A stretch of 64,000 bases of DNA. Source: a virus. Taxonomy: Duplodnaviria; Caudoviricetes. Under the pieces are notes generated by a model. The model was given only the letters and a program-made list of their open reading frames with translations. It did not search any database and was not told the DNA's origin. Positions 1 to 64,000 of the stretch are shown here, one piece after another. Positions within the stretch are counted from its first letter, which is position 1, and each line of letters begins with the position of its first letter. Where the stretch lies: positions 32,001 to 96,000 of IMG/VR virus record IMGVR_UViG_3300021255_003843. One strand, 5' to 3'. The position numbers and the translations under genes are program-made.

Positions 1-1947
1 AATTTTCATTAGTCCATATGCATTGGGGCCGGTAGCAATTGGTACATTAGCGACACCGTCGCTCACGATACTCGTTCCATCAATCTGTACATCTTGTACT
101 GGCGCTTCGTGTATATCTTCTAACGCCGGCGCTCCGATCATATTTCTGATAGCTGCTTTAGCTTCATCTGTGTAAGTACCAACAGCGTTATCTGATTGAG
201 ATTGCGTAATATCGCCAGCGGCCTTGGCTAAACCGTAGAAAGCTGATTCGTGTTGTCTACCAGCGATAATAGGTCTGAAAACATCTGTGCCTTGTTTTAT
301 AATTATTGAATTGGCTCCTGCAATTGCTAGCTGTTCAGTATTAAGCATTACTATGCCATTGCTTCCAACTACTTTGACAACACCGGCTTTATTCGTCGTA
401 GCGTAATCATCAAACTGTACATAATTACTCAAATCAATTGTCGCACTGCCGAACTGTTCCCACTTATTGTTCAGATATACCCATTCAATATACAGGTTGT
501 CTCCTTCACCACCTGGAACTAAATAGAAATAATTCCTGTCAGGTTCTGCGATCGTCGGTATACCGGTAGCGCTGTCGTATTCAGAAGCAGAGCAGATATG
601 GATCTTCATATTATCTACTAACGTAGCGATCTCTGCTTTATCGTCTTCTGTCAGATTATACGCATCGCCTTGCGGGCCTTGCGCTTCTACACCACTGTCT
701 ACATACGCATTTGTCTGCTGATTCCAGACATGCCACATACCGTTCTCGATCTTCGGACTGTGTGCTACAGCGGCTACTGCTGTATCTTTTGCGGCTTCAG
801 CATTACGCTGCGCCGTCTCTGCTGCCGTCTTTGCTGCGACGGCGTTATCTGCCGCCGTCGCAGCAGCAACAGCGCTGTCTTTAATATTATCGGCGTAGCT
901 CTTTGCTTCTGTCGCCGATCTCTCAGCGTTTGCCTGAGCGCTTATCGCTTTATTCGCCGACAAGCCAGCAGCTTCTTCACTATCTTGTGCGTCATCTGCG
1001 CTTTGCTTTGCCGACGTCATCGCGACCTCAGCTCGCTGAGCATAATTAAGCGCATCATCTTTCGCATCTAAAGCCGCCAACTTCGCTTGATCTGCTTTTT
1101 CAGCAGATTGCGCGGCTTCATTTGCTTTGTTCACTGCCGCCTGCTTTGCAGCTTCGGCGGCTTCCTTACTTTGCTGCGCAGCCGCCGCGTTCGAAGCGGC
1201 GGTCTGCGCGCTCGTAGCAGATTCTGTCGCGCTGTTAAGGCTTAACTGTGCCGCGTTGATAGATGTCTGAGCTGACGCTTTCGCCGCGTCTCGCGCAGTT
1301 TCAGCAGCAGCCTGTGCGTCTTCTGCTTTATCCTGCGCGGCTTCAGATTTAGCCTGAGCTTCTTCTGCCTTACGTTGCGCAAGCTCCGCCGCGTTCTTAT
1401 AATTCAAAGCGTCTTCAGCAGAATTGTTCGAAGACTCGGCAGACAACTGTGCGTTGTCTCTCGCAGCTTCGGCTTTGTTTTGCGCATCCTCGGCAGCTTC
1501 CTTTGCGGCAACAGCTTCAGATAAAGCTGTTGCCGTAGCTTCTACGTCTTCGCCGGTCTGCTTTACAGCTTTGTTTAGTTCGACGATTGCTTCTGCGATC
1601 GCCGTTTGTTCTTCAGGTAAAGGTTCTTCGTCGGTAATCGTAGCGCGGTTAGAGATCGGAATAATAATCTGCGCTACAGTTTCACCGCTTGTTTCTGTCG
1701 CATGCAGATAAAGCCATGCATATATTTCTTTGCCTGGCTGAAAGTATTCTCTTGGTATTAGTACACCATCAGCATTGCCGATCTGGGTTTTCGATTCGCC
1801 GTTGATCTCGTTGCTGAAATGTACCTCATATGCAGGCGGCAGGTCTACGCCGACAAGTTTCAGTATCTGGCCGTAGTTAAAACGGAACAGTGTTCGCGTT
1901 TTACAAAAGCTTGATTTGCCTATGTCGGCAACAACAATGTTATCCAA
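1..1947 (-). CDS. Tail/baseplate fibre-like protein with BppU-like N-terminus and long Ala-rich coiled coil (partial, runs off window edge)
   Basis: Not in ORF track. TTG start at 1947 after GAGGTG. Translates MDNIVVADIGKSSFCKTRTLFRFNYGQILKLVGVDLPPAYEVHFSN..., then an Ala/Glu/Lys-rich region; the same frame reads DVQIDGTSIVSDGVANVP...LMKI at the window edge. Confidence 0.7.
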   Translation of the reverse strand, partial: MDNIVVADIGKSSFCKTRTLFRFNYGQILKLVGVDLPPAYEVHFSNEINGESKTQIGNADGVLIPREYFQPGKEIYAWLYLHATETSGETVAQIIIPISNRATITDEEPLPEEQTAIAEAIVELNKAVKQTGEDVEATATALSEAVAAKEAAEDAQNKAEAARDNAQLSAESSNNSAEDALNYKNAAELAQRKAEEAQAKSEAAQDKAEDAQAAAETARDAAKASAQTSINAAQLSLNSATESATSAQTAASNAAAAQQSKEAAEAAKQAAVNKANEAAQSAEKADQAKLAALDAKDDALNYAQRAEVAMTSAKQSADDAQDSEEAAGLSANKAISAQANAERSATEAKSYADNIKDSAVAAATAADNAVAAKTAAETAQRNAEAAKDTAVAAVAHSPKIENGMWHVWNQQTNAYVDSGVEAQGPQGDAYNLTEDDKAEIATLVDNMKIHICSASEYDSATGIPTIAEPDRNYFYLVPGGEGDNLYIEWVYLNNKWEQFGSATIDLSNYVQFDDYATTNKAGVVKVVGSNGIVMLNTEQLAIAGANSIIIKQGTDVFRPIIAGRQHESAFYGLAKAAGDITQSQSDNAVGTYTDEAKAAIRNMIGAPALEDIHEAPVQDVQIDGTSIVSDGVANVPIATGPNAYGLMKI

Positions 1948-1965
1948 CGCCGTCACCTCTTTCGT

Positions 1966-2178
1966 TTATAAACCTAAAAGTATCCTTGCCGCTACAGCAA
2001 GTTCTGATTCTTCGGAGCTTTCTTCCTGCTCCGGTATTTCTGTTTCCGGTATCTCGTGCCAGTATTCAGGCTTGTCTAATTTAGCGAGCCATACTTCGGT
2101 AGAGTATGTCTGCCCGTCTGTCAGCACCATGCCTTCTTCAGCGATAAGATGTACCGGATCCTCATTGATAATGCGCAT
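1966..2178 (-). CDS. Small tail-associated hypothetical protein (ends ARILLGL)
   Basis: ATG after AAGGTG; acidic; C-terminus resembles 40774..40938. Confidence 0.65.
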   Translation of the reverse strand: MRIINEDPVHLIAEEGMVLTDGQTYSTEVWLAKLDKPEYWHEIPETEIPEQEESSEESELAVAARILLGL

Positions 2179-2188
2179 AGCTATCACC

Positions 2189-2281
2189 TTAAATTGTGTT
2201 CACGTCAGTGTCGAGCTCAGATAAAACAAGATCAAATGCGTAGGTGTCACCTCGCACCATGCTGATGTTTTCTTTGACCAA
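2189..2281 (-). pseudogene. 30-aa remnant of an RGDT-motif baseplate-type protein
   Basis: TTG...TAA reading MVKENISMVRGDTYAFDLVLSELDTDVNTI; looks like the start of a longer domain that stops abruptly. Confidence 0.35.
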
Positions 2282-2286
2282 TATTC

Positions 2287-3117
2287 TCACCCCGCATAAA
2301 TATCTTTGTATACATCGTTCAGTTTCGTCCACGTCTGTCTGCCAACAATGCCGTCAGCTTTCAGGCCGTAAGCTTTCTGAAACTTAACAACGGCATCTTT
2401 GGTCTTCTTGCCAAAGATGCCGTCCACACTGCCGCAATAGTAATCGACAGTATTCAGCATATTCTGTAAAGCCGCCACGTCTGTGCCGGTGCTGCCTTTT
2501 TTAATCGTCCTGCGTACAACAACGTCAGGATCGATATCAGGCTTTGCCGGTTGATAGCCTTGCTTCTCTAATTCTTCCGCTACTTCTTTGCGAAGCCGCG
2601 CCATCGTGTACTGCTCCCAAGCTGTACCTTTCTTCCCCCACCAATGATTCACATCAGCGTGGTTGCTGGCACATTTCATTCTGTGCAGCTCAGCATGACA
2701 ACGTATATTCTCAGGATCGATGCCGAACTTCTTGCACAGCTCTACGCAGAGCCAACGTACGCAGCAATACAGGTAGGCCGCTGCAACGTCGGTGTCTTTG
2801 CTTTTCGAAGGCTCGCAGATTTCAAACCCGACGCACCAATCGTTTGCGTTGCCTTTGCTTCCTTTGCCTGATAACCAGGGCCGCACATTCCAATCAAGGG
2901 TCTGCATAATGCCGTTCGTATCGATAATGGCGTTCGCACATTTCTCGATTGTGCTGTTGTTCCACCTGCGCCATCTGTCACGGTTCGTGCCCTTGCAGCC
3001 TACGCTGTGAACCTGAATGCCCGTCGGTGTCCTGCGCCTGTCCGCCTTGTAGCAACGGTTCTTTGTCATAAAGTATTCTTCTATAGGATATAACTCGTTT
3101 GGTTCAAAGTCTCCCAT
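2287..3117 (-). CDS. Endolysin: N-acetylmuramoyl-L-alanine amidase (Amidase_2-like) + C-terminal PG_binding_1 domain
   Basis: IQVHSVG, GFEICE, HAELH...NHAD Zn-amidase motifs; C-terminal GxDVxxLQ...DGIFGxxTxxAVxxFQ...DGIVGxxTW. Confidence 0.9.
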   Translation of the reverse strand: MGDFEPNELYPIEEYFMTKNRCYKADRRRTPTGIQVHSVGCKGTNRDRWRRWNNSTIEKCANAIIDTNGIMQTLDWNVRPWLSGKGSKGNANDWCVGFEICEPSKSKDTDVAAAYLYCCVRWLCVELCKKFGIDPENIRCHAELHRMKCASNHADVNHWWGKKGTAWEQYTMARLRKEVAEELEKQGYQPAKPDIDPDVVVRRTIKKGSTGTDVAALQNMLNTVDYYCGSVDGIFGKKTKDAVVKFQKAYGLKADGIVGRQTWTKLNDVYKDIYAG

Positions 3118-3122
3118 TGGGA

Positions 3123-3557
3123 TCACTCCTCGATCCAATACTGCGGCGTCACATTAGGCGACCACACAACCGGGAAGTTATCAGGTGCGGAGCATGTATA
3201 CACCTTGCCTTCAAACGTCACCTTATCGCCGTCGTAATACCACTTGCCTTCTACATATTCGGCAAGCGCTTCGTCTTCTTCATCCTCAGGATCCTTCTGA
3301 AGCTCCGCAACTGCCGCCTCTAAAGCAGAGATACGCTTGCCAAAGGCGGCAAGCGTATCTGCTACGTTGATTATTTCTGCAATGCTGTCCGTTGCTTTCG
3401 CCCTCGCTTCCGCGTAAAGCGTAGCCCTTTCTTCGTCGGTCAACTTGCCTCGTATATGATAAATGTCGATCTTATGCAGCATCTCTTCCAAAGAGGTGAA
3501 CCCCTCATCGATTGCTGCAGAGAAATCGGCCTTTACTATATCGCTCATATTGTTCAC
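3123..3557 (-). CDS. Virion-associated protein with C-terminal CBM5/12 (ChiC-like) domain
   Basis: YVEGKWYYDGDKVTFEGKVYTC...WSP...W pattern. Confidence 0.65.
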   Translation of the reverse strand: MNNMSDIVKADFSAAIDEGFTSLEEMLHKIDIYHIRGKLTDEERATLYAEARAKATDSIAEIINVADTLAAFGKRISALEAAVAELQKDPEDEEDEALAEYVEGKWYYDGDKVTFEGKVYTCSAPDNFPVVWSPNVTPQYWIEE

Positions 3558-3560
3558 CCC

Positions 3561-5816
3561 TTAAGAGAATGTTATTGTCGCACCAGTGCTAAAGCTTATA
3601 ACATGTGGTGTATTGTTTGTCGTGCTGTAACTACCAACATAACTAATGTTGACGATGCCGGCATCAGCCTTAATCCCATATGATGCAGAACCAAGACCAG
3701 TGATGTTACCGCCATCTATTAGCTTGCCGCCAGGCCCAAGAACATAACATTTTGTAGCTGTGATATGTGCGCTGCTTGCATGAATAGGACGTCCTAAAGA
3801 CAGCGATGCCTGGAAATTCTTTTTTGAGTTAGTAACCCAACCAGGAATATTAACACCAGAAATATCTATAACGTCGCCAGCCTCAATGCATTTCGGTACA
3901 TTTAACGCAGTTCTCGCGCCTGCCGCTGTCGTTTGGCCGGTGCCACCTTTGCCGATCGGCAGCGAACCGCTGAAGTTCGCTGCCGTAATATCGCTTGTGA
4001 AAGCCAACTGTTTCCACGCGCTGAATGTCGGCGAACCGGATGTGTTATACGTATGCATGTACCTGATATATATACCGCTTAGATTATAAGTGATATACAT
4101 CTGGTACATGTAACAGTTCGTGCTCTGCGCAATCGTCACAGAGATCTCGTCTTTAGCCGCAGATCCGACAACAAGCTTACCTGTCAGATCGCACGGCCTG
4201 TTAGCCAGTGAAGCCGCGATTGTATTAGACTCAATAGTATACTCACCAGGAACAGTGTAGCTGTTTAGGTTAGCGCCAGACGGAATCTTGCCAATCATCA
4301 CACTGTGAGGTTGCAGCAATCCGCCGTACGCTCTGATACGCCACGAATCGTTGACAGCAAAGATGTTCTCTTCGTCAAGCGCCGCTCGGCCTACGGCAAC
4401 AGAAGTGCCGCCATCTCTGAAGTGCATAACGTATGTCGCTGTAGGGATAGAAGTAATTGCCGTCGCCGTATTGCCAACCTTGTCATCTACAGTTACCTTG
4501 ATGTTGTAGGAAATATCAGGGCTAAACGAGATTGTGTCACCATTACCGATTAGGAAAGACGTATTACTCGTAAACGTTTTGCCGGCATTCTGATAAGCGA
4601 CATCACTCAGCTCCTTGAAGTAGCTAGCGGTTGTTACACCATTCAGATTGTTGACATCGGCAAATGTATATGTAACTGTTACCAGAGCATACTGGCCCTG
4701 ATCGTTCATTGTTTTATCTTCATTGCAGCGCTTCGCTGTAAGCGAAGAAATCGTCGGCTTAGCGTACGCGTATACGGTGATATTAGTGGTTTTAGTTACT
4801 GTCCTGCCGCGAGAGTCCGTGACAAGAGCCTGCAGCGTTATCGTGCCACTCGATGTAAGCGTCGACGTCTGCGCGGTATAGGTAGTGCCACTGGCTGTTC
4901 CGTTCGCTGTAGATCCCCAGCCAGAGAACACGACGCTCGTAATCGTACTACCGTACGCACCGGCAACGTTAGCTAAAGATAAGTTTGCTGTGCTGTAGCC
5001 TTGAACAAACGTACTCGCCATAGAAGCATCAGCACCGGTTGTTACCGCAGTAGCAGATAACGTTCCGGCGGTAGGCACAACCGACGCCGGAACGTTGATC
5101 GTAAACGTGTATTCATTTGAACCCATCAACGTTGAACCATTGTAGGTTTGAAGAACAACCTTGCCAGTTCCGCTCGTCGCATTTGTAATGTATTGACAAA
5201 CAGACAATGGATAGCTGCAGCTTGCCGTGGTTGTACCAGCGGCAAGCGTCGTTGGGCCAGATATAACCGTATTGTTTACGTACCACGTGACCTTATGGGT
5301 ATAAGATGCATTACTTGGATTTATGTTTAATGTTACGGATCCAGAGCCGGCATCAATAGATGTAACGCTCGTTGTACCAGATGAAGCCGGTAGCTCATAC
5401 GTGATCGTAAGAGATATGCTTGACATATAGCAAGACATACTTCCAGATGACGACGAGCTTGAACTCGCGGGGCTTGCGCATTGAAACGAAAATACAATAG
5501 ACAAAGATGTGCCTATTGTTGAAAACCATGATAAGACATTGACGCCTGACTGATGGTTTCCATTAACAACATACGTTACACCATTGGCTTTAACTTTAGA
5601 TGTCGATTGCGCTGTTGTTATTTTGAAAGTAGCTGCCGTAGCTCTGCTGCCGGATGGTATGTCGGATAAATCAATTAAAACTGTTTTTGTCGCAGTAGAC
5701 GGTGTAGATGGATTAGTCCATGTTACAGCATCTGTATCAGGATCTACATTGCCTCTATTGTATTTCCATGTAGATTTTAATGTAAAACTATCTATTTTCT
5801 TAGTTACGCTTGGCAT
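3561..5816 (-). CDS. Minor tail / receptor-binding protein (DUF859-like, knob-like C-terminal region)
   Basis: Ser/Thr-rich beta protein with VTDSRGRT, YxxP, RC motifs, then a LNSYTVPGEY...YIRY...W module and LPIGKGGTG. Confidence 0.7.
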   Translation of the reverse strand: MPSVTKKIDSFTLKSTWKYNRGNVDPDTDAVTWTNPSTPSTATKTVLIDLSDIPSGSRATAATFKITTAQSTSKVKANGVTYVVNGNHQSGVNVLSWFSTIGTSLSIVFSFQCASPASSSSSSSGSMSCYMSSISLTITYELPASSGTTSVTSIDAGSGSVTLNINPSNASYTHKVTWYVNNTVISGPTTLAAGTTTASCSYPLSVCQYITNATSGTGKVVLQTYNGSTLMGSNEYTFTINVPASVVPTAGTLSATAVTTGADASMASTFVQGYSTANLSLANVAGAYGSTITSVVFSGWGSTANGTASGTTYTAQTSTLTSSGTITLQALVTDSRGRTVTKTTNITVYAYAKPTISSLTAKRCNEDKTMNDQGQYALVTVTYTFADVNNLNGVTTASYFKELSDVAYQNAGKTFTSNTSFLIGNGDTISFSPDISYNIKVTVDDKVGNTATAITSIPTATYVMHFRDGGTSVAVGRAALDEENIFAVNDSWRIRAYGGLLQPHSVMIGKIPSGANLNSYTVPGEYTIESNTIAASLANRPCDLTGKLVVGSAAKDEISVTIAQSTNCYMYQMYITYNLSGIYIRYMHTYNTSGSPTFSAWKQLAFTSDITAANFSGSLPIGKGGTGQTTAAGARTALNVPKCIEAGDVIDISGVNIPGWVTNSKKNFQASLSLGRPIHASSAHITATKCYVLGPGGKLIDGGNITGLGSASYGIKADAGIVNISYVGSYSTTNNTPHVISFSTGATITFS

Positions 5817-5825
5817 TTAATCACC

Positions 5826-6830
5826 TCAATTCTGATCGCCGACATAGATTAATGCCATGCCTGTATCCGTAGGAACAAACGCAAATTTACCAATTCTGAA
5901 TCGCGTCTGGATAACAGCTTCTGTTATTTGCAAAGCCTGATTGCTGATCGATGCAACCGGTGTACCATTCTCGTTAAAAGCAAGCTGTTCATTGGAAAGG
6001 TCCATTGTAAATGGGCTATTGCTTTTACCCATATGAATACCGTTCTGGTCAAACGTTTGCCATGAACTTGCTTTATCGGTATATTCCTTTGCACCAGCGT
6101 ATGTATTTGTAATGTTGTCAAACTGAATTTGCACAGAATCATTATACTGTGAAATGCTTGTCGATATTTCCTGGGTCATTGTATCTTTGACGCCAGCCAA
6201 ATCGCTTTTATATTTCGTACTTTCTGTAACCGTTGTAATCAGCGCGTTTGGTTCCGTAATTGTTTCAGTTCGCGACACACGCTCCGCAAGCAGCATTGTT
6301 TCTTCATCGCTGTCTTCAGGCGCTGGACTCCAGTCAGACGCTACGTCGCCAAGCTCAAGCATACTTCTGTACAATAACAGATCTCCTGCAGAACCGCTGC
6401 CACTGTACGTTGGCGTAATCGTAATATATTTTGTTGTCGGATTAGGATTGGCAATTTCTATCTTTACCCAGCCGTCGTCTGAATCAAGCTGCTGTGTTTT
6501 AGACAGGCCAAGCATATTAATATTAAGCGACATGTCTGTCAGTGCTTTTGCCCAGACAGTATAAATATATTTGTCTTCAACGTGTGGCAACGTACCTAAA
6601 CTGTACGTTGCCCCGCTGAACTTACTCAACTGTAAAACAGAATCTTCTGAACCGTCAGGCACTTCTGTACCAAGCCGAGCGTATTGCGCGTTTGGAAAAT
6701 CTGTAGAGTTTGCAATACCATGGTAGTTATCGTTGATCATATCAGAAGAGTTGCGTATATAGTTTCTGCCGCCAGAACTACCGTCCTGCAAATCAGTAAT
6801 TGTAATCGAACCAGTGGCAATGATCGCCAT
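5826..6830 (-). CDS. Minor tail protein
   Basis: GGRNYIRNS...LELGDVASDWSPAPED module, coiled coil, C-terminal beta region; tail-module position. Confidence 0.7.
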   Translation of the reverse strand: MAIIATGSITITDLQDGSSGGRNYIRNSSDMINDNYHGIANSTDFPNAQYARLGTEVPDGSEDSVLQLSKFSGATYSLGTLPHVEDKYIYTVWAKALTDMSLNINMLGLSKTQQLDSDDGWVKIEIANPNPTTKYITITPTYSGSGSAGDLLLYRSMLELGDVASDWSPAPEDSDEETMLLAERVSRTETITEPNALITTVTESTKYKSDLAGVKDTMTQEISTSISQYNDSVQIQFDNITNTYAGAKEYTDKASSWQTFDQNGIHMGKSNSPFTMDLSNEQLAFNENGTPVASISNQALQITEAVIQTRFRIGKFAFVPTDTGMALIYVGDQN

Positions 6831-6842
6831 ATGATCACCGCC

Positions 6843-8690
6843 TTACTCTGCTTCGCACACAAATACTGTCTTATTTGTCACATCGGCGTCTGTAACATAG
6901 ATTACTTTACCAGTAGCCCAGGCAGCGCCATCATCCATGGCGTTGCCATCCTTGTCACGCCGATACCATTTATAGGTTTTTGTGTGTTTATAGGTTGCAT
7001 TACTTGTGACATCAGCCCAAGTGGAACCACTATATCTCATCAGTTTGGTTGTAGCTCCAGTGCTTTGGATCTGATAGTAATAATCTCCAGTAGCGGCGGA
7101 AGACGGATTCGTTTTCGAGTAGGTTGTGCTCTTAGGAGCGTCAACCTCCTGTCCATTCTGCCACAACCTGGCAATCAGAACAGTGGTTCCAATAGCGTTC
7201 TTGAACACATCGCCAGCAGTAGAATCAACTTCAAGCTGATAGTTATCCGTCTTATCAATCAGCGTAATAATATCAGTATAAGTTTTGGACTTATACGTCA
7301 TCTCACACTTGAAGCTGGCTTGACCTGTAACGCTCGCACCAGACACAGATAAAGAAGAACCAGTTTGTCCGCTGATAACAGTCCAAGAGCCGCTGGAATA
7401 CTGATACCATTTATAGGATGCGCCGGATGTAATTGCCGTAGATCCATCGTAAGCCTGGGTCTGAATCGTCTTAGTGCCAGTCTGGTTCGTAAACACTGTG
7501 CCATTAGGCGCATATAAAGAGAATACGATAGCGTTTTGCCCTGCATTGCCGGTAGCACCAGTATTGACCTTGCTCCAATGAATAATCAAATTGGTTTTCA
7601 CGGGAGCGGTGACGGGTACAACGAGCTCTCCGTTTTGCTCCGCGCTGCCGCCAAGTTCGGCGTTCGCGCTCACAGTAATTGTCAAAGGTATTTCGCTAGA
7701 AGCTGCGCTGCCTGCAGTAACTGTCATGCCAGAAGGCGCGCCAGTTACTATGCCAACAGTAGGTGTTACCTTGGTAGTTCCAGTATAAGCCACAACATTG
7801 CAGTTGGCAGTAGTTGCAGCTACCTTGCCTTGATAATTAGCCGCAAAGGTAATTGACTCGTTGGTTAAGAAGACGGTAGAAGCAGACGCGCCAGGATTGC
7901 CGTTGGTGCCATTGGTACCGTCTTTAACTTTGTAAATACTGATGACGTCATATACATTAGCGTCAGTAGTAGAAGCTTTGATTGTAGCAACGTTGCCGTT
8001 AAATACAGCGTGGCCCGGCTTCACATACAACGTACTTGTAGTGATAGAAGTGTTGCCGTCGCCGGTGGGATAAGAAACGAAGTTGCCAGAAGAATTCTTG
8101 TACTGCCAAGTGATTGTACCAACACTGCCTTGTGTATTGGCGGTTAGCTGAATCTGCGTAGGCGTCGGAGTATCAGGAGTTGCCTGCTCATACTTGAACG
8201 TCTGTTCACCGCTGATTGTCACAAGCTTAGCGTTAGTCCCGTTTGTTCCGTTAGTACCAGTTCGCACCAGTGCGAAAGTAATATCTGCAGAGGCCGTCGT
8301 ACTCAGACCAGTATCAGGATCTTGATAGGTAACATTTGCAATATAGGTTAACAGGTTGCTCGTAATGCCACTAAGCTTGTTGGCGGTAACAGTCAATACG
8401 TTTCCGGATGCAGTTTCGCCAGTGGTCAGTCCAGTGTCAGCACTCGTTCCTTCTTTGCGCCGCCACTCAACAGATAGGTGCTCGTTATCTACAGAAATAG
8501 CTTCATTGTTCGCGTAGACAGTAGGCGTTAACACCAGATTAGTAGAGGCCCAGTTAGGAGAAAACTGATTAGAAGAAGCATTTACATCATAGATCTGGGT
8601 GCGAGGAAGGTTGCTGCCAATATATACTGATATGGATTTACCATCAGAAAGGTCAATAATCGTTTTTGAACCAGTTGCTATTATAGCCAT
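6843..8690 (-). CDS. Tail protein with Ig-like repeats
   Basis: Repeated W...CE/ITxxDxxDG beta modules with GTNGTNG linkers. Confidence 0.7.
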   Translation of the reverse strand: MAIIATGSKTIIDLSDGKSISVYIGSNLPRTQIYDVNASSNQFSPNWASTNLVLTPTVYANNEAISVDNEHLSVEWRRKEGTSADTGLTTGETASGNVLTVTANKLSGITSNLLTYIANVTYQDPDTGLSTTASADITFALVRTGTNGTNGTNAKLVTISGEQTFKYEQATPDTPTPTQIQLTANTQGSVGTITWQYKNSSGNFVSYPTGDGNTSITTSTLYVKPGHAVFNGNVATIKASTTDANVYDVISIYKVKDGTNGTNGNPGASASTVFLTNESITFAANYQGKVAATTANCNVVAYTGTTKVTPTVGIVTGAPSGMTVTAGSAASSEIPLTITVSANAELGGSAEQNGELVVPVTAPVKTNLIIHWSKVNTGATGNAGQNAIVFSLYAPNGTVFTNQTGTKTIQTQAYDGSTAITSGASYKWYQYSSGSWTVISGQTGSSLSVSGASVTGQASFKCEMTYKSKTYTDIITLIDKTDNYQLEVDSTAGDVFKNAIGTTVLIARLWQNGQEVDAPKSTTYSKTNPSSAATGDYYYQIQSTGATTKLMRYSGSTWADVTSNATYKHTKTYKWYRRDKDGNAMDDGAAWATGKVIYVTDADVTNKTVFVCEAE

Positions 8691-8694
8691 ATAA

Positions 8695-11600
8695 TCACTC
8701 CTCGGAAGTTAATTCGCAATCATATGTGGCACTATAATACACATCGAGTGTCGTTACGGTGATTGACTTCACACCATTATGATTGCTGTTCCAAATGTCA
8801 TCGGCCATACTGTCAGCCGATTTACGTTTCCATTGAAAACGTGACGCCGGTAAATCGGCTGTCACGTTTTGATTGCCGTGCCACACTCTGGCACTTAATG
8901 TAGTTGACGTCACATTAGAAGATAGAACATCAGATGTAGATATAATCTCTATCCTATAGCCGATCATATCATCTACGTCGTCTTTTGTTGCGTAATTCTG
9001 AGCATCGTCTTTTGTAACGAAGTGCTCCGTCTTCTCGACGGCGGCAATGATCTGATCGTCTGTAATAACAATAGAAGCAATCTTGTCGTTGATCTCGTCT
9101 TCGAGATTCTGCACGACAATGTTGATTGATTTGTTTGAAGATATATCAAGCTCTTCGCCGAAGCCGGGAGCAATGTGATTGGTAGTAATGGAGCCAGCTT
9201 CGATACGTTCAGCAGAAAGATAGCCTGTCGTGATCTCGTCGGCCGTGAATCCGTTGCCGTCGCCGAACGTACGCCAGGCCCAATCTCCCCACTCGTCTTT
9301 ACTCGACGCAATAGCAAATCCATTGCCCGTTAGCGTCATTGCGCTGTTGCCATCGGCAGACACGAATACCATGTTGCCTCGATCATCGGTGTACCATGTA
9401 GACGAGCCGCCTGTAATCAACAGTTTGTTTGCGTCGATCTTGCCTTCAAGCCTCTGCGCCGCGATTGCGCCTGTCTCTGTGATAGCGCTCGCTCGCTCAT
9501 ACAGACCCATACGGCCCTTCGCTTCGCTTGACACTTCCGCAATATGTGTCATTACGTCAGTGAAGCTATGCTGTGTAATCGTCGTCAAGTTTGTGTTGAT
9601 GGAGATTTTAGTTTTCCATGGCAGGTCATAACACTTCTGGATCTTGTCTACAAAAGCCCAACAGTTAATATTAATGTCAGGATCAACAAGGTGCGCCGCA
9701 CTTTGTGTAGAAATATCCGGCCACAAGATCTTGTATTGCTCGCCAGTGACACTATCCTCAAAGCCGTCCATGTTGCTGCCATACAGATCAACATAGTTGA
9801 TGTCATACTTCGCCTCAGGCTTCGACAGCTTTTCTAAATTATCTAAGGCATCGTCATACAGCTTCTGCTCGTCGCCGTCAACGTAATCATTCTTCTGCCA
9901 GTAGCCTTCACGATAAAGATCGCCAAGCTCTGTCTTCAGAGCGTTCTCTAATTCCTTTACGTCATCCTGCGCTGATTTGAGCGCGGGATAACATACGCCG
10001 TAAGCTTCGTCGGCGAGGTCTGCAAACTTCTTTGTCAGCGGCGTAATGCCTTTCAGCTCGCCGCTCGGTACAACGTTCTGCAAAACGACATACGTCTCAT
10101 CTTCTTTTGTGATGATCTTGTTCGCCACGTTCGGCGTCGAAATCGTCACAGCATCAGCAGTGATTACTCTGTCGCTGACGATACGTATATACTTCGTGCC
10201 GCCAACAACCAGATCACCGACCTCAGTCACATGTGTCTGTCCGTAGGGAGTGACGACGCTGCCACCCATTCCATATACTGTTTCATAACCAAGATACCTG
10301 CGCTCTTCGTCATAGTAGTAGACATCGAGATCGCCGTTGTATCCGTTGAAAACATACTCTGTATTCACGTATGCTCTGATAAAACCGGTACGGTGTTTAG
10401 CGTTGTCTTCAACATCGCCGCCGCTGCTCTTGTCGATTGTGCCAACTTCTTGAGCAGACATGCCGGCCAGAATGTTATCCGCATGATAGTTGACGTTATC
10501 GAAACGATACGCTTTCGTTTCGATAACGGTTTCAGCGTCTTTGACCTTCTGCGTGATTGTGCTGACGGTTGAATCATAGGTCAGTGTGTCGCCGGCATTC
10601 AACGTATCTTTTGTCGTGAACACCCAATAATTGCCGTAACCATTTTCAAAAGCGTAGTTACCGCTCGGTAATTCAGCGTCCGCAGTATAGGTATAGTTCT
10701 GATAGATACCTTTGATGTATTTATCTCTCGTCTGCCCGGCGGCATACACCGTACCAAACAGAGCAGACATGCGCTTGTCGGCCACAGTTTCCTTCTTGGC
10801 AGACCACGCGCCGCTCTCTTTGCGATACAGTAAAGATTTTTTCCAGTTGAACCAATAATCGCCAGGCGAATCCGCAGGATCCACGCTGTCTACGATGACA
10901 CGTTTCCATGCGGTATCGCCCTTGTCCGCCCAGCAGAAATAAAGTTCGGAAGGTGTCGTGTTGCCTTCGTACCACTTCCACCACCAGCCATAGCCGTTAA
11001 GCGACAGCGCAGAATGAGACGGTTCATCCTTCTCGTAGTACAGAGGATGTTTCACCGTCACTACTTTCACAGCTGTCTCGGCGGCTTGCTGCGTCGCCTC
11101 GTCAGCTGTTTCGTATGCGCCAAGCAAACCATTGACATTATGCTGTGCAAATAAATATACGCGATAAGGAACTGATTGTATATATTTACAATCATTAGAT
11201 GTCAGCCAGAGCGTCAGCACGCTCGGGTTCTCCTCATCGTCTATTTCTTTTAAGTAGGACTTTTCATACTTCAACGGTTCGCCGTTGTAAGGTTCATATA
11301 CAATATAAACAACCGATGCAATATCGTGCACCGGATCGCCATTGCCTTTTAATTCCGTGGCTACCCGCCACTTGAATTGTTTGTCTTCCTTCTTCGTGTA
11401 ATCTGTCCTGTACATGACACCTTTTGAGTAATCGTTCGTGTTCAGGTTCAGCTTTACATGCCCGTCCTGCTCTTTCACGATCGTGCAATCAAGCTTGCAG
11501 AAATCAACGGAGCCAATCGTCTCAGACAGCGATGTGATCGCGTTGGCAAACTCCGTCGCCTTTGTATTGACGATCTCCATATACTCCGGCGCTTTCATCT

Positions 11601-12792
11601 GGTAATTCGCGATGCGCTGCAACATGCCGTCTGTCAGCAGACCGATGTCGCGGTAGTAATGGAAGTCCATCAGAAAGGAGAACCAGTTCGTTACTTCTTT
11701 GCGCTGAGACTCGTCTTCTGTGAAGAAGGCTTCGCTTTGCGTTTTTTGCTGACTTTCGTACAGAAAATAGGCACGTTCGTTGGCCTCGTCCCAGACGTAC
11801 ATACGAGAAGCAGGGTCTAAATCGGACCAGACAACTTTAGATATTTTCTGCAGAGAATCTGAGCTATTTCCGAAGGTAAAATATCGTACAATATTGATGC
11901 CATTCTTGTCGGTCAGGTTGACCTGGCATTCGGTGCCAGGGTCAACCGCCTCACCAATGACGAGAGTGTACACGGTATGTGTGCACTCATCAATGCCGCA
12001 GTAGCCGTTTGTCTTGTCGCCATACGCGCCATAGGCGTACAGCTTCGTGATCATGTTCTCCTCATTCAGCGTGCGCGTAACGTTGCTGACGTTCGTGCCA
12101 TAGTGCAACTCGATTACACCTTCGTTCATAACGTCGGGCAGCGCACCATCCTCTGGTTGAGAGAACGGGTTCAGTGGCACAATGTCAACCGTCTTCGTGT
12201 CGCCGTTATAGATCGGTTTCGCCTCGAAGAGGTCACACATGTTCGCTATTAGCTTGAAGGCCCCGGTCTTTGCAGAGGCCTTCAAGCTACGATACTTAAC
12301 AGACGTTCCATCTTTCTCATAGAAAGTGTCTACGTGGCCGGGTGTCCAACCCGTACCTTCAAGAATCGTGTCGAGCAGCATCGCCGCCGTACCGACGTTG
12401 TTGCCTTCTTCGTCGGAGAATTCAAGCTCAAGACGTTTATGCTTCAACAGCTGGCTGACATGGCCCGCTGTAATGTTTAAGGTTTTCGTATAGTTGTTAT
12501 GCGTGATCTTAGACTCAGACAGGATGAACCAATCGGTCCCGTCATCGTCGATCATTCTCAGCTTATATCCTTCGCGGATATAGGGGATGCGGAAATTAGC
12601 TTCGTCGCCATCTTCGGTGTGGATCTGCTGCGGCAGAGAAAAAGAGATCTCTTTCCACCCGTTGCGCTCCGTCGTTTTTATGACGTCGTATGCCTGACCT
12701 GATACGTCAGATGTTTGGTCGTACAGTGAGCACTGCTTGTTACCTGAGTAATCAAATACATCAAGTACAAGGTTTCGTCTGTATTTGAGCAA
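8695..12792 (-). CDS. Baseplate hub / Tal-like tail spike protein
   Basis: Directly follows Dit; ILEGTGW, YGTNVSNVTR...ITKLYAYG, GFAIA...WAWRTFGDGNGFTADEITTGYL motifs. Confidence 0.8.
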   Translation of the reverse strand: MLKYRRNLVLDVFDYSGNKQCSLYDQTSDVSGQAYDVIKTTERNGWKEISFSLPQQIHTEDGDEANFRIPYIREGYKLRMIDDDGTDWFILSESKITHNNYTKTLNITAGHVSQLLKHKRLELEFSDEEGNNVGTAAMLLDTILEGTGWTPGHVDTFYEKDGTSVKYRSLKASAKTGAFKLIANMCDLFEAKPIYNGDTKTVDIVPLNPFSQPEDGALPDVMNEGVIELHYGTNVSNVTRTLNEENMITKLYAYGAYGDKTNGYCGIDECTHTVYTLVIGEAVDPGTECQVNLTDKNGINIVRYFTFGNSSDSLQKISKVVWSDLDPASRMYVWDEANERAYFLYESQQKTQSEAFFTEDESQRKEVTNWFSFLMDFHYYRDIGLLTDGMLQRIANYQMKAPEYMEIVNTKATEFANAITSLSETIGSVDFCKLDCTIVKEQDGHVKLNLNTNDYSKGVMYRTDYTKKEDKQFKWRVATELKGNGDPVHDIASVVYIVYEPYNGEPLKYEKSYLKEIDDEENPSVLTLWLTSNDCKYIQSVPYRVYLFAQHNVNGLLGAYETADEATQQAAETAVKVVTVKHPLYYEKDEPSHSALSLNGYGWWWKWYEGNTTPSELYFCWADKGDTAWKRVIVDSVDPADSPGDYWFNWKKSLLYRKESGAWSAKKETVADKRMSALFGTVYAAGQTRDKYIKGIYQNYTYTADAELPSGNYAFENGYGNYWVFTTKDTLNAGDTLTYDSTVSTITQKVKDAETVIETKAYRFDNVNYHADNILAGMSAQEVGTIDKSSGGDVEDNAKHRTGFIRAYVNTEYVFNGYNGDLDVYYYDEERRYLGYETVYGMGGSVVTPYGQTHVTEVGDLVVGGTKYIRIVSDRVITADAVTISTPNVANKIITKEDETYVVLQNVVPSGELKGITPLTKKFADLADEAYGVCYPALKSAQDDVKELENALKTELGDLYREGYWQKNDYVDGDEQKLYDDALDNLEKLSKPEAKYDINYVDLYGSNMDGFEDSVTGEQYKILWPDISTQSAAHLVDPDININCWAFVDKIQKCYDLPWKTKISINTNLTTITQHSFTDVMTHIAEVSSEAKGRMGLYERASAITETGAIAAQRLEGKIDANKLLITGGSSTWYTDDRGNMVFVSADGNSAMTLTGNGFAIASSKDEWGDWAWRTFGDGNGFTADEITTGYLSAERIEAGSITTNHIAPGFGEELDISSNKSINIVVQNLEDEINDKIASIVITDDQIIAAVEKTEHFVTKDDAQNYATKDDVDDMIGYRIEIISTSDVLSSNVTSTTLSARVWHGNQNVTADLPASRFQWKRKSADSMADDIWNSNHNGVKSITVTTLDVYYSATYDCELTSEE

Positions 12793-12814
12793 AGGTGCTC
12801 ACTTCCTTTCTGTC

Positions 12815-13906
12815 TTATGCAAATGTAGGTTTATATAAAATATCGAGCTTCGTCAGATTGATAGTGCCGCCATTAGGATAAGCGCTGACATACAGCTCGT
12901 TCATTTTCAATATCTGCGCTTTGCCGTTCTTCTCATCGGTCACAGTTTTATTGATGCCAGCAGTGCTGTCGTCGGTCACGTTCACGATCTTCGCGCTCGT
13001 TCCGTCGGCGAAGTACACATACCGGTTGACCATGTCGTAATTAAACTTGCCGTCGCTCTTGAGCGTTTTACCATCTTCGCCGATCGTAATGTCGATGTTG
13101 CGGTAAGCTGGATAGCCGGGCTCAAGCTCGATGAATCCGTAATCGTGATACAGGAAGCCAGGGCTCGACACCGTGCCGTTTGTCAGGATTGTCTGCCCGT
13201 TCAGGCTATCGCACTGCACATAATGATTGTTCGCACAAACCTCTGGCGTAATTGCAACGAAGCGGCAGTTCTGTCCCGTTGTACGGTTAGAGATCATTAA
13301 GCCAGTGCCAACGTCGCCGGCAATCCGCACGGCGATCTTGGCGCGCTCAGTACCGGGGTTGTACAGCAGCAGCTCTTTGTTCTCGGTGATCGGCTCGCTT
13401 GCGGAAGCAAACGATGTTGTCATGTCGATTGTACCTTCAGGCAGCAAAGCAGAGTTCGCCAGCAGGCTTGCTTCGTCTTCGCAGCCATCAGGGATAGACA
13501 TATAGTCCGTTCTCGCGTAGGGGTAGTAGGCCCGTAATGAGATCGAGACGATGCCGTTCTGGTAGTTCGTCATCTGCCCGACATCAACGCCGGTCACTGT
13601 CGCCACGTACCAGCACCAGGGACGCTTCTTGAACACAAGCCGCCCTGTTGCGTTGCGGCGGAAGACACTGTAAATCCTAGTGAGCACGCCGTTGAGCACA
13701 TGTTGATCCTCATAAAAGCAGCGAAGAACAAAGTCCTTGGGTTGCAGTGTGCTACCGTAGTAATAGCCGCCGTCGTGACCGTCGAAAACTTGCTCATGCG
13801 GTTTATGCGTAGCAGGCTTATACACGTAGGTGTTGCTCAGGTCCGGCGCATATTCAAGCTCAAGATCTGCAATGTCGATCCCGTTAAAGGTGAATCCTCC
13901 AGTCAT
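12815..13906 (-). CDS. Distal tail protein (Dit)
   Basis: MTGGFTFNG...G.DG.YY...F...G.LVF...AYYPYA; follows TMP; RBS GAAGGAGG supports ATG at 13906. Confidence 0.8.
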   Translation of the reverse strand: MTGGFTFNGIDIADLELEYAPDLSNTYVYKPATHKPHEQVFDGHDGGYYYGSTLQPKDFVLRCFYEDQHVLNGVLTRIYSVFRRNATGRLVFKKRPWCWYVATVTGVDVGQMTNYQNGIVSISLRAYYPYARTDYMSIPDGCEDEASLLANSALLPEGTIDMTTSFASASEPITENKELLLYNPGTERAKIAVRIAGDVGTGLMISNRTTGQNCRFVAITPEVCANNHYVQCDSLNGQTILTNGTVSSPGFLYHDYGFIELEPGYPAYRNIDITIGEDGKTLKSDGKFNYDMVNRYVYFADGTSAKIVNVTDDSTAGINKTVTDEKNGKAQILKMNELYVSAYPNGGTINLTKLDILYKPTFA

Positions 13907-13925
13907 AAATAACCTCCTTCTTTTC

Positions 13926-13952
13926 CATATATATCCATTCTCGAGTGTAATC
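13926..13952 (-). promoter_or_regulatory. 27-bp conserved motif, copy 1 (candidate phage-RNAP late promoter)
   Basis: CATATATATCCATTCTCGAGTGTAATC, near-identical at 45602 and 53301; just upstream of Dit and downstream of a strong hairpin. Confidence 0.6.
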
Positions 13953-13972
13953 ATTATTTTACGCACTTGTAA

Positions 13973-14011
13973 GCGTGCGCCCTACCCCTTTTAAAGGGGT
14001 AGGGCGCACGC
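13973..14011 (-). terminator. Strong hairpin/terminator after TMP
   Basis: GCGTGCGCCCTACCCCT-TTTAA-AGGGGTAGGGCGCACGC inverted repeat. Confidence 0.65.
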
Positions 14012-14048
14012 GCTTATCTAGCATTTGTTTATTAAATATATATAATCC

Positions 14049-17000
14049 TTAGAAAGAATAGCTCATCGTATTAAAGCCTTGCTTCGAAAGCTCTTTAACA
14101 AACTTCTGTCCAACACGCTGCGCGACCTCGTCAAAGTCGGCGTCATCCTTGAACTGAGCTTCTGTGATGTTGATCACAAGCTCGCCAATGTTCTGGCTGT
14201 TTCCACTGAACGAGTTGCTGTCGATATTGCTGATTGTAGAACGATAACGCACAACCTTTGCCTCGTCTAAGAAGCTGCGTATCAGAGCGGTATCGTCGGC
14301 GCTAAGGAAAGCTTCGGGCTTAGCTTTAGTGCCGTCAACCCAGGCGGGACCAGTGAAATCAACTAAACCACCGGAATCAAAGCCAAATAATTTCTTAACG
14401 TTATCGGCCAGTTTGTTGGCAGTAGCAGATATTGTTTGAGCAACTTTACTCGTTGAACCAATTTTGTCTGTGCCAGAAGAAGCAGTGTCGTAATGAAGAG
14501 CTCTGGAATTGTCAACGTAAGCGCCATTGTTATCTTGAACATTGATCCTGTCAGCGTCTGTTGTGGTATTCGCATTATTGCCAGACCCAGAACCGGATCC
14601 AGATTTCTTACTCGATCCATTTGTCCCAATCCCGCTCAGACCATTATCGCTATGACTATAGACAGCATCACGCTTTTGCGCAGCAATCCAGTTATCATAC
14701 ATCTCGCCCCAATCGTAAAGCATTTGTTTCTGCTCATCCTCTGAAGCATTGATGTAATCCTGACTTGCCATCATGTAATTCAGGAACAAGTCTTTGCCGC
14801 TCAAGATATCAGCGATTTCTTCCCAGTAAGTGTGCGTATAACCAATCATTTGCTCGTAGGTGTCGATCCAACCCTGGATCATCTGCTTCTGCGCAGCGTC
14901 CATTGCTAAGCCGTACTCTTCTACGTTAGCCTTCAACCAATCGAGCATACCTTCCTGGCTCATCTGCATTACCTGGTTTACCTCGTCAGCCAGATTGTTG
15001 GCGTCTTCAAGCCAGGCTTCAAGATCTTCGCCGCCGTAGTTAACGAAATCATCGTAAGCCTGCAGCTGGCTATCGATCTGTTCCTTTTGGTAATCAGCTT
15101 CATCTTCGGCAACATCCCATGCAATCTCTTTCTCGATCTTCGCAATCTGCTCTCTCAGCTTTGCGGCATCCTTTGTGCGGGTGCTGTCCATCTCAATCAA
15201 CGCAAGCTGTTTCTTGTACTCAGAAAGCTCTTCATACTTCTCAGCTTCGTCTTCAGCGTCTTTTCTACGCTGAAGACGTTCGTCAATCAGATTCTTTTCT
15301 TCTTCAAGCGCAGCGCGTTTCTTCTCGATGTCTTTCTCAATCAAAGCCCACTCAGCGCGATAGCGCGCACGGATCGCTTCGATGATGGCGTCTTGCATGC
15401 TGACAGTACCGGCAAGCATATCACGCTCGCGCTGGATACGGTTGTTAATCTCAGTGTCAACCTCGGTTTCAAGATCGGTATGCAGCTTCAGTATCGCCTG
15501 TTCGTTCTCTTCAATCTTCTTTGTATTCTCCTGAATCGCGATGTTTGCTTCCTCGATCGCTTCTTCATAAGCGAGTACACTGTCATACAGGCTCTTCCAA
15601 TCGTCGCTGTTCTTCTTCGTCCTTGCCATCTGCTTCTTCGTTGTTTCGATATGCTTCTCAAGCGTAGCAATCAGGCGCTTCTGAGCATCGTTCTCAAGCT
15701 CGATCATCCGGTTCTGGTTGCCTATCTCGCTGGCGTTTTCATACTTTGTCTCTTGATACTGGATCATCTTAATCTCGTGATTCAGCAGAGCTTGTTCGCG
15801 CTTCAGGCGTTCAAGCAGTTTCTGAGCAGCGGACTTACCTCCGCCGCCTCCGCCGCCTCCACCACCGCTACGTCCTTTACCAAGATCGGTAGTCTGGAAC
15901 TGTAGTTTAATATTGCTGCCGTCGGATGTAACGACACCAGTTGCTTGCATACCCATTCGCGAAAGTGTTGCCATGATCTCTTGAATTTGAGCTTGCGCTG
16001 CACCAGTTGCTTCGTTGGCAAGCTGAGACAAGTCAACAGTTACTTGACCTTTATCAACCAGCAACTGAATTTGGGATCCGTCCAAACCAAGATTCTGCAG
16101 TTTCTCGTTGAACGTACCTTGCAGACCTTCTGTCAACATGGTGCCAGCAGTATTCAGATAATTGTCAATCGCTTGCTTATCTTCAGTTTCCCAATCTTTA
16201 ATTGCTTGCTGTACAGGGGTGCCGCCTTTTCTTAAATCTTTTTTATCTAAGCCAGTACCTTGCGCAATAGCAGAGAGCACGTCGTTACTTCTATCACCTT
16301 TTTTGTATTTCTCTCGATAATACTGATTGTTAGCGATAGCATTGATGCCCTGCCGGAACGATTTCATATATGCATTAGAATCTTTAATGTCTCCGCTAAG
16401 TGCTCTAACGCCGCTTGCAATATCTTTTGAAGCTTTATTAAATTTATTATACTGTTCAATCTTTCTTGCAGAGAACTCGCCGTTCAAGGCGGTCATATCA
16501 TATGTAAAATCCTCTGTTGCATTGCCGATCGCATAAAGAAGATCAGCTCCACCTTCAATATCACTCAACCATTGAGCAAAATCTTCGTGACTTGCTATAT
16601 AAGATTGAACAGTAGCAAGCTGTTCTGTGTTTAAATTTAGCGAACTGCTTGTACCAAATCCTTCACCAAATTGCTGCCTGGCAATTTCCATATTGTTATT
16701 GAATAATTGATCTCGATAAAGAGGAGCATAGCCAGTGCCTTGGATCAGGGCATTCCGCATCTGGTCATATGTCCATCCGTGCTCGCTATTATAAAAGATT
16801 TCATCAAAGCCGCTGCCAAGCATACGAGCTCCTTCGTCCTTCTTCAGATAATCTAAAAGCTCGGCGTCGCTATTGATGGCCGCTATCAGAGATTCCTGAT
16901 CTGAACTTTGCATAGCCAATCTTGCCAAACGGTTCTTATATGTCTCCGCTTCTTTTTCAGGTTCAACATTAGCTGCTGCACCTTGCGTTAAGATTTCATA

Positions 17001-20000
17001 AGCAGTTCTGTTATCAGTTATTTCGCTAATGCCAGTAATTTGTCCATCTTTCTCTGTCAGCTGTAACCCAGACATATCAAGCAGTTGTTCGACAAGCTCT
17101 CTAATTTTTTGATTGCCATCCTTAGCCAGATCTGAAAGGCTACTGAGCTCAGGGAAAGCTCCAACAATTGCTGCTTCCAAACTATCTCGTATCTTTTGTT
17201 GATCGCCTTTTAAATCTTTTGCAAGATCTTTCAGTTTTTCAGGTGTCTTTTTATATTCTTTTATTTCTTCATCTGTGAGTTGAGCTTTTGTCTGTAGGTA
17301 CTCCCAATCAGTCTCAGTAAGATTAGCTTGATTATCATACATTGTTTGAGCGATTTGAGCTGCTTGACTTGTGCGTTGAAGCTCAGAGCCTTCTGCGCTT
17401 ATTAATCTTCTCTCTTCTCTGGTGGGTCCTTTTGTACGATCAATGTCTGCAAGCCTCTGCGCAAGTTCAGCGCTACCAGCTTTCAGCTCTCCATTGCGTT
17501 CTCGCTCATAAACAGTTTGATAAGCAGACCCGGCTTTAAGCGCATCTATCTGATATTTCTCAAGCTGCTGCCCAGACATCACAGCAGAGTAAGCTTCGTT
17601 AAAGCCCTGCACGTTATTTGTCAGATAATCAAGCATCGTCGGGTTATTCTTTCTCAACTCTTCGAGCTTTGCCTTGTCGCCATTGAGAGCAGCTGTAATG
17701 TATTCAGATACACCGGACGTTGTCATCCTCGTAGCGTTCGGAGCCGTAATACCGTACGCGCCGTTCAACAGCATGGCGCGAATAGCGTCAACGTCGCCTC
17801 GCTCTATAGCCGCAAGGAAATCAGTGTTACTAAGTAGATCTGTCGCAGCGGTTGTTTTATATCCATTTGTACGCTGTACTAAATCGACATAACTTCTGAA
17901 ATCGCCTAAATTGCCATTACTCAGTTCGAAAGAATTCAGCATTGCTTGATAATCAGTGCTTTGATCTCCCTGTCCAAGCGCTGCTCTTGTATCCAGCGCT
18001 CGTGCCAATTGCTGAGCCCATGTCAACTGCGCGTCAGCTTTGCCGCCATACTGCATCTGCCATTGCCCATTCTCGCCGCGCACAATTTCACCAAGCTGAG
18101 AAGCACGAAGTCGTTGATTCACTTCAGCTACTTGAGCATCTGTCATGCCAGTAATCATATCGCTTGTAGACTTCTGCGTCCTACCAGGCTTAGACATCCC
18201 AAGCATTACCTTGATGCGCTCTAAGAAGCCTTCTGGTTGCTTAGTTTCGTATGCGGCATCACCAAGCTGATCCACCAATATTTGGTCGACAGCTGTGCTG
18301 ACAGTAGTGTTGCGAAGCTTCTCAACCTCTTCCATTGCATATCCGTAATCATTTGCTAAGCTGCGTTCACCAGACTGATATTGCGCAATAACGTTGTCGC
18401 CAATATTAAAGGCATTCTTGATCGTATTCCAATCCTCTGGCCGCTGTATTCCTTGACCAGAAGTTAAGCGTTTATAAGCCTGCTGCACCTCATCGAGGTT
18501 AGTGATCTGCTGTCCAAGCTGATTCATCTGGCTAATGCTATCAATGATATTGCCGTTAGCAATCGTCGTCAGTTGATTACTGAGACCAGATAACACTTTA
18601 CCTTCTTCTTCGAGTGCGCCGATTACCTCATTGCGTATCGCATCGGCCAAAGTCTTAGCAGCTTTGGCCGCAGCTTCGCTGTCAGAGCCATACGTCGCAA
18701 GATAATCAAATAAACCAGGGAAGCTCTTTAACTGGCTTTGAATACCATCTTCTAATCCTGCAAACATATCTTTCGCACCGTCGCCAGCTTCCATCAGCTT
18801 ACTGATTTCTTCCAGCGTTTTGGCAGTTGTCATTTGCGGAGTATAACCAACAAACGGATTATCTGTAAACGATTCCTGCGCTTTCTTTTTTAGATCGTCT
18901 AATTCCTTTTGATCAACTGTTTCTCCATTGTTTTGTTTTTCAATTAACTGCAAATATCTGAGAAGCTCAGACGATTGACCAAGCTGACCAAGATATTTTT
19001 CACCAGCCTGCTGCAAGCTCATATTATTATCAAGCACATCTTTTATCATCGCTCTATTGGAAGCGTTTGAGAAAACACCGCTTGTGTTATACAAATTTTT
19101 CCAGTTATCATACCATAAGCCTTGCAATAAACTTTCTCCATTTTTTCCGACAAGATTACCGTTTTCATCAAACGACAGCCCGAGCCCGCTCATCACGTCA
19201 GAACCTACATCCGAATTGGCCGCATTAAGCAAGCTAATAAAAGCAGGTAAATACTGATTTTGTCTTATAAGCTCTTCACCGACGGACAGTTTTAAATCAT
19301 CCCAATTGTCTGCAGTAACTTCTTTATCAAACCCAGAAAAACTCTTCATCGATTCTATAAAGCTTTGTGCTTCTGCAAAGTCATATGATTTCTCTTGTAT
19401 GTCAGACATCTGTTGAATTGTACTAACCCAGTTGTTAATACCTTCGGTGGCAGTTTTTATCTCATCATCTGTTCCGTATAAGCCAGTAATCCAACCAGCT
19501 TGATCAGAAGTGATCCGGCTTAATGCCTGCAAGCGATTTAAGTTACGAGTATTGTACGCCTTTCGATACTCAGCTTCCGCTAACTGGTATTCGTCAGCTT
19601 CTCTATTTCCTATCAATCCAGACATTGTATATACATTTGACAAGATTCCAGAACCGCTGTTGTTCTGCCATATTGCCTGTTCAGTCGGAGTTAAATTATT
19701 CTCTATATATTTACCAAACGCTTGCGGTGTCGCAAATTGATTAGAGCTTATTAATCCATAGAGCTTATTAGCCAATTCATACTGGCTGTTTTCAGATTGC
19801 ATTGCTTTATACGGATTGTACAAGCTTCTGTTCTCATAAGTCAATCCGCTTAAATCTGATAAAGTCTTGCGATCAAACAGGCCATATGCGCCGCTATAAT
19901 CACTATATCTCGCGTTTAATCCAAGCTTGTTCATAGCAGCGTCAAGAATAGGAGTTCCGTATTGCGCACCAAGATAATCATAACTGTAAGCAGCATCGTT

Positions 20001-23000
20001 CTGAGCTTGTAACAATCTCGCATTTAAGTCCGTTGAGGCCCCTGTCATCGTAATATTTCTATGCGTTACATCAGCGTTTATAAAATCATTTTTGTTAATA
20101 CCGATTAAGCTGAACAAGTTTTCGTCAATAGCATCCAGTTCTGTACCATTGTTAAGATATTGACTGATTGTATTGTATGCTACAACCCTGTCATACACAT
20201 CGTTAATATTCTGTACCATTTTATCTCTAAGCGCTTCGCGGCTTGTTGTTTGAGCTGAACCATGTCCTTCAGATAAAGCTTGAATCACCATATTCGTAAG
20301 CCCATCGGACACTTGGCCACTTCTTTCTTGTAATCTTAACCATGCTGTCTTTAAGATATCCAAAGCGTTATTTCTATCGGCGGTAATCTTGCTGCTATTC
20401 AATGTTGTAATAGCGTTTGCAACATCCGATCCATACACACTGGTTATCGCAGCCAGCTCGTCTTCTGTAAGCTGAACATTAAAATTACCGCTGTTTAATT
20501 GGGCGGCGGCTTTAAGTACAAGCTTTTGAGCCTGCTCTTCTGTTGTAGCCATCGACGCTTGGTTGATATCAAAAGCAGCGTTCGGTCTGTTGTAATTAAC
20601 AGAGTTAAACCAATTTTCTTGGAACCCTTTGCCGTTCGTAAGACCCAGCTGCTCAGCTTGCGCCTGAGTCATTAAACCGGCGTGAATCGCAGAGCCATAT
20701 GTGTTTACCAAAGCTTGTCTATAATCACTGCTGTTCAAATACGCCACATACTCTCGAGCAGCTGCGGCTTCATTGCCAAAGAAATCTTTGTCGCTCTTGC
20801 CAGCGTAAGTAGAAGATCCGGCTTTAATAAGCTCCTGATATTGAGACGGAATATTTGCCCAAGCAATAGTGCCAGAAGCTAACCGATTTGCAAACTGTCC
20901 GGCGATCGCTTGATTACGCATGGTTTCAAGTTCTGTGTTGAAAGTTGTTTGCGCCTCATGTTTCTGAATTCCATTTCTTGAAAACTGGTCAGCTAACTCA
21001 ACGAGATCCTTGATCAGCGTACCGGCTTTCAAAACTTCTTCTATGCCTTCAGACTTAAACTTGATCTTAATCTCAGTTTCTAACTCTTTCTTGCGTGCCG
21101 CATCAGTAGTGTTTATCCACTCATACAGCTCTGGATATGCACTCTTGATCTCGTTTAAATACTCTCCATATTTTTTCTTAGCTTCATCGGCATTAAGATC
21201 AAAGTTGACAATATTTGAAGCGACAGATCTCAGCTGTCTGGATGTATAAAAATTGTTGCCGTTAGCGGCCAGAGGATTTTCTTCGACATATCCTTGACCG
21301 GTATATGTTGTTGAAAATTGTTTATCTTGTCCGATAGTTGTTCTATAACCAGCAGATTTTGCGGCCTGCGTAAACTGCTGAAACTCTTGTCGAGTAGACT
21401 CGTCGGTTATACTATTCGCGTAAAGTTCCATAATTCTATCAGTAAAATCAAGGCCTTTATTTTCTTTTCTGAGCTTATTCCACTCTTCTTCATCCATTGA
21501 TTTAACGAAACCGCCAAGCAGATCTTGCATATAAACATTGAACCCGTGCGCACTTTCTTCTCTTGCTTTATTTAATCTGCTATTTTCAAGTGTCATGTAC
21601 AAACCTCTGTTTGCATCAAAGTTTGTCCTATTAACACCCCACTGTTTAGCAATTAAATCGTATTGATCCGCACTCGCAGTACCAGCATTTATAGCATTGT
21701 ATGCAGCAAGTTCTTGACCATAACTCATATTACCAGACAAAATACTGGCCGTATAATCCGTTAAAGAGCTTTGTAAAACTTTACCTTGTAAATAATCTCT
21801 GAATTGATCCAACGTATATTTGCCGGTGCCAACTTTAAGATCTTTAATCATTTTAGCAAACTCTGCGTCGTTTGTCATAACGCCCGTCAGATTAGGTATT
21901 TGTTTTTCAACATTGGATATCATATCAGCCATATCTTGATAAGAGCTGGCTTGCATGGCATATGACAACACATTTTTATATACATCTGTATATTCTTTAT
22001 CATTTAAACTATAATCATTAACAAATTGATCTAAATTTCGATAAGCATTTAATCCAGCTGAAGTTTTTATTCTATTTATGTCAAAATCATCGTAATTTAA
22101 TTCAATAATATCAGACGTTTTTTGAATTATTGATTGTTTATAATTGCGATATGCTTCTTCAGCTTTATCTAAATCGTCAAAACCAAACAATTGCTTTCCA
22201 TTTTCATCGGTGTAGAAATATTTGTATTTATTATTTGCTTTCTTAGCTGCATCCTGGAATTGTTGTGGTGCTTTATATGTATTTAAATATCTTTGTAAAG
22301 ATTCATGTAATGCATCTGGCAAATCTTCAGGCAATACTTGAGCAGTATCTTTCAATAATTGATCCTTTAAATATTTCCGCGCTTCTTCATCTCCGCCAGT
22401 TAAGCTATCTGTATCTCCAAGAATTTGACCTATAAAAGTATCAACTTCTTCTTCTCGCTGTTGTTGATAAGCGTCGGTATATAATTTCTGAATTCCTTGT
22501 CCTTTTGACCCAATTAAATAATTCCTAAACGAGTTTAAGAACTCTTTTTGATGTTCAGGATTAAGATGCGTGATCGACGTAAATACATTTTCTGAAAACC
22601 TGGCTCTCGTTTCATTTCCAAGTTTCTTTAAAAAACTGACGCCATCATCAGTATTTAAGTATATCTTAAATTTATCGTTTAATTTAGGATCATTAACATC
22701 TATGCCGAGCATTGAAAACAATGCCTTTTGATAGAATTCTTCATATGCTTTTTCAGAAGAAAGATCAATATCGTAAATACTATCAGGCATTATATCCGCA
22801 TAATCAAATGTTATTGCAGAAGTTGCATCAGCAATGTCAGAAGGCAACGTACCAGATGCCCAGTTGACCAAATATTTTTCATTTAATGAAGTACCTACAT
22901 TTTTATGTTCAACAGAATGTTGCGATGCATTATAAGCATCTCTTAATTTATCTGGTTTATACGCCGCTTCATAAGCAGCATATTTCATATCAATAGTATC

Positions 23001-26000
23001 TTCATCTATGTCTCTTTGTAATTTATCTATATGATCCTGACCTTGAGTAACAAATATTTTCCAATTTTTGCCAGCTTCTTCTGCGCTTTCAAATCCTTTC
23101 TTAACACCGTCAAGCGTACCAGCTAAATCGTTAAGAGAACCTATAAAAGCCTGTTGATCAGAAGCGGACATATTGCCCTTTGCTTTTTCCCAAGCCTCGC
23201 CATATTTCTGAACTTCATCAATTTGTTTCTGTAAAGGTTGTAAACCTTCTTTTCTGTTTTTAGAATAAGAATCAGCTAGCTTAATTTGCTGTTGAGCCTT
23301 TAATGTCGGGTCGTTTTGATCTACAAAATTTTTACGAGCGGAACCGATAGCTCCGGCAACACCAAGAACACCAGCGATCGCGACAACGGAAGCCAGTGTG
23401 CTAACCAGACCCGCCGCGCCTTTGAAAGTGTTAGAGGCAGCATTAACGATCAGCAGTTTAGTGGCTAGCGCAGCAAGCGCGCCGCCAATCACAACAGCAG
23501 CGGTAGACACAGGCCCAGCAACAGACGTGAGATCTTTCAGTCCACCGACAAAGCCAGTAACCATATCGACAGAGCTCACAAAGAACTGGTTGCTCGACAT
23601 GCTTGAAACCAAGCCATCGTAAGTAGCCTTCAATTCTTCCATCGCAGCCGTAATACTCTTCACAGCGATAGCATACTTGCTATCTGTCGTGCCTTCACTA
23701 TTCTCGGCTAAGCCAAGTAATCTGTCTAACTCAGCACCGCCGTCTTCTCCCATGCCTTCCATCAAGGTCTGGAACACGTTCGTCTGCCTGCCGCCAGCCA
23801 TTGTATACGTAATGTTATTGCGCTGAATATCATTCAGACTTCCCCAAACCTTAGACAGATCGCGAAGCACATCGAAGCTGTTTCTAAAGCTCTTGCCACC
23901 GCTTTCACGTAACTGAATGCCAGCGCCGGACAGAGCTTTTTCAACATCGTTGATTGACACGGAAGCGCCCGTCTCGTCGTTGACATAACCCTGATTCGTA
24001 ACACGATTCATGCGTGAGAAGATCGTCTGCATAGCAGTACCGATTACCTGGCCGCTCATCTGAGTTTTACTGATACCGATCGTCAGCATTGACGTTAATT
24101 CTTCGTAGCTGACACCAGCAACCTTCGCAGCGGCAGCGGACTTCTGCATACCCTTGAAGATCTCATTAGCTGTCGTAGCCGCGCTGTCGCCCAAAGCGGT
24201 CAGCGCGTCCATCGCTTCTTCAGCGGAGTTTACGAGGCCGTTCTGTATAGCAGTGGTGATTGCCTTGCCGGCGTCTGTCACCTTTGCGCCAGTAACGGTG
24301 GCGAATTTGATGATCGCGCCAGTACGGTCCTCTACCTGCTGGTCATTTAAACCCTGGCGATAAAGGTCCGACTCAACGGATGCAACGTTAGCAACGCTCG
24401 TCTTCAGCTCGATAGCGCGATCGACCGTCGCCTTTTTGACAGCCTGCATCTGCTCATCCGTCTTCATCGTAATCGCCTGGATGCCACGCATCTGGCTATC
24501 AAACTGCACAACAAAGTTCTTAGCTTCGGTAAACGCCTGACGGATCATCTTCCTGCCGAAGCTCTGCAGCAGTTTATCCGCAGCGGTTGCCGCCGTCTCT
24601 AAACCGGCAGCAAGCATATTGCCAATTGTCTTGAAGTTGCCGGCAGTGTCGCCGAACTCCTTCATTGCTTCCTTCGTGCTCTCGAGTGCCTCACGATAAT
24701 GGTCAAGACTTGCCGTAGCAGAATCATATTGAGCCTGCGCAAGGTTCCTGTCTTCGTCGGTAGCGGCATTATCAATAGCGTTCTTGGCAGCAAGCTGCTG
24801 TTCTTCCATCCGCTTGACCATCATATCGTTGTAGTTATATTGGCTACGATACTGATCATACATGTTCTGACGCTGGAGGTAAGTGCGACTCAGAGGATCA
24901 ATTGCAGTTCTCGATTGCCAGTTGCGGTTCATCTGCTCGACCTGCATCTCGGCACGCTTAGCTTGCATGATCTCTTGTTCGCCGCGAAGCTCTGCCTGCT
25001 TCTGACGCTGGCGAATACGCTCGTTGTAAGCAGCTTCTTCGCGTTTCACGTAATCATCGTTAAAGCGTTCAAGCGGCTTAAGGCGCTCATCTTTTTGTTC
25101 TTGTGTCAGATCAGACTTGCGGATTCTGTCAGCAATCTTGCGAGCATTATCTACATTTTTCTGCGCTTTATCTCTGACAGCTTCAACACCTTCAAGATAC
25201 CTCGAGACATCAATATTTTGCTCGTCGTATTTACGCTTATAATCTTCGAAGGTAGTGTTTACTATCTTCGCTTCATCTTCTGTAATAAACCCAGTCTTCT
25301 GTTTCTTCCGGTTGATCCTGGCTTGCTCTTCTCTAAAATCAAGGAAAGATTTTTCTTTATCAATATCGTATTTATCAACATCGGCCATGTAGGTGCTTAA
25401 CACCTGAGCAACGCGAGCTCTATCCTGCAGTTTAAGATGCTGCTGTTGAAACATCGTATTCTCGTCGATTTGCTGAGTAAGCACAGAATACGGTTCCATC
25501 TTCTTAGCAACTTCTTCGTCGCTCATGCCTTGATCTTTATATACTTTCTCCAACCTTTCACTCAGCTGAGAAACAACTTCTTTCGCTTCGTTTGCTCCTT
25601 GCTTCAGCTGCTGGAACGGGTCTTTGATAACAGTACCTTTTATTTTATCAAGCAGATTTGTTATATCTGCTTCTTTCATCTTGCCAGTTTCTTCTCTCGC
25701 ACCAGCAAGATAAGTGTCAGTTTCTGCTAAACGCTCTTCGTAAAGTTTTCGCTCAGCTGGGCTGAACGGATACTTCTCACGATCCTGCAAATGTTTCTGA
25801 AGTTCATTGCGATAATCTTCGACAGCCTGCAGCTGGTTGTTATACTCTTCGAACTGAACATCGAGCGCGGAAACTTTATTGGCACGCTTACGATTTGTTT
25901 TATCTAGATTCTCATATAAGCGTTTTGCTTTAAGTTCAGTGGTGTCAGCAAAGTCTTGATTCATCTGCTGCATCAAGTCTTTGCGTCCACCAACCAATTC

Positions 26001-29000
26001 TTTAAACTCCTGCTTCATGGCAGGCGGCAGCTGATCAAACTCTTCGCCATTCTTAATAAAATCTTCAAGCTGTCTATAAACAAAGCCAACGTTCGCAGCC
26101 CTGCTTCCGTAATAAGTTTCTGCTTGAGACTTACCTTCAAGCTCATTCTCTTTCTTTAGAAGACCAGACAAGAACTGCTGCTTCACGCTGTCAACACTGG
26201 ACCGCAAAGTGTTAGCATGTTCTTGAGCTTGAATGTAAGTATAAGCCTTACCAAGTTGAGCATTCTCATCTAAGATACGCTGACGTTGCGCTGTTATATC
26301 GCGATAAGCCTGCATATCAATCCCGCTGCCAGCAGCGAGTTGATCAACTTCGTCGTATACGCGCGCTACTTGAGCAGCTTCGGCCTCGGCTTTCGCGAGA
26401 TCACCGTCTACCGCGTAAATACGTTTAGAAGCTTCAATAGCCTCTTCTTTTGTCATATCCGGAGAATAGCGAGCCTGATCTTCCTGCGGCAACGTACTCT
26501 TGATCTGATTCATCTGCTCTTCGTGCTGTTTCGTCTCGATCTCAATACGCTGTAATTCAGCTTGATTCTCCTGTAGCTTTTTCTCAACTGCTTCACGCTG
26601 CAGCACGGTATCCTTGCCAGTGAAAGTAAAATCTAAACCGCCCTTCTGCCCTAAGAATAATTCTGGCAGAAGCTTCGCAGGATCGTCTGTACGGAACACA
26701 GAGCTAATATTTGGCTGGTTGATACCTCTTTCGATGAAACCCTGGGCTGCAGTAATACCATATTCGTTCATCTTCTTTTGAACATAAGAATCGAACGAAA
26801 CCTCAGAGCCATCTTCCATTTTAATCATGCCACCTTGGGCTTTTTGATATGCTTCTTCCTCGATTTCACGCTTAGATGCTATAATCATAGCCTGCATATC
26901 ATCAAGCTCTTCTGCAGACATCGGAGCCATCGGGTTAGCAATATCATACGCCTTCATTGTGCGAAGGTTCTTCATCAACGCTTGCGTTGTTTCGCCTGCT
27001 CCGCCATAACCCATATGTTCAAGAGCTTGAAGCAGAGCGTACGTGCGTTCCATATTGACGCCTTTAGACGCAACCTGAGATACAGCGCGCATTGTTCCAA
27101 CGTCTGTTGTGTTAAAAATAGAACGGAAGTTGATCTTATCAAAACCAAGATCGCGAAGTTCCTTCATGTTGATAGGAATCTCATGTCCGTTTACTGTTGC
27201 GGTGTAGATGTCCTCAGGAGAAGGAACATCCATGTTGTCGCGGCCTGTTACGTTAAACAGGCGACTAAAACGAGACGGAAGCTTAGACCATTGAGCACCA
27301 GCGTATAAAGCCTTCTTCATCTGAGGAGTTGCTTCAGTAGATGTAGCGTGCTTTAACCCGGCGGTAGCTTGGTCGTAAGTAGGTGTGCTTTGAATTGCCG
27401 CTGCTAAAAGATCTTTATTTTCAGGAGCGTATATATCAAACATTGCTGCACGACGCGCAGAAGCGTCGGCAGCACCCATTTCGTTTGTAACATCTTGACT
27501 TGTTTGAAAGAATAAACGACGATGAAGCGGATTGTCTACATTTTTAGCCGCTTCGGCAGGCATATCTACCTTCTTAATAATGGGCTCCGTACTTCCTTCA
27601 AAATCCTGAATGGCTTTTTCTTGAATGGCAACTACTTCAGCAAACGCTTCAGCTAAATCGCCATAAATCGTTTTTGCTTTATCCCCATCTAAGTCTGCGC
27701 TACCAAGCGTCGCCAAATCCGCCTCAGAAGCGAATAAGCCACTCGTAGTTTGCCCGAAAACTTTATATATATCTCTCGCTAAATTAGCATAGTTTTTGCC
27801 AACAACAAAGTTGCCAAACAGAGAAGGGCTTCTTTGAACAGCAACTTTTTTAGCATCAGGTCTGGCAAAGTCAACAAGTTGACCCTTGTTTAATGCGAAC
27901 ACACCTTCGAGATCTTCGTCACTAATGGTTAAAGCTGTGCCAGTTTTTTCTTGATATTGTTGACGGATTCTTTTCAGCAAGTCAGACCTACTAAGGCCAT
28001 TGATCGTTTCAAGACCTAGTATGGACGCCAGAGGAGACTTATTGATAGTCTGGTTAATAACAGAAGGGTTTGTACCAAAATCTATCCATTCACCAGAAGA
28101 CATGCGCTCTGTCAATGATTCAATCTCGTTCTGCACCCAGCTTTGCACGGCACTGCTGTTCACGTTTAGCTTGCCGCTTCTGATCTGCTTACCGAGATAG
28201 TTGTCAGGATCAGCAAACAAATATTCTCTGATGCCAGCCTCAGAACTTAACAGGTTGATGCGTCTATCAAATTCGTCGATTTGTTGTTGACGCATCTTCG
28301 GACTGAGGTTCATAAAGGCCATTGCTTGAGTGCCGATACCTTTTGCTCTTGTTTCAGCATCATCATATGTGCTCATACTCGACATGCCATAATGCTGAAG
28401 CATCGCCGTAAAACCTTTGCTGATCTCTTCAGGAGTGTGGAAGTTCGAGTACGCCTGCATGTTTTTAATCGTAGAAGCATCAACGAAGCCATGGTAATCG
28501 GTTAAGTCAATGTTGCCGCCAACGCCAGGCAAGATAAACCGACCGTTGGCGTCCGTTAAGCCGGCAGCTTTTGCCCATTCGCCAACAGTCTTATAACCGG
28601 AGATTTGGTGGAACGTACCCTTGCCGGCAACACCCATACGGCCCTGGAAATCTTTTTCAGGTAGAATACCATCCATGAACCAGCCGATACCATCGGCAAG
28701 CTTCTGCTTCACATTTTCATCATTGATTTGAGACAGATCAACAACAGCAAAGTTGCGATTCTTGAAATTGCCATGTGTGTCCCAGCTGTTTGACCAACCT
28801 TTACCGGTTGCATCGAAGTGTTTTCTCAAGCTTTCAATGTCTTTGAATTCATAAGCAGAATCAACGAAATCATTCCAGAAATTAGCGCCCTTACCGTCGG
28901 CAGTTACAAAGCCATGCTTCTGAGCCCATTCCTGCTCACGCTTCATGACAGCTTCATAAGCTTGCTGCTCAATCATGCGGACACCAGCATGAGTACCAGT

Positions 29001-30410
29001 GCCGTGCATATTCTGAGCAATATACCTCTTGCCGCTCGGACCAATAGGCACAGCCTTGCCACTCAGCAACTCTTCAATAAAAGCCTGCTGTTTCGGATCA
29101 TTTCGATCATAACCATCAGCGCTGACAAAGATGACCTTGTCAGTAAAATCATTATGATGGCCTTCAAGGCCGAGCATTCTCGTGTTCTGCGATTCACTGA
29201 GCATGACGCGAGAACTTTTTCCGGTATTATTAAACAGATCGCCGACAGTGTATTTAGCAATCTCATATTGCTCAAGCATATGCTTTGTAGATCTACCGAG
29301 CTTCTCAAAACCTCTGCCAAGAGATCCCGCGTCAGACCAATCTTTGTCAGAACCAATGCCGTCAATGTCACTCATGATGCTAAGCAGACGGCCGGCAGAA
29401 GAAGAGGTCATGCGGCTTACAAGCTGGCGTGCCTCTTTGCTCGTCATATCTTCTAAGCCTTTGAAAATATCAACACGCTGGCTATCTCTGCCAGAAGCTC
29501 GCTTCACGAAAGACGTGAACAGGTTACGCCTGAAATCATCAAGCATCTGCGGAGTGATTTCTCTAATCAGAGACAGTTCACCATTGTCCTCAAGTTTCGT
29601 CATGCCTTTGACGCCGTAAGCAGCTCTCGCGGCTTCATCATTGTCTCTGATTAAATCTCTGAGCTGCGTTCGATTGTAGGCAGACAGGATGCGAGAACCA
29701 CTCGGCATTGCCATAGAAGTATAGCCTTTATTCTTATAACTCTCCCTGAAACTTGCAGGAAGCAGGTCTACAGGCTGAGCAGTGGTGTTATTATTCCTGA
29801 GAATATGCCCATACCTTGCGCGCTGATATTCTGCGGTGTTAAAAGCAGGAAGAACGTTCGGGATCAGAGCTTCAACATATTTCTGATAGACATCGCTGCG
29901 AGTAATGCCGCCATGTCCCTTAGACATAAAGAACTCTTCAAAGGGTTTACTCTTCACGAACTCTCCGGCGGCCGTCTTAGCTGTCAAGCCAGCTAAGCGT
30001 GACGCCTGAGCTTTCAGCATAGAGGACAACTCGCCGGTTTCAGCGCTCAACTGCTGTCTGATCGTTTGCGAAAATCCATCAACAATGGATTTCGCAAACG
30101 ACGCTCCGAAAGCACCGTCCTGCCCAAACAGAGAGCTCATAGTCCCAAGCTCTTTCAAACCACTCTGCACATCTTGTACAAAATCCTGGTCATCGGTTCT
30201 ATTATTTAAGCGCGCCTTCGAGATTTTTTCTTGCAGCATATCTACGATCGAACTTGCGCGCTCAAGGCCTTCGTTTAATGCGCCCGTCATACTCGGCGCG
30301 TCTTCAAACGAGGTGCGAAGTTCGTTAAACTCTTGCTTAAAGTTCCGTAGTTGGCCTACAGCTTTATCAAGGTCTAACACTTCTACACTCAAAGATAGTT
30401 TGTCAGACAA
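14049..30410 (-). CDS. Giant tape measure protein (5453 aa) with N-terminal two-barrel RNA polymerase-like domain
   Basis: TMP core (FDSQM...LYRQG...ALGDSAATT...GTAMQTIFSRM, ~23.7-24.5 kb); C-terminal coiled coil and FDSGG..DFTG.AWVDGT..KPEAFL; upstream of Dit. N-terminal RNAP motifs D573-G, R591/K597-G, R860-S-P, D906-L-D-G-D910. Confidence 0.9.
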   Translation of the reverse strand: MSDKLSLSVEVLDLDKAVGQLRNFKQEFNELRTSFEDAPSMTGALNEGLERASSIVDMLQEKISKARLNNRTDDQDFVQDVQSGLKELGTMSSLFGQDGAFGASFAKSIVDGFSQTIRQQLSAETGELSSMLKAQASRLAGLTAKTAAGEFVKSKPFEEFFMSKGHGGITRSDVYQKYVEALIPNVLPAFNTAEYQRARYGHILRNNNTTAQPVDLLPASFRESYKNKGYTSMAMPSGSRILSAYNRTQLRDLIRDNDEAARAAYGVKGMTKLEDNGELSLIREITPQMLDDFRRNLFTSFVKRASGRDSQRVDIFKGLEDMTSKEARQLVSRMTSSSAGRLLSIMSDIDGIGSDKDWSDAGSLGRGFEKLGRSTKHMLEQYEIAKYTVGDLFNNTGKSSRVMLSESQNTRMLGLEGHHNDFTDKVIFVSADGYDRNDPKQQAFIEELLSGKAVPIGPSGKRYIAQNMHGTGTHAGVRMIEQQAYEAVMKREQEWAQKHGFVTADGKGANFWNDFVDSAYEFKDIESLRKHFDATGKGWSNSWDTHGNFKNRNFAVVDLSQINDENVKQKLADGIGWFMDGILPEKDFQGRMGVAGKGTFHQISGYKTVGEWAKAAGLTDANGRFILPGVGGNIDLTDYHGFVDASTIKNMQAYSNFHTPEEISKGFTAMLQHYGMSSMSTYDDAETRAKGIGTQAMAFMNLSPKMRQQQIDEFDRRINLLSSEAGIREYLFADPDNYLGKQIRSGKLNVNSSAVQSWVQNEIESLTERMSSGEWIDFGTNPSVINQTINKSPLASILGLETINGLSRSDLLKRIRQQYQEKTGTALTISDEDLEGVFALNKGQLVDFARPDAKKVAVQRSPSLFGNFVVGKNYANLARDIYKVFGQTTSGLFASEADLATLGSADLDGDKAKTIYGDLAEAFAEVVAIQEKAIQDFEGSTEPIIKKVDMPAEAAKNVDNPLHRRLFFQTSQDVTNEMGAADASARRAAMFDIYAPENKDLLAAAIQSTPTYDQATAGLKHATSTEATPQMKKALYAGAQWSKLPSRFSRLFNVTGRDNMDVPSPEDIYTATVNGHEIPINMKELRDLGFDKINFRSIFNTTDVGTMRAVSQVASKGVNMERTYALLQALEHMGYGGAGETTQALMKNLRTMKAYDIANPMAPMSAEELDDMQAMIIASKREIEEEAYQKAQGGMIKMEDGSEVSFDSYVQKKMNEYGITAAQGFIERGINQPNISSVFRTDDPAKLLPELFLGQKGGLDFTFTGKDTVLQREAVEKKLQENQAELQRIEIETKQHEEQMNQIKSTLPQEDQARYSPDMTKEEAIEASKRIYAVDGDLAKAEAEAAQVARVYDEVDQLAAGSGIDMQAYRDITAQRQRILDENAQLGKAYTYIQAQEHANTLRSSVDSVKQQFLSGLLKKENELEGKSQAETYYGSRAANVGFVYRQLEDFIKNGEEFDQLPPAMKQEFKELVGGRKDLMQQMNQDFADTTELKAKRLYENLDKTNRKRANKVSALDVQFEEYNNQLQAVEDYRNELQKHLQDREKYPFSPAERKLYEERLAETDTYLAGAREETGKMKEADITNLLDKIKGTVIKDPFQQLKQGANEAKEVVSQLSERLEKVYKDQGMSDEEVAKKMEPYSVLTQQIDENTMFQQQHLKLQDRARVAQVLSTYMADVDKYDIDKEKSFLDFREEQARINRKKQKTGFITEDEAKIVNTTFEDYKRKYDEQNIDVSRYLEGVEAVRDKAQKNVDNARKIADRIRKSDLTQEQKDERLKPLERFNDDYVKREEAAYNERIRQRQKQAELRGEQEIMQAKRAEMQVEQMNRNWQSRTAIDPLSRTYLQRQNMYDQYRSQYNYNDMMVKRMEEQQLAAKNAIDNAATDEDRNLAQAQYDSATASLDHYREALESTKEAMKEFGDTAGNFKTIGNMLAAGLETAATAADKLLQSFGRKMIRQAFTEAKNFVVQFDSQMRGIQAITMKTDEQMQAVKKATVDRAIELKTSVANVASVESDLYRQGLNDQQVEDRTGAIIKFATVTGAKVTDAGKAITTAIQNGLVNSAEEAMDALTALGDSAATTANEIFKGMQKSAAAAKVAGVSYEELTSMLTIGISKTQMSGQVIGTAMQTIFSRMNRVTNQGYVNDETGASVSINDVEKALSGAGIQLRESGGKSFRNSFDVLRDLSKVWGSLNDIQRNNITYTMAGGRQTNVFQTLMEGMGEDGGAELDRLLGLAENSEGTTDSKYAIAVKSITAAMEELKATYDGLVSSMSSNQFFVSSVDMVTGFVGGLKDLTSVAGPVSTAAVVIGGALAALATKLLIVNAASNTFKGAAGLVSTLASVVAIAGVLGVAGAIGSARKNFVDQNDPTLKAQQQIKLADSYSKNRKEGLQPLQKQIDEVQKYGEAWEKAKGNMSASDQQAFIGSLNDLAGTLDGVKKGFESAEEAGKNWKIFVTQGQDHIDKLQRDIDEDTIDMKYAAYEAAYKPDKLRDAYNASQHSVEHKNVGTSLNEKYLVNWASGTLPSDIADATSAITFDYADIMPDSIYDIDLSSEKAYEEFYQKALFSMLGIDVNDPKLNDKFKIYLNTDDGVSFLKKLGNETRARFSENVFTSITHLNPEHQKEFLNSFRNYLIGSKGQGIQKLYTDAYQQQREEEVDTFIGQILGDTDSLTGGDEEARKYLKDQLLKDTAQVLPEDLPDALHESLQRYLNTYKAPQQFQDAAKKANNKYKYFYTDENGKQLFGFDDLDKAEEAYRNYKQSIIQKTSDIIELNYDDFDINRIKTSAGLNAYRNLDQFVNDYSLNDKEYTDVYKNVLSYAMQASSYQDMADMISNVEKQIPNLTGVMTNDAEFAKMIKDLKVGTGKYTLDQFRDYLQGKVLQSSLTDYTASILSGNMSYGQELAAYNAINAGTASADQYDLIAKQWGVNRTNFDANRGLYMTLENSRLNKAREESAHGFNVYMQDLLGGFVKSMDEEEWNKLRKENKGLDFTDRIMELYANSITDESTRQEFQQFTQAAKSAGYRTTIGQDKQFSTTYTGQGYVEENPLAANGNNFYTSRQLRSVASNIVNFDLNADEAKKKYGEYLNEIKSAYPELYEWINTTDAARKKELETEIKIKFKSEGIEEVLKAGTLIKDLVELADQFSRNGIQKHEAQTTFNTELETMRNQAIAGQFANRLASGTIAWANIPSQYQELIKAGSSTYAGKSDKDFFGNEAAAAREYVAYLNSSDYRQALVNTYGSAIHAGLMTQAQAEQLGLTNGKGFQENWFNSVNYNRPNAAFDINQASMATTEEQAQKLVLKAAAQLNSGNFNVQLTEDELAAITSVYGSDVANAITTLNSSKITADRNNALDILKTAWLRLQERSGQVSDGLTNMVIQALSEGHGSAQTTSREALRDKMVQNINDVYDRVVAYNTISQYLNNGTELDAIDENLFSLIGINKNDFINADVTHRNITMTGASTDLNARLLQAQNDAAYSYDYLGAQYGTPILDAAMNKLGLNARYSDYSGAYGLFDRKTLSDLSGLTYENRSLYNPYKAMQSENSQYELANKLYGLISSNQFATPQAFGKYIENNLTPTEQAIWQNNSGSGILSNVYTMSGLIGNREADEYQLAEAEYRKAYNTRNLNRLQALSRITSDQAGWITGLYGTDDEIKTATEGINNWVSTIQQMSDIQEKSYDFAEAQSFIESMKSFSGFDKEVTADNWDDLKLSVGEELIRQNQYLPAFISLLNAANSDVGSDVMSGLGLSFDENGNLVGKNGESLLQGLWYDNWKNLYNTSGVFSNASNRAMIKDVLDNNMSLQQAGEKYLGQLGQSSELLRYLQLIEKQNNGETVDQKELDDLKKKAQESFTDNPFVGYTPQMTTAKTLEEISKLMEAGDGAKDMFAGLEDGIQSQLKSFPGLFDYLATYGSDSEAAAKAAKTLADAIRNEVIGALEEEGKVLSGLSNQLTTIANGNIIDSISQMNQLGQQITNLDEVQQAYKRLTSGQGIQRPEDWNTIKNAFNIGDNVIAQYQSGERSLANDYGYAMEEVEKLRNTTVSTAVDQILVDQLGDAAYETKQPEGFLERIKVMLGMSKPGRTQKSTSDMITGMTDAQVAEVNQRLRASQLGEIVRGENGQWQMQYGGKADAQLTWAQQLARALDTRAALGQGDQSTDYQAMLNSFELSNGNLGDFRSYVDLVQRTNGYKTTAATDLLSNTDFLAAIERGDVDAIRAMLLNGAYGITAPNATRMTTSGVSEYITAALNGDKAKLEELRKNNPTMLDYLTNNVQGFNEAYSAVMSGQQLEKYQIDALKAGSAYQTVYERERNGELKAGSAELAQRLADIDRTKGPTREERRLISAEGSELQRTSQAAQIAQTMYDNQANLTETDWEYLQTKAQLTDEEIKEYKKTPEKLKDLAKDLKGDQQKIRDSLEAAIVGAFPELSSLSDLAKDGNQKIRELVEQLLDMSGLQLTEKDGQITGISEITDNRTAYEILTQGAAANVEPEKEAETYKNRLARLAMQSSDQESLIAAINSDAELLDYLKKDEGARMLGSGFDEIFYNSEHGWTYDQMRNALIQGTGYAPLYRDQLFNNNMEIARQQFGEGFGTSSSLNLNTEQLATVQSYIASHEDFAQWLSDIEGGADLLYAIGNATEDFTYDMTALNGEFSARKIEQYNKFNKASKDIASGVRALSGDIKDSNAYMKSFRQGINAIANNQYYREKYKKGDRSNDVLSAIAQGTGLDKKDLRKGGTPVQQAIKDWETEDKQAIDNYLNTAGTMLTEGLQGTFNEKLQNLGLDGSQIQLLVDKGQVTVDLSQLANEATGAAQAQIQEIMATLSRMGMQATGVVTSDGSNIKLQFQTTDLGKGRSGGGGGGGGGGKSAAQKLLERLKREQALLNHEIKMIQYQETKYENASEIGNQNRMIELENDAQKRLIATLEKHIETTKKQMARTKKNSDDWKSLYDSVLAYEEAIEEANIAIQENTKKIEENEQAILKLHTDLETEVDTEINNRIQRERDMLAGTVSMQDAIIEAIRARYRAEWALIEKDIEKKRAALEEEKNLIDERLQRRKDAEDEAEKYEELSEYKKQLALIEMDSTRTKDAAKLREQIAKIEKEIAWDVAEDEADYQKEQIDSQLQAYDDFVNYGGEDLEAWLEDANNLADEVNQVMQMSQEGMLDWLKANVEEYGLAMDAAQKQMIQGWIDTYEQMIGYTHTYWEEIADILSGKDLFLNYMMASQDYINASEDEQKQMLYDWGEMYDNWIAAQKRDAVYSHSDNGLSGIGTNGSSKKSGSGSGSGNNANTTTDADRINVQDNNGAYVDNSRALHYDTASSGTDKIGSTSKVAQTISATANKLADNVKKLFGFDSGGLVDFTGPAWVDGTKAKPEAFLSADDTALIRSFLDEAKVVRYRSTISNIDSNSFSGNSQNIGELVINITEAQFKDDADFDEVAQRVGQKFVKELSKQGFNTMSYSF

Positions 30411-30592
30411 TTCAAACTCCTCCTTTGTATTTTATTGACGTATACTTACCGATATGCTACAGTCCGCAGGAGTATATGTCTTATGGATTTATAGTTTTTT
30501 AAAATTTGGTAAAAAAATAAGGGACAGGTATGCCGTACAATTCGCAGAGCTGATATTAAAAGATTTATTTTACGGAAGCGATTGAGTTTATC

Positions 30593-30621
30593 TTGACATC
30601 CTCCCTGTGTTTGAGTACAAT
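30593..30621 (+). promoter_or_regulatory. sigmaA-type promoter for opposite-strand orphan gene
   Basis: TTGACA-17 nt-TACAAT, followed by AAGGAGG and ATG at 30649. Confidence 0.75.
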
Positions 30622-30648
30622 AAACGTACTAAAAACAAGGAGGTCTCC

Positions 30649-30982
30649 TATGAACTACAATGATGACCAGGCCGACATCATGAGTATGATCGATAATTTC
30701 AACGAAGAGGAATATTTTAAAACACATGACGTTCCTAAAGCTCAGGATGATCCTAAAGTAATTCTTGCAGAATTCCTTCAGAGATTAGAGTGGGTCTACG
30801 GCGCACGCTTAGGAATCACTGATCCTCGCAAGGCAAAACTCAATGTAGCTAAGCACTTGATGTCTGTAAACAAAAACCTCAGGCCTCACGTCTTATATCC
30901 TGAGTTCTTCAACGGCAACGATTATCCAATTCAATCTGCTTTTGATAAAGAAGCAAATAAAGATACAGAGTATCCGTTCTAA
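30649..30982 (+). CDS. Hypothetical moron-like protein (ends DTEYPF)
   Basis: Own promoter and RBS; opposite strand to the tail operon. Confidence 0.75.
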
Positions 30983-30991
30983 CGGATACTC

Positions 30992-31423
30992 TTATTCATC
31001 AGCCTTCTTTTTCGCAAAATTAATATTGGAAGGCAGCGTAGCCTTCACTTCAAGTTCCTTCTCCTTGACATCAAGCTCTTCTTCCTTCTCTTTAACCTTC
31101 TTGTCGCGTTCTAAATAATTAAGCAGATTCAACATCAACTGGTTCTCTTCCTGAGTGATTGCAGGATCGATAACTTCCTCAATCGTCTTGGCAACCCAGG
31201 CAGCAATAATGTTCATCTTGTTGTTCATGATGTTTCTTTTTTCAACTTCAAGCTTAATCGCTTCAATCAACTCTTCTTCACTGATCACTTCATCATGGTC
31301 GAGCAGCCCTGCAATACGCAACGCTTCCTTATATCGCGGTTCAAGAAAACACAATCCGTTGCCGGCATCGACGACAACAAGCTCAATAGCCTGATTGATA
31401 ATATCGTAATAATTCATAATCAA
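30992..31423 (-). CDS. Hypothetical protein
   Basis: ORF with AAAGGA RBS; helical/charged. Confidence 0.7.
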   Translation of the reverse strand: MIMNYYDIINQAIELVVVDAGNGLCFLEPRYKEALRIAGLLDHDEVISEEELIEAIKLEVEKRNIMNNKMNIIAAWVAKTIEEVIDPAITQEENQLMLNLLNYLERDKKVKEKEEELDVKEKELEVKATLPSNINFAKKKADE

Positions 31424-31445
31424 TTTCCTTTCTTCCTTTTCGATT

Positions 31446-31493
31446 CGAAATGTACGGGTATATTATAATATTATAATGTTCCCGTACATTTCG
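31446..31493. repeat. 48-bp near-perfect loopless palindrome
   Basis: CGAAATGTACGGGTATATTATAAT|ATTATAATGTTCCCGTACATTTCG; 2 mismatches between arms. Confidence 0.85.
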
Positions 31494-31508
31494 CTAAGGG
31501 ACAATTAA

Positions 31509-31550
31509 ACGTGTCGCCTCCGCGCATTCAAACGCGGAGGCGACACATGT
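31509..31550 (-). terminator. Hairpin terminator
   Basis: GTGTCGCCTCCGCG...CGCGGAGGCGACAC right after the stop of 31553..31789. Confidence 0.6.
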
Positions 31551-31552
31551 TT

Positions 31553-31789
31553 TTACATTTTGCCTTCGTAAATGGCAGTAACAATGTTACCTTCATCAGG
31601 ACGCGTCGCAGCATTATCCGCCAGCTTAGCCGCCACAAAAGGATTAGGCATATTCAATTCAGCCAACGCAATTGCTGCATTAAGGAATCGACCATACGAA
31701 GACTTCTTGTCTACGCCGCCTTTCAGATATTTAGCGTAATTGAAAACCATACGATCGTAATAATAGTATGCACTGTTCTGATTATCCAT
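31553..31789 (-). CDS. Hypothetical protein
   Basis: ORF with AAGGAG RBS. Confidence 0.65.
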   Translation of the reverse strand: MDNQNSAYYYYDRMVFNYAKYLKGGVDKKSSYGRFLNAAIALAELNMPNPFVAAKLADNAATRPDEGNIVTAIYEGKM

Positions 31790-31881
31790 AATGAAAACTC
31801 CTTTATAAAAAATATAAAGCCGCCAAGCTTTATTGTGCCTCGTCTGTCGCAGACGTACGGTAGCTCAGTAATGCGTTTGCA

Positions 31882-32217
31882 TCACTGAGCCCAAGACAAA
31901 TCTCCAAGATCTTCTACCTTCGACATGACATTGGCCTTGCCAAGCATGTCTACGAAGCTCTGATTCATCTTCTGCGGCTTTGACATCGGGTTAGCTTCCT
32001 GTATCATTTTCCAACTGTCCTTTGCAAACGCGTTACCAGCATAGTTTACTACTGCGTCGTAATTAACACGCTTGCCCAAAGCCGCCAGGACGCTGTCGAA
32101 AAACGGAATGCTCATATCGTTTATTTTATTCTCATTTGTTTCGCCAAGGTAAACCGCGATCATTGCCACGGCTTCGTCAAGGTTTAATGATTCGTTTCCT
32201 TGGCTGCCCGGTTTTTT
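31882..32217 (-). CDS. Tail assembly chaperone C-terminal extension (gpT-like), reached by -1 frameshift
   Basis: The -1 frame is open from the slippery A-AAA-AAC (32217-32211) into ORF 31882..32169, which has no good RBS. Confidence 0.8.
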   Translation of the reverse strand, partial: KKPGSQGNESLNLDEAVAMIAVYLGETNENKINDMSIPFFDSVLAALGKRVNYDAVVNYAGNAFAKDSWKMIQEANPMSKPQKMNQSFVDMLGKANVMSKVEDLGDLSWAQ

Positions 32218-32690
32218 GCCGCCTCTTCTTTCTCGTCTATTTTATTCAGACGTTTGAAGATGCTCAATATCCTTTCAATATCGCCGGTTGTCATTGTGTC
32301 ATACAATCTGGTAACTAACTTGGCGTTGTCAAATACGGCGGTTAAGAAATCAAACACAACCTGATCACCGTCTCGTTCGGGATCTATAACGCCTTTATCC
32401 CACGCCAACACGTCAGTTAACGGATATATTTCTAAGATACGATAAGCGGCAGCTGTACGGTTCCGCTGATACTTTATTTTTGTCGGGTGTATCTCAATCG
32501 TTTCCCCGTTTATTGTAACACAGTTTTCAGGATTGACCTCAGCGGGAGGAGCTCTGTTTAATTCTGTCTCCTTCGGAATCTCCTTCTGTGTTGCGTTCTC
32601 TTTTGGAATTACCTTGCGCTTTTTGTTTGCTGGAGGCGCAGGTATTGTTTCTTGTTCTGATTCTGGAATAGGTTTATCTTCTATTGCCAT
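32184..32690 (-). CDS. Tail assembly chaperone (gpG-like)
   Basis: Follows the major tail protein; ends ...AKNRAAKETNH with a slippery heptamer at K-N. Confidence 0.8.
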   Translation of the reverse strand: MAIEDKPIPESEQETIPAPPANKKRKVIPKENATQKEIPKETELNRAPPAEVNPENCVTINGETIEIHPTKIKYQRNRTAAAYRILEIYPLTDVLAWDKGVIDPERDGDQVVFDFLTAVFDNAKLVTRLYDTMTTGDIERILSIFKRLNKIDEKEEAAKNRAAKETNH

Positions 32691-32714
32691 CTAAACACCT
32701 TCTTACCTTCAAAT

Positions 32715-32752
32715 AAAAAAAGGGGGAGACTACCTAAATGGTAGTCTCCCCC
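32715..32752 (-). terminator. Rho-independent terminator after major tail protein
   Basis: GGGGGAGACTACC-ATTTA-GGTAGTCTCCCCC + T7 on the minus strand. Confidence 0.8.
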
Positions 32753-32846
32753 GCATACCTTTGCGTACGGCGTATCAACCGTCTATTAGACTACCTTCTG
32801 TTAAACCTTATAAGTCATCGCAATGATATTAAACTAATTCCTTTAA

Positions 32847-33623
32847 TTAGGCAGCGACATACGCCAGGCTGTAAGCCTTGCCATCGTCGCGCTTAGCGTC
32901 CATCGTCGCCCAGGTGACGGCGTTAGTAGCAGCACTCTTGTAGCTGGTATCGAAACCGGGCATCTGGGTTACACGGCAACGGAACACCTTCATGATAACA
33001 TAACCCTTGATAGAGGCATCGGTGCAATCCTCACCAGAATTGTACACAGGCCACTTGAACACGGCTTCACCGATAGCAGAGGTTGCGTTATCGATCATAG
33101 CCACGTTAGCACCGGTCACGGTGTACTCGTAAGAAACTTCAACTTCGCCAGTAACGTCATCAGGCAGAGTAACCTCAGCACCGGACACAGCAAAAGTATC
33201 GGGATCGCCTTCCTTAGAGGCAGCACCGGCGGAAGTACCTTCGACAAGGCCAGCGATAGAAACGGTCTTTTCGATAGGAGTATGAGCCAGAGTGATCTTG
33301 TGGGAAGCAGCGTCAGGAATCAGATGCTCTGTGGTGTAAGTAGTATAGGTCTCGTCGGCCTTGAAGTTCGCACCGTTCGCCAGAGCAAACAGCTCAGCGT
33401 TGAACTGACCAGAGGTCATAGAGATTTCCATGGTAGATTGACCAGGGAGATACGCCACGGGAAACAGAGACCAACCAGCGTTCACTTCGGTGTACTGGAC
33501 GTTAGGGGAAGCGTTGGCTTGGGTGATTTCGTCGAAATAGAAAATACGGCCATCGCAGCGCTTAAACCAAACGCGCGGAACGTCGGCAATATAACCTTTA
33601 TAAGCGGCAACATATGTGCTCAT
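32847..33623 (-). CDS. Major tail (tube) protein
   Basis: Between neck genes and chaperones; followed by a terminator; size and composition fit. Confidence 0.75.
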   Translation of the reverse strand: MSTYVAAYKGYIADVPRVWFKRCDGRIFYFDEITQANASPNVQYTEVNAGWSLFPVAYLPGQSTMEISMTSGQFNAELFALANGANFKADETYTTYTTEHLIPDAASHKITLAHTPIEKTVSIAGLVEGTSAGAASKEGDPDTFAVSGAEVTLPDDVTGEVEVSYEYTVTGANVAMIDNATSAIGEAVFKWPVYNSGEDCTDASIKGYVIMKVFRCRVTQMPGFDTSYKSAATNAVTWATMDAKRDDGKAYSLAYVAA

Positions 33624-33707
33624 ATGAAGCACCTCTTTCTTGAATGTTTTTATATTCTCACCTTAGATACCTCCTACGTACTAAGATGGAAATATCAAAC
33701 CAGCGGG

Positions 33708-34175
33708 TCAATATACCCGCATGAAGCTAAAGCTGATGCCATATCTCGTATACCCGATCGTACGGGTACCAAGCTCGCCTTCTGTAACGATCCTGAATTT
33801 ATAACCTGTGCCGGCTATAAAATCATTTTTATTCAGAAGTTGATTGAGTCTGTCGGCAATCAGCACTGTACGATAAAGCAACCTGTCCCTATCTGCGTTA
33901 TGCAGATGTTCTTTCTTGACATAGATGTCAAAGTTTAACAGGTTGCGTTTGACATCAGGCACACCAGTGTCATCATTATTGATGAATCCGTATATAATAC
34001 GAACCTTCTCGTTTTCAACGAGATCGTTTGTATAGCTGGCCCTGATAAAGTATTTGTCAATGAAGGTGATGATATCAGTACCTTCAGGCAACAGCATAAG
34101 TTCTTTTAACCGTTCGTCAGCAAAAAAGACCTTGCGCAGAATAGTGTTCCATTCATTGACCCACGCCGAAGGCAT
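33708..34175 (-). CDS. Putative tail terminator/completion protein
   Basis: Immediately upstream of the tail tube gene; FDIYV...IADRLNQLL pattern. Confidence 0.55.
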   Translation of the reverse strand: MPSAWVNEWNTILRKVFFADERLKELMLLPEGTDIITFIDKYFIRASYTNDLVENEKVRIIYGFINNDDTGVPDVKRNLLNFDIYVKKEHLHNADRDRLLYRTVLIADRLNQLLNKNDFIAGTGYKFRIVTEGELGTRTIGYTRYGISFSFMRVY

Positions 34176-34179
34176 AACA

Positions 34180-34440
34180 TCACGTCCTTCTCTTTAGTGC
34201 GTTTTGAAAATAAATATCTCGGGCTAAATGTTTGTACCAATCATTTAGATCCCCGAGATCGAAAGATATTTGAAACTCGCTGTTGCTTGTCTCTTCGACA
34301 GTAACCGAGATTTCTGAAAGGTCAATACCTTCCACCATTGCGTCATACTTAATAAGCGCATCGATTTCTTCCGCTTGTTCACTGACCTTCTGTCGAATCA
34401 TCTGCATCATTTTGTCTTCAAGACTTCCGGCGTCAACCAT
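34180..34440 (-). CDS. Hypothetical neck-region protein
   Basis: ORF coupled to its neighbours. Confidence 0.6.
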   Translation of the reverse strand: MVDAGSLEDKMMQMIRQKVSEQAEEIDALIKYDAMVEGIDLSEISVTVEETSNSEFQISFDLGDLNDWYKHLARDIYFQNALKRRT

Positions 34441-35162
34441 TACTCGATACCTCCAGCAGCCTTCTTAGCTTGCAGAGTGATGCAGCCAAACTTGTCATCG
34501 ATACCGAGGCCGATGCGGTTCACGTCAACGATTTCATAATACTCATTACCCCAGAGAAATCTGTCGCCGATGCGTATGTTCTTGGATTGTTCGTTATACT
34601 GAACCGTCATAAGCGTCAAAGCGTTCGGCGTAACACCTGGCGTTGCAGCAATAGCAGAGTATTCCGGCCTGCCGTCATAACGGTAAGCGTTCGACGGCAG
34701 GCGGTCGACAATCTTCTTCCAGCCTTCTTCTTGAATTAGATAACCATCCGCATCTGTAAGCTCATGCACAAATCTCTCGACCGTCAGATACATGTTGCAA
34801 CGTAAAGCCCGCGAAGGCAGATTGTTACTTTGTTTGTGTACTTCCCAGTCAAGAATATAGATGATGTTATTTTCGTCAATGAGGATATCGCCTTTCGTCA
34901 CGCCGCTATTAATATCGCAACGGATATTCATATTGTTATCCGTATTTGTGTAGCGGCTTTTAGACGTGTCCGGATACAGCTCTCCACGGACAATCGTTTC
35001 CTTATATCCATCTTCAAATTGATCGTACCAATTATGGTACAGTTTGAAGTTCATAACAGTGTTCGGGATATCGTTATCTAAGAACTCGGTGAAATCAGAA
35101 GCCAGCGTCGGCGGGACATAAAAGCGTCTGTTTGTACCAGACGGCACATACGGCTTAGACAT
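34440..35162 (-). CDS. Putative head-closure/neck protein
   Basis: Position; GD.L...Y...RCN and I.IGDRF...Y.I.DV beta-barrel-type repeats. Confidence 0.55.
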   Translation of the reverse strand: MSKPYVPSGTNRRFYVPPTLASDFTEFLDNDIPNTVMNFKLYHNWYDQFEDGYKETIVRGELYPDTSKSRYTNTDNNMNIRCDINSGVTKGDILIDENNIIYILDWEVHKQSNNLPSRALRCNMYLTVERFVHELTDADGYLIQEEGWKKIVDRLPSNAYRYDGRPEYSAIAATPGVTPNALTLMTVQYNEQSKNIRIGDRFLWGNEYYEIVDVNRIGLGIDDKFGCITLQAKKAAGGIE

Positions 35163-35174
35163 AAACAGCCCTCC

Positions 35175-35519
35175 TTACTTCGAGGCGCTGTCAATCATTT
35201 CCGCTATCACTTCTGAAAGCTTCATGTCTGCACAAGACACGCCTTTATAGTGTAAAGTTTTAGGAAGCCGCGCAATTGAGTTAGCAACATCAAGCAGTTT
35301 ATGCCGAATCTTATTAAAGCCCTGTATAGACTCTTCGCTCCACTCGCTCTTCTGCTTTCCTTCCTCAAACTTATAATATGCGTCCTCTACATCGAGGATG
35401 AGCCGCTTGATTTCTAACTCAAGCATATTCGTATATTCAAAAAACGTATATGTCTTTTGATTGATGTGTTCCATATTCTTATTGAGATAATCAATAAGAA
35501 CAGTAAAGTCCTTGTTCAT
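35175..35519 (-). CDS. Hypothetical protein
   Basis: ORF within the structural operon. Confidence 0.65.
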   Translation of the reverse strand: MNKDFTVLIDYLNKNMEHINQKTYTFFEYTNMLELEIKRLILDVEDAYYKFEEGKQKSEWSEESIQGFNKIRHKLLDVANSIARLPKTLHYKGVSCADMKLSEVIAEMIDSASK

Positions 35520-35549
35520 TTACCTTTACCTCTATCCTTATAATGGTCG

Positions 35550-36599
35550 TTAACGGCCGTAGATTTTAATCTTCGTGTTTTTGCCAAAGTTGTTGGTGTT
35601 ATAAGAAAGAACGATACGATTGACAACAGCAGGCGGATTGTCAGAACCATTCCAGTTGCTATAAGCAAGCTGACCAACGGCAGTGCCGACACCGCTCGCT
35701 GTTTCGTACCTTGCAGTTTTCACTCGCGTTTCTACAAGCCAACGATTCGGCGCGATCTGTTTAGCATAGATGTCGCCATACGTAATGCGGTCAGTGTATA
35801 TAGAATGGTTGGCACTGATTAAGACATTTGTTGCGCTGTCGGATGAACCTATTGAAACATTGAAACGGCTCGCTTTATCAGTCGCCGCAGGTTCAAAATT
35901 TGTTTCAATATAGAAACCGCTTGCGATATTCAGAGGCTTGCCAGTGCTGTCTTGACTAATAATAATAGACGACACATCTTCTGTCAGAGTGATCTCATTC
36001 AGCAGCGGCATCGGAGTGTCACCGTCTCCAGTGATAATTGTATCTCCGCCGCCGGAAGACACAGTGGTCCAGTAGTTGACACCTTGACCGTTTGTTGCAA
36101 GAACTTGTCCGGCAATACCGGGACGAGCCGGCGCGTCAAGCTTGCCGCTGATGTCGATCGTAGAGCCGGATCCATCCGTGTGCACTTCGGGCGCATACAG
36201 TGTCTGCGTATTGTTGCCGACCTTAATCGTAGCAATACGAGTACCGCTCGTCTGTACAGGCGTCACGGTAACAGTTTCAGAGTTCGGCGCAAAGATAGAC
36301 TTGGTTTCACTGCCGATCTTGATGTTCGCAATACGAGTACCACTATCAACCAGAGTAGTTACAGTTACTTTCTCAGCTTCAGGAATTTCAACAGCCGGCG
36401 CATAAAGCGGAGTGCGCTTTGTGCCAACCGTAACGCCGCCGATTTCAGTACCGGACTTAACGACCTGGTCGACCTTAATAGTAGCGACGTTGCCTTCTTC
36501 ATCTTTGCCGATGCCGCTATCTTCGATCTCGTCAAGACGTTGCTTCAACTGCAGCATATATAACGCTGATGCGTTATCGTCTACGATAATTCTTTCCAT
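35550..36599 (-). CDS. Putative neck/head fibre with three SGT.I..I.VG....LYAP repeats
   Basis: Three related ~30-aa repeats, then a GQVLATNGQG..W fibre motif. Confidence 0.6.
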   Translation of the reverse strand: MERIIVDDNASALYMLQLKQRLDEIEDSGIGKDEEGNVATIKVDQVVKSGTEIGGVTVGTKRTPLYAPAVEIPEAEKVTVTTLVDSGTRIANIKIGSETKSIFAPNSETVTVTPVQTSGTRIATIKVGNNTQTLYAPEVHTDGSGSTIDISGKLDAPARPGIAGQVLATNGQGVNYWTTVSSGGGDTIITGDGDTPMPLLNEITLTEDVSSIIISQDSTGKPLNIASGFYIETNFEPAATDKASRFNVSIGSSDSATNVLISANHSIYTDRITYGDIYAKQIAPNRWLVETRVKTARYETASGVGTAVGQLAYSNWNGSDNPPAVVNRIVLSYNTNNFGKNTKIKIYGR

Positions 36600-36613
36600 A
36601 AGAATTCCACCTT

Positions 36614-37042
36614 TCAGTTTGTTAAACAGGCAAACCTGCTCATTTTAAAAAAGACAATTCTCCGCTCGTTTTCAAGCTGACCAATCGTATCCTGCAAATG
36701 AGCATAAGGTTTATCCGCAGACGTAACGGTCAGAGCGTCCGTGCTGTAACTGACAATGTTATTAACGTCAGATTGCACTCTTTTGAAAAAGTTAATTTTT
36801 GCGACGAGCAATATATACTTCTCTTCGTCTATTTCAAAATCATAATTAAAAACGTCTTCACCGTATTCGTTCTTTGTCAGATACTCTTTCTTATATTCGA
36901 AGGTTCGACCTGTATCTATGAACAGCGTTTTTATCGCGCTGATAATAAAGCGCTGGTAATCATAGTCCGTCAATATTTCCGGCGTCCTTTGCCATGCCGT
37001 TGCTTCCTTCAGCTCGTCGATAAAATCAGATAATAGTGTCAC
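36614..37042 (-). CDS. Putative head-tail adaptor
   Basis: Position after capsid genes; helical, ~140 aa; AGGAGG RBS. Confidence 0.55.
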   Translation of the reverse strand: MTLLSDFIDELKEATAWQRTPEILTDYDYQRFIISAIKTLFIDTGRTFEYKKEYLTKNEYGEDVFNYDFEIDEEKYILLVAKINFFKRVQSDVNNIVSYSTDALTVTSADKPYAHLQDTIGQLENERRIVFFKMSRFACLTN

Positions 37043-37063
37043 AAGCCTCACCTCCTGTTTCGG

Positions 37064-37507
37064 TTAGCCCTCTAGCCAATCCTTATTCGGTATCTTATTA
37101 TTCAGGATCTTCAGCTTGCTGGCGGGCAGATCCATACCCATTGCCACTTTATAAATAGCATGCAGCTCTTCGGGATCGGAAATAGAATCAAGCCATTCTT
37201 CAACCTTGCGAGCAGGTCCCTTGAGCGCAGCAGTGATTTCAGCGTCATTCAGATGCTTCTCGGCATCAGGATCTTCATAGATCAAAAACTTTTCGAGAGG
37301 AACGTCGTTGCCCTGATCATCGACAGGGACAAGCATCTTCTGAGAAAAGAACTTCTTGTTAGCGCAGAGCCCTTCGATAGAAGCGATTTCGTCAGAAGTA
37401 AGCATAACAAAATTACCCGTCTTAACATTGACGGACTGGTTGTTCGGCTTCATTACGCCGATATCATATTTGCAACGATTATATACACGATAATATTCTT
37501 GCGTCAT
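37064..37507 (-). CDS. Hypothetical protein downstream of major capsid
   Basis: ORF with RBS. Confidence 0.7.
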   Translation of the reverse strand: MTQEYYRVYNRCKYDIGVMKPNNQSVNVKTGNFVMLTSDEIASIEGLCANKKFFSQKMLVPVDDQGNDVPLEKFLIYEDPDAEKHLNDAEITAALKGPARKVEEWLDSISDPEELHAIYKVAMGMDLPASKLKILNNKIPNKDWLEG

Positions 37508-37529
37508 AACCTTATCCCTTTCTTGATAA

Positions 37530-37561
37530 GCGGAGCTGCCGCATCAAAGCGGCAGCTCCGC
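37530..37561 (-). terminator. Terminator after major capsid gene
   Basis: GCGGAGCTGCCGC-N6-GCGGCAGCTCCGC. Confidence 0.7.
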
Positions 37562-37567
37562 GCTTTA

Positions 37568-38572
37568 TTAGTTGATCTTATAAGCGCCGATCGTGGGCAC
37601 CTTGCCAACCACGAAGCCCGCACCGAACCACTGGTCCAGACGGATTTCGTAAACTAGGTCGTCAATATTCTGGGACTCGAACGCCTGCACAGTGCCTTCG
37701 TTCACAACCTTCAGGTTGCGCATATCAGCAGAGATGCTGCCGGGCAGCAGGTACAGGTAATCGATCGCCAGGGTCGGGGTCACGCCATCATCCTGCAGAC
37801 TGTTCTGCATCTGGATAACGTCGCAGCCATTGTAACGGCCAAGCAGACCGTTGTCGTTATACTCGTCGATCATCTTATCGGACGGATTCACGATCATCGC
37901 GCCGCCAGCATAAGAAGCCATGCCGGTGATGCCAGCCAGCTGACCAACAGCAGCGGCGTCGCCGAGAATGGTCACACGGCCAAGACGCTTGAAGTGAGCC
38001 AGCTGCTCGTCGAGAGTAGCCTTCACAATACCAGTGCCGGTCGCATAGAACGGCTTCTGGTAATCATCGATCGCGTTGTGCAGCACGTTTTCGATGTGCT
38101 TCAGCTTCATGTTGGTCATTTCGCGGTTCGCTTCGCGAACGAGATCGGGCATATTCACACGGCCAGTGCGCAGGTCGAGGATATTGATGGCCGGACGAGC
38201 GGAAATCTCCATGGTCTCCAGCATGACCTGACGATCAGCCACGTAGCTGCGCGGCGTGGTAGAACCCTTGGCCTGGATAACGGCCTTAATATTGCCGGTC
38301 TTCACATTAAACGCGGCCTTGTCGCCGTAACCAATGTTCTTGATATCAGCAACGTTGTTCAGGAAATCCAGTTCACCCTGCTGCAGTTCGTTCACGGTAA
38401 ACGCGATCGTCTGCGCCAGCTGGTGACGGTTAGTGGGATTAGGATCTTTTACGAGCTCAGAAATAATCTGGTTCGCTTCGTCGATCTGAGCGCCATCAAC
38501 ACGCTCGTTGCGGGCCTGCGCGGCCAGCACCTTTACAAACCCAGAGTTGGGCTTAACAATAATTTCACTCAT
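37568..38572 (-). CDS. Major capsid protein (HK97 fold likely)
   Basis: 334 aa after protease and decoration genes; G.LGRYNG..V motif; followed by a terminator. Confidence 0.8.
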   Translation of the reverse strand: MSEIIVKPNSGFVKVLAAQARNERVDGAQIDEANQIISELVKDPNPTNRHQLAQTIAFTVNELQQGELDFLNNVADIKNIGYGDKAAFNVKTGNIKAVIQAKGSTTPRSYVADRQVMLETMEISARPAINILDLRTGRVNMPDLVREANREMTNMKLKHIENVLHNAIDDYQKPFYATGTGIVKATLDEQLAHFKRLGRVTILGDAAAVGQLAGITGMASYAGGAMIVNPSDKMIDEYNDNGLLGRYNGCDVIQMQNSLQDDGVTPTLAIDYLYLLPGSISADMRNLKVVNEGTVQAFESQNIDDLVYEIRLDQWFGAGFVVGKVPTIGAYKIN

Positions 38573-38594
38573 AGTCTTTCACCTCTCAGCCTTA

Positions 38595-39029
38595 TTAACC
38601 GATCGTGCCGTCGGCCTTGACGGTGTACTCGGTACCAGCCACAGGGGTGCCAGTAACCTTGTCGGTCACAAACTCTTCGCCGACCAGCAGCGGATGAGCA
38701 CGCAGATACGCGTCGGCCTTAGTGGCATAAGCGCGGGTGTCATACTCCTGCTCGCCGCCAACGTTCAGCTCAAAGCCGTTCTCGACGAGATACAGGGGAT
38801 CACCGATCGCCTTCACGATAAAACGATAGACGGGAACGCCACCATAGATAGAAGTAGCTTCCTTGCAAATAAACTTAGTAGCAGCATTAGCCGCCGGCAG
38901 TACAAACTTGCCAGCGTCAGAGCCGGTGCCAACCGCAACCAGCGCGCCGTTCTCAATGGCAGCGCCAGTGCCGTTTGTGAGTTCACCCTCATAAACGTAG
39001 CCCTGAAGCTTCGTCATGTAACCAGCCAT
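38595..39029 (-). CDS. Capsid decoration/cement protein
   Basis: IENG.LV motif; between scaffold and MCP. Confidence 0.6.
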   Translation of the reverse strand: MAGYMTKLQGYVYEGELTNGTGAAIENGALVAVGTGSDAGKFVLPAANAATKFICKEATSIYGGVPVYRFIVKAIGDPLYLVENGFELNVGGEQEYDTRAYATKADAYLRAHPLLVGEEFVTDKVTGTPVAGTEYTVKADGTIG

Positions 39030-39095
39030 GATTTATCCCTCCAAATACAGAAAGCCGCCGGTTAAGCCCGGCGGCGCTTTTGTTTTATTTTATTC

Positions 39096-40244
39096 TCACA
39101 CGGGGTCGAGCAGCGAGTAATGCTCCCGGCTCACATGTTCCTGCTCATCAAGCAGGGTATATTTCTTAGGCTGATTAATTTCAGCCATAAAAGGATTGAC
39201 ACTCTCAGAGAGCTTCTTCTCCTGCTCGGCAAAAAGCTTACGGATATCTTCGACACTCGTCTGCATTTCAGCCAGTTCCTTGCGGAGTTCGGCAATAGCA
39301 TTCTGAAGGGACGCAACTTCCTTATCTTCTTCGTCCTCTTCTTTCTCTTCTTCTTCGGTCTGTTCAGCAACCTGCTCTTCAGCGGTCGCCTTTTCTTCCT
39401 CCGCAGTAGTGCGCGTAGTCGTCTCAACTACAACACGCTGCTCTGCGGAATCACCAGTATCAGTGTCATACGCGCAAGTTTCATTAATTTCAGTGTGAGT
39501 TTCTGTCACATAAACTTCAGCGTTTTCCTTATTCTCTTCAGCCTGAACGTTTTCTTCGGGCTTTACCTCGGCAGTTTCCTGCTGAGTTTCATTTTCCGCC
39601 GCCGTCTTAACTTCTGTCTCGGCGACGACAGTTTCTTCGTTCGGCATATGTTCTGCCTCCTTCGTTAGATCTTTGTTACAGGCTTCAATCTCAGCCACGA
39701 GCTGCAACGCCACAGCTTCAGGACACGCAGGGAAAGACACAACGCACATACCTTCGAGGTAGTTGCCTTCAGCCTTGTCAATAAGAATCGTCTTATCTTC
39801 AAGCTCTTCGTAACTGCCGCAATTAATTTCAAAGCTGAACTTCAAAGCGCCTTCAGCAAATAACTCGCTGATCGCCTTGCATACAGCTTTATTGCGTTTA
39901 AGAATTCTCGCGTATCCAACAAGAGCTTCGCTTCCGTCTTCGTTGGCGACAACTTCAAACTTATAGAAGCTGCCGATCATCGAGGTAGAAAACGTTCCGG
40001 TCACAGCGTTGTAACAATGACCAAGCTTTTCGTATTGACCATTTGCCAAATTTTTTACATCTGCGCAAAGAGGCAGGCCAATATACTTTTCCTGATTCTC
40101 TACGATCTCACTAAGGAAATCGTGTGTGCAGCGCACGCCGTTCAGGTTCGCTTCAGGAACTGTGAACAGCGTAGCTTTTACTGTCATATACAAATCAGAA
40201 CTTTGCAGCTCGGAGGCAGATGCAATAAAAGTCTTAATGAGCAT
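39096..40244 (-). CDS. Prohead protease with acidic scaffold C-terminus
   Basis: NLNG...GH...IG...FSFEI...G.CVV..PA; Glu-rich tail plus coiled coil. Confidence 0.75.
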   Translation of the reverse strand: MLIKTFIASASELQSSDLYMTVKATLFTVPEANLNGVRCTHDFLSEIVENQEKYIGLPLCADVKNLANGQYEKLGHCYNAVTGTFSTSMIGSFYKFEVVANEDGSEALVGYARILKRNKAVCKAISELFAEGALKFSFEINCGSYEELEDKTILIDKAEGNYLEGMCVVSFPACPEAVALQLVAEIEACNKDLTKEAEHMPNEETVVAETEVKTAAENETQQETAEVKPEENVQAEENKENAEVYVTETHTEINETCAYDTDTGDSAEQRVVVETTTRTTAEEEKATAEEQVAEQTEEEEKEEDEEDKEVASLQNAIAELRKELAEMQTSVEDIRKLFAEQEKKLSESVNPFMAEINQPKKYTLLDEQEHVSREHYSLLDPV

Positions 40245-40375
40245 ATTGCATTTCTCCTTTATGCTTACACATACAGCAGTAGGAGGATACTCTATGTGTT
40301 TGCACAGATATATACAAAGACACCGTCATTTTCAGACGGCGTCGATGTAACAAATATTATACAGTTTTCGTGACA

Positions 40376-40777
40376 TCAAGACACTTCTTCCCAGCCATAC
40401 ACGCCAGGTTCCCATGAGTTGTTGTCAGCAATGCATATCCAAATCTTGCCATTGTGCGCGACCTTGTCGCCCTTCTGGTATGTGTTTGTGCTGTCAGGCT
40501 GTTCCCATTCATGGATTACGTCAGGATCCGGTATAAGAACTTTAGCAAACAAAGACGGAGCTTCCGGAGGAGTCCATGAAGACTGAGACGTGTGCGCCTG
40601 AAGCACCTTATACAGAATGCCATCATAACGTACACGTTCACCTACTTCTTTGTATTCATGATTATTCTTCCAACTCGGATATAACTGTATCGCATCTAAA
40701 GCTTCCTCGTCTGTTAAAGACGTGGCAGCTTTTTCGATATATCCGCGCAGCTTCTGCGCTAATTCAACAAGCGTCAT
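40376..40777 (-). CDS. CBM5/12 (ChiC-like) carbohydrate-binding virion protein
   Basis: LYP.W...VGERVRY.G.LYKVLQAHTSQ..WTP...EWEQPDSTN.Y.KGDKV.HNGK.W...N.WEPGVYGW. Confidence 0.8.
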   Translation of the reverse strand: MTLVELAQKLRGYIEKAATSLTDEEALDAIQLYPSWKNNHEYKEVGERVRYDGILYKVLQAHTSQSSWTPPEAPSLFAKVLIPDPDVIHEWEQPDSTNTYQKGDKVAHNGKIWICIADNNSWEPGVYGWEEVS

Positions 40778-40938
40778 TCACTCACCCCCAAAAGGATGCG
40801 CGTAGCTTCTAACTCTTGCTCCAATTCCGCAATGCGATCTTCTAATGTCTTCACGTCGTCGGGTTCGACGATCGCTTCAGCTGCTGCAATCTCAGCCTCT
40901 GTCGCGTCGCGATATGCGCCGTTATCATATATCCTCAT
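40774..40938 (-). CDS. 54-aa coiled-coil protein (ends TRILLGVSE)
   Basis: Below the ORF-track cutoff; GAGGTG RBS; ATGA overlap with the next gene. Confidence 0.7.
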   Translation of the reverse strand: MRIYDNGAYRDATEAEIAAAEAIVEPDDVKTLEDRIAELEQELEATRILLGVSE

Positions 40939-40961
40939 ATGTAACACCTCGTATATTTATT

Positions 40962-42545
40962 TTAACCATCGTCCATGCTGCCTTCGGGGTTCGATGGCTT
41001 AGGTTGTTTGCCGCGCTCAGAAGCGTCGGGGTCCGAGTTGCGTTCTTCGTCCGTCATCTCTGGACGTCCGCCATCGCTATCGTTCGCAGACGTTTGACCA
41101 GCTAAAGCCCGAGGCTGCATTGTTTCGTCAGTACCATCGGCACTCTCTTTGGCACGCTGAGCCTTCTCTTTTTCAAGAGAATAGCCCTGGGTTTCCATCA
41201 TTGTCTTAGTAGATACTAAGCCTTGCGTCCAAAGTTCCTTGCAGACATCGCGAAGCGCTTTGCGGCCATCCATGTCAAGCGGCATAAACTTAAACGAAGG
41301 AACTTGGTTGACGTTATACTTATGCGTTATCGCAAGCTCTTCCTGAATGCAGACATTGATTTTATTCATTAATTCACAGATCTCGTCGCGGGCCGCATCA
41401 ATTCGCATAGATGCAGTTTGCATAGATACCTGCGCCGAAGCGAAAGTGCTGCCGTCTTCGGAAACACCGTTGACGATAATACCGCTGATACCTCCAGCAG
41501 ACAGGATGTCTTTATTGACATCACGATACTTGTCAAATTGGAAGAGGTCATCAAGCTTAGGCTGTATGACGTTTGCTTCCGCGAGCTGGTTAGTAACAGC
41601 GAGCGGAAACTTAGACATCGCGTTGGAAAAGACGTTGCGTACGTCTTTGAGTTCGGTAATATCAGGCAGTATGTCCCGTCCCTTTTGTTTGTCGCCGTAA
41701 GTAACATGAACGAACGAACGGATGCCTAAGTTAAGAATAGCGTTCTCATATTTAGAGATAAGCTCTTTCTTAGCTAAAGCCGGCAAGCATGCCGCAATAA
41801 AAGGAATAGCGTAACGCATCCATCCTTCTTTCGGGCACTGAAGCACCTTCGTATACTTAGGATTCAACTGTGCGTACTGCGCGCCTTTGTTTAAAGCCTC
41901 GAAGACTTCGTCGGGATAGCCGGCGAAATACTGCTGGAGGTTATTGTCTTTGATCCAGTTTTCTCTGACGGTGTAGCTCTTCTGCCGCCACTCATTCAGA
42001 ATTGTCTGGCAATCAAAGTCAACGATCGGTTCGCCATTCAACATCGTGTTGCCGATCTTACAAAGATGGACCGGCAAAGTGATAGGCACACCATGGAAGA
42101 TATAAACAAATACGTTAGAGTATTTCCAATACTCGACAGCGATGCTTTCAAGCTTTTCGCGCAGACGGATCTGTTTATAAAACTCTTCGTATATTTTATT
42201 AGTCTTGTCGTTTGTACCGACAAGGTTCCATGGCGAGCCGATAGTGTACGGCACATAGACATGACGCACGATCCCGCGAACGACGGGATCAGCGTCACAG
42301 TAGTAATCGGAAAGTTTATAGAGGTTAACGATGTTTCTCTGCTTGTCTCTTAATATGGCATCGTAATCGTAACCAACTAGGTTGCCATTAAAAGTAATAT
42401 TGGAATTTGAGAACGATTGATAATCGGTGCGGTCTTCGTCATCTTTAGCGCCGGTCACCGTCTTACCTTTTCTGTCGTTAGCCGGAAGCTGATTCGCCGC
42501 AGCTTCTGCAGGCTTCTGCCTTCTGAAAAGATCAAGGAATCCCAT
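40962..42545 (-). CDS. Portal protein
   Basis: Directly after terminase; ~530 aa; C-terminal GGRP motif; GGAGG RBS before MGFLD. Confidence 0.85.
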   Translation of the reverse strand: MGFLDLFRRQKPAEAAANQLPANDRKGKTVTGAKDDEDRTDYQSFSNSNITFNGNLVGYDYDAILRDKQRNIVNLYKLSDYYCDADPVVRGIVRHVYVPYTIGSPWNLVGTNDKTNKIYEEFYKQIRLREKLESIAVEYWKYSNVFVYIFHGVPITLPVHLCKIGNTMLNGEPIVDFDCQTILNEWRQKSYTVRENWIKDNNLQQYFAGYPDEVFEALNKGAQYAQLNPKYTKVLQCPKEGWMRYAIPFIAACLPALAKKELISKYENAILNLGIRSFVHVTYGDKQKGRDILPDITELKDVRNVFSNAMSKFPLAVTNQLAEANVIQPKLDDLFQFDKYRDVNKDILSAGGISGIIVNGVSEDGSTFASAQVSMQTASMRIDAARDEICELMNKINVCIQEELAITHKYNVNQVPSFKFMPLDMDGRKALRDVCKELWTQGLVSTKTMMETQGYSLEKEKAQRAKESADGTDETMQPRALAGQTSANDSDGGRPEMTDEERNSDPDASERGKQPKPSNPEGSMDDG

Positions 42546-42563
42546 AGGCGATCCAACCTCCAT

Positions 42564-44219
42564 TTAGAAATAAGTGGCAATGCCTACACAAGGCTTGCCT
42601 CTCTGATATTTTTTTATATTATCTTTCTCAAGCTCGCTGATGTAATCATTTCCCATTGCTAAGCTTGAGTATCGGTCTTTATGCATTGAGTTGCGCGGCG
42701 TGTCGTATAAAACGTTACCGCTCGCACCAACCTTGCTGACAATATTGCCCATCTCAAATTGCAAAGCATCGGCCTCGTGAAATATAGCCTTCTCCTCCAT
42801 CCGCATTTGCTGCGAAGGATCCTCGAGCTCAGCCTCAGAGGCTTTAATAATCCGAGAGTCAACAGGCAACTCGATTGTACGTTTCTCTAATGCGACGCGC
42901 AGGTTTGTGTAAATACGCTGGTTCAGCGTCTGCACTGCCCTAAAAGGATGTAGCACAGGTAAAGCCGCCGCGTTCATGTTAGGAGAATCGTCGACGACGA
43001 GAGGCGGGTATTCCTTCCCGCTCACGGAGTCGACCCATTCCTTATCAAAGAAACGGTCGAGACTGTCGCCAAGACCTCTGGCGTCGTAGATGATCTTCTC
43101 GGTATTCGGAAACTTAACATGGTAAAGCTGTCGTAGCTCCTCAGCTAACACGTCTAAGGTTTTGCCGTGGAAGCTTCGTATTAGCACAACCTTCTTGGCA
43201 TAGCTACCGTCGGCTCGCTCAGTAAACTTAATCACTGTGATGATCGAGTTGTCTGCGTCCTTTGCCTCGGAGGTCGCGATATCCAATGAGATAACGTATC
43301 TTGACTTGCTATTCTTAGGTTGTTCAAGCTCAATCTTCTTAAGCGTCCTGCAGCTTTGTGTCAACTCATAAGGGAAGGCTGAGTTATTTTCAGAGCCTAA
43401 GAATTTACATCCGTACTCCATCTGGAAGATGATATCAGGCATGCGAGCTTTCTCGCCCTCAAAGAATTGCGCATCGTTGATGCCATCCGCGATAGCGGTC
43501 TTATAGTCAAGCGCGCAGGCGAACTGCGTTCGGTCGCCCTTCGCCATGCGCTTTACAGTCTCTAAGAAGTTTGAGTAATACTGGTTATTCTTAGCGCACG
43601 CACTCGTAATCGTTACGGTTTTAGATTGAAAATCCTTGAACCCAAATGTTCTTGCATTATACCGTATCTCGTTTCTTGTCGGGGCTACAATCGCCTCAAG
43701 CTTGTCCTGGTCGACATCAAGCGCCTCATCAACAATGACGAGCTTCGCACGTTGGCCGCGAACACTCTCTAGTGCAAGGCTCCGCAGTACGCTGCCATTT
43801 TTCAGCGTACACTGCGAGCCGTTCTTGGAAATCTGAATCAAAGATCTCGCATTCGTCGCGTTGATCTCATTTGCGATATTCGGATTCTGGTCAGCGATCG
43901 ACTTGAGCGTCGTCAGGACTAAGGTAGCCTGAGCCGCCGTCGCCGATACAATCAGTATCTTCGAACCTGGATAAAGGACGCCAACGGCGAATCCAGCGAG
44001 CGCGGCTACGAAAGTTTTGCCGTAGCCGCGCGAGCATGTGTCGTTACTATTGACACAGTTGCCAATCTGTCTAATTAAGACGTGTTGCGTAGGAGAAAGC
44101 TTCACAGGCGCACACGCGTCTTCTATAAAGATGTCTAAGTGTTTGCGGTAGAAGATAATCTGCTCCTCTGCCGCGTCCCAATTTGTGATGACGCCAGGCC
44201 TCACTACTGCCACAGACAC
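42564..44219 (-). CDS. terL: Terminase large subunit
   Basis: Walker A SRGYGKT, RGQRA, Walker B VIVDEA, ITSA, nuclease ISLDIA...D, KDRYSS. Confidence 0.92.
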   Translation of the reverse strand: MSVAVVRPGVITNWDAAEEQIIFYRKHLDIFIEDACAPVKLSPTQHVLIRQIGNCVNSNDTCSRGYGKTFVAALAGFAVGVLYPGSKILIVSATAAQATLVLTTLKSIADQNPNIANEINATNARSLIQISKNGSQCTLKNGSVLRSLALESVRGQRAKLVIVDEALDVDQDKLEAIVAPTRNEIRYNARTFGFKDFQSKTVTITSACAKNNQYYSNFLETVKRMAKGDRTQFACALDYKTAIADGINDAQFFEGEKARMPDIIFQMEYGCKFLGSENNSAFPYELTQSCRTLKKIELEQPKNSKSRYVISLDIATSEAKDADNSIITVIKFTERADGSYAKKVVLIRSFHGKTLDVLAEELRQLYHVKFPNTEKIIYDARGLGDSLDRFFDKEWVDSVSGKEYPPLVVDDSPNMNAAALPVLHPFRAVQTLNQRIYTNLRVALEKRTIELPVDSRIIKASEAELEDPSQQMRMEEKAIFHEADALQFEMGNIVSKVGASGNVLYDTPRNSMHKDRYSSLAMGNDYISELEKDNIKKYQRGKPCVGIATYF

Positions 44220-44226
44220 TCACTCC

Positions 44227-45126
44227 TTATACAGTGTCGAGACCCAACGACTCAACAAGATAATTGAACGAATCGATCACACGATCGACATCGTCCTTCG
44301 GCCATTTGATTTCTCTCGTACACGGGTGTCCCGTCGATTCAAGTTTAGCCGTCAGCTCTGACCAAGAGCTAAGCCCGGCCGTATCGCCGGGCTTGCGCTT
44401 GCAGGCCGCAAAGTTACCTGACTTACTTAGCAGATCGAACTGCGATATCGCGTCTTTAACAACTGAATAATCGCAGCGCCCAGCCATGAAGTCATCTTGT
44501 GCTTTATCAGCTTGAAGGCTTGCTTTAGCAAGTTTGCGGGCAATATCGCGCAGGTTCGTATCACTAAGATCGAAGTCTTCTTCGAGGCCGCTGTAGTATT
44601 CCTCAAGGTATTCAAGCTCACTCTTCTTGAAGTACCCATTGAATTTATGGCTATAGGTTTTAACATCGGGATCCGCTTCTTCTACTACCTGGCCGTTCGC
44701 TTTCGCTTCGGCATAAGATAGGGTCTTACCGTCTTCACCGTTCTCAACGTATTGGTAGTAGACGCCCATTACTGCAGGAACCTGCTGACAGGTGAGCCGC
44801 GTAAGAATGACCTTGCGGCGATCGTCATTAGCCTTCTGGTACGTCGGATTATTTGAGGCAAGCTTCTCTGCTTTTTCTTCAGCCTTCTGCCATATGCGCT
44901 CGTTCCACTCTCTATGGTTCTCCCAGAAGTATTCACGCATTTCGTCTTTAGACGCGCAGCGGTTGACACAATCTTTGCACCATATGTCCTTACCAAGCTG
45001 CTCGTCCCAATCACGGTTGACGTAGTAATCGGCAATCGGTTTAACGCGGCCGCACTTCAAACAGAGCTTCGTCTGTGGCGGTCGGATAATACGCTTTGGC
45101 TTAGACTCGGTTACGACATCAGGCAT
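44227..45126 (-). CDS. Zn-finger protein upstream of terL (candidate terminase small subunit)
   Basis: CLKC...WCKDC; immediately before terL. Confidence 0.55.
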   Translation of the reverse strand: MPDVVTESKPKRIIRPPQTKLCLKCGRVKPIADYYVNRDWDEQLGKDIWCKDCVNRCASKDEMREYFWENHREWNERIWQKAEEKAEKLASNNPTYQKANDDRRKVILTRLTCQQVPAVMGVYYQYVENGEDGKTLSYAEAKANGQVVEEADPDVKTYSHKFNGYFKKSELEYLEEYYSGLEEDFDLSDTNLRDIARKLAKASLQADKAQDDFMAGRCDYSVVKDAISQFDLLSKSGNFAACKRKPGDTAGLSSWSELTAKLESTGHPCTREIKWPKDDVDRVIDSFNYLVESLGLDTV

Positions 45127-45511
45127 AAATGCGTACCTTCCTTATTGGCGCTCCGTGTTCAACGAGAGCGTCAATAAGCTCTTCGCTCTCCTTCGTCTTC
45201 GGGAGTTCCTCGCTTGTTGCGACGGCACTCTCAAGCTTTGCCCACTCCTTCTCTGCTTCTATGTTCGCGTAGTACGCAACAAGGAGTTTGAATAAAGCCG
45301 CCGTCTTCTTATACTTGTAGGTCTTGATGCCGTACTCGTCCTCCCGGATAAAAGTAGGCTGGATCCCATGTTCGTTTAAGTAGATATACTCACGTTTCGT
45401 CTGCGTTGAGTATTCCATATCAAAAGCCCTCTTGGGAGGGTTGAGCTTATGGATAGCAGGATGCTCGGACGTCTCTGCTACAAACGTACAATCATCGCGA
45501 TCATATTTCAT
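45119..45511 (-). CDS. Hypothetical protein, first gene of the late operon
   Basis: GAGGTG RBS; overlaps the next gene. Confidence 0.7.
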   Translation of the reverse strand: MKYDRDDCTFVAETSEHPAIHKLNPPKRAFDMEYSTQTKREYIYLNEHGIQPTFIREDEYGIKTYKYKKTAALFKLLVAYYANIEAEKEWAKLESAVATSEELPKTKESEELIDALVEHGAPIRKVRIYA

Positions 45512-45601
45512 AAATGAATCACCTCAAAAAAGTTAATCAAAATAAGAGACGCTTAACAAAAGTGCGTCTCTTTTTTAGAGACGTTGGAGCACGTCTCTCT
45601 C

Positions 45602-45628
45602 CATATATATCAATTCTCGAATGTAATC
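45602..45628 (-). promoter_or_regulatory. 27-bp conserved motif, copy 2 (candidate late promoter)
   Basis: CATATATATCAATTCTCGAATGTAATC about 90 bp upstream of the structural operon. Confidence 0.6.
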
Positions 45629-45837
45629 ACAAAAATGGGATGGAAAATGGGAGTAGGAAAAGATCATATCCCCCGTGAGTTTCTTGATGAAAACTTTTTC
45701 AGCGTAAACCCCACCCCCGTAAAAAGTTTTCACTGAAACCAATGAACCCCTGGCGATATGGCGGCCGATCCGCATGAGGAAAACGCTGCCAAATAAAAAA
45801 AGCGACCTGCTGGAACAGGCCGCAAAGGAGGATTCTT

Positions 45838-46041
45838 ATGAAAAAGTACACTCTATCTGTCCGTAGCACCGCAACTCGCAGAGAAGACCCTGTTTACGAC
45901 AACAATCTTTCGAAGATGAACATGGCTGCAACCATTTTCACCGTCAGAAAGGTGCCGCAGGTCGTCATTTTCGACAATGAGGAAGAAGAAATCATTTTCC
46001 TCGCCGAGAATGGAACCGTTAAGGTGGATCATCTGCCTTAA
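45838..46041 (+). CDS. Hypothetical early protein
   Basis: AAAGGAGG RBS. Confidence 0.7.
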   Translation: MKKYTLSVRSTATRREDPVYDNNLSKMNMAATIFTVRKVPQVVIFDNEEEEIIFLAENGTVKVDHLP

Positions 46042-46163
46042 AAATCCTCCCGCCCTTGATCTTAGCACAGACTTGTGCGCAGGTCAAGGGCACTTTTCTG
46101 CCAATTAGCGGATGCGTAAATCCGCTGATGATATATCAACAAAACAAAACAGGAGGAAGAACA

Positions 46164-46502
46164 ATGTTTAACATCAATAACATGTCCCGTAGCTACGATG
46201 CCAACTCAACCGTCTCAAAGAAACACAACAATCCTATTCCTAATTGGCTTCATGCCAAGTTTCTTCTCTGGGGTTATGATCCAATAACCGACGACGAATA
46301 TCTGTTAGGAGAAACAACTGATAAACGCATCGCTCGAAGCTGGGTTAAGGAAATAAAGCGCGATCACTACACTCGAATTGTTGTTGAATTTCCTGGATCC
46401 TATTGCACTACAGCACATGAGCTGCGCTGGTGCGACGCTAAAGCAAATCCTGAAACAGTTTATTTCACTCTAAACGATAAGAGTGAAGAGATTCCATTTT
46501 AA
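46164..46502 (+). CDS. Hypothetical early protein (ends SEEIPF)
   Basis: A-rich leader + AGGAGG, ATG at 46164. Confidence 0.75.
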   Translation: MFNINNMSRSYDANSTVSKKHNNPIPNWLHAKFLLWGYDPITDDEYLLGETTDKRIARSWVKEIKRDHYTRIVVEFPGSYCTTAHELRWCDAKANPETVYFTLNDKSEEIPF

Positions 46503-46512
46503 GGAGGAACCC

Positions 46513-46662
46513 ATGATCATTATTATTCTCATCGCTGTTGCAATCTTTTTGATTTCCATTAACGATATCCTCGACGCCGTTGACGAGATGCGCTGGCAGT
46601 TCAACATGCTGCCAGCGCGTTTCTGGAAACAGAACTATAAAACGCATCGGCGTTTTTATTGA
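46513..46662 (+). CDS. 49-aa membrane protein
   Basis: AAGGAGG RBS; MIIIILIAVAIFLISINDIL...; stop overlaps the hammerhead stem. Confidence 0.65.
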   Translation: MIIIILIAVAIFLISINDILDAVDEMRWQFNMLPARFWKQNYKTHRRFY

Positions 46663-46728
46663 CCCGTCTGATGAGAGCTGGATAGCAACCAGCCGAAACG
46701 CGCTTTGGCGCGTCACGGGAAGCCAATA
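46657..46728 (+). ncRNA. Type I hammerhead ribozyme
   Basis: P1 CCCGU/ACGGG (+UAUUG/CAAUA), CUGAUGA, P2 G-GCUGG/CCAGC-C, GAAA, P3 CGCGC/GCGCG, GUC cleavage after 46714. Confidence 0.92.
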
Positions 46729-46751
46729 CCCGTTGCGGTTTCATTCTCCGC

Positions 46752-46782
46752 AAAACAAAACCCCGGTGCACGAACACCGGGG
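46752..46782 (-). terminator. Terminator for antisense transcript
   Basis: CCCCGGTG-TTCGTG-CACCGGGG-TTTTGTTTT on the minus strand. Confidence 0.75.
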
Positions 46783-46811
46783 CCTGGCGTCCACGAAAGG
46801 AGGTGATTCCT

Positions 46812-46967
46812 GTGGACACCGTAGCTCTGACAGCAGAGCAATGTGTATGGTTTCTGACCATCACAGCGCCATATCGCAGAACTCTGCTGAAGAAGCTGTC
46901 CACCGGCGAGTATGTGCTCGTATGGGATGCGGCAACGCATGAGTACATACTGACAAAGGTGGATTAA
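46812..46967 (+). CDS. 51-aa small protein covered by a predicted antisense RNA
   Basis: AAAGGAGGTGA RBS, GTG start; MDTVALTAEQCVWFLTITAPYRR... Confidence 0.65.
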   Translation: MDTVALTAEQCVWFLTITAPYRRTLLKKLSTGEYVLVWDAATHEYILTKVD

Positions 46968-47003
46968 CAGCTCACCGAGAAGGTTCACGCCCTTCTCGGT
47001 TTC

Positions 47004-47032
47004 AGTTTACCAGACACGTGAAGCCGTGTCAA
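47004..47032 (-). promoter_or_regulatory. sigmaA-type promoter (antisense)
   Basis: TTGACA-17-TAAACT with extended TG. Confidence 0.7.
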
Positions 47033-47477
47033 GATGTTAACGATTTGTTAAGTTGGATTCATAAAGAATTCCATCTTTTCATTTCGTTTTCAAAAACCCT
47101 CGCCATCGGCAAATGATCCTGATAACACATCAGATTTGTTTGTCGATGCTTCCTGTGGTATCGGACAAGCTGGCCCTTTACAGCTTGTCCGTTTTGATAT
47201 ATGCTGGTTAAGAAATTGACGCTTAACCACTTCGCTAATGTCAATTATCGTAACTTGGCTGGCGAGCCTTGTACGCGGAAGGAGGAAAATGGAAAAGGCT
47301 CCTGCCATCAACAGGAGCCATAGGAGGAAGGGATGTGAGTATCATCAACCTTCATCAGCATTATAGCATAATCACAGCTGTAATGCAAGCACATCGTGCG
47401 GCGATTAAGCATAGGCCTAGCCGTGGCAAGCGGTAAACTAACAGCAACTCAACAAACAAAAATTAGGAGGAAAAACC

Positions 47478-49988
47478 ATGAGTATCATTAATTTAGTGAA
47501 ATCCAACACCCTGTCTGTCGAAGAAACCAACGGAACCGGTGTCACTTTGAACACCGAAAACCATGCGTTCGGTCTGACTCCCGCGTTCACTCGCTTCTCC
47601 CCCGATTACTTCCAGATCATCGACACTGGAGATATGGATCGCGGAGAAATCCCCGCAGTTCAGAACTATCTCGACAACATCATCGACAACGGCATCCAGG
47701 ATGGAAGCCGTCGCTACATCCCGGTTTTCGCCGGTTCCAGCAACCAGCGCAATGGTCAGTTTGTAATGTGCTGGGACAAAATCTGGAACGACGTTACATC
47801 CTGGTGCTGTGCCGGTCTCGATTGCAGGAAATTGCCTGTAGGCAAGCTCGCCAAATACATGGCACTCATGTTCTCAACCGTTCGTTCCTGGGATGCTGTG
47901 TTTCCCGATGGTGGACTCTATGGGGTGTTCAAGTACCCACATCCCAGCACCTGGGGCGTGTTCCCTGACGTTGACATTGACGCTGTTGGCCTGTTCAATA
48001 AGGTCACTCCGTGGGCTGTAAACAAAGAACTGGTCCTCGGTTCTGACAAAGAGACCAACAAGATCACTGATGGTATCGCTCTGTTCGTTCTGGACGATAC
48101 TCAGCTCAACTCTCATCAGAAGAAAGAGATCATCAAGAAAGCAGAAGCTTTCACCGTCAGAGCTCCCATGGTCAAAGGTCTCTTCGTTCCTGTTCTCAAA
48201 TCCGCATTGATCAAGTGGTTCGAAGATCATCCCGAAGCGTCGTCTATTCAGAAGGACGCTTGGGGCAACGAACAGAACCTGCTCGACCTCCAGGTCATCA
48301 CCTTCAAGTCTGTCTTCAAAGCTTGGAAGTGCATCAAGCAGTGGTCCGAGTACGTTGAAGGCTTCGATACCTACGAGCACCATGTGTGGGTCTGCATCGC
48401 GGCGCACGGGGAGCGTTGGGCTTCCCTGCCGTATCAGCAGCTCCAAACCCTCAACGCCAACAATGCGCAGGTCGAGGAGCTCGCGCGCACCAGCGCGAGC
48501 TTCCTCATCGACAATGCCAAGATCGGTAAGCTTGGCAAGATCATCGGAGGAAACCTTGGCAAGATCGTCGACATCTTCCCGGATATGCTGCATGATCCCT
48601 TCGTCCGTGAGCAGCTGCAGCGGAAGTGGATTAGCCGCTGCAAGCAGATGTATGGCGGCCGCATCCTGCATGTCAGCCATAATCTGTTCTGCTCCAGCGA
48701 CATCATTGCCGTTATTGAAGGGTTGACTGGTCAGTCCGTTCATGGCGTGCTGCCTGCCAATACCGTGCACACTCAGGCCTTTGGTTACGACAGGAAGCTG
48801 GGCTGCACTCGCTGCCCGCATCTCGACAACGCGTGGGTCACTCCGCGCAACATCAAGGTTCCTGAGGAATATCTTGGCCTGTACATGGGCACCACAATCT
48901 TCTACAGCTGCAATGACAACACCATGAAGGTTCATCAGATGGACTTTGACGGTGATCACAGCAACGTTACCGACAATCCACTGCTCATCAAGCTGGCTGA
49001 GTACAGCCATGCCAGCTATGGCGATTCCTGCCTGCTGTACGCGGCCATGGACGATGGCACCGCGCCGAAGACGACGTCTGATTATAAGACTGAGTTCAAC
49101 GAGCTGTGCCGCAACAGCTTCAAGGCTCCGATCGGCCTGTACGCCAACACCCTGACCAAGGTTTGGGCTCTGCGTAACATGATGGAAAAGACCAGCGCTC
49201 AGGCTAAGAACCTGTGGGTGTGGATCGCCTGCCTGACCAGGAAGGGCAACACCTGCATTGATGAAGCTGGCGGACATGGCAAAGACAGCTCCGTCGGCAT
49301 CGCGGAAGACGTGGTCGAACGGTTCCGTCGGACAAAGAAGCCATGGTTCCATGGTTATGCCAAGGGCACGATCAATCCTCAGGGTCAGATCGTCCGCGCT
49401 GACGCCGACTACAAGTACGAGTTCAAGCCGTTCCACACTGTCGACGTCTATAGCGCCATCTGCCGGATGCTTGTGCCGACAGAGGCTGAAACAGTGATCG
49501 ATCTGTCCGCTTATTCCATTATTTACTCCAAAGAAGTAGCGGCCAGGATCGTTCGTACCCTTATGAAGGATTCCAATGTCCGCACCCGTCGTGCGGCCAT
49601 GAAGGATCTTTCTGATACCTTCGCCGATCTCGTCTGCGCAGCCAACCATGAAGAAGTGCTGATCGCTCAGAGCAGCAGCCTGGCCGCTGTGCCGAACTTC
49701 ACCATGGATAAGGTCGATCTGATCCGCGCCAAGTGCGAGCAGATCGCTCTGAACTGCGGCTACACGCTGGACGACGCTGTCGACATTCTGGTCTTCAATC
49801 TGTTCTACAAGACCAGCGCGACCAGTGCGAAAACCTCCATGATGAAGCGCTGGTTCTTCATCGCCTTCGGTGACATCGTGTTCGAAAACGCGCAGCGCAA
49901 CCTGTCCGTTGAACTCACGACCACCGACAACTACGAAGACGCCTCCGAGGAGGAGGATGACGACGCGATCGATCAGTTGGAAGACTGA
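47478..49988 (+). CDS. Single-subunit two-barrel (YonO-like) DNA-dependent RNA polymerase
   Basis: 836 aa; TDG(198), R....KG, YQ.LQTL, RCP, catalytic D489-F-D-G-D493. Confidence 0.88.
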   Translation: MSIINLVKSNTLSVEETNGTGVTLNTENHAFGLTPAFTRFSPDYFQIIDTGDMDRGEIPAVQNYLDNIIDNGIQDGSRRYIPVFAGSSNQRNGQFVMCWDKIWNDVTSWCCAGLDCRKLPVGKLAKYMALMFSTVRSWDAVFPDGGLYGVFKYPHPSTWGVFPDVDIDAVGLFNKVTPWAVNKELVLGSDKETNKITDGIALFVLDDTQLNSHQKKEIIKKAEAFTVRAPMVKGLFVPVLKSALIKWFEDHPEASSIQKDAWGNEQNLLDLQVITFKSVFKAWKCIKQWSEYVEGFDTYEHHVWVCIAAHGERWASLPYQQLQTLNANNAQVEELARTSASFLIDNAKIGKLGKIIGGNLGKIVDIFPDMLHDPFVREQLQRKWISRCKQMYGGRILHVSHNLFCSSDIIAVIEGLTGQSVHGVLPANTVHTQAFGYDRKLGCTRCPHLDNAWVTPRNIKVPEEYLGLYMGTTIFYSCNDNTMKVHQMDFDGDHSNVTDNPLLIKLAEYSHASYGDSCLLYAAMDDGTAPKTTSDYKTEFNELCRNSFKAPIGLYANTLTKVWALRNMMEKTSAQAKNLWVWIACLTRKGNTCIDEAGGHGKDSSVGIAEDVVERFRRTKKPWFHGYAKGTINPQGQIVRADADYKYEFKPFHTVDVYSAICRMLVPTEAETVIDLSAYSIIYSKEVAARIVRTLMKDSNVRTRRAAMKDLSDTFADLVCAANHEEVLIAQSSSLAAVPNFTMDKVDLIRAKCEQIALNCGYTLDDAVDILVFNLFYKTSATSAKTSMMKRWFFIAFGDIVFENAQRNLSVELTTTDNYEDASEEEDDDAIDQLED

Positions 49989-50096
49989 TCGTCGCGTCGC
50001 TCAGGCGTCACGCTCCGTCGCGCAAAGAGCGGCCATGCTGTGGCAAGCGGCAATTCTCTGTAATAATAAAAAACAAAAAAATGGGAGGAAAACACA

Positions 50097-50603
50097 ATGT
50101 CTATCACTTTGAAGTCTATGCGCGCTGGTAAGGTTTCCGTCAATGAGTTCAATACCTATCCCGAGATGCTGCCCGTTCTCATGAAGATCCATGGCATGAA
50201 TCTGCCTTACTACATCCTCGAAGATGGCAAGATGATCTTCCAGGGCAACCTGGAGTTCGTCGAGAAGGAGAAGGACGCACCCGTCTCTTATACCCTGAAG
50301 ACGATGAACGAGGATGGTATGACTGACACCGCTCAATTCACCAATTTCGCCGACCTGTCTATCGCTGCCGCAGTGGCAGACATCAACCATATGCCGTGGT
50401 TCGTAGTCGATAACCATTCCGGCAAGATCATTCGTCAGGGTAATATCGAGCGCGTTGCCGCCATCAAGAGCGGCAACGCGCCGGAGACCTGCGTCGCCGA
50501 AGAGCCTGTCCCCGAAACTCCTGACGTCGACGTCGATATAGACGCTACGCTTGATGAGATGAACGATCTCATCGGAGATCTCGGCGCTCTTGACAATATC
50601 TAA
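50097..50603 (+). CDS. Hypothetical protein
   Basis: A-rich leader, GGGAGG; internal repeat (P.Y/W....GK.I.QGN.E.V) twice; acidic tail. Confidence 0.75.
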   Translation: MSITLKSMRAGKVSVNEFNTYPEMLPVLMKIHGMNLPYYILEDGKMIFQGNLEFVEKEKDAPVSYTLKTMNEDGMTDTAQFTNFADLSIAAAVADINHMPWFVVDNHSGKIIRQGNIERVAAIKSGNAPETCVAEEPVPETPDVDVDIDATLDEMNDLIGDLGALDNI

Positions 50604-50708
50604 GTCTGAGCTTCACACCACAGGCCGCCGTGTGCGGCCTGCGAGTGAGCCCCAGGCTCAAATACAAAAGCCAGATGGATGCGGCCATCTGGCGGAAGGA
50701 GGTTACCC

Positions 50709-50825
50709 ATGTACGGCTACTGCACTGACTGTGGCTATATGGGGCTCGTTGGTAACGAGTGGATTCTCTTCGCGACAGAAGAAGAATACCATGAGTACCT
50801 CCAGCCCGATGATACCACAGACTAA
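50709..50825 (+). CDS. 38-aa small protein (GYMGLV...LFATEEEY)
   Basis: GAAGGAGG RBS; below track cutoff. Confidence 0.7.
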   Translation: MYGYCTDCGYMGLVGNEWILFATEEEYHEYLQPDDTTD

Positions 50826-50939
50826 CACGTAAGTCAAGCTATGACCTGAGTACGTCGTTAAACTGCTCCGGCTTGTCTGCGCCGTAAAGACAGGCTTCTT
50901 ATCCCGCAGCGCGGCTCCCCCTTTTTTCCGGCCCCATAT

Positions 50940-51030
50940 TTTTCCCGCTTCCGCTCGCTCCGCTCCACCTCGCCTTCGGCTCGCTCCGCTCCGCTTCGCT
51001 GCTTGCGTGCGCTTCCGCGCTTGTTTCCGG
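50940..51030. repeat. CGCTC/CGCTT pyrimidine-rich low-complexity tract
   Basis: About 10 CGCTY-like units; almost no A on the + strand. Confidence 0.7.
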
Positions 51031-51203
51031 ATGTTGCTCTATCGTGTGATTCTGTCCGAGTTTTCCTGATAACTTATCTGGAAAAGTCAGGATGAGCGGC
51101 ATCCTGCGATAATTTATCCATCCTTCATGTCAGGAAGAAGTTTGCAGATAAATTATCTGGATTTCTCAGGCAAGTCTCATGCGTCTCGCAAAATTGAGTA
51201 TGG

Positions 51204-51234
51204 GCGCGCTGAGGACAGCGCGCGCCATGGTGAT
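51204..51234 (+). promoter_or_regulatory. AGGA-loop hairpin motif, copy 1
   Basis: GCGCGCTG-AGGA-CAGCGCGC-GCCATGGTGAT. Confidence 0.7.
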
Positions 51235-51275
51235 AGCTTCGTTTATCGAAATAACTTGAAGGAGGAAGCTGCGCT

Positions 51276-51437
51276 ATGGCGCTCGTGGTATTCATAATCC
51301 TGATAACAATCATCATGCTTGGTGACATCATCGTGGATCTATTGGATCAATTCTTGTGGCCGCTCATACTGCGTCGGGACGCACTGCATGTAGATAAGCG
51401 GAAACGTCCAAAACGCCAGAAATGGCAGTATCGTTAA
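51276..51437 (+). CDS. 53-aa membrane protein with basic tail
   Basis: AAGGAGG RBS; MALVVFIILITIIMLGD...KRKRPKRQKWQYR. Confidence 0.6.
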   Translation: MALVVFIILITIIMLGDIIVDLLDQFLWPLILRRDALHVDKRKRPKRQKWQYR

Positions 51438-51511
51438 AAACTCTACTGAATAAAAAAGCCGGACGCCCAATGAAAGGCGTCCGGCTTTCGTGAATGAAGG
51501 AGGAAATCACT

Positions 51512-51985
51512 ATGTGCAAAATCACTGATGTTACTATTGTTACCGACGGCGCTTGCTCCGGCAATCCTGGTCCCGGAGGCTGGTGCGCTCTCATGATCTG
51601 CGAAGGCAAGGAGCGCTCACTGCACGGCCACAAGACGCAGACCACCAACAATGAGATGGAACTCACTGCCGTGGTCCAGGGTCTTCAGGTGCTGCGCTAT
51701 CCCTGCACGGTGAAGGTACTGACCGACAGCGCTTACATCGTCAACCAGATCAATGGCGGTTATCTCGAGAAGTGGGCCAGCAATGGCTGGCGCACCTCGA
51801 CGAACCAGCCGGTGCAAAACCTGCACCTGTGGCAGGACCTGCGTGCAATGCTCAATGTGCACACCGTCACCTTCGTCAAGGTGAAGGGTCACAGCGGCGA
51901 TCCGCTCAACGAGAGAGCGGACCATGAAGCCTGCTGCGAGCGTGATCTTGCGAAAATCATGGCGTTCTCCGTAACGCCCGTGTAA
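51512..51985 (+). CDS. rnhA: Ribonuclease HI
   Basis: TDGACSGNPGPGGW, TTNNEMEL, TDSAY, N..LW, VKGHSG...NERAD. Confidence 0.95.
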   Translation: MCKITDVTIVTDGACSGNPGPGGWCALMICEGKERSLHGHKTQTTNNEMELTAVVQGLQVLRYPCTVKVLTDSAYIVNQINGGYLEKWASNGWRTSTNQPVQNLHLWQDLRAMLNVHTVTFVKVKGHSGDPLNERADHEACCERDLAKIMAFSVTPV

Positions 51986-52002
51986 TACAAGGAGGTTGTC
52001 AT

Positions 52003-52182
52003 ATGAGAAAGAACACTGGACTTATTCTCGCGATGCTGTTTATGATGTGCGTCGCTTTCGTAGCCGGTTGGCTGATCACTACGCATCATCTGGTGATCGA
52101 GTGCGACCATCCAAAGAATACGATCTACGTGACAGACATGTTCGGCCAGGAGTGGATCTACGATTACAATTGTGTCCGCTGA
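52003..52182 (+). CDS. 59-aa membrane/secreted protein
   Basis: AAGGAGG RBS; MRKNTGLILAMLFMMCVAFVAGWL... Confidence 0.65.
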   Translation: MRKNTGLILAMLFMMCVAFVAGWLITTHHLVIECDHPKNTIYVTDMFGQEWIYDYNCVR

Positions 52183-52207
52183 TGTCACAGGTCGAACCCG
52201 TAAAGGT

Positions 52208-52238
52208 GCGCGGCGAGGACGCCGCGCGCCATGGTGAT
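52208..52238 (+). promoter_or_regulatory. AGGA-loop hairpin motif, copy 2
   Basis: GCGCGGCG-AGGA-CGCCGCGC-GCCATGGTGAT. Confidence 0.7.
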
Positions 52239-52273
52239 ATAACGCACTTCTAATAAGTGTTGAATGAAGGAGA

Positions 52274-52612
52274 ATGAGTATGTATCAGTATAAGGTTCAG
52301 ATGATCAACCACAATATGCCGTCCAGGCATTATACGCTGCAGCACAGGCTGAACACCTGGCTCGAGGCTACCGGCACGACCAAGGCAGAACTCTCCCGTG
52401 CCTGCCAGGCCTACGCTTCTCACTATCGCATGAACTTCTCTAAGACGAACATCGCTCATTATTCTGCAGGACGCTGCTGCCCGAAGACGGACACTCTCGC
52501 GATCCTGAGCCATGTCATGGGAGTCTCTGAGCAGTGGCTCACTGGCTACGGTCCGGAATCTCTGCGTGTCACCAGAACTCTGGTATCTACGACACGCTAC
52601 ACCAGGGTATGA
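52274..52612 (+). CDS. XRE-family helix-turn-helix regulator
   Basis: RL...T.AELSR...SKTNI.HY..G...PK.DTL..LS....VSEQWLTG. Confidence 0.85.
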   Translation: MSMYQYKVQMINHNMPSRHYTLQHRLNTWLEATGTTKAELSRACQAYASHYRMNFSKTNIAHYSAGRCCPKTDTLAILSHVMGVSEQWLTGYGPESLRVTRTLVSTTRYTRV

Positions 52613-53205
52613 CACAGATGAGAGCGTGCTGAAATATGCACGCTCTCTTTTTTCAGAATCCTGGATGAAACTCAGGCTATTCTGTACAGAAGGGTCGCGA
52701 TCACTGAACGATCGGGGGACAAGCTATATAATAAATACGATGTCCCCGGATGCACGAGCTCCACTGGTAGAAAAACACCATAATGCACGAAACATTTTGG
52801 TTAGGGAGCAATGACGTGGAATAGTTGGGAATGTAAGTGAAATCAGGGGAAATGATAGGGGAGAGAACAGTTCTTTTCCTGTTTTTCCTATTTTCTATTC
52901 CTTTTTCATGCTCAATGACCACAGCAGTGCTCCTTAATACCCCACTTTTCTATATAAGCACCAATTGTAGTTTTCTACACTGATAGAGACGGCCGTGTGT
53001 TCACGCTTCGTGAATACCCGTTGCGTATCGCTACACTGGTAGATACACACATTCCGTCTCTAACGATAGACCCATAGGGTTCCTACTAACAACATCTAAG
53101 CGCTCCCTTTCCTCCACGCCTTTTGGATAGGCGGGGAAAGGGAGCTTATTCATGACCGTGCTTCTCTCATATTCGTTTCTAAACAACACATATGTATCTA
53201 ACATT

Positions 53206-53248
53206 ACGAAAAGGGGAGGGCTGCTGGCGCAGCCCTCCCCTTTTCGTG
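53206..53248. terminator. Bidirectional terminator hairpin
   Basis: ACGAAAAGGGGAGGGCTGC-TGGC-GCAGCCCTCCCCTTTTCGT. Confidence 0.75.
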
Positions 53249-53300
53249 TAAATCAACGTTTTTCGTTTGCATATTCGAAGGTCCGCTTCGCGTCCCTTCT

Positions 53301-53327
53301 CATATATATCCATTCTCGAATGTAATC
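53301..53327 (-). promoter_or_regulatory. 27-bp conserved motif, copy 3
   Basis: CATATATATCCATTCTCGAATGTAATC in a non-coding region. Confidence 0.55.
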
Positions 53328-53425
53328 GCACCTACATACTTTATCTGATATAGTACATCGACAGATGATGTATATATATCTGGTTGAATTTTTAACCAGA
53401 TTATCCTGGACATACCTCGCCTTAA

Positions 53426-53456
53426 CCGCGCTGAGGACAGCGCGGGCCATGATGGA
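53426..53456 (+). promoter_or_regulatory. AGGA-loop hairpin motif, copy 3
   Basis: CCGCGCTG-AGGA-CAGCGCGG-GCCATGATGGA. Confidence 0.7.
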
Positions 53457-53471
53457 ACTTACGGGGACTCC

Positions 53472-53500
53472 ATTATACTGTCGCCGTGAAACCCTGTCAA
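53472..53500 (-). promoter_or_regulatory. Consensus sigmaA promoter on the minus strand
   Basis: TTGACA-17-TATAAT, perfect match. Confidence 0.8.
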
Positions 53501-53571
53501 GTTAAATTTTTATTACAAATTTTCGTCGTCTTGCGCTGCAATGGACGATGTAAACCCGCCAGGAGGACCAT

Positions 53572-53826
53572 ATGGAAGAAGAGTTCAAAGAAGGAGATCT
53601 TGTCGTCATCAAACAGAGCAAACATTGCTTAGTTGAAGACATCAGACAAGAACATCGCAAAGCATTTGAGATTCTTTGCGCGACGCCGCACGCAGTGAGA
53701 GATTATAAGAAATCATCAAATCTACTTTATGTTCCGGTTCTGGAAGGCAATGCCACAATTGTCTTGAGTCCGGAATGGTTTGAGCACGCTGACGATCCCA
53801 TCGAGAACAATCCTGACCTGTACTGA
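53572..53826 (+). CDS. SH3/KOW-like paralog 1
   Basis: FKEGDLVVIK...WFE...DLY. Confidence 0.75.
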   Translation: MEEEFKEGDLVVIKQSKHCLVEDIRQEHRKAFEILCATPHAVRDYKKSSNLLYVPVLEGNATIVLSPEWFEHADDPIENNPDLY

Positions 53827-53861
53827 CGCCACTTCCCCGCTCCGCCGTTACGCAGACGGGG

Positions 53862-53892
53862 GCGGCCTGAGGACAGGCCGCGCCAGGATGAA
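53862..53892 (+). promoter_or_regulatory. AGGA-loop hairpin motif, copy 4
   Basis: GCGGCCTG-AGGA-CAGGCCGC-GCCAGGATGAA. Confidence 0.7.
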
Positions 53893-53948
53893 GGGTTTGA
53901 CGCCCTTCGGAAATAACAAACGTGCGGCAGAGCCGCGAGGAGGAAATT

Positions 53949-54137
53949 ATGGAGCGTGAATATTTCTTTAACCAGAGCAAAGCTTTTGATCCGACCGCCG
54001 GCTGCGCCCTGAACCGCATCGAAGCGGAGCAGAAAAGAAAAAGGAATAAGGAAGCCTGGCTCGAGATCGCCCGCAAGATGTGTTCTAAGCCTCAGCATCT
54101 CTTTGTTCCGGTAGGTGAACTGGTTGTGAAAGCCTGA
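53949..54137 (+). CDS. Hypothetical small protein
   Basis: GAGGAGG RBS; DPTAG.A...I motif. Confidence 0.65.
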   Translation: MEREYFFNQSKAFDPTAGCALNRIEAEQKRKRNKEAWLEIARKMCSKPQHLFVPVGELVVKA

Positions 54138-54175
54138 TCCCGCCGGGAAAAGAAGCTTGACTTCAGCAACGAAAG

Positions 54176-54206
54176 GCGGCCTGAGGACAGGCCGCGCCAG
54201 GGTGAA
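54176..54206 (+). promoter_or_regulatory. AGGA-loop hairpin motif, copy 5
   Basis: GCGGCCTG-AGGA-CAGGCCGC-GCCAGGGTGAA. Confidence 0.7.
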
Positions 54207-54381
54207 GGGTTATACGGCCCTTGCCCGACGAATCGCAAAACAAAAGCGATTCGTCGCAAAATCAAGACTCGTTACGCGCTGCAGACAAATGCTCCGGCGC
54301 GAAACGATATATTTTGATGCGAAAAGCATCCGACAAAATGGCAGACGCCAAACGCCCACAGGGCAGAAAGAGAGAGAGAGT

Positions 54382-54801
54382 ATGAATAAGCTGTTTATCA
54401 TGGGTCACCTCACCGCCGACGCTACCGTCCGCACCGTCAATGTCGCTGGCGTTCCTACGCCTGTTGCCACCTTCACCGTCGCTGCCAACTATGGACGCCG
54501 CAACGAGAATGGTGACCGCAACGTCCAGTTCGTGCGCTGCACCGCGTGGCGTGAATTCGCCAGCAAGCTCGCGCCGTACCTGAAGAAGGGCACCCAGGTG
54601 GCCGTCGAAGGTCCGTGCCGCGTCTCCGTGTACCAGAGCAACCAGGACCGCACCTGGCGTGGTCAGCTCGAGATCCCGACGATCGAGAGCTTCGAGTTCC
54701 TGAGCGCCCAGAAGAGGGACGAAGCGGCTGAACCCGCAGAAGCGCCCGCTCCTGAGACGCCCGCTGCTCCCGCCGCCGATGACGGCTACCCCTTCGATTA
54801 A
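54382..54801 (+). CDS. ssb: Single-stranded DNA-binding protein
   Basis: MNKLFIMGHLT.D...F.VA.N...F..C.AW...YLKKG.QVAVEG; tail DDGYPFD. Confidence 0.92.
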   Translation: MNKLFIMGHLTADATVRTVNVAGVPTPVATFTVAANYGRRNENGDRNVQFVRCTAWREFASKLAPYLKKGTQVAVEGPCRVSVYQSNQDRTWRGQLEIPTIESFEFLSAQKRDEAAEPAEAPAPETPAAPAADDGYPFD

Positions 54802-54818
54802 TGAAAAGAGGAATCTGA

Positions 54819-54923
54819 ATGGATCCGTATTCTGAGTTCTGTACTGTCGAAGACGCGCTGGACTGGTTCACCGGCGAAGCGCTCTTCGAGCTTCACGAAT
54901 TCGAGGAATCCGAAAACGAATAA
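54819..54923 (+). CDS. 34-aa acidic peptide
   Basis: AAGAGGA RBS; MDPYSEFCTVEDALDWFTGEALFELHEFEESENE; followed by a terminator. Confidence 0.5.
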   Translation: MDPYSEFCTVEDALDWFTGEALFELHEFEESENE

Positions 54924-55080
54924 GGCGGGCTTGTCCCGCCTTTTTATGCAGCGCAGCCCGTCAATGTCGGACAAGCTGTACTTCCAAGAATAAGTGGTTG
55001 AAACCGACCATATTGATAGTTGCCAGGTCAAGTAACTGTTCAATGGGGACAAGCCACTTCATGGGACAACTCCTCCGCGC

Positions 55081-55123
55081 GCCGAGACGCCCTCCTCCTC
55101 CTGGGGCGTCTCGGCTTATTTTT
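55081..55123 (+). terminator. Terminator with C-rich loop
   Basis: GCCGAGACGCCC-TCCTCCTCCTG-GGGCGTCTCGGC-TTATTTTT. Confidence 0.7.
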
Positions 55124-55198
55124 CGTCAGCGAAGTCTTTTGAAGGCCGCCGTCTGGCCCGGACCGCAATAACTTGTATTATCGAATCGGAGGCGGAAG

Positions 55199-55489
55199 AT
55201 GACTGAACAGGCGCGTGGTTTCAAAGAAGGCGATCTGGTTGTTGTAAAGCCAGAATATGCAGATGTGATGTACGAAGCATACAAACACCTCATATTGTAC
55301 GGTACGCCTAAGTCTAAGCTTGGTAAAAACATTGCTCTCGGAGAACCCGCTATCGTTCTTCGCGTTTGGGATGACGAAATGTGGATAACCGACAAAGATG
55401 ACAGAACGGGAGAATTCATTGCACCTCTAACGCAATGGTTTACGTTTTATAAAAATAAAGCAATGGATGCAATTGATCATCTCCTGTAG
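55199..55489 (+). CDS. SH3/KOW-like paralog 2
   Basis: FKEGDLVVVKPEY...WF...IDHLL. Confidence 0.8.
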   Translation: MTEQARGFKEGDLVVVKPEYADVMYEAYKHLILYGTPKSKLGKNIALGEPAIVLRVWDDEMWITDKDDRTGEFIAPLTQWFTFYKNKAMDAIDHLL

Positions 55490-55499
55490 GAGGATTAAA

Positions 55500-55781
55500 A
55501 TGAGTAGTTTTGAAATTGGCGACATCGTAGTCGTCAAGCCAGAATATGCCTCATCCTTCAGAAACATATACGAAGGGCATGAGAGTTTGTTCAATAGACA
55601 TAAAGTTCGCTTCGGAATCAGCGTTTCGGAAGGCGCACCAGCGCGTGTCGTGCATACCACTTATGACGGCATCGACCTGACCGATCTCGACAATACACTC
55701 AGCCCCAACTCCTGGCTCTGCACCGAGAGAGAATGGTTTGAGCTCTATCAAGAGCGAGGACCGATCGAGCAGCTCTTGTGA
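55500..55781 (+). CDS. SH3/KOW-like paralog 3
   Basis: FEIGDIVVVKPEY...WFELY...IEQLL. Confidence 0.8.
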   Translation: MSSFEIGDIVVVKPEYASSFRNIYEGHESLFNRHKVRFGISVSEGAPARVVHTTYDGIDLTDLDNTLSPNSWLCTEREWFELYQERGPIEQLL

Positions 55782-55788
55782 GGTAACT

Positions 55789-56112
55789 ATGGATTATTTT
55801 CACGTTGGAGATATCGTCGTAGTAAAGCCTGAATATAGCGAAGAGCTGATAAGAAGCTATTCGTCTGGCTACAGCGACGCAAAATGCAAATTTGGTCGCG
55901 CTGTTGCGCGTGGCGCTCCAGCCAAGGTCGTCCACTGTCACAAAAGCGAAATTGTCAAAGTGTCAGACTACACGAAAGAGTATCTAACTTTTGGTGGCAG
56001 CAGCGGATGGCTAACAGATCTTGAGGAAACGCTGCAATGCGAGGATTATTTGCACCTAAGCAGCGCCTACTTTGACCTTTATATGCCTCCGATACCTGAT
56101 GGTCTGCTGTAG
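55789..56112 (+). CDS. SH3/KOW-like paralog 4
   Basis: FHVGDIVVVKPEY...YFDLY...DGLL. Confidence 0.8.
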   Translation: MDYFHVGDIVVVKPEYSEELIRSYSSGYSDAKCKFGRAVARGAPAKVVHCHKSEIVKVSDYTKEYLTFGGSSGWLTDLEETLQCEDYLHLSSAYFDLYMPPIPDGLL

Positions 56113-56122
56113 GAGTTTTATA

Positions 56123-56365
56123 ATGTGTTATGTGCATGAAATAGAAACGTTTCACGAAGGTGAAATCGTCGAAATGACAGACCATGTGAAAAAGTTACCA
56201 CGACTAAAAGAAGCCCGTATTTTACAGGATGACAAATTCCTAATAAAAGATGTAGGCGTAAACGGTATTTTAAAAATACAGAATATAAGAAACAACGAAG
56301 ATTACTATGTCAAAAACATTTCATTGCAGCACATAGTTCCTGAAGTTGAAACATGTCTTCTGTAG
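56123..56365 (+). CDS. SH3/KOW-like paralog 5
   Basis: FHEGEIVEM...ETCLL. Confidence 0.7.
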   Translation: MCYVHEIETFHEGEIVEMTDHVKKLPRLKEARILQDDKFLIKDVGVNGILKIQNIRNNEDYYVKNISLQHIVPEVETCLL

Positions 56366-56678
56366 GAGCGCCCATGCCAACATCAGTGTATCAGCCGGAC
56401 CAGTTTGTCGTCGCGCTGCTGTAATTATTGCGTGCCCCTTTGATCATCACCCGTGCAAATCGGGCAGGGGCTATACTCAACCTCCTTTCTGGACGCTGGC
56501 AAGCCGTCCAATGAAGCTTGCCAACAGGTTTGCGGTACTCGCCTGCCCTAATATAAAAAACCGTTGTGAGTAGACAGTCATGGCAGTGTGTCTGCAAGTC
56601 CCGGGAGTCCTCCAAGTGCAGGTAAATGCATAGCCTCGAACTCCCGGGGCGGACGTTCTATTTTGAAAGGAGACGCTC

Positions 56679-57134
56679 ATGCTGAGATTTGTCAAAGGTG
56701 ATTTGCTTGAAGCAAAAGAAGATTTCATCTGCCATCAGGTCAACTGCATGAGCGCAATGGGCTCAGGCATTGCTAACCAGATCGCGGACAAATGGCCTCA
56801 AGTAAAAACACTGTATTTATCAAAATGCCAGATGTTTGATGACAGAAGACTTCTGTTGGGCAAAGTTCAGTCTATAAAAATCGATGAACATCAATACGTA
56901 CTGAATATTTTCAGCCAGTATACTTATGGCAGCGACAAAAATACGGTCTATACAAACTATCCAGCTTTGCAGAAAGCGTTGTATCTGGCTCGTTTGCCTG
57001 ATAAAAGCTATGCTTTTCCGTACCACTTTGGATGCGGCTTAGCGAACGGCGACTGGACAACTGTTCGTTCGCTAATTGAGAAAATACTGGCCTATGACCA
57101 CGAAGTTGTTATTTACAAGAGGTACGCCACATGA
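56679..57134 (+). CDS. Macrodomain protein (Poa1p/TARG1-like ADP-ribose hydrolase family)
   Basis: KGDLL...ICHQVNC...MGSGIA..I...P...N.FSQ...T.Y...FP..FGCGLANGDW. Confidence 0.88.
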   Translation: MLRFVKGDLLEAKEDFICHQVNCMSAMGSGIANQIADKWPQVKTLYLSKCQMFDDRRLLLGKVQSIKIDEHQYVLNIFSQYTYGSDKNTVYTNYPALQKALYLARLPDKSYAFPYHFGCGLANGDWTTVRSLIEKILAYDHEVVIYKRYAT

Positions 57135-57400
57135 AAGGAAACGCTAAGCTATACAAACCAGGCGACGAAGTGTTCGTCTCCGACGATATTATGTATATGA
57201 ATACCAGTGACGGCGTAGGCATTGCAGAAGCGATGAAAACAATGGCCGGCCAACGTCTGACAATCAAAGCTATTTCCGATGGATATCCGAAGTGTGGCTT
57301 GTGTTATATCGTAAAAGAAAATACTTTCTTATGGCAGGATGAAATGTTGGAGCCCATTAGCAACATTGACATGACCGCCATGGACAGCCTGCTTTTATGA
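57131..57400 (+). CDS. SH3/KOW-like paralog 6
   Basis: YKPGDEVFV...MAG..LTI...WQDEMLEP...DSLLL. Confidence 0.8.
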   Translation: MKGNAKLYKPGDEVFVSDDIMYMNTSDGVGIAEAMKTMAGQRLTIKAISDGYPKCGLCYIVKENTFLWQDEMLEPISNIDMTAMDSLLL

Positions 57401-57410
57401 GGTAATAACT

Positions 57411-57692
57411 ATGTTTCAAGAAGGAGATCTCGTCGTAGCGAAAAACCCGGCAAGAATGCGAGAAACATATAAAGATTGGGCCAAACGATACCCGGATGAA
57501 CGCATCAAGTATGAACTCGGGCTGAAATTTGCTGACGGTGCGCCTCTTGAAATTATCAGGATGAGAGGAGCCACCGGCGTAGTTCTCGGCCCAGTTGGTT
57601 CGTCATGCACAGACAACGACAAAACGCTCTGGCTCAACTCAGGCGATCTTGCGCTTTGCGACGACATGCAGCCTGTGTCTGATTTATTGTGA
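57411..57692 (+). CDS. SH3/KOW-like paralog 7
   Basis: FQEGDLVVAK...VSDLL. Confidence 0.8.
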   Translation: MFQEGDLVVAKNPARMRETYKDWAKRYPDERIKYELGLKFADGAPLEIIRMRGATGVVLGPVGSSCTDNDKTLWLNSGDLALCDDMQPVSDLL

Positions 57693-57699
57693 GGTAGCT

Positions 57700-57909
57700 A
57701 TGTTTCGAGTAGGCGATATAGCAATAGCCAATGAACGCGCCAAAGGCGTTTATTCAATAACCAAGCCAGGCTGGATCGGCACAGTTATCAGGGTTTATCC
57801 TGGTTTCATTACAGTAGCCGGAAAAGAAGGCAATTTCACTGTATGTTCGGAACACTTCGATCTTTATAAGGATCCTCTTGATATCAAAGACATCTCGCGG
57901 TTGATATGA
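57700..57909 (+). CDS. SH3/KOW-like paralog 8
   Basis: FRVGDIAIAN..A...Y.IT..GW.G.V...HFDLY...SRLI. Confidence 0.8.
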   Translation: MFRVGDIAIANERAKGVYSITKPGWIGTVIRVYPGFITVAGKEGNFTVCSEHFDLYKDPLDIKDISRLI

Positions 57910-57917
57910 CCGCATAT

Positions 57918-57990
57918 GGCCTCTTAGCTCAGCCGGTAGAGCAGCTGACTGTTAATCAGCCGGTCGCGCGTTCAAATCGCGCAGAGGCCT
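57918..57990 (+). tRNA. tRNA-Asn(GUU)
   Basis: Acceptor GGCCTCT/AGAGGCC, D arm GCTC/GAGC, anticodon arm GCTGA-CT GTT AA-TCAGC, T loop TTCAAAT; no encoded CCA. Confidence 0.92.
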
Positions 57991-58162
57991 CGTCGGGACG
58001 ATCTGCCGGAAAATGGCGCAGATCACGCGCAACGCTGTTGGAACAGAAGGCTTGGGTTGCGCAACTTGTCAGCAAAAGAAATATCTATAGTTTTTAGCCA
58101 TTTCCATGCCTTGCTTACAGCTGACAGCCCTGCCGCTGGGGTCATAATACAGCGGATTTTAT

Positions 58163-58355
58163 GGAGACTTAGCTCAACTGGGAGAGCGCCAGCGTTGCTC
58201 AGCGTAGGTCAGATGTATAGTCAGGAACTGACCAAAGCGTTTCGGCTCGGCAATATAACTCACCCCGTGATATTAAACGTTGCCATATTTTGTTGAGGAC
58301 AGAATAAGCGGATGCACGCAAGAGGTCGGCGATTCGAACCCGCCAGTCTCCACCA
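58163..58355 (+). ncRNA. tRNA-Ala(UGC)-derived RNA with 117-nt structured insertion at the anticodon
   Basis: Acceptor GGAGACT/AGTCTCC-ACCA, D arm and T loop intact; removing 58199..58315 gives exactly 76 nt with a TGC anticodon. Confidence 0.8.
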
Positions 58356-58454
58356 GGTGCTGCCTTACAGGGGGCAGTATGCCGGAGTCATGACCGGCAC
58401 TTCTGTACGTCGTTTTGGCACCGGTTTGGGCGCTATAATCTAACTGGTGCACGT

Positions 58455-58528
58455 GGGGATTTAGCTCATCAGGTCAGAGCAGCGCTCTTATAAAGCGCAG
58501 GTGCATGGTTCAAGTCCATGAATCCCTA
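58455..58528 (+). tRNA. tRNA-Ile(UAU)
   Basis: GGGGATT/AATCCCT acceptor, GCGCT-CT TAT AA-AGCGC anticodon arm, CATGG-TTCAAGT-CCATG T arm, A73. Confidence 0.9.
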
Positions 58529-58601
58529 TTTGCCCGTGACCATGGAAACACGGGCAAGACGCATCGCCTCTTTAAAATATAGCCGGCGTGTCCGGCTATA
58601 T

Positions 58602-58673
58602 AGGGGAGTAGCCAAACGGAAAGGCACGGGACTTTGACTCCCGCATGTGAAGGTTCAACTCCTTCCTCCCCTG
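58602..58673 (+). tRNA. tRNA-Gln(UUG)
   Basis: AGGGGAG/CTCCCCT acceptor, CGGGA-CT TTG AC-TCCCG, GAAGG-TTCAACT-CCTTC, G73. Confidence 0.92.
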
Positions 58674-58694
58674 CTACGAAATCAAGGAGCTTAT

Positions 58695-58943
58695 ATGGCG
58701 TGTAAATTCAAACCCGGCGACGTGATCGTCGGCAACGATCTCGCTGACGAACGTTACTTTATCACTAACAAAGGCTGGATCGGTCAGGTCATTTCTGTAA
58801 GCCGGGACTGCTTTAGCGCAAAAACGCTTTACAAAAGCGGCAAGCTTGGCACACTTTTTCCTGCCCTTGGTTACGAATACTTTAACGTGCTCGAACCAGA
58901 ATTCGACGCCAAGCATATTAAACAGATGGCAATGATATTATAG
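58695..58943 (+). CDS. SH3/KOW-like paralog 9
   Basis: FKPGDVIVGN..A...Y.IT.KGWIG.V...YF...AMIL. Confidence 0.8.
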   Translation: MACKFKPGDVIVGNDLADERYFITNKGWIGQVISVSRDCFSAKTLYKSGKLGTLFPALGYEYFNVLEPEFDAKHIKQMAMIL

Positions 58944-58953
58944 GAGCGACCGT

Positions 58954-59196
58954 ATGCTGTCACAAACAAAATTTCAGATAGGCGATTATGTGATCGGCAC
59001 AAAGGAAGCTACCGCGCACTATGCGATCACAAAAGAGGGCTGGACCGGTCAGATAACGGAAATACGGAAATATACTATCATGGTGTACGGCAAAGACAAC
59101 TGTGACCGTGACAGATGGTTCGAAGTAGAGCCTAAATATTTTGAATCATGTGATTCGCAAAATTTCAATCAGAACGAGTTTCAGCAGATATTGTAG
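58954..59196 (+). CDS. SH3/KOW-like paralog 10
   Basis: FQIGDYVIGT..A...Y.IT..GW.G.I...YFE...QQIL. Confidence 0.8.
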   Translation: MLSQTKFQIGDYVIGTKEATAHYAITKEGWTGQITEIRKYTIMVYGKDNCDRDRWFEVEPKYFESCDSQNFNQNEFQQIL

Positions 59197-59205
59197 GGAG
59201 AAACC

Positions 59206-59442
59206 ATGGATCGCAACACTCGATATAAAGTAGGCGACATCGTGCGGTGCTATCGGAAGTTTATTGATGTTCCGGAAGAAACGCTGTTCGAAATTGTCCA
59301 AGTAAACGCCTATTCTTATTATACTACATATCTCATCACGCCGGCCACGATGGATGGCAAGCGTTATTATGTTCGCGCGGAAAGTATTCGCAAGGCGAGC
59401 GTGAACGATTTTGACAAGCGGAAAATTAAAACTCTGCTGTAA
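59206..59442 (+). CDS. SH3/KOW-like paralog 11
   Basis: YKVGDIVRC...KTLL. Confidence 0.8.
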   Translation: MDRNTRYKVGDIVRCYRKFIDVPEETLFEIVQVNAYSYYTTYLITPATMDGKRYYVRAESIRKASVNDFDKRKIKTLL

Positions 59443-59451
59443 GGAGACAAC

Positions 59452-59784
59452 ATGTTTAGTCCATTGAATTATTCGCCGGAAGATCTGTTCGATGACGAAA
59501 ACAAAGACGGCCTCGACAGCGAGCGCTTTGTCGTCGGCGACAGTGTATACATTCATCCGGACCTGCGCGAAACCGACAAGGGTGCGTCCGTGACGGAAGA
59601 TATGCTCAACTATGCCGGTTCGCTTGCCAGAATCGTGAGAGTGCTGGGCAACTCGTATAAGCTCGATGTTGATGATGCAGACTGGGTCTGGGATGATTAC
59701 TGTCTTCTGAGTCAGAATGAGTTCGCGCAATATATTACTGGCGTTGCCAAGGTAGAAATCAAACGGCTGGAGGGCTTGATATGA
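59452..59784 (+). CDS. SH3/KOW-like paralog 12
   Basis: FVVGDSVYIHPDL...M..YAG...Y.LD....W.DYCL...EGLI. Confidence 0.8.
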   Translation: MFSPLNYSPEDLFDDENKDGLDSERFVVGDSVYIHPDLRETDKGASVTEDMLNYAGSLARIVRVLGNSYKLDVDDADWVWDDYCLLSQNEFAQYITGVAKVEIKRLEGLI

Positions 59785-60086
59785 GCTACGATATCTTCGA
59801 CATTCACAACGAAGAGGGCATATGCGCCAAATTGTTCGATGTTGGTGATAAAGTAATCATCCGTTCTGACATCAGACCGACCAATAAACACCCGACGATC
59901 ACATCGCAAATGGCGGCCTTGGCAGGCAAAGAAGGTACCGTTGTCCGTAAAAACGGTGACGCTTCTTATCTTCTTGATATTTCAGGAGGCGAATACGGCT
60001 ACGTCTGGTGCGATTACTGTTTCGAGCCTCCGGACACAGGCGCTGCTAATTCACAAATAACCGAGTCTATGCCGGTTCTGCTGTAA
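59781..60086 (+). CDS. SH3/KOW-like paralog 13
   Basis: FDVGDKVIIRSDI...M..LAG...Y.LD...W.DYCFEP...PVLL. Confidence 0.8.
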   Translation: MSYDIFDIHNEEGICAKLFDVGDKVIIRSDIRPTNKHPTITSQMAALAGKEGTVVRKNGDASYLLDISGGEYGYVWCDYCFEPPDTGAANSQITESMPVLL

Positions 60087-60096
60087 TTTTAACGCT

Positions 60097-60132
60097 ATAA
60101 ACAGCCCGCTCATTAAAAGCGGGCTGTTTATA
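60097..60132 (+). terminator. Terminator after paralog array
   Basis: TATAAACAGCCCGCT-CATTAAA-AGCGGGCTGTTTATA. Confidence 0.7.
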
Positions 60133-60287
60133 TAGAACACCTCGGAAAGGAGGGAGTATATGGTTCGGGTGAGATCGCCCAGCGCATATTCATAAAACCT
60201 TTGACCCAGTTCCATATCTTGTTTGCAGATGCAAACACCAATAAAACCCAATTTAAAACAAATTTCAAAACAAAAAGGAGAAACACT

Positions 60288-60893
60288 ATGATTTCTATCA
60301 CCCTGCTCACCAATGCTGGCCGTCAGACTACTCCCGTGTCCGAAGATACCTCTATCCGCGAAGTGCTGGATTCCAAGCACATCAACTATGCCGCCTCCGT
60401 CGTTCAGCTGGATGGCTGCGCGCTGCGCCCCGGCGACATGGATAAGACCTTCGCCGAAATGGGCATCAAAGACAGCTGCTATCTGACAGCCGTCGTTAAG
60501 GCGGATAATGCTGCCAAGGTCACCGTGGTTGGCGAAGCCGCCGTTGTCACCTCCGCGCTGAAGCTGGCAGACATCAAGACCGCCAAGAAGTATCGCCCGG
60601 AAGCCTTGGAGCTGAAGAAGGACAAGGATGTCATCTTCGCTGTTGACACCACTGATCGTTCCGCCGGCTCCATCAATATCCACGGCGCAACCTTCTCCAA
60701 CGCCACGGACGCTGATGGCTATGCCACCATCACCATGACCGTGGATCGCGGCGAGGATGTTGAGAAGACTCTGCTCGATAAGATCGGCATGGGCCTGCTG
60801 CTGTTGAATCAGGTCGAGGAAGCCTTCGGCGAACAGCTGGCGTCCATCCAGGCTGATCAGGCGAAGATCAAGTCTCTGATCGACATCAAGTAA
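60288..60893 (+). CDS. Ubiquitin-like (beta-grasp) domain (aa 1-75, ending KADNA) fused to a ~126-aa C-terminal domain
   Basis: Ubl-like pattern: I.ITL...TSIREVL...V.LDG..L...DMDKTFAEMGI...CYL..VVK; first gene of the E2/JAB/E1 operon. Confidence 0.75.
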   Translation: MISITLLTNAGRQTTPVSEDTSIREVLDSKHINYAASVVQLDGCALRPGDMDKTFAEMGIKDSCYLTAVVKADNAAKVTVVGEAAVVTSALKLADIKTAKKYRPEALELKKDKDVIFAVDTTDRSAGSINIHGATFSNATDADGYATITMTVDRGEDVEKTLLDKIGMGLLLLNQVEEAFGEQLASIQADQAKIKSLIDIK

Positions 60894-60906
60894 TTCCTGA
60901 CACGAC

Positions 60907-60942
60907 AAGGCGGCGTCCCCATTCAAGGGACGCCGCCTTTTT
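60907..60942 (+). terminator. Intra-operon terminator after Ubl gene
   Basis: AAGGCGGCGTCCC-CATTCAA-GGGACGCCGCC-TTTTT. Confidence 0.8.
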
Positions 60943-60975
60943 CGGAAGCCTCTTAAATGAAAGGACATTATTTCC

Positions 60976-62385
60976 ATGTTCGGAAATACGTTTAATGAAA
61001 TCAAATATTTTGGCGACGCGTTCGCCGAACAACACGAGAAGTTGAGCAGGATCACGCAGCGCGGAAATTATCAGAATGATAAGACGATGCTGGCGTTTGC
61101 ACGAGCCCTTCTATTTAACAGGCTCCCGGAAGGCGAAACCTTCTCCATCAATATCTACCCCATCGACAGCCCGATCTATCAGGACATGATGGACCATCCA
61201 AAGGAGAAGGACGAGCTGCACAATCAGCTGTTCGTTTTCTACAAGGAAGACGATACAATCGACGAAGCGCAGGTCAACGCGTTCTACGCCAAGTATCCTA
61301 CGTTCCATATCATGCAGCAGCATATGGACTTCTTCTCATCGTGCGCAAAAGCCTGGTGCTACAACGATACTGAGAACATTTCCGCCATCCTGTTTCTGCA
61401 GGAAGCGAATGTGCGCAAGATGCACCTGCTGTTCTCCATGCTCTCCGCCTACTTCAAGCCTCTGTGCCCGGTCATGACCGGCTATGAGAAGACAGATTTC
61501 TGCCCGTCCATGACCAAGCGCGCTTCTCAGCCCTTTGAGGAGTGCATGGCTCACCTGGCGCATGAGTATGGCATCGATCAGGAGTATATGGCGTTCATGA
61601 TCCGGAACTACACCCGGAACAACGTACGTGTCGTTATCGATCAGGCTGAACGCACTCTGGCTGAACGGCGGGACACGCTGCAGCGTAATATCGAAGAGTA
61701 CACTAATCTATACCGCGCTTTCAAGCAGGCTTCTGATAACGTTGAACTGCTGAAATCTCGCCCCGTCGAAGAAGATACAGAGCTCGTAGATTTCTTCAAG
61801 GCACATAAGAATATCAGGCTGTTCGACGTCAGCGGCGATATGCTCAAGTTCTATGTACTGGGTACTCTTGAGTGGTTTGATCTTGAATTCTATCATCGCG
61901 CGGCGAGGAACGATAATGCCATCTACCGCATCAACGCGCCACGGGCTTTCTCTGAGCTGGAAGACCGCAAACTGTTGATGGACGCCATCTTCTCCGATGA
62001 TCCGATTTTCAAAATCCGCATGTGCTCATCCTATGGTCTGTCTATCACCGGCGATGTGGACGTCTGGGCTAACTATAACTATCCCGCGGATATACTTAAG
62101 CAGTATATTCCGAATCCGCATATTCAGTATCACCGCTGCCTCGGCGACCATCGTGATCCGATCCGCCGCGCGCTGAGAGACAATAACATGCCGCTCGCCA
62201 TCGAGCAGTGTATCGCCTCCGCTCAGTCCGTCAATATTGCGGAGCGCAGCGTCACCTTCGATCCGTTCATGAAGAACGTATTCAGCTCCACAAACAAGAT
62301 TCTGGTGGATATGAAAGGCAAAGAATATACGCCCGTCGAGGCTCTGAAATATCTGAAAAAGAAAGCGCAGGCTGAGAGCAAATGA
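60976..62385 (+). CDS. Putative prokaryotic E2-like conjugating enzyme with N-terminal domain and coiled coil
   Basis: C-terminal PNPHIQYHRCLG (xPH...CLG, Cys388); operon context. Confidence 0.65.
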   Translation: MFGNTFNEIKYFGDAFAEQHEKLSRITQRGNYQNDKTMLAFARALLFNRLPEGETFSINIYPIDSPIYQDMMDHPKEKDELHNQLFVFYKEDDTIDEAQVNAFYAKYPTFHIMQQHMDFFSSCAKAWCYNDTENISAILFLQEANVRKMHLLFSMLSAYFKPLCPVMTGYEKTDFCPSMTKRASQPFEECMAHLAHEYGIDQEYMAFMIRNYTRNNVRVVIDQAERTLAERRDTLQRNIEEYTNLYRAFKQASDNVELLKSRPVEEDTELVDFFKAHKNIRLFDVSGDMLKFYVLGTLEWFDLEFYHRAARNDNAIYRINAPRAFSELEDRKLLMDAIFSDDPIFKIRMCSSYGLSITGDVDVWANYNYPADILKQYIPNPHIQYHRCLGDHRDPIRRALRDNNMPLAIEQCIASAQSVNIAERSVTFDPFMKNVFSSTNKILVDMKGKEYTPVEALKYLKKKAQAESK

Positions 62386-63230
62386 AAACGATAAAGATCA
62401 CGGAAGCCGATAAGGCCGCCATCAGGGAAGAGTTTGAGAAAACTCTGGCTGATTACCGGCTTCCGAACGGCGAGTTCAAGTTTACAAAATCCTTCGCCGC
62501 CCGCAAAGCGGCGAAGGATGAGCGCATCACGCTCTATTATACGCCGGACGCATATCTGAAGATCACCGCTCTGGTGAACAAGTTCGATACAGAGGTAGGC
62601 TGGCATGGTCTCGTCCGTAAGGTAGACGATAAGACTTACCTGATCTATGACATCCTGGTCTATAAGCAGGAGGTCACCGGCGCAACCGTCAACACGGATC
62701 AGGATGAGTATGTCGAATTCCTGAAGAATCTCACCGACGAGCAGGCCGAGCATATGTTCTATCACGGCCACAGCCATGTCAATATGGGTGTGTTCGCCTC
62801 CTCTGTGGATATGGATCACCGCGCACGCCTGATCCAGTGTGCTGATGAAAACGGTTTCTGGATTTTTCAAATTTGGAACAAACGTAAGGAAGTTTCGACC
62901 GTACTCTATGACCTCGCCAATAATGTTCTGTATGACTCGGATGACATCGATATGACCGTCCTGTTCGCGGACGGCTCCGACGTTACGGAGTTCACTGCGA
63001 ACGCGGATAAGCTCGTCGTAAAAAAAAATACCTTGCCCGCTCAGGTCAAGATCGACAGCAAGTGGTCGGGCGGCTCTTACAATACCGCGCAAAAAGAGCC
63101 CGAAAAGTCCAAAAAGGCAGAAAAAGCTAAGGATAAGAAGAAGTACGAGGACTATGACGACGACCTGATTGACGATGGCACTAAGCCTTATGGCTATGGC
63201 TATGGTTACGGGTATGGCTACAATTACTAA
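62382..63230 (+). CDS. JAB/MPN+ (JAMM) metallopeptidase
   Basis: EVGWHG...HSH-x7-S-x2-D (HSHVNMGVFASSVD); acidic and YG-repeat tail. Confidence 0.9.
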   Translation: MKTIKITEADKAAIREEFEKTLADYRLPNGEFKFTKSFAARKAAKDERITLYYTPDAYLKITALVNKFDTEVGWHGLVRKVDDKTYLIYDILVYKQEVTGATVNTDQDEYVEFLKNLTDEQAEHMFYHGHSHVNMGVFASSVDMDHRARLIQCADENGFWIFQIWNKRKEVSTVLYDLANNVLYDSDDIDMTVLFADGSDVTEFTANADKLVVKKNTLPAQVKIDSKWSGGSYNTAQKEPEKSKKAEKAKDKKKYEDYDDDLIDDGTKPYGYGYGYGYGYNY

Positions 63231-63241
63231 GGAGAGAAGAC

Positions 63242-63913
63242 ATGGATCTTTCTAAATCCTATGAATTCTTCCAGCCTTCCATGTGCGACGGCCGCATCCA
63301 CATCATCGGATGCGGCTCCGTCGGCTCTACAGTGGCGGAACTGCTGGTTCGCTACGGCCTGACCAATATCACGCTCTATGATTTTGATCATGTCGAGGCT
63401 CACAACATCGCTAATCAGATGTTCGATAGTACCGACATCGGCAAGGAAAAGGTCACAGCCGTGGCCGATCATCTGATCGCTATCAATCCGGAGCTGCGGG
63501 ACACTCTGCGCATCGCCGATAAGGGCTATACAAATCAGAAGCTCTCCGGCTATGTATTCCTGTGTGTCGACAATATCGACCTTCGACGCAAGATCGCCGA
63601 GGAAAACAGGAACAATGTATTTATCAAGGCGATGTTCGATTTCAGGACCCGCCTGACCGACGCCCAGCACTACGCTGCGGATTGGTCTGACGAAAAGCAC
63701 AAGGAAGCCTTCATCAATTCTATGCAATTCTCGCACGAGGAGGCGTCCAAGGAGACGCCTATGTCCGCCTGCCATGTCACCCTCAGTGTGGCGGCGACAG
63801 TGCGCCTGATCTGCACCTACGGGGTCGTCAACTTCATTGACTTCCTCAAGAAAGGGACCCTCAAGAAGACCGTACTCATCAACACAGAGCTCTGGGACTT
63901 GATGGGTATCTAA
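63242..63913 (+). CDS. ThiF/E1-like adenylyltransferase
   Basis: IIGCGSVGS, DFDHVEAHNIANQ, GKEKV.A, CVDN...R; candidate catalytic Cys in SACH. Confidence 0.92.
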   Translation: MDLSKSYEFFQPSMCDGRIHIIGCGSVGSTVAELLVRYGLTNITLYDFDHVEAHNIANQMFDSTDIGKEKVTAVADHLIAINPELRDTLRIADKGYTNQKLSGYVFLCVDNIDLRRKIAEENRNNVFIKAMFDFRTRLTDAQHYAADWSDEKHKEAFINSMQFSHEEASKETPMSACHVTLSVAATVRLICTYGVVNFIDFLKKGTLKKTVLINTELWDLMGI

Positions 63914-63930
63914 AATAACAGGAGAGGCTT

Positions 63931-64000
63931 ATGTTTGGATATTTCTACTTCACCAGGCGCGCTATCGCAAAGAAAAGTGGGCAAACAAAGTTCATAAGCC
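63931..64000 (+). CDS. Partial ORF at window edge
   Basis: AGGAGAGG RBS; MFGYFYFTRRAIAKKSGQTKFIS... Confidence 0.45.
   Translation, partial: MFGYFYFTRRAIAKKSGQTKFIS

Follow-up and report, generated by a model that had tools for sequence, protein, structure and literature searches.

RNA polymerases (RNAPs) that travel in the phage tail as part of the tape measure protein (TMP) have so far been published only for one genus of Thermus phages, and we found none described outside it. In P23-45 (and also P74-26, G20c and TSP4), gp96 is a virion two-barrel RNAP fused to the TMP (PDB 8H2M, 8H2N; Chaban et al. 2024, PMC10770324). The protein is found in virions with antibodies to its polymerase part, gp96 transcribes the pre-early genes independently of host RNAP, and its flat, clamp-less shape, with a disordered connector of 67 residues (613–679), was argued to fit the tail (PMC10770324). 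Chaban et al. also proposed that transcription is coupled to translocation (PMC10770324). In SPbeta, YonO is a strict DNA-dependent RNAP, inactive as a 3D>3N mutant (Forrest et al. 2017, PMC5467207). Phage phi14:2, which is crAss-like, follows the strategy of placing a polymerase inside a very large ejected virion protein, gp66 (PDB 6VR4), which is carried in a podovirus capsid without a TMP fusion. QDE-1 and plant RDR2 (PF05183) are eukaryotic RNA-silencing RdRPs. The vRNAP of N4, which is embedded in a giant ejected virion protein, is a T7-like enzyme of another fold.

We analyzed a window of 64,000 nt from a 105.5-kb animal-gut viral contig of an SPbeta-like siphophage. The open reading frame list and translation place on its minus strand a gene, P0001 (14049..30410), for a protein of 5453 aa, with a TTG start codon and AAGGAGG 7 nt upstream. 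The product is a TMP, as judged from Pfam and PHROG matches, hydrophobic segments and gene position, and the tail is expected to measure several hundred nm. It matched ten PHROG TMP families and the PhageMin_Tail family (PF10145, E 6.5e-25; score 88.6 bits, cut-off 33.2), with the domain lying at 23793..24413 (minus strand, aa ~2000–2206). Two hydrophobic, putative membrane-inserting segments follow (23334..23525, minus strand; aa 2296–2325 and 2330–2359), the sole places in the protein where the Kyte-Doolittle 19-mer mean exceeds 2.1, and the gene lies between tail tube/chaperone genes and the genes for Dit (12815–13966) and a Tal-like protein (8695–12792). The PhageMin_Tail domain is preceded by a charged linker (24411..26663, minus strand; aa ~1250–2000) in which 42–46% of residues are E, K, Q, R or D; it is poorly conserved (per-column conservation 0.14–0.23) and gave no match in Pfam or PHROG. 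Both gp96 and SPbeta YomI have a muralytic or peptidase domain; one was sought in aa 2501–5453, where no Pfam or PHROG family matched.

The sequence-only reading of this window had proposed that the N-terminal region of the TMP hides a two-barrel RNAP, with core motifs shared with a stand-alone polymerase at 47478. All of these motifs were located: LADGIG at aa 571–576 (D573), FQGRMGVAGKG at aa 588–598 (R591, K597), S..K as STIKN (S646, K649), G.Q as GTQ at aa 693–695, VQRSP at aa 858–862 (R860) and GSADLDGD at aa 903–910. The DLDGD of the last (27681..27695, minus strand; aa 906–910), a candidate catalytic aspartate triad, aligned with DVDGD/DNDGD of YonO proteins and is the only D.DGD in all 5453 aa. 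In the stand-alone protein, P0002, the corresponding motifs were TDGI (197–200), RAPMVKG (228–234), TRCP (444–447) and DFDGD (489–493), and the R-to-first-D spacing is indeed 46 aa in the TMP and 44 aa in P0002. When the published motif filter [RK]xPx{20,100}DxDxD was run on all ORFs of ≥300 aa in the whole 105-kb genome, it returned three matches, which were the three polymerase candidates only.

P0002 (47478..49988, plus strand; 836 aa) stands at the head of a block on the plus strand, in divergent orientation to the structural genes. It matched phrog_8308 (E 4.4e-58) and, by tblastn, SPbeta yonO (24% identity, E down to 2e-14), as a divergent YonO-type RNAP. The stand-alone polymerase had been recognized correctly, but the genome has two: a second stand-alone YonO paralogue, P0087, lies just outside the window and, from its match to PHROG 8308 (E 1.5e-174), is assigned as the YonO orthologue. 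Counted by sequence, the genome would therefore encode three polymerases, namely the TMP-fused candidate, P0002 and P0087. The phage is temperate, with an integrase, and its host is probably Gram-positive. A 36-nt AT-rich element occurs at 45602 and 53301 in the window and at 101390 in the genome, and there are AGGA-loop hairpins; either might coincide with start sites of early transcription.

Conventional searches returned little for the TMP N-terminus. It had no relevant match in Pfam (only an unrelated, sub-threshold HBM, E 0.09), none in PHROG at E ≤ 0.01, none to any curated polymerase HMM and none in the PDB by phmmer, and profile hmmsearch of the TMP-domain alignment against the PDB gave chance matches only (E >0.04). 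The Pfam RdRP family (PF05183) did not match the TMP of the window and weakly matched 2 of 29 family members. The TMP N-terminus was likewise without a tblastn match among 50,697 INPHARED phages, a single-protein search of GTDB genomes and IMG/VR found no relatives of the TMP, and the homologous proteins retrieved were all unnamed ones from metagenomes. The YonO family HMM (PHROG 8308) also failed to match, homology being visible profile-to-profile only.

The sequence-only reading had suggested a profile comparison with YonO, and this did reveal a relationship. HHalign of the TMP family against the YonO family gave a probability of 95.5–96.7% (E 1.4e-8 to 3.4e-10, 445–538 columns), covering aa 388–1034 with all six motifs in register, although the significance varies with the composition of the YonO alignment and some subsets gave only a local RSP...DxDGD match (E ~1e-3). 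Against SPbeta YonO alone the probability was 93.2% (E 3e-7), and reversed, shuffled and block-shuffled controls gave E ≥ 0.08. In six-frame searches of the SPbeta, D-1873 and Perkons genomes, the TMP-domain HMM matched the yonO genes only. These profiles suggest a distant relationship between the N-terminal polymerase and YonO, its closest relative by this measure. The two share six colinear motifs and a phage lineage with SPbeta-type structural genes, but YonO is a free late-gene polymerase of ~840 aa that is not known as a virion part, whereas the TMP domain is fused and has an N-terminal extension of ~380 aa.

AF2 models of aa 1–1200 (pLDDT 84.8, pTM 0.81) and of the core, aa 380–1050 (pLDDT 94.2, pTM 0.91), were confident. 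Foldseek matched the model to QDE-1 (E 1.8e-12) and RDR2 (E 1.5e-9), and VIA-align of the Foldseek-derived list gave RDR2 (Z 18.3, 515 aa over 380..1114), QDE-1 (Z 15.5) and gp64 (Z 15.1). In an exhaustive, unbiased VIA-align comparison with 48,161 PDB chains, only RDR2 (16.9), QDE-1 (15.3), P74-26 gp62 (14.6) and P23-45 gp96 (10.8 and 10.1) reached Z ≥ 8, and all of these are single-chain two-barrel RNAPs. The best matches, QDE-1 and RDR2 (Z 15–18, 490–530 residues, rmsd ~4 Å), are 11–13% identical to the TMP domain; phi14:2 gp66 was a weak match (Z 7.2, Foldseek E ~0.01–0.05). The two barrels expected from the motifs are thus represented in the model, its strong PDB matches being two-barrel RNAPs over both barrels.

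The polymerase core occupies 27051..29273 (minus strand; aa ~380–1120) by HHalign, VIA-align and AF2. Its first, beta-subunit-like barrel, DPBB-B (28461..28748, minus strand; aa ~555–650, the limits being an estimate), contains D573-G574, Q589, R591, K597-G598 and S646/K649 of STIKN, with model strands at 575–579, 587–592, 596–603, 626–629, 632–635 and 641–644. It aligned with the tDG / R..w.KG / SQ.K motifs of YonO. An upstream beta-like barrel with conserved basic residues is therefore present, and the superpositions of RDR2, QDE-1 and gp62, spanning aa 380–1047, take it in. A connector (28065..28460, minus strand; aa ~651–782) then follows, folded and mostly helical in the models (pLDDT mostly 75–95 in the 1–1200 model, >90 in the core model), with invariant G693 and Q695; we infer that it may have a clamp-like role. 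The second, beta-prime-like barrel, DPBB-A (27660..28064, minus strand; aa ~783–917), carries R860-S-P862, N873 and the metal-binding loop. Isolated DPBB domains (7dww, 7dbo, Cdc48-N) superposed on residues 404–538 of the core model, i.e., aa 783–917 (Z ~7), and Rpb1/beta-prime chains aligned from aa ~773 to ~1038 (Z ~9). A beta-prime-like DPBB with a DxDxD loop is thus present, as seen from DLDGD, with its three invariant aspartates, and from the superposition of isolated DPBB domains and Rpb1/beta-prime chains at aa ~773–917. Superposition of the core on QDE-1/RDR2, with an rmsd of ~4 Å over ~500 residues, hints at an arrangement in which the modeled barrels would be opposed and the Asp triad would lie at their interface. 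Past the catalytic barrel, two long helices (27348..27530, minus strand; aa 961–988 and 996–1021), with invariant Y1012 and K1020, may occupy the positions of the bridge helix and the base of the trigger loop.

A search of 1.84 billion representatives with the N-terminal TMP module gave 84 matches, 30 of which were giant proteins (3,699–6,777 aa) aligned from their own N-terminus. These ~30 giant homologues, ~25–45% identical overall, have the N-terminal ~1,230 residues in common. The conserved module (26721..30410, minus strand; aa 1 to ~1230) is present in all of them, and per-column conservation in the homologue alignment drops sharply past aa ~1230. Across 32 aligned homologues the motif positions were the most conserved columns, with S407, K537, G574, Q589, R591, K597, G598, K649, G693, Q695, P862, N873, D906, D908, D910, Y1012 and K1020 invariant; D573 was retained in 91%, and G909 of DLDGD was variable, being A or S in many. 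The motifs picked out from the single sequence are therefore held by the giant homologous TMPs, and ~30 divergent giant TMPs from phages of SPbeta type have kept both the fusion and the predicted catalytic residues. All full-length homologues (30/30) had the fusion, and no stand-alone version of the domain occurred among the complete homologue proteins.

Clustered at 50% identity, the lineage has at least 30 protein clusters, every one of them metagenomic and unannotated. In five homologue loci, the giant gene occupied the TMP position within a tail module of SPbeta type. The earlier description of the phage as SPbeta-like is borne out by the Pfam families YonB, YomU_Tube, YomW, YomX_C and YOMG_N at homologue loci, and by the stand-alone polymerase genes being YonO homologues. 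No stand-alone YonO gene was found within the flanks examined of the homologue loci.

The sequence-only reading had cited P23-45 as a precedent, correctly, as this phage has both the TMP-fused gp96 and a separate gp64 (PMC10770324). As in Oshimavirus gp96, the polymerase domain is at the TMP N-terminus; in both it is the first ~1,100–1,200 residues of a TMP of ~5,000 residues and has a DxDGD loop, and both genomes encode separate stand-alone two-barrel RNAPs. The fold of gp96 is related to that of the TMP domain (Z 10.8, 371 residues aligned). However, this structural match is weaker than those to gp62/gp64, QDE-1 or RDR2, and neither the Foldseek lists nor the best 50 of the Foldseek-dependent VIA-align list contained gp96, which appeared in the exhaustive search only. 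In sequence the two are unlike: HHalign gave a probability of 1.3% with the DxDGD block as the sole match, blastp of the whole protein against gp96 gave nothing (E >1), the TMP-domain HMM had no match in the P23-45 genome, and HHalign of the TMP domain against gp64 alone also gave nothing. The structural genes of the phages are unrelated save for a weak TerL match. The connector has ~130 folded residues here, about twice the 67 disordered ones of gp96, and there are two companion polymerases rather than one, in a temperate phage of the animal gut with a probably Gram-positive host. The domain would seem closer to gp64 and QDE-1, which are clamped, than to the flat gp96. Since its resemblance to YonO, QDE-1 and gp64 exceeds that to gp96, and since no further similarity between the phage groups is detectable, the fusion is probably an event separate from that in the Thermus phages.

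Taken with the fold, the profile link and the conservation of the fusion, we consider it likely that the N-terminal ~1,230 residues of this TMP are a complete single-chain two-barrel RNAP related to YonO, which is carried in the virion, injected, and transcribes the first genes. Its predicted parts would run in order from an N-terminal domain through DPBB-B, the connector and DPBB-A with the DxDxD magnesium loop to the bridge-helix-like helices. The domain would be catalytically active and would be built into the tail along with the TMP. At infection the TMP would exit the tail ahead of the DNA, and therefore the N-terminal polymerase would arrive at the envelope or in the cytoplasm, close to the genome end that enters. 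There, by analogy with P23-45 gp96, it may transcribe pre-early genes without host RNAP, before a handover to P0002, which heads the early block, and to P0087, which would then probably serve the late genes as in SPbeta. A wider proposal, which we put forward tentatively, is that SPbeta-like gut phages joined an enzyme of YonO type with a giant TMP on their own, convergently with the Thermus phages, and that the fused RNAP launches a host-RNAP-free cascade running to P0002 and then to the YonO orthologue. From the models, it is not obvious how a folded polymerase of ~135 kDa, with a structured connector of ~130 residues, would fit in or pass through the tail tube.

This difficulty of passage bears on a different reading, in which an active polymerase is cut off the TMP at tail assembly and is absent from the particle, the fusion serving to tie its synthesis to late expression, for example for late genes in the producing cell. 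TMPs are often proteolytically processed, and the poorly conserved, highly charged linker of ~750 aa before the PhageMin_Tail domain would suit such a cut, as would a structured connector that hindered passage through the tube. We nevertheless regard this as unlikely. Two stand-alone polymerases are already available for intracellular work, the fusion is kept in 30/30 full-length homologues over deep divergence with no stand-alone version among complete proteins, and in P23-45, the sole tested case, the polymerase part is in virions (PMC10770324).

The domain might instead be injected and active with another main job, either pulling in the genome by transcription or making primers or other RNAs. 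The polymerases of T7 and N4 draw the genome into the cell by transcribing, and the domain lies where the TMP is nearest the DNA, which suits a role at the entry pore. The transcription-translocation coupling of Chaban et al. points the same way (PMC10770324), and relatives such as QDE-1 and the RDRs use RNA or ssDNA templates, according to the titles of their structure entries. Pulling in of the genome mostly overlaps with, and does not exclude, transcription of the first genes, but the nearest sequence relative, YonO, is strictly DNA-dependent (PMC5467207), and we judge it improbable that either job is the main one.

It is very doubtful that the domain is a degenerate relic without catalysis, kept as a structural plug or as a head-proximal anchor of the tape measure. 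The variable G909 of DxDGD and the lack of a match to curated polymerase HMMs would be in keeping with decay, but the invariant sites among homologues of ~25–45% identity are the catalytic and substrate-contacting ones (the three Asp, R591, K597, K649, R860/P862), which a purely structural role would not keep. Chance motifs or an assembly chimera, conceivable in 5453 aa of a long, low-complexity protein from a metagenomic contig, have next to no likelihood and were ruled out by the HHalign match, which the reversed and shuffled controls did not reproduce, by a confident fold whose strong matches are all RNAPs, by the same fusion in thirty independent homologues from other samples, and by two further contigs that bridge the polymerase/TMP domain boundary, one from an independent assembly (a Logan contig of 19,189 nt that spans 24500–31385 with 0 differences) and one from goat gut with ~10% divergence. 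The polymerase region and the bona fide TMP, with its charged linker, PhageMin_Tail domain, two membrane segments and long C-terminal rod, are translated as a single chain.

An injected, TMP-fused RNAP in these phages would add a second such lineage, without sequence similarity to the Thermus one, from animal guts and probably Gram-positive hosts, and suggests that TMP and polymerase were fused on more than one occasion. It connects YonO, an enzyme studied in detail, with a candidate virion-delivered form, and raises the physical puzzle of how a polymerase with an apparently clamp-like connector travels with a tape measure. Annotations of giant proteins as "minor tail protein" can conceal enzymes. 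Given a cultured member, the SPbeta/Bacillus genetic system would provide tools for relatives of this phage. If our preferred reading is true, polymerase injection through the tail would be a recurrent solution of long-tailed phages and not a Thermus oddity.

The virus contig totals 105,495 bp at 47.9% GC, of which the window is bases 32001-96000. Its giant ORF (14049-30410, minus strand) has 5453 codons and opens with a TTG codon, which AAGGAGG precedes by 7 nt. The sequence-only reading had proposed that the N-terminus of the encoded tape measure protein (TMP) harbors a two-barrel RNA polymerase (RNAP). Translation placed every motif where that reading had put it: LADGIG (aa 571-576), FQGRMGVAGKG (588-598), STIKN (646-650), GTQ (693-695), VQRSP (858-862) and DLDGD (906-910, nt 27681-27695), the last being the sole occurrence of D.DGD in the protein. 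The counterpart motifs claimed for the 836-aa ORF at 47478-49988 were likewise at the correct positions. There is no cysteine among the 5453 residues of the giant TMP. Ten consecutive glycines (aa 4849-4858, nt 15837-15866), shared with homologues, lie shortly ahead of a conserved C-terminal module of ~600 aa.

The giant protein matched the Pfam family PhageMin_Tail (E 6.5e-25, aa ~2000-2206) as well as ten PHROG tape-measure families, and contains only two strongly hydrophobic segments, both within aa 2296-2359. On the same strand, its gene is followed 3' by genes for Dit, a 1365-aa Tal-like protein, more tail proteins and an endolysin, whilst a head protein, the portal and the large terminase are encoded on its 5' side. 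The gene occupies the same slot at five homologous loci from other metagenomes, where the neighbors carry the Pfam families YonB, YomU_Tube, YomW, YomX_C and YOMG_N of SPbeta structural genes. This bears out the earlier SPbeta-like assignment, and the giant protein is the tape measure protein of an SPbeta-like siphophage. Fusion through faulty assembly was ruled out, as an independently assembled 19-kb contig is identical to 24500-31385 (0 differences) and a goat-gut contig, ~10% divergent with changes mostly three bases apart, spans the end of the polymerase module.

The contig also encodes a tyrosine integrase (L002:8885-10135, plus strand), the anaerobic ribonucleotide reductase NrdD (L001:2793-4640, plus strand) and NAD-salvage enzymes including nicotinate phosphoribosyltransferase (L002:3978-5201, plus strand; L001 and L002 are pieces of the same genome). 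With six tRNA genes, these indicate that the phage is temperate and that its host is an anaerobe, with salvage of NAD. The C-terminus of the Tal-like protein (8695-12792, minus strand) matches a glycerophosphodiester phosphodiesterase PHROG (E 3.7e-10), which suggests teichoic-acid degradation and a Gram-positive host. DNA of this contig was found in animal gut metagenomes, with partial, more divergent matches in bovine, goat and sheep gut samples.

With aa 1-1200 as the query, a full HMMER scan covering 1.84 billion cluster representatives returned 84 matches. Thirty of these were proteins of 3,699-6,777 aa, nearly all aligning from their own first residues over ~1,200 positions at ~26-46% identity; the others were fragments encoded on short contigs. 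All homologue sources were metagenomic, and none of them gave the protein a name. In an alignment of 32 N-termini, conservation was kept to aa ~1230 and collapsed beyond. The fully invariant positions (S407, K537, G574, Q589, R591, K597, G598, K649, G693, Q695, P862, N873, D906, D908, D910, Y1012 and K1020) correspond to the motifs first noticed in the sequence, which homologous TMPs retain, and R860 was present in 94%. At the central G of DxDGD some homologues have A or S, which leaves DxDxD as the conserved signature.

Direct searches of Pfam, PHROGs, PDB sequences and 50,697 phage genomes gave no polymerase match to the module. We then compared the 32-sequence TMP alignment by HHalign with a six-sequence YonO alignment (SPbeta YonO, Clostridium phage D-1873, Psychrobacillus phage Perkons, Enterocloster phage CB473P1 and the two stand-alone polymerases of this genome, P0002 and P0087). 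This gave probabilities of 95.5-96.7% (E 1.4e-8 to 3.4e-10, 445-538 columns), spanning TMP 388-1034 against P0087 119-699, with DG, QxR..KG, S.IK, GTQ/YQ, RSP and DxDGD in register. Reversed and column-shuffled YonO profiles gave E 0.5-0.9. Block-shuffled profiles recovered the DxDGD block alone (E >= 0.08), showing that the score depends on the colinear motifs. Against SPbeta YonO alone the TMP family scored 93.2% (E 3e-7), and some other YonO subsets gave only a local match (E ~1e-3); at the level of sequence profiles the signal is real, though sensitive to alignment composition. A six-frame search of whole phage genomes with the TMP-module HMM matched the yonO gene alone in D-1873 (E 4e-6), Perkons (1.5e-3) and SPbeta (5e-3), with no match in the CB473P1 and P23-45 genomes. 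Pfam RdRP, matched weakly by 2 of 29 family members, was the sole Pfam family matched by more than one.

AlphaFold2 models built with the family alignment were confident, both for aa 1-1200 (mean pLDDT 84.8, pTM 0.81) and for the core, aa 380-1050 (pLDDT 94.2, pTM 0.91). Foldseek matched only QDE-1 and RDR2 chains in the PDB at E <= 1e-3 (best 1.8e-12), followed by Thermus gp62/gp64, phi14:2 gp66, AR9 nvRNAP and beta-prime/Rpb1 chains. With VIA-align the long model superposed on RDR2 at Z 18.3 (515 residues, rmsd 4.0 A, model 380..1114), on QDE-1 at 15.5 and on P23-45 gp64 at 15.1. In a Foldseek-independent search of the core model against 48,161 representative chains, Z >= 8 was reached by only five: RDR2 (16.9), QDE-1 (15.3), P74-26 gp62 (14.6) and gp96 (10.8 and 10.1; 371 residues, gp96 327-1078). 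Rpb1/beta-prime chains scored Z 7-8. Isolated DPBB domains (designed DPBBs, Cdc48/VAT N-domains; Z ~7) superposed on aa 783-917, the segment bearing RSP and DLDGD. The models and their strongest PDB matches agree with the predicted two-barrel polymerase fold, and the whole-core superposition would place the Asp triad at the barrel interface. In a viral model library the best matches were proteins of uncultured phages annotated as RNA-dependent RNA polymerase. One such protein, from Siphoviridae sp. ctnpt50 (BFVD A0A8S5SEF1), ranked 2, and the first piece of a ctnpt50 'minor tail protein' (BFVD A0A8S5SD80_1) ranked 11 (Foldseek E 1.2e-4). These model matches hint that the same fused arrangement may already be in GenBank, unrecognised.

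The stand-alone polymerase P0002 (47478-49988, plus strand) was confirmed as a divergent YonO paralogue (phrog_8308 4e-58, 24% identity to SPbeta YonO), but is not the only one. Beyond the window, P0087 (genome 97324-100167, L003:3324-6167 in an overlapping genome piece, plus strand; 947 aa, DVDGD at 583) is a true YonO orthologue (phrog_8308 1.5e-174; 35% identity to SPbeta YonO, E 1e-121; Pfam RdRP above threshold). Its C-terminal tail is Cys-rich and probably a zinc finger. In SPbeta, YonO is the enzyme that transcribes late genes, and it requires its Asp triad (PMC5467207). Applied to all ORFs of at least 300 aa in the genome, the filter of Chaban et al., [RK]xPx{20,100}DxDxD, returned exactly three proteins: the TMP, P0002 and P0087. 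Just upstream of P0087 lies a reverse transcriptase gene (window 63931 onward, L003:1931-3121, plus strand; Pfam RVT_1, E 8e-18), and a reverse transcriptase is also found near the tail genes at one homologue locus, L007.

Repeated elements offer candidate regulatory sites. Five hairpins (51204, 52208, 53426, 53862 and 54176, plus strand) have a perfect, GC-rich 8-bp stem and an AGGA loop. GCCAxGxTG follows each of them, and compensatory changes distinguish the stems from one another. With an ATG or GTG after the stem, these elements may be structured ribosome-binding sites; alternatively, they may act as promoters of hairpin type for a polymerase of the phage. A 36-nt AT-rich element with core CATATATATCnATTCTCGAATGTAATC has three copies (window 45602, plus; 53301, plus; genome 101390, minus), one of which lies upstream of the P0002 operon, in the divergent region. 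A GC-rich inverted repeat precedes at least the first copy, and the element is a candidate for a promoter used by a phage RNAP.

The precedent invoked by the sequence-only reading, a TMP-fused virion RNAP accompanied by a non-virion RNAP, is documented for Thermus phage P23-45. Its TMP, gp96, has 5,002 aa, and the N-terminal ~1,100 residues form a two-barrel RNAP that is active and carried in the virion. This enzyme transcribes pre-early genes, among them that of the non-virion RNAP gp64; it has a flat shape without a clamp, and its connector is short and disordered (Chaban et al., 2024; PMC10770324). The architecture is the same as here, with the RNAP at the TMP N-terminus. However, no sequence relationship to gp96 was detected: HHalign against a gp96 alignment gave 1.3% probability, on the DxDGD block alone, and blastp of the whole giant TMP against whole gp96 gave nothing. 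Among 11 P23-45 structural proteins, TerL alone matched this genome, weakly. Moreover, gp62/gp64, QDE-1 and RDR2 are structurally nearer to the module than gp96 is, and the modelled inter-barrel connector comprises ~130 confidently folded residues, in contrast to that of gp96. For these reasons a YonO-clade enzyme was probably fused to the TMP independently of the Thermus event; an extremely old common origin of the two fusions is conceivable but less likely. In the literature on tape measures with a YonO, two-barrel or virion RNA polymerase we found no report beyond Thermus phages. PMC10770324 also surveys viruses with two RNAPs; its entries include a few uncultured siphoviruses that carry pairs of YonO type, with no TMP fusion in the portion examined.

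Our analysis shows that a genuine TMP is translated with a two-barrel RNAP core, complete and strongly conserved, as its N-terminus, and sequence, family conservation and predicted fold support its interpretation as a polymerase. By analogy, we infer a function in the virion. The enzyme would be active, as its catalytic residues are invariant, and would be built into the tail together with the TMP. Siphophage TMPs are expelled before the DNA, with the C-terminus at the tail tip, so the N-terminal polymerase would be the part closest to the leading DNA end. Once injected, it would transcribe the first genes during their entry, and then hand over to P0002 and the YonO orthologue. Tape measures usually scale at ~0.15 nm per residue, so the ~4,200 non-polymerase residues imply that the tail measures at least about 600 nm. 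This mechanism is weakest on physical grounds, in that a folded enzyme of 135 kDa, its connector structured, has to be stored in, or passed through, the tail tube; perhaps it stays unfolded, or is seated at the neck. The principle is already published for Thermus phages. What is new here is a fairly large, previously unannotated lineage without sequence similarity to them, with a polymerase of a different clade and two further polymerases in the same genome.

Follow-up and report, generated by a model that had tools for sequence, protein, structure and literature searches.

The promoters of phages T7, T3 and SP6 are about 23-27 bp long, nearly invariant, directional and present in few copies per genome, with an A+T-rich stretch before the start. 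In T7 the start itself is purine-rich (GGGAGA); the transcripts carry a 5' stem-loop, and the upstream bases of the promoter are phage-specific (T7, T3 and SP6 each have their own). A 5'-terminal stem-loop is a known mRNA-stabilising device.

The YonO polymerase of phage SPbeta transcribes the late operon of this phage (PMC5467207). The promoter P(YonO) lies a short distance past the polymerase gene; it controls the structural and lysis operon and is first read into a non-coding RNA (Forrest et al. 2017, PMC5467207). One YonO start was mapped upstream of yonK (168 coordinate 2225998), the promoter sequence being left to be determined; how YonO-type polymerases find their promoters, and whether they do so unaided, was also left open in 2017 (PMC5467207). 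Our search of a literature library found no later paper giving the sequence of a YonO-type promoter.

Phage P23-45 encodes two RNA polymerases, a virion enzyme that is part of the tape measure protein and a two-barrel enzyme that stands alone, and a separate DNA motif belongs to each (Chaban et al. 2024, PMC10770324). An A+T-rich and strongly conserved motif serves the virion enzyme at the pre-early genes, and the late genes use the host polymerase (PMC10770324).

This report concerns a 27-bp repeat in a gut phage with polymerases of the two-barrel type. The window, i.e., the whole stretch of DNA that was analysed, comprises 64,000 bases (32001-96000) of a virus record of 105,495 bp, which is referred to as G000. 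Coordinates are those of the window unless the record is named. G000 encodes an integrase; therefore, the phage is temperate.

Results

Three two-barrel RNA polymerases are encoded in G000, two of them as stand-alone proteins. P0002 (836 aa; 47478-49988, plus strand) contains the catalytic DFDGD within the sequence MDFDGDH and has many relatives, including a 61%-identical one on a 114-kb contig. P0115 (947 aa; phrog_8308) is encoded outside the window, at 97324-100167 of G000 on the plus strand (L050:1324-4167), and is the phage's nearest orthologue of YonO. It is 35% identical to SPbeta YonO over 83% of the length, whereas P0002 is 24% identical; the corresponding matches to the YonO PHROG have E values of 1.5e-174 and 4e-58. 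P0002 and P0115 are 24% identical to each other.

The third enzyme is an RNA-polymerase-like domain in the N-terminal part of the tape measure protein (residues about 390-1260; 26630-29240, minus strand), which is 5453 aa long and encoded at 14049-30410 on the minus strand. The DLDGD of this domain is invariant in 29 giant tape measures, and dozens of publicly available tape measures, 3700-6800 aa long, carry the same module at their head. In a profile-profile comparison based on the 29-sequence alignment, the domain matched both stand-alone polymerase families with a probability of 95-97%; the single-sequence profile comparison of the tape-measure N-terminus with the P0002 family was weak (probability 0.3). 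The domain is about equally far from P0002 and P0115 and so gives no hint for the assignment of promoter classes. The sequence search of solved structures with P0002 and the tape-measure N-terminus gave no match, and no relatives of P0002 were found in prokaryotic reference genomes.

Two further observations concern the polymerase genes. A below-threshold Pfam match to vRNAP_dom_2 (PF21867, E 0.002) is present at residues about 3574-3632 of the tape measure (window about 19690-19515). In a relative, contig G002 (28361-31833, minus strand), the P0115 orthologue is split in its catalytic motif (QFD/VDGD) by an insert of about 720 bp, which carries a 184-aa ORF in another frame and is intron-like in look; over-long matches also occur in L076 and L077.

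The original prediction listed three copies of the motif in the same orientation. All three were found as exact matches of CATATATATCMATTCTCGARTGTAATC on the plus strand (13926-13952, 45602-45628 and 53301-53327), and 100 shuffles contained no match; a fourth exact copy was added outside the window, at 101364-101390 of G000. In the direction of the genes (the minus strand for the copies in the window) the motif reads GATTACAYTCGAGAATKGATATATATG, 27 bases, and is followed by a purine run, as had been noticed for each of the three; the purine-rich start is GAGAAGG or GGAGAG. With 0-1 mismatches allowed, G000 has four copies, and no other site in the genome comes closer than 9 mismatches. All words of at least 13 bases that occur at least three times in G000 belong to the motif, except one chance three-copy coding word.

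Copy 1 (13926-13952, minus strand) has on one side the hairpin that follows the tape-measure gene and on the other the gene of the distal tail protein, Dit (12815-13906, minus strand; phrog_33, E 4e-12), which is the first gene after it. The final G of this copy is 20 nt ahead of the Dit start codon, and the ribosome-binding site AAGGAGG comes directly after the motif. Copy 2 (45602-45628, minus strand) is ahead of the structural operon, about 90 nt from its first gene; the start of the operon (40962-45511, minus strand) includes a 130-aa gene, an HNH-like gene, the large terminase gene (42564-44219) and the portal gene (40962-42563). The original prediction placed two copies where late promoters are expected, and this is what copies 1 and 2 exhibit. 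Copy 3 (53301-53327, minus strand) is within the early region and is directed into about 650 nt without a credible ORF. Copy 4 has the opposite orientation (plus strand) and is directed at its own downstream genes: it starts at the stop codon of the gene for a Sak-like annealing protein and is followed by genes for SSB, primase-helicase and exonuclease; past the contig ends these are followed by a DNA polymerase fragment, thymidylate synthase, NrdD, RuvC, RNA ligase, dUTPase and endolysin. In G000, each of the four copies is upstream of, and co-oriented with, a transcription unit, and the same holds for all four copies in G001/G002 and in G005, the relatives described below. The term "late promoter" thus fits copies 1 and 2, which precede structural genes, but not copy 4, which precedes replication and nucleotide genes, nor copy 3 with its ORF-free stretch.

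Copy 3 has particular surroundings. A perfect (12/12) sigma-A-type promoter, TTGACA-17-TATAAT (53472-53500, minus strand), lies 145 nt upstream of it in the same direction and is kept in the relative G005; a strong G+C hairpin with T runs on both strands (53213-53245, sequence read directly) lies 55 nt downstream. The stretch 52650-53500 read on the minus strand consists of this promoter, copy 3, the terminator-like hairpin and then a hairpin-rich ORF-free part, which heads toward the 3' end of a plus-strand gene (52274-52612). The hairpin stems of the stretch vary between relatives yet still pair, and the ORF-free stretch is probably a non-coding RNA. The early region also contains three tRNA genes on the plus strand (57918-57990, 58455-58528 and 58602-58673), besides which Rfam gave nothing over the window. 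About half of the phage genes are without annotation.

One IMG/VR phage, split over the contigs G001 and G002, encodes polymerases that share 75-76% identity with those of G000; the YonO-type polymerase of G005, a complete 111-kb phage, is 75% identical to P0115. Each of these two phages has exactly four copies of the motif, at the same four junctions as in G000, i.e., upstream of Dit, of the first structural gene, of SSB and of the ORF-free stretch, although the flanks diverged. The upstream bases are uniform within a phage: GATTA in G000, GTACG in G001/G002 and GTCGA in G005. One position of the box is phage-specific as well, with TCAAGAAT in all four copies of G005 versus TCGAGAAT in G000 and G001/G002. 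Such concerted variants suggest that each phage encodes its own reader of the motif.

More distant members of the family share the terminase, portal, Dit and the Sak-SSB pair with G000. Among them, all three polymerases of G003 (IMGVR_UViG_3300029305_007380) and G007 are remote from those of G000, as are the two stand-alone enzymes of G006. Here the motif takes the forms GTACGCATTCGAAAAACAACGTAATG followed by GAAAG (G003), TTCACCTTTCGAGAATCGCCTATATG followed by GAGA (G006) and GACATTCGAAAAAAACGATAATG followed by GGGAG (G007); its 15-nt upstream half is identical in G001 and G003. The alignment of 18 sites gives a common core, which includes the TTCGARAA box, (T/A)ATG 19-20 nt after the box start, and the purine run; the core is retained in G003, G006-G008 and contigs L009, L014, L017, L024 and L075. 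The sequence model built from this alignment revealed more copies in L009, L014, L017, L024, L070, L072, L073 and L075, and no match among about 70 SPbeta-type YonO loci. A regular-expression scan of 80 YonO-type loci gave 18 non-coding matches, which is about the rough chance expectation (no enrichment), and blastn of window positions 45000-50000 against phage records gave no match. The search in relatives, proposed originally as a check, thus found the motif at the same junctions in G001/G002 and G005 and in a recognisable form in farther phages.

In G003, the P0115-type gene and the majority of replication and structural genes contain TAG codons in frame, but neither TAA nor TGA; no such TAG is present in the P0002-type gene or in seven further early-region orthologues. 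It looks like TAG recoding in this phage is confined to the later genes. The TAGs in the P0115-type gene would place P0115 in the later translation class.

The 40 nt from the final G of the motif were folded for 23 sites, and the start of the folded segment was also slid to other offsets. The first paired base of the hairpin coincides with the final G in 12 of the 23 sites; the numbers are 10/23 at offset -1 (the T before the final G), 12/23 at 0, 8/23 at +5, and 0-4 elsewhere, the secondary value at +5 corresponding to the inner helix. The 5' end of the predicted copy-2 transcript (45565-45602, minus strand) consists of the purine-rich start and two hairpins (-13.9 kcal/mol, z -4.2), and the last G of the motif is the first paired base. 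The predicted copy-3 transcript has a hairpin at its 5' end as well (53277-53299, minus strand; z -3.3). The stems vary in sequence between orthologous sites; e.g., before SSB, G000 has GGGAACGUUCCC and G002 has GAGAAGAG...CUCUUCUC. The 5' hairpin is absent at the Dit copies and at some others. We infer that the transcript starts at or next to the final G, with which the hairpin register fits.

Discussion

We believe that a single-chain two-barrel RNA polymerase of the YonO type, encoded by the phage, rather than the host sigma-A holoenzyme, uses the motif as its promoter for middle and late genes; as judged from the genomes, the probability of this reading is about 0.75. It is based on the orientation of the copies, their synteny, their conservation against diverged flanks, the concerted variants, the hairpin register, and the absence of both sigma-A features and dyad symmetry. 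As to the sigma-A features, the original statement that the motif is not a sigma-A consensus holds: there is no pair of -35 and -10 hexamers with a 16-18 bp spacer at the motif, and none of the promoter-like sites listed by a sigma-70-type scan coincides with any of the copies.

The following mechanism is proposed. The upstream part, with about five phage-specific bases and the conserved TTCGARAA box at about -19 to -12, would provide specificity; the A+T-rich stretch ending in (T/A)ATG would ease melting; and the RNA would begin with the final G or its neighbour and have a purine-rich 5' end, which often can fold as a terminal stem-loop. Together, the four copies would turn on all that lies outside the early region: copy 4, the replication and nucleotide-metabolism module; copy 2, the packaging, head and tail operon; copy 1, the distal tail genes; and copy 3, a non-coding transcript. 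The role of copy 3 is uncertain because of the strong terminator-like hairpin at 55 nt and the perfect sigma-A promoter upstream. There is a somewhat less than even chance that the motif represents the first promoter consensus for YonO-family polymerases, a bipartite TTCGARAA / (T/A)ATG with a G start, in a temperate family with a three-polymerase cascade, two unlike promoter classes (hairpin early, linear middle/late) and upstream bases tuned for each enzyme.

Alternatively, the motif could be a promoter of the host RNA polymerase that needs an unrecognised sigma-like factor or activator of the phage, in the manner of T4 gp55 or P2 Ogr. The A+T-rich TATATAT stretch could be used as a -10-like element, the unannotated half of the genes leaves room for a very divergent factor, and in the Thermus phage P23-45 the late genes are read by the modified host polymerase despite its two own polymerases (PMC10770324). 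We consider this improbable. Neither Sigma70_r2 nor Sigma70_r4_2 domains were found in six frames of G000, while both families were found in control genomes; the TATAAT-like part is not kept in G003 or G007 (ACAACGTAATG and AAACGATAATG, respectively); the hairpins begin at the final G, and a start 6-7 nt past a -10 element would land inside the stem; furthermore, three phage polymerases would have to share only one candidate promoter class.

Even less probable, in our opinion, is that the motif is not a promoter and represents a binding site of a repressor or another protein, or else an RNA processing or stability signal. Copy 3 does lie downstream of the sigma-A promoter, which is a possible place for an operator, and CATTC-GA-GAATG (sequence read directly) is a short imperfect dyad; cleavage just ahead of a stable hairpin would equally account for the hairpin register. 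However, the dyad is broken without compensation in copy 1 (CACTC) and copy 2 (GAATT), the motif is strictly directional relative to genes, and copies 1, 2 and 4 have no nearby sigma-A promoter to regulate; phage-specific concerted variants are not expected of a host RNase site. In addition, a separate, truly palindromic repeat class exists near the integrase and early genes and fits the operator role; the original prediction had itself named repressor operators as the alternative, and the asymmetry of the motif together with its dyad-breaking variants speaks against it.

This palindrome, CAGATAAnTTATCTG, occurs in the window at about 47117, 51066, 51145, 53340 and 57550, and in G000 also at about 8872, 22815, 22895, 24789 and 24830; its copies are concentrated ahead of the integrase gene and within the early region. 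These sites look like repressor operators and are a better candidate for them than the motif. In G003, paired palindromes TCTCTATAWWWTATAGAGA are present at two intergenic sites (about 60700-60800 and 91745-91850); a purine run and the start of a gene come after each.

If the motif is a promoter for a phage polymerase, one can ask which of the three reads it. The evidence is divided between P0115 and P0002; we would name P0115 first, although tentatively and by a small margin. Its orthologues are 52-56% identical among the lineages that keep the box, compared to 21-28% for the orthologues of P0002; a motif copy is found about 1.2 kb downstream of the P0115-type gene in G000, G001/G002, G003 and G005; this layout of P0115 and copy 4 resembles that of P(YonO) after yonO in SPbeta. 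The known role of YonO at late genes was also counted for P0115. P0002 as the reader is rather doubtful, and that both enzymes read the motif is unlikely. The tape-measure-fused polymerase is a highly improbable reader; it seems unlikely that a virion enzyme would read promoters of structural genes.

The original prediction assigned the motif to the "YonO-like" product of the gene at 47478, i.e., P0002. A promoter for a phage polymerase is supported, but this particular enzyme is not established, and the true YonO orthologue is P0115 (by the identities of 35% vs 24%). The specific version, a late promoter read by P0002, is possible but doubtful, and deserves consideration for several reasons. 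P0002 belongs to the two-barrel polymerases and carries the catalytic DFDGD; its gene is divergent beside the structural-operon copy, and this arrangement recurs in L009, L014, L017 and L024 and holds for every lineage where it is visible. The P0002 gene is never downstream of any motif copy. The motif is directly upstream of the P0115-type gene in four lineages (G006, G007, G008 and L075), as in a simple cascade, so that P0115 as the reader would have to activate itself. In the TAG-recoded G003, the P0115-type gene has 6 in-frame TAGs and the P0002-type gene has none. On the other hand, identity among P0002 orthologues reaches only 21-28% for lineages sharing TTCGARAA, although the 15-nt upstream half is the same in G001 and G003; the motif is not confined to late genes; and under a scheme with P0002 only, no promoter class would be identified for the YonO orthologue, which is the best conserved of the enzymes. 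Another class of repeats, the hairpin with GCCAKGRTG, begins just after the P0002 gene and needs a reader too.

The latter class, AGGA followed after 8-10 nt by GCCAKGRTG, has five copies, all on the plus strand (51212-51232, 52216-52236, 53434-53454, 53870-53890 and 54184-54204), and is found nowhere else in G000. It forms a second promoter-like class, which could be P0002's own.

Concerning SPbeta itself, the published primer-extension primers bracket SPBc2 positions of about 60357-60574 (PMC5467207). The 25-nt repeat TCGRMTAATRKTCATTTATGARGGT has only two copies in SPbeta, at 60433-60457 and 60590-60614 of SPBc2 NC_001884 (minus strand); one is within the bracketed stretch and the other is just upstream. 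This repeat may be a lead for the P(YonO) sequence; its slight resemblance to our motif does not exceed chance. A similarity by eye of the 3' half of our motif to TCATTTATGARGG in SPbeta and AATATTTATGGAG in the Psychrobacillus phage Perkons was dropped: local alignment of the motif with the yonN-yonK spacer gave p 0.2-0.96 versus shuffles, and the scan of YonO-type loci showed no enrichment.

A defined 27-bp candidate (TTCGAGAA box and final ATG), with natural variants in seven or more phage lineages and two candidate readers, brings the question of promoter recognition by these enzymes within reach of in vitro tests. Should the enzyme alone suffice for the motif to work, this would be a compact orthogonal polymerase-promoter pair unrelated to T7. 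The motif also helps to map the expression programme of a widespread family of three-polymerase phages of the gut or rumen.

Comparison with known systems

The motif is similar to the T7, T3 and SP6 promoters in its length, invariance, direction, A+T-rich stretch, purine start, 5' stem-loop and phage-specific upstream bases. Unlike T7, the polymerases of G000 are of the two-barrel YonO/QDE-1 type, which is unrelated to the T7 family; the motif has no sequence similarity to T7 promoters, and the start is derived here from sequence. The combination of tape-measure-fused and stand-alone polymerases is common to G000 and P23-45; however, the motif of G000 precedes replication, structural and tail genes rather than pre-early genes at the first-entering end, and G000 has a third polymerase and is temperate. 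The layout is like that of P(YonO) of SPbeta: copy 4 comes after the P0115 gene, and copy 3 likewise leads into an ORF-free stretch.

Follow-up and report, generated by a model that had tools for sequence, protein, structure and literature searches.

Positions 47478-49988 of the window, the stretch of 64,000 nucleotides that was analysed, encode a protein of 836 aa (P0001) that is very probably a genuine YonO-related phage RNA polymerase. We give a probability of roughly 55% to the reading in which P0001 is an active stand-alone DNA-dependent RNA polymerase and the early or middle member of a relay of three polymerases; its activity, the order of action and the assignment of signals are what we infer here. 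The genome belongs to an uncultured, SPbeta-like phage of ~105 kb that appears temperate. Positions refer to the window unless given as genome positions.

The P0001 gene and its conserved motifs

The following features were assigned to P0001:

47478..49988, + strand: P0001, predicted RNA polymerase of the stand-alone two-barrel type, in clade 'B', sister to YonO (open reading frame, homology, AF2 model, trees)
48159..48329, + strand: predicted first (beta-like) barrel signature, R228-A-P-x-x-K233-G and F-K281-S-V-F-K284 (invariant columns)
48810..48956, + strand: predicted second (beta-prime-like) barrel, R445-C-P-H-L-D ... D489-F-D-G-D493, with the metal-binding loop (invariant columns)
49920..49985, + strand: predicted disordered acidic C-terminal tail (pLDDT <50 at residues 822-836)

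The reading frame of P0001 is open, starts with ATG and is preceded by a strong ribosome-binding site, TAGGAGGAAAAACC. The preliminary description had pointed to an 836-aa protein of the + strand with DFDGD and RCP, and both motifs were located, DFDGD at aa 489-493 (nt 48942-48956) and RCP at aa 445-447 (nt 48810-48818), 41 residues ahead of it. In an alignment of 27 P0001 homologues, with identity down to 29%, the residues R445, P447, H448, L449, D450, D489, D491, G492 and D493 are invariant, and so are R228, K233, K281 and K284 of the first barrel. Because the motifs are invariant across these homologues, DFDGD and RCP are predicted to form a conserved active site and not to be a chance pentapeptide.

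In the YonO clade, the counterparts of the beta-type barrel motifs of P0001 are RxPWxKGL and KSQFKxWK, and the second-barrel motifs align with RSPHL...DxDGD of YonO and of P0003, another polymerase of the same genome. The acidic tail stands in place of the CxxC-rich C-terminus of YonO and P0003, which align mutually in this part; 24 of the 27 members of the P0001 clade have 10-15 D/E among their last 30 residues. An antisense open reading frame of 591 aa inside the gene (47874-49649) was regarded as spurious, being interrupted in a 75%-identical orthologue.

Homology and predicted fold

P0001 matches SPbeta YonO with tblastn (E 2e-12) and phrog_8308 with E 4e-58; a further comparison with YonO gave ~24-25% identity and E values of 1e-23 to 3e-29. 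The P0001 profile matches the YonO clade, its closest family, over nearly the full length (probability 100%, E 1e-80). In the trees, P0001 falls outside the YonO-proper clade, in the other major (sister) clade with a support of 100; both trees are from FastTree only, the second from a faster alignment, and the long branches G004, G005 and G006 are placed with low reliability.

The AlphaFold (AF2) model of P0001 has a pLDDT of 87.9 and a pTM of 0.86. Foldseek matched the model to QDE-1 (E 5e-16) and gp64 (E 3e-5), and VIA-align gave Z scores of 24.3 for RDR2, 21 for QDE-1, ~14 for gp62/gp64 and ~10 for gp96. The beta-prime subunit of cellular RNA polymerases (msRNAP) also matches residues 391-606 of the model, with a VIA Z of ~8. 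P0001 possesses the DxDGD barrel, the RxPxLH-type motif, the beta-type barrel and the overall fold of the YonO/QDE-1 superfamily, of which it is predicted, from sequence and model, to be a single-chain two-barrel RNA polymerase. The earlier proposal of a YonO-like single-chain polymerase is supported by the agreement of sequence, model and fold matches.

Pfam analysis of P0001 did not reach PF05183 (RdRP) at E values up to 1 and returned only a chance match to DASH_Hsk3. PF05183 is passed by P0003 (26 bits, threshold 23.8) and carried by the P0001 relatives P0027 and P0029. Neither P0001 nor the tape-measure N-terminus had a match in the sequence search against solved structures. The 7.5 kb of DNA around P0001 had no match among 50,697 phage records, and GTDB genomes scanned with P0001-family patterns yielded no relative, hence no host was indicated.

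Three polymerases in one genome

The preliminary description proposed a programme of two polymerases, a virion enzyme and P0001. For the virion enzyme, a corresponding domain was found in the tape measure, a protein of 5,453 aa in the leftward structural module:

42564-44219, leftward: terminase large subunit
40962-42563, leftward: portal
37568-38572, leftward: major head
14049-30410, leftward: tape measure
27432..29102, - strand: predicted tape-measure polymerase domain (hhalign against the YonO clade, invariant residues)
12815-13966, leftward: Dit

A profile of 10 tape-measure N-termini matches the YonO clade in hhalign with a probability of 97.1% (E 5e-11) over 359 columns that cover both barrels; against the P0001 clade, the probability is only 36%. 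The invariant residues of the domain are R591, K597, R860, P862, D906, D908, G909 and D910. A PhageMin_Tail domain lies further along the same protein, and the polymerase domain is probably virion-borne and injected with the DNA.

The number of two polymerases had to be revised, since the genome encodes a third one. P0003 (947 aa, genome positions 97324-100167) lies just beyond the end of the window, 18 kb downstream of P0001, and shares 33% identity with YonO along its entire length (E 3e-144) and ~24% with P0001. P0003 is closer to YonO than P0001, which also lacks the Cys-rich C-terminus. By sequence, P0003 is the true YonO orthologue of this genome, and P0001 is not.

In G000 and all relatives that are long enough (G003-G010), the tape-measure domain is accompanied by a second stand-alone paralogue and by the YonO orthologue. 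In contrast, each of the other 41 viral records with YonO, of which 13 have a completeness of at least 90%, possesses a single YonO gene without the tape-measure domain, so that a tape-measure polymerase accompanied by a second stand-alone paralogue is found 10 times versus 0/41. All genomes with the trio fall in one YonO subclade, and the co-occurrence may reflect a single origin with no repeated selection.

An exchangeable locus next to the structural module

Among the large genes of the rightward (+) block, P0001 comes first; the head of the leftward structural module is ~2 kb away. Across the relatives, 0.5-3 kb always separate the second polymerase from the junction with the structural module, and the YonO orthologue is found 17-34 kb downstream. 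The locus is occupied in every relative. Genes for RNase H and SSB are conserved shortly downstream; in eight related genomes and in three contigs from metagenomes, the former lies 1-4 kb from the second polymerase:

51494..51985, + strand: RNase H gene (Pfam PF00075, E 1e-35)

The occupant of the locus was exchanged between close relatives. G004 possesses an unrelated paralogue there, and its tape-measure polymerase domain is of another type than in the genome of P0001, while G001 combines a P0001-type gene with the G004-type tape-measure domain. The second-polymerase and tape-measure enzymes have been exchanged independently.

This exchange bears on an alternative in which P0001 is a stand-in for the injected enzyme, driven by a host promoter after prophage induction, when the virion polymerase is absent. 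The perfect co-occurrence of the two enzymes is in agreement with such a role, as are the apparently temperate nature of the phage, whose relative G006 is classed as a provirus, and a sigma-70-like site at 47177-47205, upstream of P0001. However, the tape-measure domain is nearer to the YonO clade than to the P0001 clade, and the independent exchange seen in G001 is hard to square with a shared promoter specificity. We consider a stand-in function unlikely.

Candidate signals

The following candidate signals were detected:

47335..47436, + strand: 33-codon upstream open reading frame (direct repeat D4)
47414..47436, + strand: second copy of the stem-loop, only in this genome
50031..50053, + strand: conserved stem-loop GCyG-TGGCAAG-CrGC
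45602..45628, - strand: late-type promoter-like motif GATTACAYTCGAGAATKGATATATATG, head of the structural module
13926..13952, - strand: second copy of the late-type motif, past the tape-measure terminator and before Dit
53301..53327, - strand: third copy, pointing leftwards and followed by a 19-bp hairpin (53206-53247)
51204..54207, + strand: five GC hairpins with a GCCAKGRTGA tail (starts 51204, 52208, 53426, 53862, 54176), all downstream of P0001

The conserved stem-loop lies 43 nt past the stop codon of P0001 and 44 nt before the next gene. It is near-invariant in five genomes with polymerases 53-76% identical, with 4-5 pairs and one compensatory change in the stem, and is absent after the replacement polymerase of G004; it travels with P0001-type genes only. 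Instead of a promoter, the stem-loop could be a terminator or an element that acts at the RNA level. The genome has only two copies, the second one 42 nt before the start codon of P0001, where the relatives carry another small hairpin, GCGG-TCAAT-CCGC, upstream of the second polymerase. The 33-codon reading frame starts with VSIINL (MSIINL in P0001) behind a duplicate of the P0001 ribosome-binding site. The search upstream of P0001 did not reveal a candidate promoter for the injected enzyme.

The late-type motif of 27 nt has four copies in the genome. G001 and G004 carry it at the same two positions, and related versions occur in G005, G006 and G010; the exact motif gave no match in the loci of the relatives, and looser patterns found it. 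It is nearly identical in G000, G001 and G004 despite the unrelated second polymerase of G004. Because the motif is conserved in G004, where P0001 is replaced, we infer that it is a late signal not read by P0001; it tracks the 75%-identical YonO orthologue. The motif was not found in the SPbeta yonN-yonK region, the region of the YonO start site, of which the published coordinate was not placed on the record.

The hairpin family with the GCCAKGRTGA tail comprises three copies in G001 and six in G004. The idea that P0001 or the injected enzyme uses these hairpins as promoters was set aside, as the family persists in both relatives despite the differing enzyme type. The preliminary description had offered two repeat families as a candidate promoter for each enzyme. 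This pairing is contradicted by G004, in which both families are nearly unchanged despite the replaced P0001 and the other type of tape-measure domain.

Timing and proposed relay

G003 is a TAG-recoded relative with its own tRNA(CTA). Its P0001-type gene, which as the marker of timing is from this single recoded relative and is only 27% identical to P0001, comprises 961 codons, of which 0 are TAG (P = 0.015 given the rate of late genes). In G003, the YonO orthologue is the first of the rightward genes to be recoded and contains 6 TAG; a further 18 are found in the tape measure. The block after the P0001-type gene is TAG-poor, with a partial depletion (7 observed, 14.7 expected). The P0001-type gene is thus TAG-free, the YonO orthologue and tape measure are recoded and depend on suppression, and therefore P0001 is read as early or middle, not late. 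P0001 looks like an early, easily exchanged enzyme that probably acts before the late-gene enzyme.

The late role that the preliminary description gave to P0001 was not supported, since homology assigns it to P0003 and the TAG pattern of G003 puts the counterpart of P0001 before the YonO orthologue. As the functional equivalent of YonO, P0001 would follow an early virion enzyme in a two-step programme. Its family and nearly equal length (836 vs 839 aa) would suit this, and P0001 adjoins the junction and the structural module as yonO adjoins the SPbeta opening point, with the late-type motif in the same intergenic zone. Nevertheless, a closer YonO orthologue is present in the same genome, the late motif is kept where the P0001-type polymerase is replaced, the counterpart in G003 is free of TAG, unlike the recoded late genes and the recoded YonO orthologue, and P0001 is without the Cys-rich C-terminus. 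A late role of P0001 is improbable.

In the proposed relay with P0001 as the early or middle enzyme, the P0001 gene would be transcribed by the injected tape-measure enzyme after infection and by the host polymerase after prophage induction. P0001 would be made first and would then transcribe the rightward early and middle genes, the YonO orthologue included, perhaps starting at the conserved stem-loop directly behind its own gene. P0003 would then start at the late-type motifs of 27 nt and transcribe the structural genes. More tentatively, and somewhat short of an even chance, these phages may be an SPbeta-like lineage, large in genome and apparently temperate, with injected, early and late two-barrel RNA polymerases, of which the early one is a hot-swappable cassette that brings its TGGCAAG stem-loop along. 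If so, close relatives could exchange the first intracellular step of transcription and keep the late YonO enzyme and its promoters, an exchange perhaps driven by host defences or competing phages.

Alternatively, P0001 may not be an mRNA polymerase, and may make replication primers or R-loops, or copy RNA like QDE-1 and RDR2. The top structural matches are RNA-dependent RNA polymerases, and the fold leaves the template preference unsettled. The genes that follow shortly downstream include conserved ones for RNase H and SSB, and the acidic tail of P0001 may resemble those through which SSB-type proteins dock their partners. However, genes for RNase H and SSB are usual among early replication genes, and the fixed place of P0001 at the head of the operon fits a role in transcription. 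YonO also shares these structural neighbours and yet is a proven DNA-dependent transcriptase (PMC5467207), and we regard a function outside mRNA synthesis as doubtful. That P0001 is an inactive or decaying duplicate without a role of its own is very improbable: despite the fast evolution and repeated replacement at the locus and the lack of a Pfam match for P0001 itself, all catalytic residues are invariant in the 27 homologues, with identity down to 29%, the reading frame is intact in every relative, the locus is never empty, and the AF2 model is confident over the full length.

Comparison with known systems

The cellular transcription enzyme has its simplest relatives in the single-chain two-barrel polymerases. 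To our knowledge, studies of them are confined to YonO, crAss gp66 and the two enzymes of P23-45, and we know of no account of promoter recognition by YonO. The three diverged two-barrel enzymes in one genome of 105 kb, each presumably with its own signals, are a natural comparison set for promoter recognition. The relatives also provide a natural swap experiment, in which the early enzyme is exchanged in near-identical contexts and the late-type motif and hairpins remain unmoved. Small orthogonal pairs of polymerase and promoter would be useful tools. The phage also raises the puzzle of how a temperate phage reliant on an injected polymerase restarts after induction.

Coliphage N4 uses a relay in which an injected vRNAP is followed by N4 RNAP II and then by the host polymerase. 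Similar to the relay proposed here, it has three polymerases, is opened by an injected enzyme, and has its second enzyme among the first genes transcribed. The N4 enzymes, however, are T7-like and single-subunit, the third polymerase is that of the host, and N4 is strictly lytic, whereas the enzymes here are two-barrel polymerases.

YonO of SPbeta transcribes late genes (Forrest et al. 2017, PMC5467207). Like P0001, YonO (PHROG 8308) is a single-chain two-barrel polymerase of ~840 aa with RxPHL...DxDGD and RxPxxKG, which aligns with P0001 over nearly the full length, and its gene likewise adjoins the junction or opening point in the genome of a large SPbeta-like siphovirus. In contrast to YonO, P0001, at ~24% identity, belongs to the sister clade, has an acidic disordered tail instead of the Cys-rich C-terminus, probably acts earlier than a late-gene enzyme, and shares its genome with the closer YonO orthologue.

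QDE-1 and RDR2 (PDB 2J7N, 7W82, 7ROZ) are the top structural matches of P0001 (Z 20-24, ~630 aligned residues), and PF05183 is matched by P0001 relatives and by P0003, but not by P0001 itself. Their identity to P0001 is only 10-15%, and they act in eukaryotic RNA silencing, whereas P0001 is encoded in a phage operon.

The closest precedent is the Thermus phage P23-45. In this phage, the tape-measure-fused virion enzyme gp96 transcribes the gene of a second enzyme, gp64 (Chaban et al. 2024, PMC10770324), and late-gene transcription falls to the modified host enzyme (PMC10770324). In Supplementary Data 4 of Chaban et al. (PMC10770324), a few contigs of non-jumbo siphoviruses have two single-chain polymerases each, but no contig has three. 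Unlike P23-45, the phage described here is apparently temperate and unrelated to the Thermus lineage, and possesses the YonO orthologue as a third polymerase where P23-45 uses the modified host enzyme. The profile comparison of tape-measure and stand-alone polymerases proposed in the preliminary description also sets the two systems apart: here the fused and free enzymes are not mutual nearest relatives (97% for the YonO clade, 36% for the P0001 clade), and the free enzyme is replaced between close relatives. Both phages nonetheless combine a tape-measure-fused polymerase with a stand-alone two-barrel polymerase among the first genes, and the P0001 model matches gp64/gp62 with Z ~14 over ~500 residues and gp96 with Z ~10.

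P0001 gene and predicted fold

The window covers positions 32001-96000 of a 105,495-bp virus record in IMG/VR, whose estimated completeness is 95%. The YonO-like polymerase gene P0001 (47478-49988, +) is an open frame of 836 aa with an ATG start and a strong ribosome-binding site in front, and encodes RCP at residues 445-447 and DFDGD at residues 489-493. We aligned 27 metagenomic homologues of 95% down to 29% identity. Among the positions without variation are R445, P447, H448, D489, D491, G492 and D493, and likewise R228, K233, K281 and K284 in the upstream RAPxxKG / FKSVFKAWK region. As these residues do not vary across the homologues, the frame and the motifs noticed in the preliminary description are real and under selection. 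A 591-aa antisense ORF inside P0001 (47874-49649, -) was rejected as spurious; it is fragmented in a 75%-identical orthologue, and is a by-product of the high third-position GC of P0001 (0.71).

By tblastn, residues 57-568 of P0001 match SPbeta YonO and related proteins of Bacillus phages (E 2e-12, 24% identity), and PHROG 8308 matches with E 4e-58. The Pfam search gave no match for the P0001 protein itself, and the eukaryotic-type RdRP family PF05183 was present in two relatives. HMMER, run exhaustively against 1.84 billion representatives, found 353 relatives. With the 27-sequence alignment as input, AlphaFold2 gave a confident model (pLDDT 87.9, pTM 0.86). QDE-1 and RDR2 were the top Foldseek matches of this model (E about 1e-15), followed by P23-45 gp64, P74-26 gp62, crAss phi14:2 gp66 and P23-45 gp96. 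VIA-align superposed the model on maize RDR2 with Z 24.3 (629 residues, rmsd 3.2), on QDE-1 with Z about 21, on gp62/gp64 with about 14 and on gp96 with about 10; residues 391-606 matched cellular polymerase beta-prime subunits (Z about 8). From the searches, the model and the fold matches, P0001 therefore belongs to the YonO/QDE-1 branch as a complete single-chain two-barrel polymerase. This upholds the family identity first proposed, and the enzyme is predicted with high confidence to be active.

Two further polymerases in the genome

Searching the whole record with P0001 gave a further match beyond the window, the 947-aa P0003.

Polymerase genes besides P0001
Genome 97324-100167 (locus L002:571-3414), + strand, 1.3 kb beyond the right end of the window: P0003, YonO orthologue, with FDVDGD, RSPHL and a Cys-rich C-terminus
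14049-30410, - strand: giant tape measure of 5,453 aa, with mid-protein tape-measure domain PF10145 and matches to several tape-measure PHROGs

P0003 shares 33% identity with SPbeta YonO along the full length, including the Cys-rich C-terminus (E 3e-144), matches PHROG 8308 with E 1.5e-174 and lies above the Pfam RdRP threshold. Identity of P0001 to both P0003 and YonO is only about 24%. A tree of 165 family members has its deepest split, with full support, between clade A (YonO and P0003) and clade B (P0001); profile comparison shows homology between these clades along the whole length (probability 100%, E 1e-80, 671 columns). YonO and P0003 end in CxxC-rich segments, whereas 24 of the 27 P0001-clade members have a disordered C-terminal tail with 10-15 acidic residues among the last 30. 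Judged by sequence, P0003 is the true YonO orthologue and the third polymerase of the genome, so the two-polymerase genome proposed earlier does not hold. The YonO orthologues of the related records G011 (24262-28124) and G012 (5201-9099) are interrupted by an insert of about 1 kb, possibly an intron, intein or homing endonuclease.

Single-sequence hhalign gave only a hint of a likeness between tape-measure residues 852-917 (VQRSPSL...ADLDGD) and the RCPHL...DFDGD region. A profile of the aligned N-termini of ten related giant tape measures, in which R591, K597, R860, P862, D906, D908, G909 and D910 are invariant, matched the YonO clade with 97% probability (E 5e-11, 359 columns) across both barrels, and the P0001 clade with 36%. 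This confirms the polymerase domain suspected on the tape measure and places it nearer to the YonO clade.

Conservation of the trio and exchange of its members

HMMs of both clades were run against all long ORFs of the related IMG/VR records G001 and G003-G012. The trio is present in each record of sufficient length for a judgement (G003-G010, 76-127 kb): a giant tape measure of 3,346-6,777 aa with RxP...D[FLA]DGD near residue 900-1100, a YonO orthologue, and a second stand-alone paralogue with intact DxDGD. The fragments G001, G011 and G012 have the parts of the trio that each covers. Scanned with both clade profiles, with the very divergent paralogue of G004 as positive control, 41 other YonO-bearing viral records carry a single YonO gene (13 of them at least 90% complete), and the ten-sequence profile found the tape-measure polymerase domain in none of the 41. 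The trio association may date from one origin, because all trio genomes fall in one YonO subclade, at least 51% identical to P0003.

The distance from the second polymerase to the divergent structural-module junction is 0.5-3 kb in 10 of 10 genomes. The gene is transcribed away from the junction, with the YonO orthologue 17-34 kb further on, on the same strand. The YonO orthologues, nine in all, group tightly in a single clade, with those of this genome and G004 as sisters (75% identity). In FastTree the second polymerases, twelve in all, are spread across five or more subclades of clade B; those of G004 and G005/G006 form long branches, of uncertain placement, on the opposite side of the tree. 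Between G001 and G004, DNA is 78-88% identical on both polymerase flanks, including a 140-nt leader, and the polymerase ORF and next ~450 nt are unrelated.

The tape measures of G001 (25746-44126) and G004 (91012-108768) were compared with window 26600-30410. Their first ~1,260 residues, with the polymerase domain, are of another type, and BLASTP found no match in them to the first ~1,275 residues of this genome's tape measure; the remainder is 42-45% identical. The difference is thus a module swap within the giant gene. G001 and G004 share one type of domain, and this genome and G003 another; the domain is swapped independently of the second polymerase. Since the trio is kept while two of its three members are exchanged, we argue for a functional link.

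An RNase H gene (51494-51985, +), followed by SSB, is found downstream of the second polymerase; in eight related genomes and in three metagenome contigs RNase H occupies this place, at a distance of 1-4 kb. Lid-less minimal polymerases may leave R-loops.

Cis signals

Three families of repeated signals were found.

Repeated signals around the polymerase genes
45628 to 45602, - strand: family 1, 27-nt motif GATTACAYTCGAGAATKGATATATATG (four copies in the genome), head of structural module
13952 to 13926, - strand: family 1, past the terminator behind the tape-measure gene
53327 to 53301, - strand: family 1, preceding a 19-bp hairpin
Genome 101364-101390: family 1
51204-54207: family 2, GC hairpins with GCCAKGRTGA tail, five copies, all downstream of P0001
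50031-50053: family 3, stem-loop GCyG-TGGCAAG-CrGC, 43 nt past the P0001 stop codon
47414-47436: family 3, second copy, 42 nt before the P0001 start codon, in this genome only

G001 and G004 have nearly the same 27-nt motif at both structural positions. Related versions, including copies at the structural-module head, occur in G005/G006 (TTTCACCTTTCGAGAATCGCCTATATGGA), where the motif also stands right before the YonO orthologue gene, and in G010 (ATGTAATCATTCACTAA-N6-TATAAGGGAAAGA). The GC hairpins number three in G001 and six in G004, and G005/G006 and G008 have their own versions. The downstream TGGCAAG stem-loop is near-invariant across five genomes with 53-76% identity among their polymerases, with one stem pair changed from C:G to T:A and a T.G intermediate form; it is absent behind the replacement polymerase of G004.

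Families 1 and 2 are kept between this genome and G004 although the second polymerase and the tape-measure domain both differ. The YonO orthologue is the only phage polymerase tracking them, and family 3 is the sole signal travelling with the P0001-type gene; the earlier pairing of two repeat families with two enzymes is therefore unsupported.

Other elements were seen nearby. A 33-codon upstream ORF (47335-47436, +) starts with VSIINL (MSIINL in P0001), has a duplicated ribosome-binding site in front and terminates within the upstream stem-loop; it may encode a leader peptide or be a scar left by recombination. A leftward sigma-70-like promoter, TTGACA-17-TAAACT with TG (47004-47032, -), is a good match, with a leftward terminator ~220 nt past it (46758-46785, -), and could make antisense RNA over a small control-region gene (46813-46968). 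The motif copy at 53301-53327 (-) points into the early region, with the perfect 19-bp hairpin directly after (53206-53247), and possibly drives late synthesis of a short RNA with a regulatory or antisense role.

Timing and proposed relay

In G003 (IMGVR_UViG_3300029305_007380; loci L012-L016) TAG is a sense codon: the tape-measure frame stays open only if 18 in-frame TAGs are translated, and the genome has a tRNA(CTA) gene of its own (49228-49311). TAG occurs at 4.4 per 1,000 codons in the structural genes and in the rightward genes from 65.6 kb on. It is absent from the 961 codons of the P0001-type gene (P = 0.015) and from the 1,466 codons of the 57.8-65.3 kb block; the 34.9-54.9 kb block, which comes after the P0001-type gene and includes the suppressor tRNA, has 7 (14.7 expected). 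Recoding of rightward genes sets in with the YonO orthologue (6 TAG), exactly where TAG-free genes give way to recoded ones on that strand. Recoded phage genes have been proposed to be translated only after the suppressor appears. If they need it, synthesis of the second polymerase would precede that of the YonO orthologue and of the tape measure, as indicated by this single genome, whose counterpart is 27% identical to P0001.

In P23-45 the tape-measure enzyme transcribes the gp64 gene (PMC10770324), and in SPbeta YonO transcribes 37 late genes as a single operon (PMC5467207). Combining these precedents with the present findings, we propose a three-step polymerase relay, to which we give a probability of roughly 0.55. 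P0001 would be the early or middle enzyme, and P0003 the late enzyme, starting from the 27-nt motifs. That P0001 is instead the late enzyme, as the preliminary description supposed from its YonO-family membership, is not favoured, because P0003 is closer to YonO and the G003 counterpart is TAG-free. P0001 might otherwise stand in for the injected enzyme after induction, or serve in primer or R-loop synthesis. A dead copy is unlikely given the invariant motif residues.

Packaging in SPbeta starts between yonR and yonP, adjoining yonO (bioRxiv 10.1101/2021.11.22.469490); if the junction here also has a pac site, the P0001 gene would lie at one end of the packaged DNA. In the literature consulted we found no description of a trio of two-barrel polymerases in a 105-kb SPbeta-like siphovirus, of the strict linkage of the three, of early-enzyme exchange at a fixed locus or of the accompanying stem-loop; YonO-family enzymes, tape-measure-fused polymerases and two-polymerase phages are known kinds.

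Follow-up and report, generated by a model that had tools for sequence, protein, structure and literature searches.

A covarying hairpin-and-tail element ahead of early phage genes, and its candidacy as a promoter for a phage-encoded RNA polymerase

Which factor reads a short structured element that recurs ahead of early genes of a phage, and does it read the element as DNA or as RNA? The question arises from the stretch of phage DNA analyzed here (the window; 64,000 nucleotides, positions 32,001 to 96,000 of record IMGVR_UViG_3300021255_003843), in which the first-pass annotation had noticed five covarying hairpins with a common loop and 3' tail and had proposed three explanations: promoters for the virion RNA polymerase, boxB-like antitermination sites, or GGA-loop sites for a CsrA-like protein. 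Positions below are those of the window, unless given as genome positions.

Five hairpin units in the early region

Exactly five sites in the 105,495-bp genome of this gut phage combine a perfect 8-bp GC hairpin, an AGGA loop and a 10-base GCCAKGRTGR tail. All five were recovered at the positions first reported, on the + strand within a 3-kb span and each ahead of a + strand gene:

51204-51223, tail 51224-51233, + strand: copy 1, stem GCGCGCTG, loop AGGA, stem CAGCGCGC, tail GCCATGGTGA
52208-52227, tail 52228-52237, + strand: copy 2, stem GCGCGGCG, loop AGGA, stem CGCCGCGC, tail GCCATGGTGA
53426-53445, tail 53446-53455, + strand: copy 3, stem CCGCGCTG, loop AGGA, stem CAGCGCGG, tail GCCATGATGG
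53862-53881, tail 53882-53891, + strand: copy 4, stem GCGGCCTG, loop AGGA, stem CAGGCCGC, tail GCCAGGATGA
54176-54195, tail 54196-54205, + strand: copy 5, stem GCGGCCTG, loop AGGA, stem CAGGCCGC, tail GCCAGGGTGA

A pattern search returned these 5 matches against 0.23 expected, a number that none of 100 shuffled sequences attained. When the whole genome was scanned on both strands for AGGA closed by a perfect stem of at least 6 bp, a GC stem was present only in the five copies, and five of the seven genomic occurrences of the tail GCCA[GT]G[AG]TG[AG] (0.62 expected per strand) are joined to hairpins. The units stand 43-180 nt ahead of a start codon and are co-oriented with the genes that follow; the conserved tail and uniform orientation described at first sight were thus borne out in 5/5 copies.

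Copy 1 (55.5 bits with the covariance model) lies 43 nt ahead of the ATG of a 53-aa membrane-like ORF (51276-51437), which is followed by an RNase H gene (51512-51985). Copy 2 (49.7 bits), whose stem can be extended to 11 bp (52205-52230), is found 25 nt past the stop codon of a 59-aa ORF and 43 nt ahead of the ATG of a 110-aa HTH-like regulator (52280-52612). Copy 3 sits in a non-coding stretch of ~900 nt, between a bidirectional terminator (53210-53245) and an 84-aa ORF (53572-53826), with flanks that are kept in relatives. Copy 4 is located 35 nt past a stop codon and 58 nt ahead of a 62-aa ORF (53949-54137), and copy 5 lies 38 nt past a stop codon and 177 nt ahead of the SSB gene (54382-54801). 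Copies 2, 4 and 5, at 25-38 nt past a stop codon with no terminator between, are therefore also transcribed and would fold in RNA.

RNA folding placed a second hairpin after four of the five copies, in agreement with the initial description, and paired the tail of copy 1 with the start-codon region (-45.6 kcal/mol, z -7.6). A search for hairpins beginning exactly at the RTGA of the tail gave no peak at any offset. Rfam covariance models returned nothing relevant at the gathering threshold, nor at E<=1 over 50800-54500, and a nucleotide search of deposited phages returned no match. The looser relative that had been suggested at 45802-45823 does not belong to the family: it has a mismatch, a 6-nt loop, no tail and no covariance-model match, and on the minus strand it reads as a terminator-like hairpin followed by TTTTTTT.

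Covariation and lineage-specific loops in related phages

A covariance-model scan of the genome and its relatives recovered 3-9 copies in each related phage, at the same syntenic places. Copy density is 5-9 per ~3.5 kb, and some long leaders without genes hold tandem copies, three in L118 and two in L047. In the complete relative G001, 7 copies fall within 3.7 kb of its 111 kb. Copy c of L047 lies 65 nt past an intrinsic terminator and is the sole conserved element ahead of the HTH gene.

An alignment of 28 copies confirmed that the compensatory stem changes first seen among the five copies are real and extend to orthologous copies in relatives. The stem is paired in 99.1% of its alignment cells, with double compensatory changes at 6 of the 8 pairs; pairs 8/25 and 14/19 are invariant, and one-sided (G-U) changes are absent from all 224 cells. 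Near-complete pairing without G-U fits a structure that is required to pair as DNA. The upper stem and loop are conserved while the lower stem varies yet stays paired, as in N4-type promoters. A double-stranded operator for an HTH protein was rejected, because the lower stems covary rather than being conserved in sequence.

The AGGA loop, initially described as invariant, is so within this genome, whereas relatives carry AGGA, GGGA and, in a single instance from the same clade (L047), GAAA; counted by eye, 26 of the 28 copies have an RGGA loop. More distant phages have loops of their own (AGG in AGG-G, AGA, ACG/ATG, CAAG and TYAC) and keep a common plan of a GC hairpin, 6-12 nt and then [GAT]TG[AG]. 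A loop and tail version that differs from lineage to lineage is what would be expected of a co-evolving protein reader.

Phage RNA polymerases and transcriptional context

The phage encodes two free YonO-type RNA polymerases and probably a third that is fused to the tape measure protein. The features relevant to transcription are:

47478..49988, + strand: RNAP-2, an early free-standing YonO-type RNA polymerase of 836 aa with DFDGD; its homologs carry PF05183, and it matches SPbeta yonO at E 2e-12
53472..53500, - strand: a perfect sigma-A promoter, TTGACA-17-TATAAT, which faces copy 3 and is kept in L047, L118 and L121

The RNAP-2 gene lies just upstream of the hairpin cluster, and a 947-aa paralog is encoded at genome positions 97324-100167 (E 8e-19). 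The tape measure N-terminus carries FQGR...D[LF]DGD, which is conserved in G001; the order of these motifs, the G001 homolog with D[LF]DGD and the precedent of phage P23-45 make it a probable RNA polymerase domain, although a sequence search of this N-terminus against the PDB and a BLASTP comparison with the 836-aa polymerase gave no significant match.

RNAP-2 is a candidate reader of the element, even though the motif does not follow the RNAP-2 allele. The hairpins of L117 and L121 are identical while their early polymerases share only 47% identity, and G001 has the motif despite a tape measure N-terminal domain that is only 23% identical and an early polymerase gene replaced by a barely related one. 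The conservation pattern fits the conserved 947-aa polymerase better than the two hypervariable enzymes. Of the original proposal of promoters for the virion polymerase, a promoter for a phage RNA polymerase survives as the best remaining reading; its assignment to the virion (tape-measure-fused) enzyme is unsupported, because the motif tracks neither the early polymerase allele nor the tape measure domain.

No + strand sigma-A promoters were found ahead of the hairpin-marked genes, and the good sigma-A sites of the region all face the opposite way. A minus-strand transcript from the site at 53472..53500 would cross copy 3 in antisense and run to the terminator at 53245-53210. Terminators also lie downstream of the early leaders, at 51455-51490 and 52620-52647. 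Exact 10-mer counts brought up no other convincing promoter motif, and GACCTGTCAA gave no clear motif. The RNA data consist of assembled contigs from a single metatranscriptome run on the same sample as the likely source metagenome, with tiny depth and possible DNA carry-over. Two of these contigs, which cannot show RNA ends, meet at copy 5 (53981-54207, depth 2.6, and 54193-54499, depth 6.7), and no contig of that run was placed within 45501-53516; they weigh neither for nor against any reading.

Candidate functions of the element

The explanation that we favor, with a confidence just short of an even call, is that each unit serves one of the phage's own non-sigma RNA polymerases as a promoter, with the hairpin as part of it. 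All copies in the genome fall within the early region and point the same way as its genes, and those genes have no sigma-A promoter in a phage that brings its own polymerases. Some copies, moreover, are placed where a new transcription unit must begin, as is the case for copy 3, after the bidirectional terminator, and for copy c of L047. The conservation pattern, with loop and stem top fixed and the lower stem free but paired, matches that described for N4 hairpin promoters. We infer that the element acts as DNA: the promoter would be active only once the hairpin forms in unwound DNA, as in N4, the conserved loop, stem top and 3' tail would provide specificity, and RNA synthesis would start at the hairpin base or within the tail, near the conserved RTGA, with one of the phage polymerases as the presumptive reader. 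In read-through RNA the same hairpin would also form, perhaps capping the message before it at its 3' end, in the manner of the pre-early terminator-promoter pairs of P23-45.

Several observations speak against a promoter. Hairpins that covary mostly turn out to be RNA elements and much more rarely DNA promoters, and copies 2, 4 and 5 are transcribed and would fold in RNA as well. A motif that stays constant while the early polymerase and the tape measure domain diverge is not easily reconciled with recognition by either enzyme. The coding strand bears the purine-rich loop, contrary to the arrangement in N4, and neither promoter of P23-45 is a hairpin, a comparison that likewise argues against this explanation. 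Five copies in 3 kb, furthermore, are too few to serve the ~77 kb of + strand genes beyond them.

With more reserve, we suggest that the motif could be the first promoter class to be defined for YonO-type two-barrel single-subunit RNA polymerases. It would be a DNA hairpin that has converged on the promoters of N4, in a large group of SPbeta-like gut and rumen siphoviruses with up to three such polymerases, each lineage using a loop and tail "dialect" of its own. Cellular RNA polymerases have minimal relatives in the YonO-type enzymes, and a compact, conserved and covarying 30-nt element that sits where the promoters of these enzymes should be is a candidate that can be tested directly. Were it to function as a DNA hairpin, it would represent a second independent invention of hairpin promoters, now for a two-barrel enzyme, and possibly an orthogonal expression part.

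The strongest competitor, which we consider rather unlikely, is that a phage (or host) RNA-binding protein or endoribonuclease recognizes the hairpin and tail in the transcript. It would cut the early polycistronic RNA into gene-sized pieces, stabilize the ends of these pieces or stop early translation. T7 RNase III sites, Cas6 repeat hairpins, the histone stem-loop with SLBP and T4 RegA/RegB are analogues of such a system. Protein-bound RNA hairpins are classically recognized by a covarying stem combined with conservation of the loop and the 3' flank, the transcription of copies 2, 4 and 5 agrees with it, as do the second hairpin after the tail in most copies and the pairing of the copy 1 tail with the start-codon region, and independence from the polymerase alleles is expected if a different, conserved factor is involved. 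Yet no candidate RNA-binding protein or nuclease was found, RNase III needs a stem longer than 8 bp, and translational operators do not lie as far from the SD/AUG as the hairpin does, at 40 nt or more. Tandem copies in leaders without genes and copies straight after terminators are also hard to explain at the RNA level, the total absence of G-U pairs is unusual in an RNA family, and the hairpin-marked genes would be left with no promoter candidate. Should it prove to be an RNA site instead, the element would define a new module of RNA-protein recognition in phages, one that sets the punctuation of early messages.

It is improbable that the units are terminators or insulators for a phage polymerase, in which a hairpin would be joined to a sequence-specific release site in the way of the conserved-loop terminators that separate pre-early genes in P23-45. 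Three of the five copies are at a terminator-like distance from a stop codon, and the conserved-sequence hairpin terminators of P23-45 stand 6-40 nt from the next promoter. Against it, no copy has a U/T run directly 3' of the hairpin on the + strand, as an intrinsic terminator would, copies 1 and 3 have no upstream + strand gene, copy c of L047 comes after a canonical terminator, and the tandem copies precede genes instead of trailing them. A terminator consensus scan flagged copy 5 alone, read on the minus strand; a minus-strand terminator reading of the copies was rejected, as 4/5 lack the T-run.

More doubtful still is a processive antitermination site of the boxB/nut or put type. A short GC stem, a purine-rich loop (of GNRA type in the case of GGGA and GAAA) and a location in early leaders with terminators downstream recall lambda and P22 boxB, the latter a resemblance that the first-pass annotation had noted. 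However, boxB has a 5-bp stem, a GNRA-like pentaloop, a boxA on its 5' side and a single site per operon, which is enough, acting on host polymerase; here we found an 8-bp stem, a tetraloop, a conserved linear element 3' of the hairpin rather than a 5' boxA, and 5-9 copies per 3.5 kb, including tandem ones, with no upstream sigma-A promoter to supply host polymerase for modification and no Rfam match. The proposal that these are high-affinity sites for a CsrA-like regulator, with the loop GGA paired with the GGA of the SD, is the least credible: RGGA tetraloops match the CsrA SELEX loop, which counts in its favor, and an SD lies ~48-50 nt downstream of copies 1 and 2, but GGA is not kept across the family (one GAAA loop in the same clade; AGG-G, AGA, ACG, CAAG and TYAC loops in related phages), the conserved tail is not accounted for and the phage genome lacks a CsrA gene (no PF02599 match).

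The promoter reading can be set beside three known systems. The early promoters of the N4 virion RNA polymerase have a 5-7 bp stem and a 3-nt loop, 5'-GGA-3' on the template strand, with loop and stem top conserved, a lower stem that is free but always paired, and RNA starting a few nt 3' of the hairpin base (PMC4496689). The element shares with them a short GC-rich inverted repeat with this conservation pattern, a conserved single-stranded stretch between the hairpin and the presumed start, and the placement of a few copies before early genes in a phage equipped with a polymerase of its own; SSB takes part in N4, and the SSB gene lies behind copy 5 here. It differs in its 8-bp stem and 4-nt purine loop on the coding strand (with TCCY expected on the template strand), in copy number and place (5-9 mid-record, against 3 at the genome end in N4) and in the polymerases, which are two-barrel YonO-type here and T7-like in N4. 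The analogy is one of principle only.

Phage P23-45 drives its early genes from non-sigma motifs with a tape-measure-fused vRNAP (gp96) and a YonO-like nvRNAP (gp64) (PMC10770324). Both phages have a giant tape measure with an N-terminal D-x-D-G-D domain, a free two-barrel polymerase and conserved non-sigma motifs flanking each of their small early genes; GC hairpins with a conserved loop directly adjoin the next promoter in P23-45, and the gp64 promoter core CTAGGGGC is purine-rich, as is the RGGA loop. In contrast, the P23-45 promoters are linear, AT-rich TTATTCCTTTA or GC-rich GGTCTAGGGGCTTT, and end at or near the start site; neither sequence is present in the hairpin motif, with which they have no sequence similarity. 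The conserved hairpins of P23-45 are, in addition, terminators with a T-run.

The promoter sequence of SPbeta YonO, of which the 836-aa and 947-aa proteins are homologs, is still undefined (PMC5467207). YonO has a single start site, published at position 2225998 of the 168 genome, and transcribes late genes, in both of which it differs from the situation here. The forward primer of the published SPbeta primer extension covers a hairpin, TGGAGA-TTCC-TCTCCA, followed by GTGTGAAC. This region offers no covariation, because relatives are at least 92% identical there, and its spacing from hairpin to GTGA is 2 nt instead of 6-9; even so, the primer-covered hairpin recalls the plan of a hairpin followed by ...GTGAA.

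Hairpin units in the studied genome and its relatives

The window lies in a single virus record of 105,495 bp with 48% GC, and its five hairpin units match the first-pass annotation: each combines an 8-bp G+C stem, an AGGA loop and the tail GCCA[GT]G[AG]TG[AG], and all are intergenic, on the + strand and ahead of genes.

Hairpin units (window coordinates)
51204, +, copy 1, ahead of a 53-aa ORF and then RNase H
52208, +, copy 2, ahead of an HTH-like protein
53426, +, copy 3, ahead of an 84-aa ORF
53862, +, copy 4, ahead of a 62-aa ORF
54176, +, copy 5, ahead of SSB

A pattern search for hairpin plus tail returned five matches against 0.23 expected, a whole-genome scan of both strands revealed no further GC stems around an AGGA loop, and the tail is rarely found without the hairpin (five of its seven genomic occurrences are hairpin-attached). 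By RNA folding the first hairpin forms in every copy; the second hairpin said to follow often is predicted in four copies but is not conserved. In copy 1 read as RNA, the start-codon region pairs with the tail. A looser relative proposed at 45802 has a mismatch, a 6-nt loop, no tail and no covariance-model match, and was rejected as a family member; on the minus strand it is terminator-like.

A pattern scan of IMG/VR identified one true relative, contig L047, amid chance matches, and further relatives' contigs were obtained via homologs of the neighbouring 836-aa gene. A covariance model built on 12 copies found the family in these relatives (seven matches in L047, three in L117, three in the 41-kb contig fragment G007, which shares its sample with L117, six in L121 and seven to nine in L118-L120), always on the gene strand and at 27-58 bits. 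The complete 111-kb relative genome, G001, is the record to which L047 belongs; it contains seven matches inside 3.7 kb and none elsewhere. Copies are syntenic across relatives, preceding the RNase H unit, the HTH gene, the 62-aa gene and SSB, and the stems of orthologous copies differ despite this synteny.

Among 28 aligned copies, 99.1% of stem cells are paired and both sides have changed in six of the eight pairs, bearing out the compensatory changes first noted; double changes occupy 56 cells versus 21.9 in shuffles, a value reached by 0 of 500 shuffles. In these copies no pair has changed on a single side, so that G-U intermediates are absent. The closing G-C pair, the Y-R pair beneath it, the loop RGGA and the tail (R)GC[CA]NN[GAT][GT]TGA are invariant or nearly so; the loop described as invariant AGGA holds for the five copies here, but across relatives becomes RGGA and once GAAA. 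The hairpin units are a real signal family under strong selection. No Rfam family matches the motif and we found no paper describing it; as a sequence family it is new.

In the same genomic place, more distant phages show versions particular to them:
L122, C-AGG-G loops and GCATGAARTGA
L123, AGG loop and YTCCAGTGRTGG
L125, TYAC loop and TACCCGGRTGA
L124, AGA loop and ...GGGGATGAAG
G003, ACG/ATG loop and CTTGGTG..GTGG
G005, CAAG loop and AYTATACYKTGAA
The plan shared by these versions is thus a GC hairpin, 6-12 nt and then [GAT]TG[AG], with loops and tails set by lineage.

Polymerase candidates and motif recognition

Terminase, portal, head and tail genes form a minus-strand block that includes a 5,453-aa tape measure directly before Dit; the + strand block begins at 45838. 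The genome encodes three polymerase candidates:
Window 47478-49988, +, 836-aa YonO homolog (SPbeta yonO match, E 2e-12)
Genome 97324-100167, 947-aa paralog with DVDGD (E 8e-19)
Window 26800-29300, -, tape-measure N-terminus with FQGR...ADLDGD (residues ~560-910)

PF05183 is present in some homologs of the 836-aa protein, and the 947-aa paralog has many SPbeta-like relatives. The tape-measure N-terminus has no significant similarity to the 836-aa enzyme; it is 23% identical (E 2e-8) to its G001 counterpart (5,924-aa frame; L171 3013-9000), with DFDGD in the same place. Its sequence fits a fast-evolving fused polymerase like that of Thermus phage P23-45, in which a tape-measure-fused and a free polymerase use two non-sigma promoter motifs (PMC10770324). 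The studied phage has the same design, with a putative tape-measure-fused polymerase and a free one.

We compared the early-polymerase loci of L117 (9161-12510), L121 (2538-7352) and L047 (8774-11587, -). L117 and L121 have flanking DNA 93-95% identical on both sides, identical hairpins and 836-aa-type proteins 47% identical, a difference suggestive of a cassette swap. The same motif is present in G001, which carries at the early-polymerase position a 937-aa DNDGD protein with a 79-residue match only (E 4e-4). The early YonO-type gene (window 47478-49988) is a hypervariable, swappable cassette, replaced in G001.

As judged by these comparisons, motif and early polymerase do not vary together. 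This, along with the 23% identity of the tape-measure N-domain, makes it unlikely that either the virion enzyme or the early enzyme is the specific reader; the virion-RNAP link originally proposed thus fares poorly, given the same motif in G001. The 947-aa polymerase shares 76% identity with its G001 counterpart, and phages whose homolog is at most 53% identical have no model matches and carry variant motifs instead. Candidate readers are this conserved enzyme or a conserved non-polymerase factor, and recognition might rest mostly on structure.

Possible roles: transcription start signal or RNA-level site

Our tentative reading, to which we give slightly less than an even chance, is that the family constitutes a hairpin-type transcription start signal for a YonO-type polymerase. 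This would account for co-orientation with genes and placement ahead of each, confinement to one temporal block, tandem copies within gene-free leaders, copies right behind terminators (L047 copy c; copy 3), the absence of other promoter candidates, and the all-Watson-Crick stems. It would also account for a split like that in phage N4, whose hairpin promoters have a conserved top and a lower stem free to vary yet paired (PMC4496689). No + strand sigma-A promoters were seen in the hairpin region, where the good sigma-A sites are all leftward, each with a matching minus-strand terminator. Against a start signal, the motif shows no dependence on two of the three polymerases, its loop lies on the opposite strand from that of N4, and for three copies transcription arriving from upstream is certain. 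Each hairpin may also play two parts, as 3' end of the upstream message and start signal for the next, by analogy with the adjacent terminator-promoter pairs of P23-45 (PMC10770324).

The main rival is a site acting in the RNA and recognised by a nuclease or binding protein, which would explain covariation and polymerase independence equally well. Under this reading the genes lack promoters and there is no candidate protein; we consider it rather unlikely. The boxB and CsrA sites suggested earlier, and a plain terminator, each fall short on defining features here.

Other signals around the hairpins

A further repeat family, ATATATATC.ATTCTCGAATGT, occurs as four copies in the genome and four in G001, and is absent in G003, G005 and G006:
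Window 13927-13948, +, repeat copy
Window 45603-45624, +, repeat copy
Window 53302-53323, +, repeat copy
Genome 101389, -, repeat copy about 5.4 kb past the window end
On the opposite strand, every copy faces a unit that is late or lies downstream: Dit with the tail genes, the packaging/head block from 45511, a short RNA that stops at the 53245-53210 terminator, and + genes at genome 101457. The family is likely a late promoter for a phage polymerase.

Leftward sigma-A promoters and paired terminators are as follows:
53500-53472, -, promoter, perfect TTGACA-17-TATAAT
50809-50837, -, promoter
47004-47032, -, promoter
46059-46087, -, promoter
50670-50693, -, terminator
46758-46785, -, terminator
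45802-45823, -, terminator
From such pairs the host would make short antisense RNAs against early phage genes and, in the case of 53500, against hairpin copy 3. The promoter at 53500 is kept in L047, L118 and L121.

Three operator-like GATAAnTTATC palindromes (51068-51078, 51108-51118, 51147-51157) sit within the 370-nt leader immediately upstream of copy 1, and their partner could be the HTH-like gene at 52280. Purine-rich short repeats like GGAAAATGGGAG occur at 45630-45700 and 52780-52870, inside the two long non-coding stretches, with similar ones in L117, L118 and L121; their role could be that of iterons or of a different signal. Scanned with Rfam at the gathering threshold, the whole window yielded three phage tRNA genes only (Asn-GTT, 57918-57991; Ile-TAT, 58454-58529; Gln-TTG, 58602-58674). 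Ahead of their first hairpin copies, the studied phage (window 50905-51010) and L047 (6820-7000, -) share a conserved non-coding block, CCCCTTTTTTCCGG(G)CCCCATATTTTTCCCGCTTC, with GCTTCG/CTCCG-rich repeats behind it.
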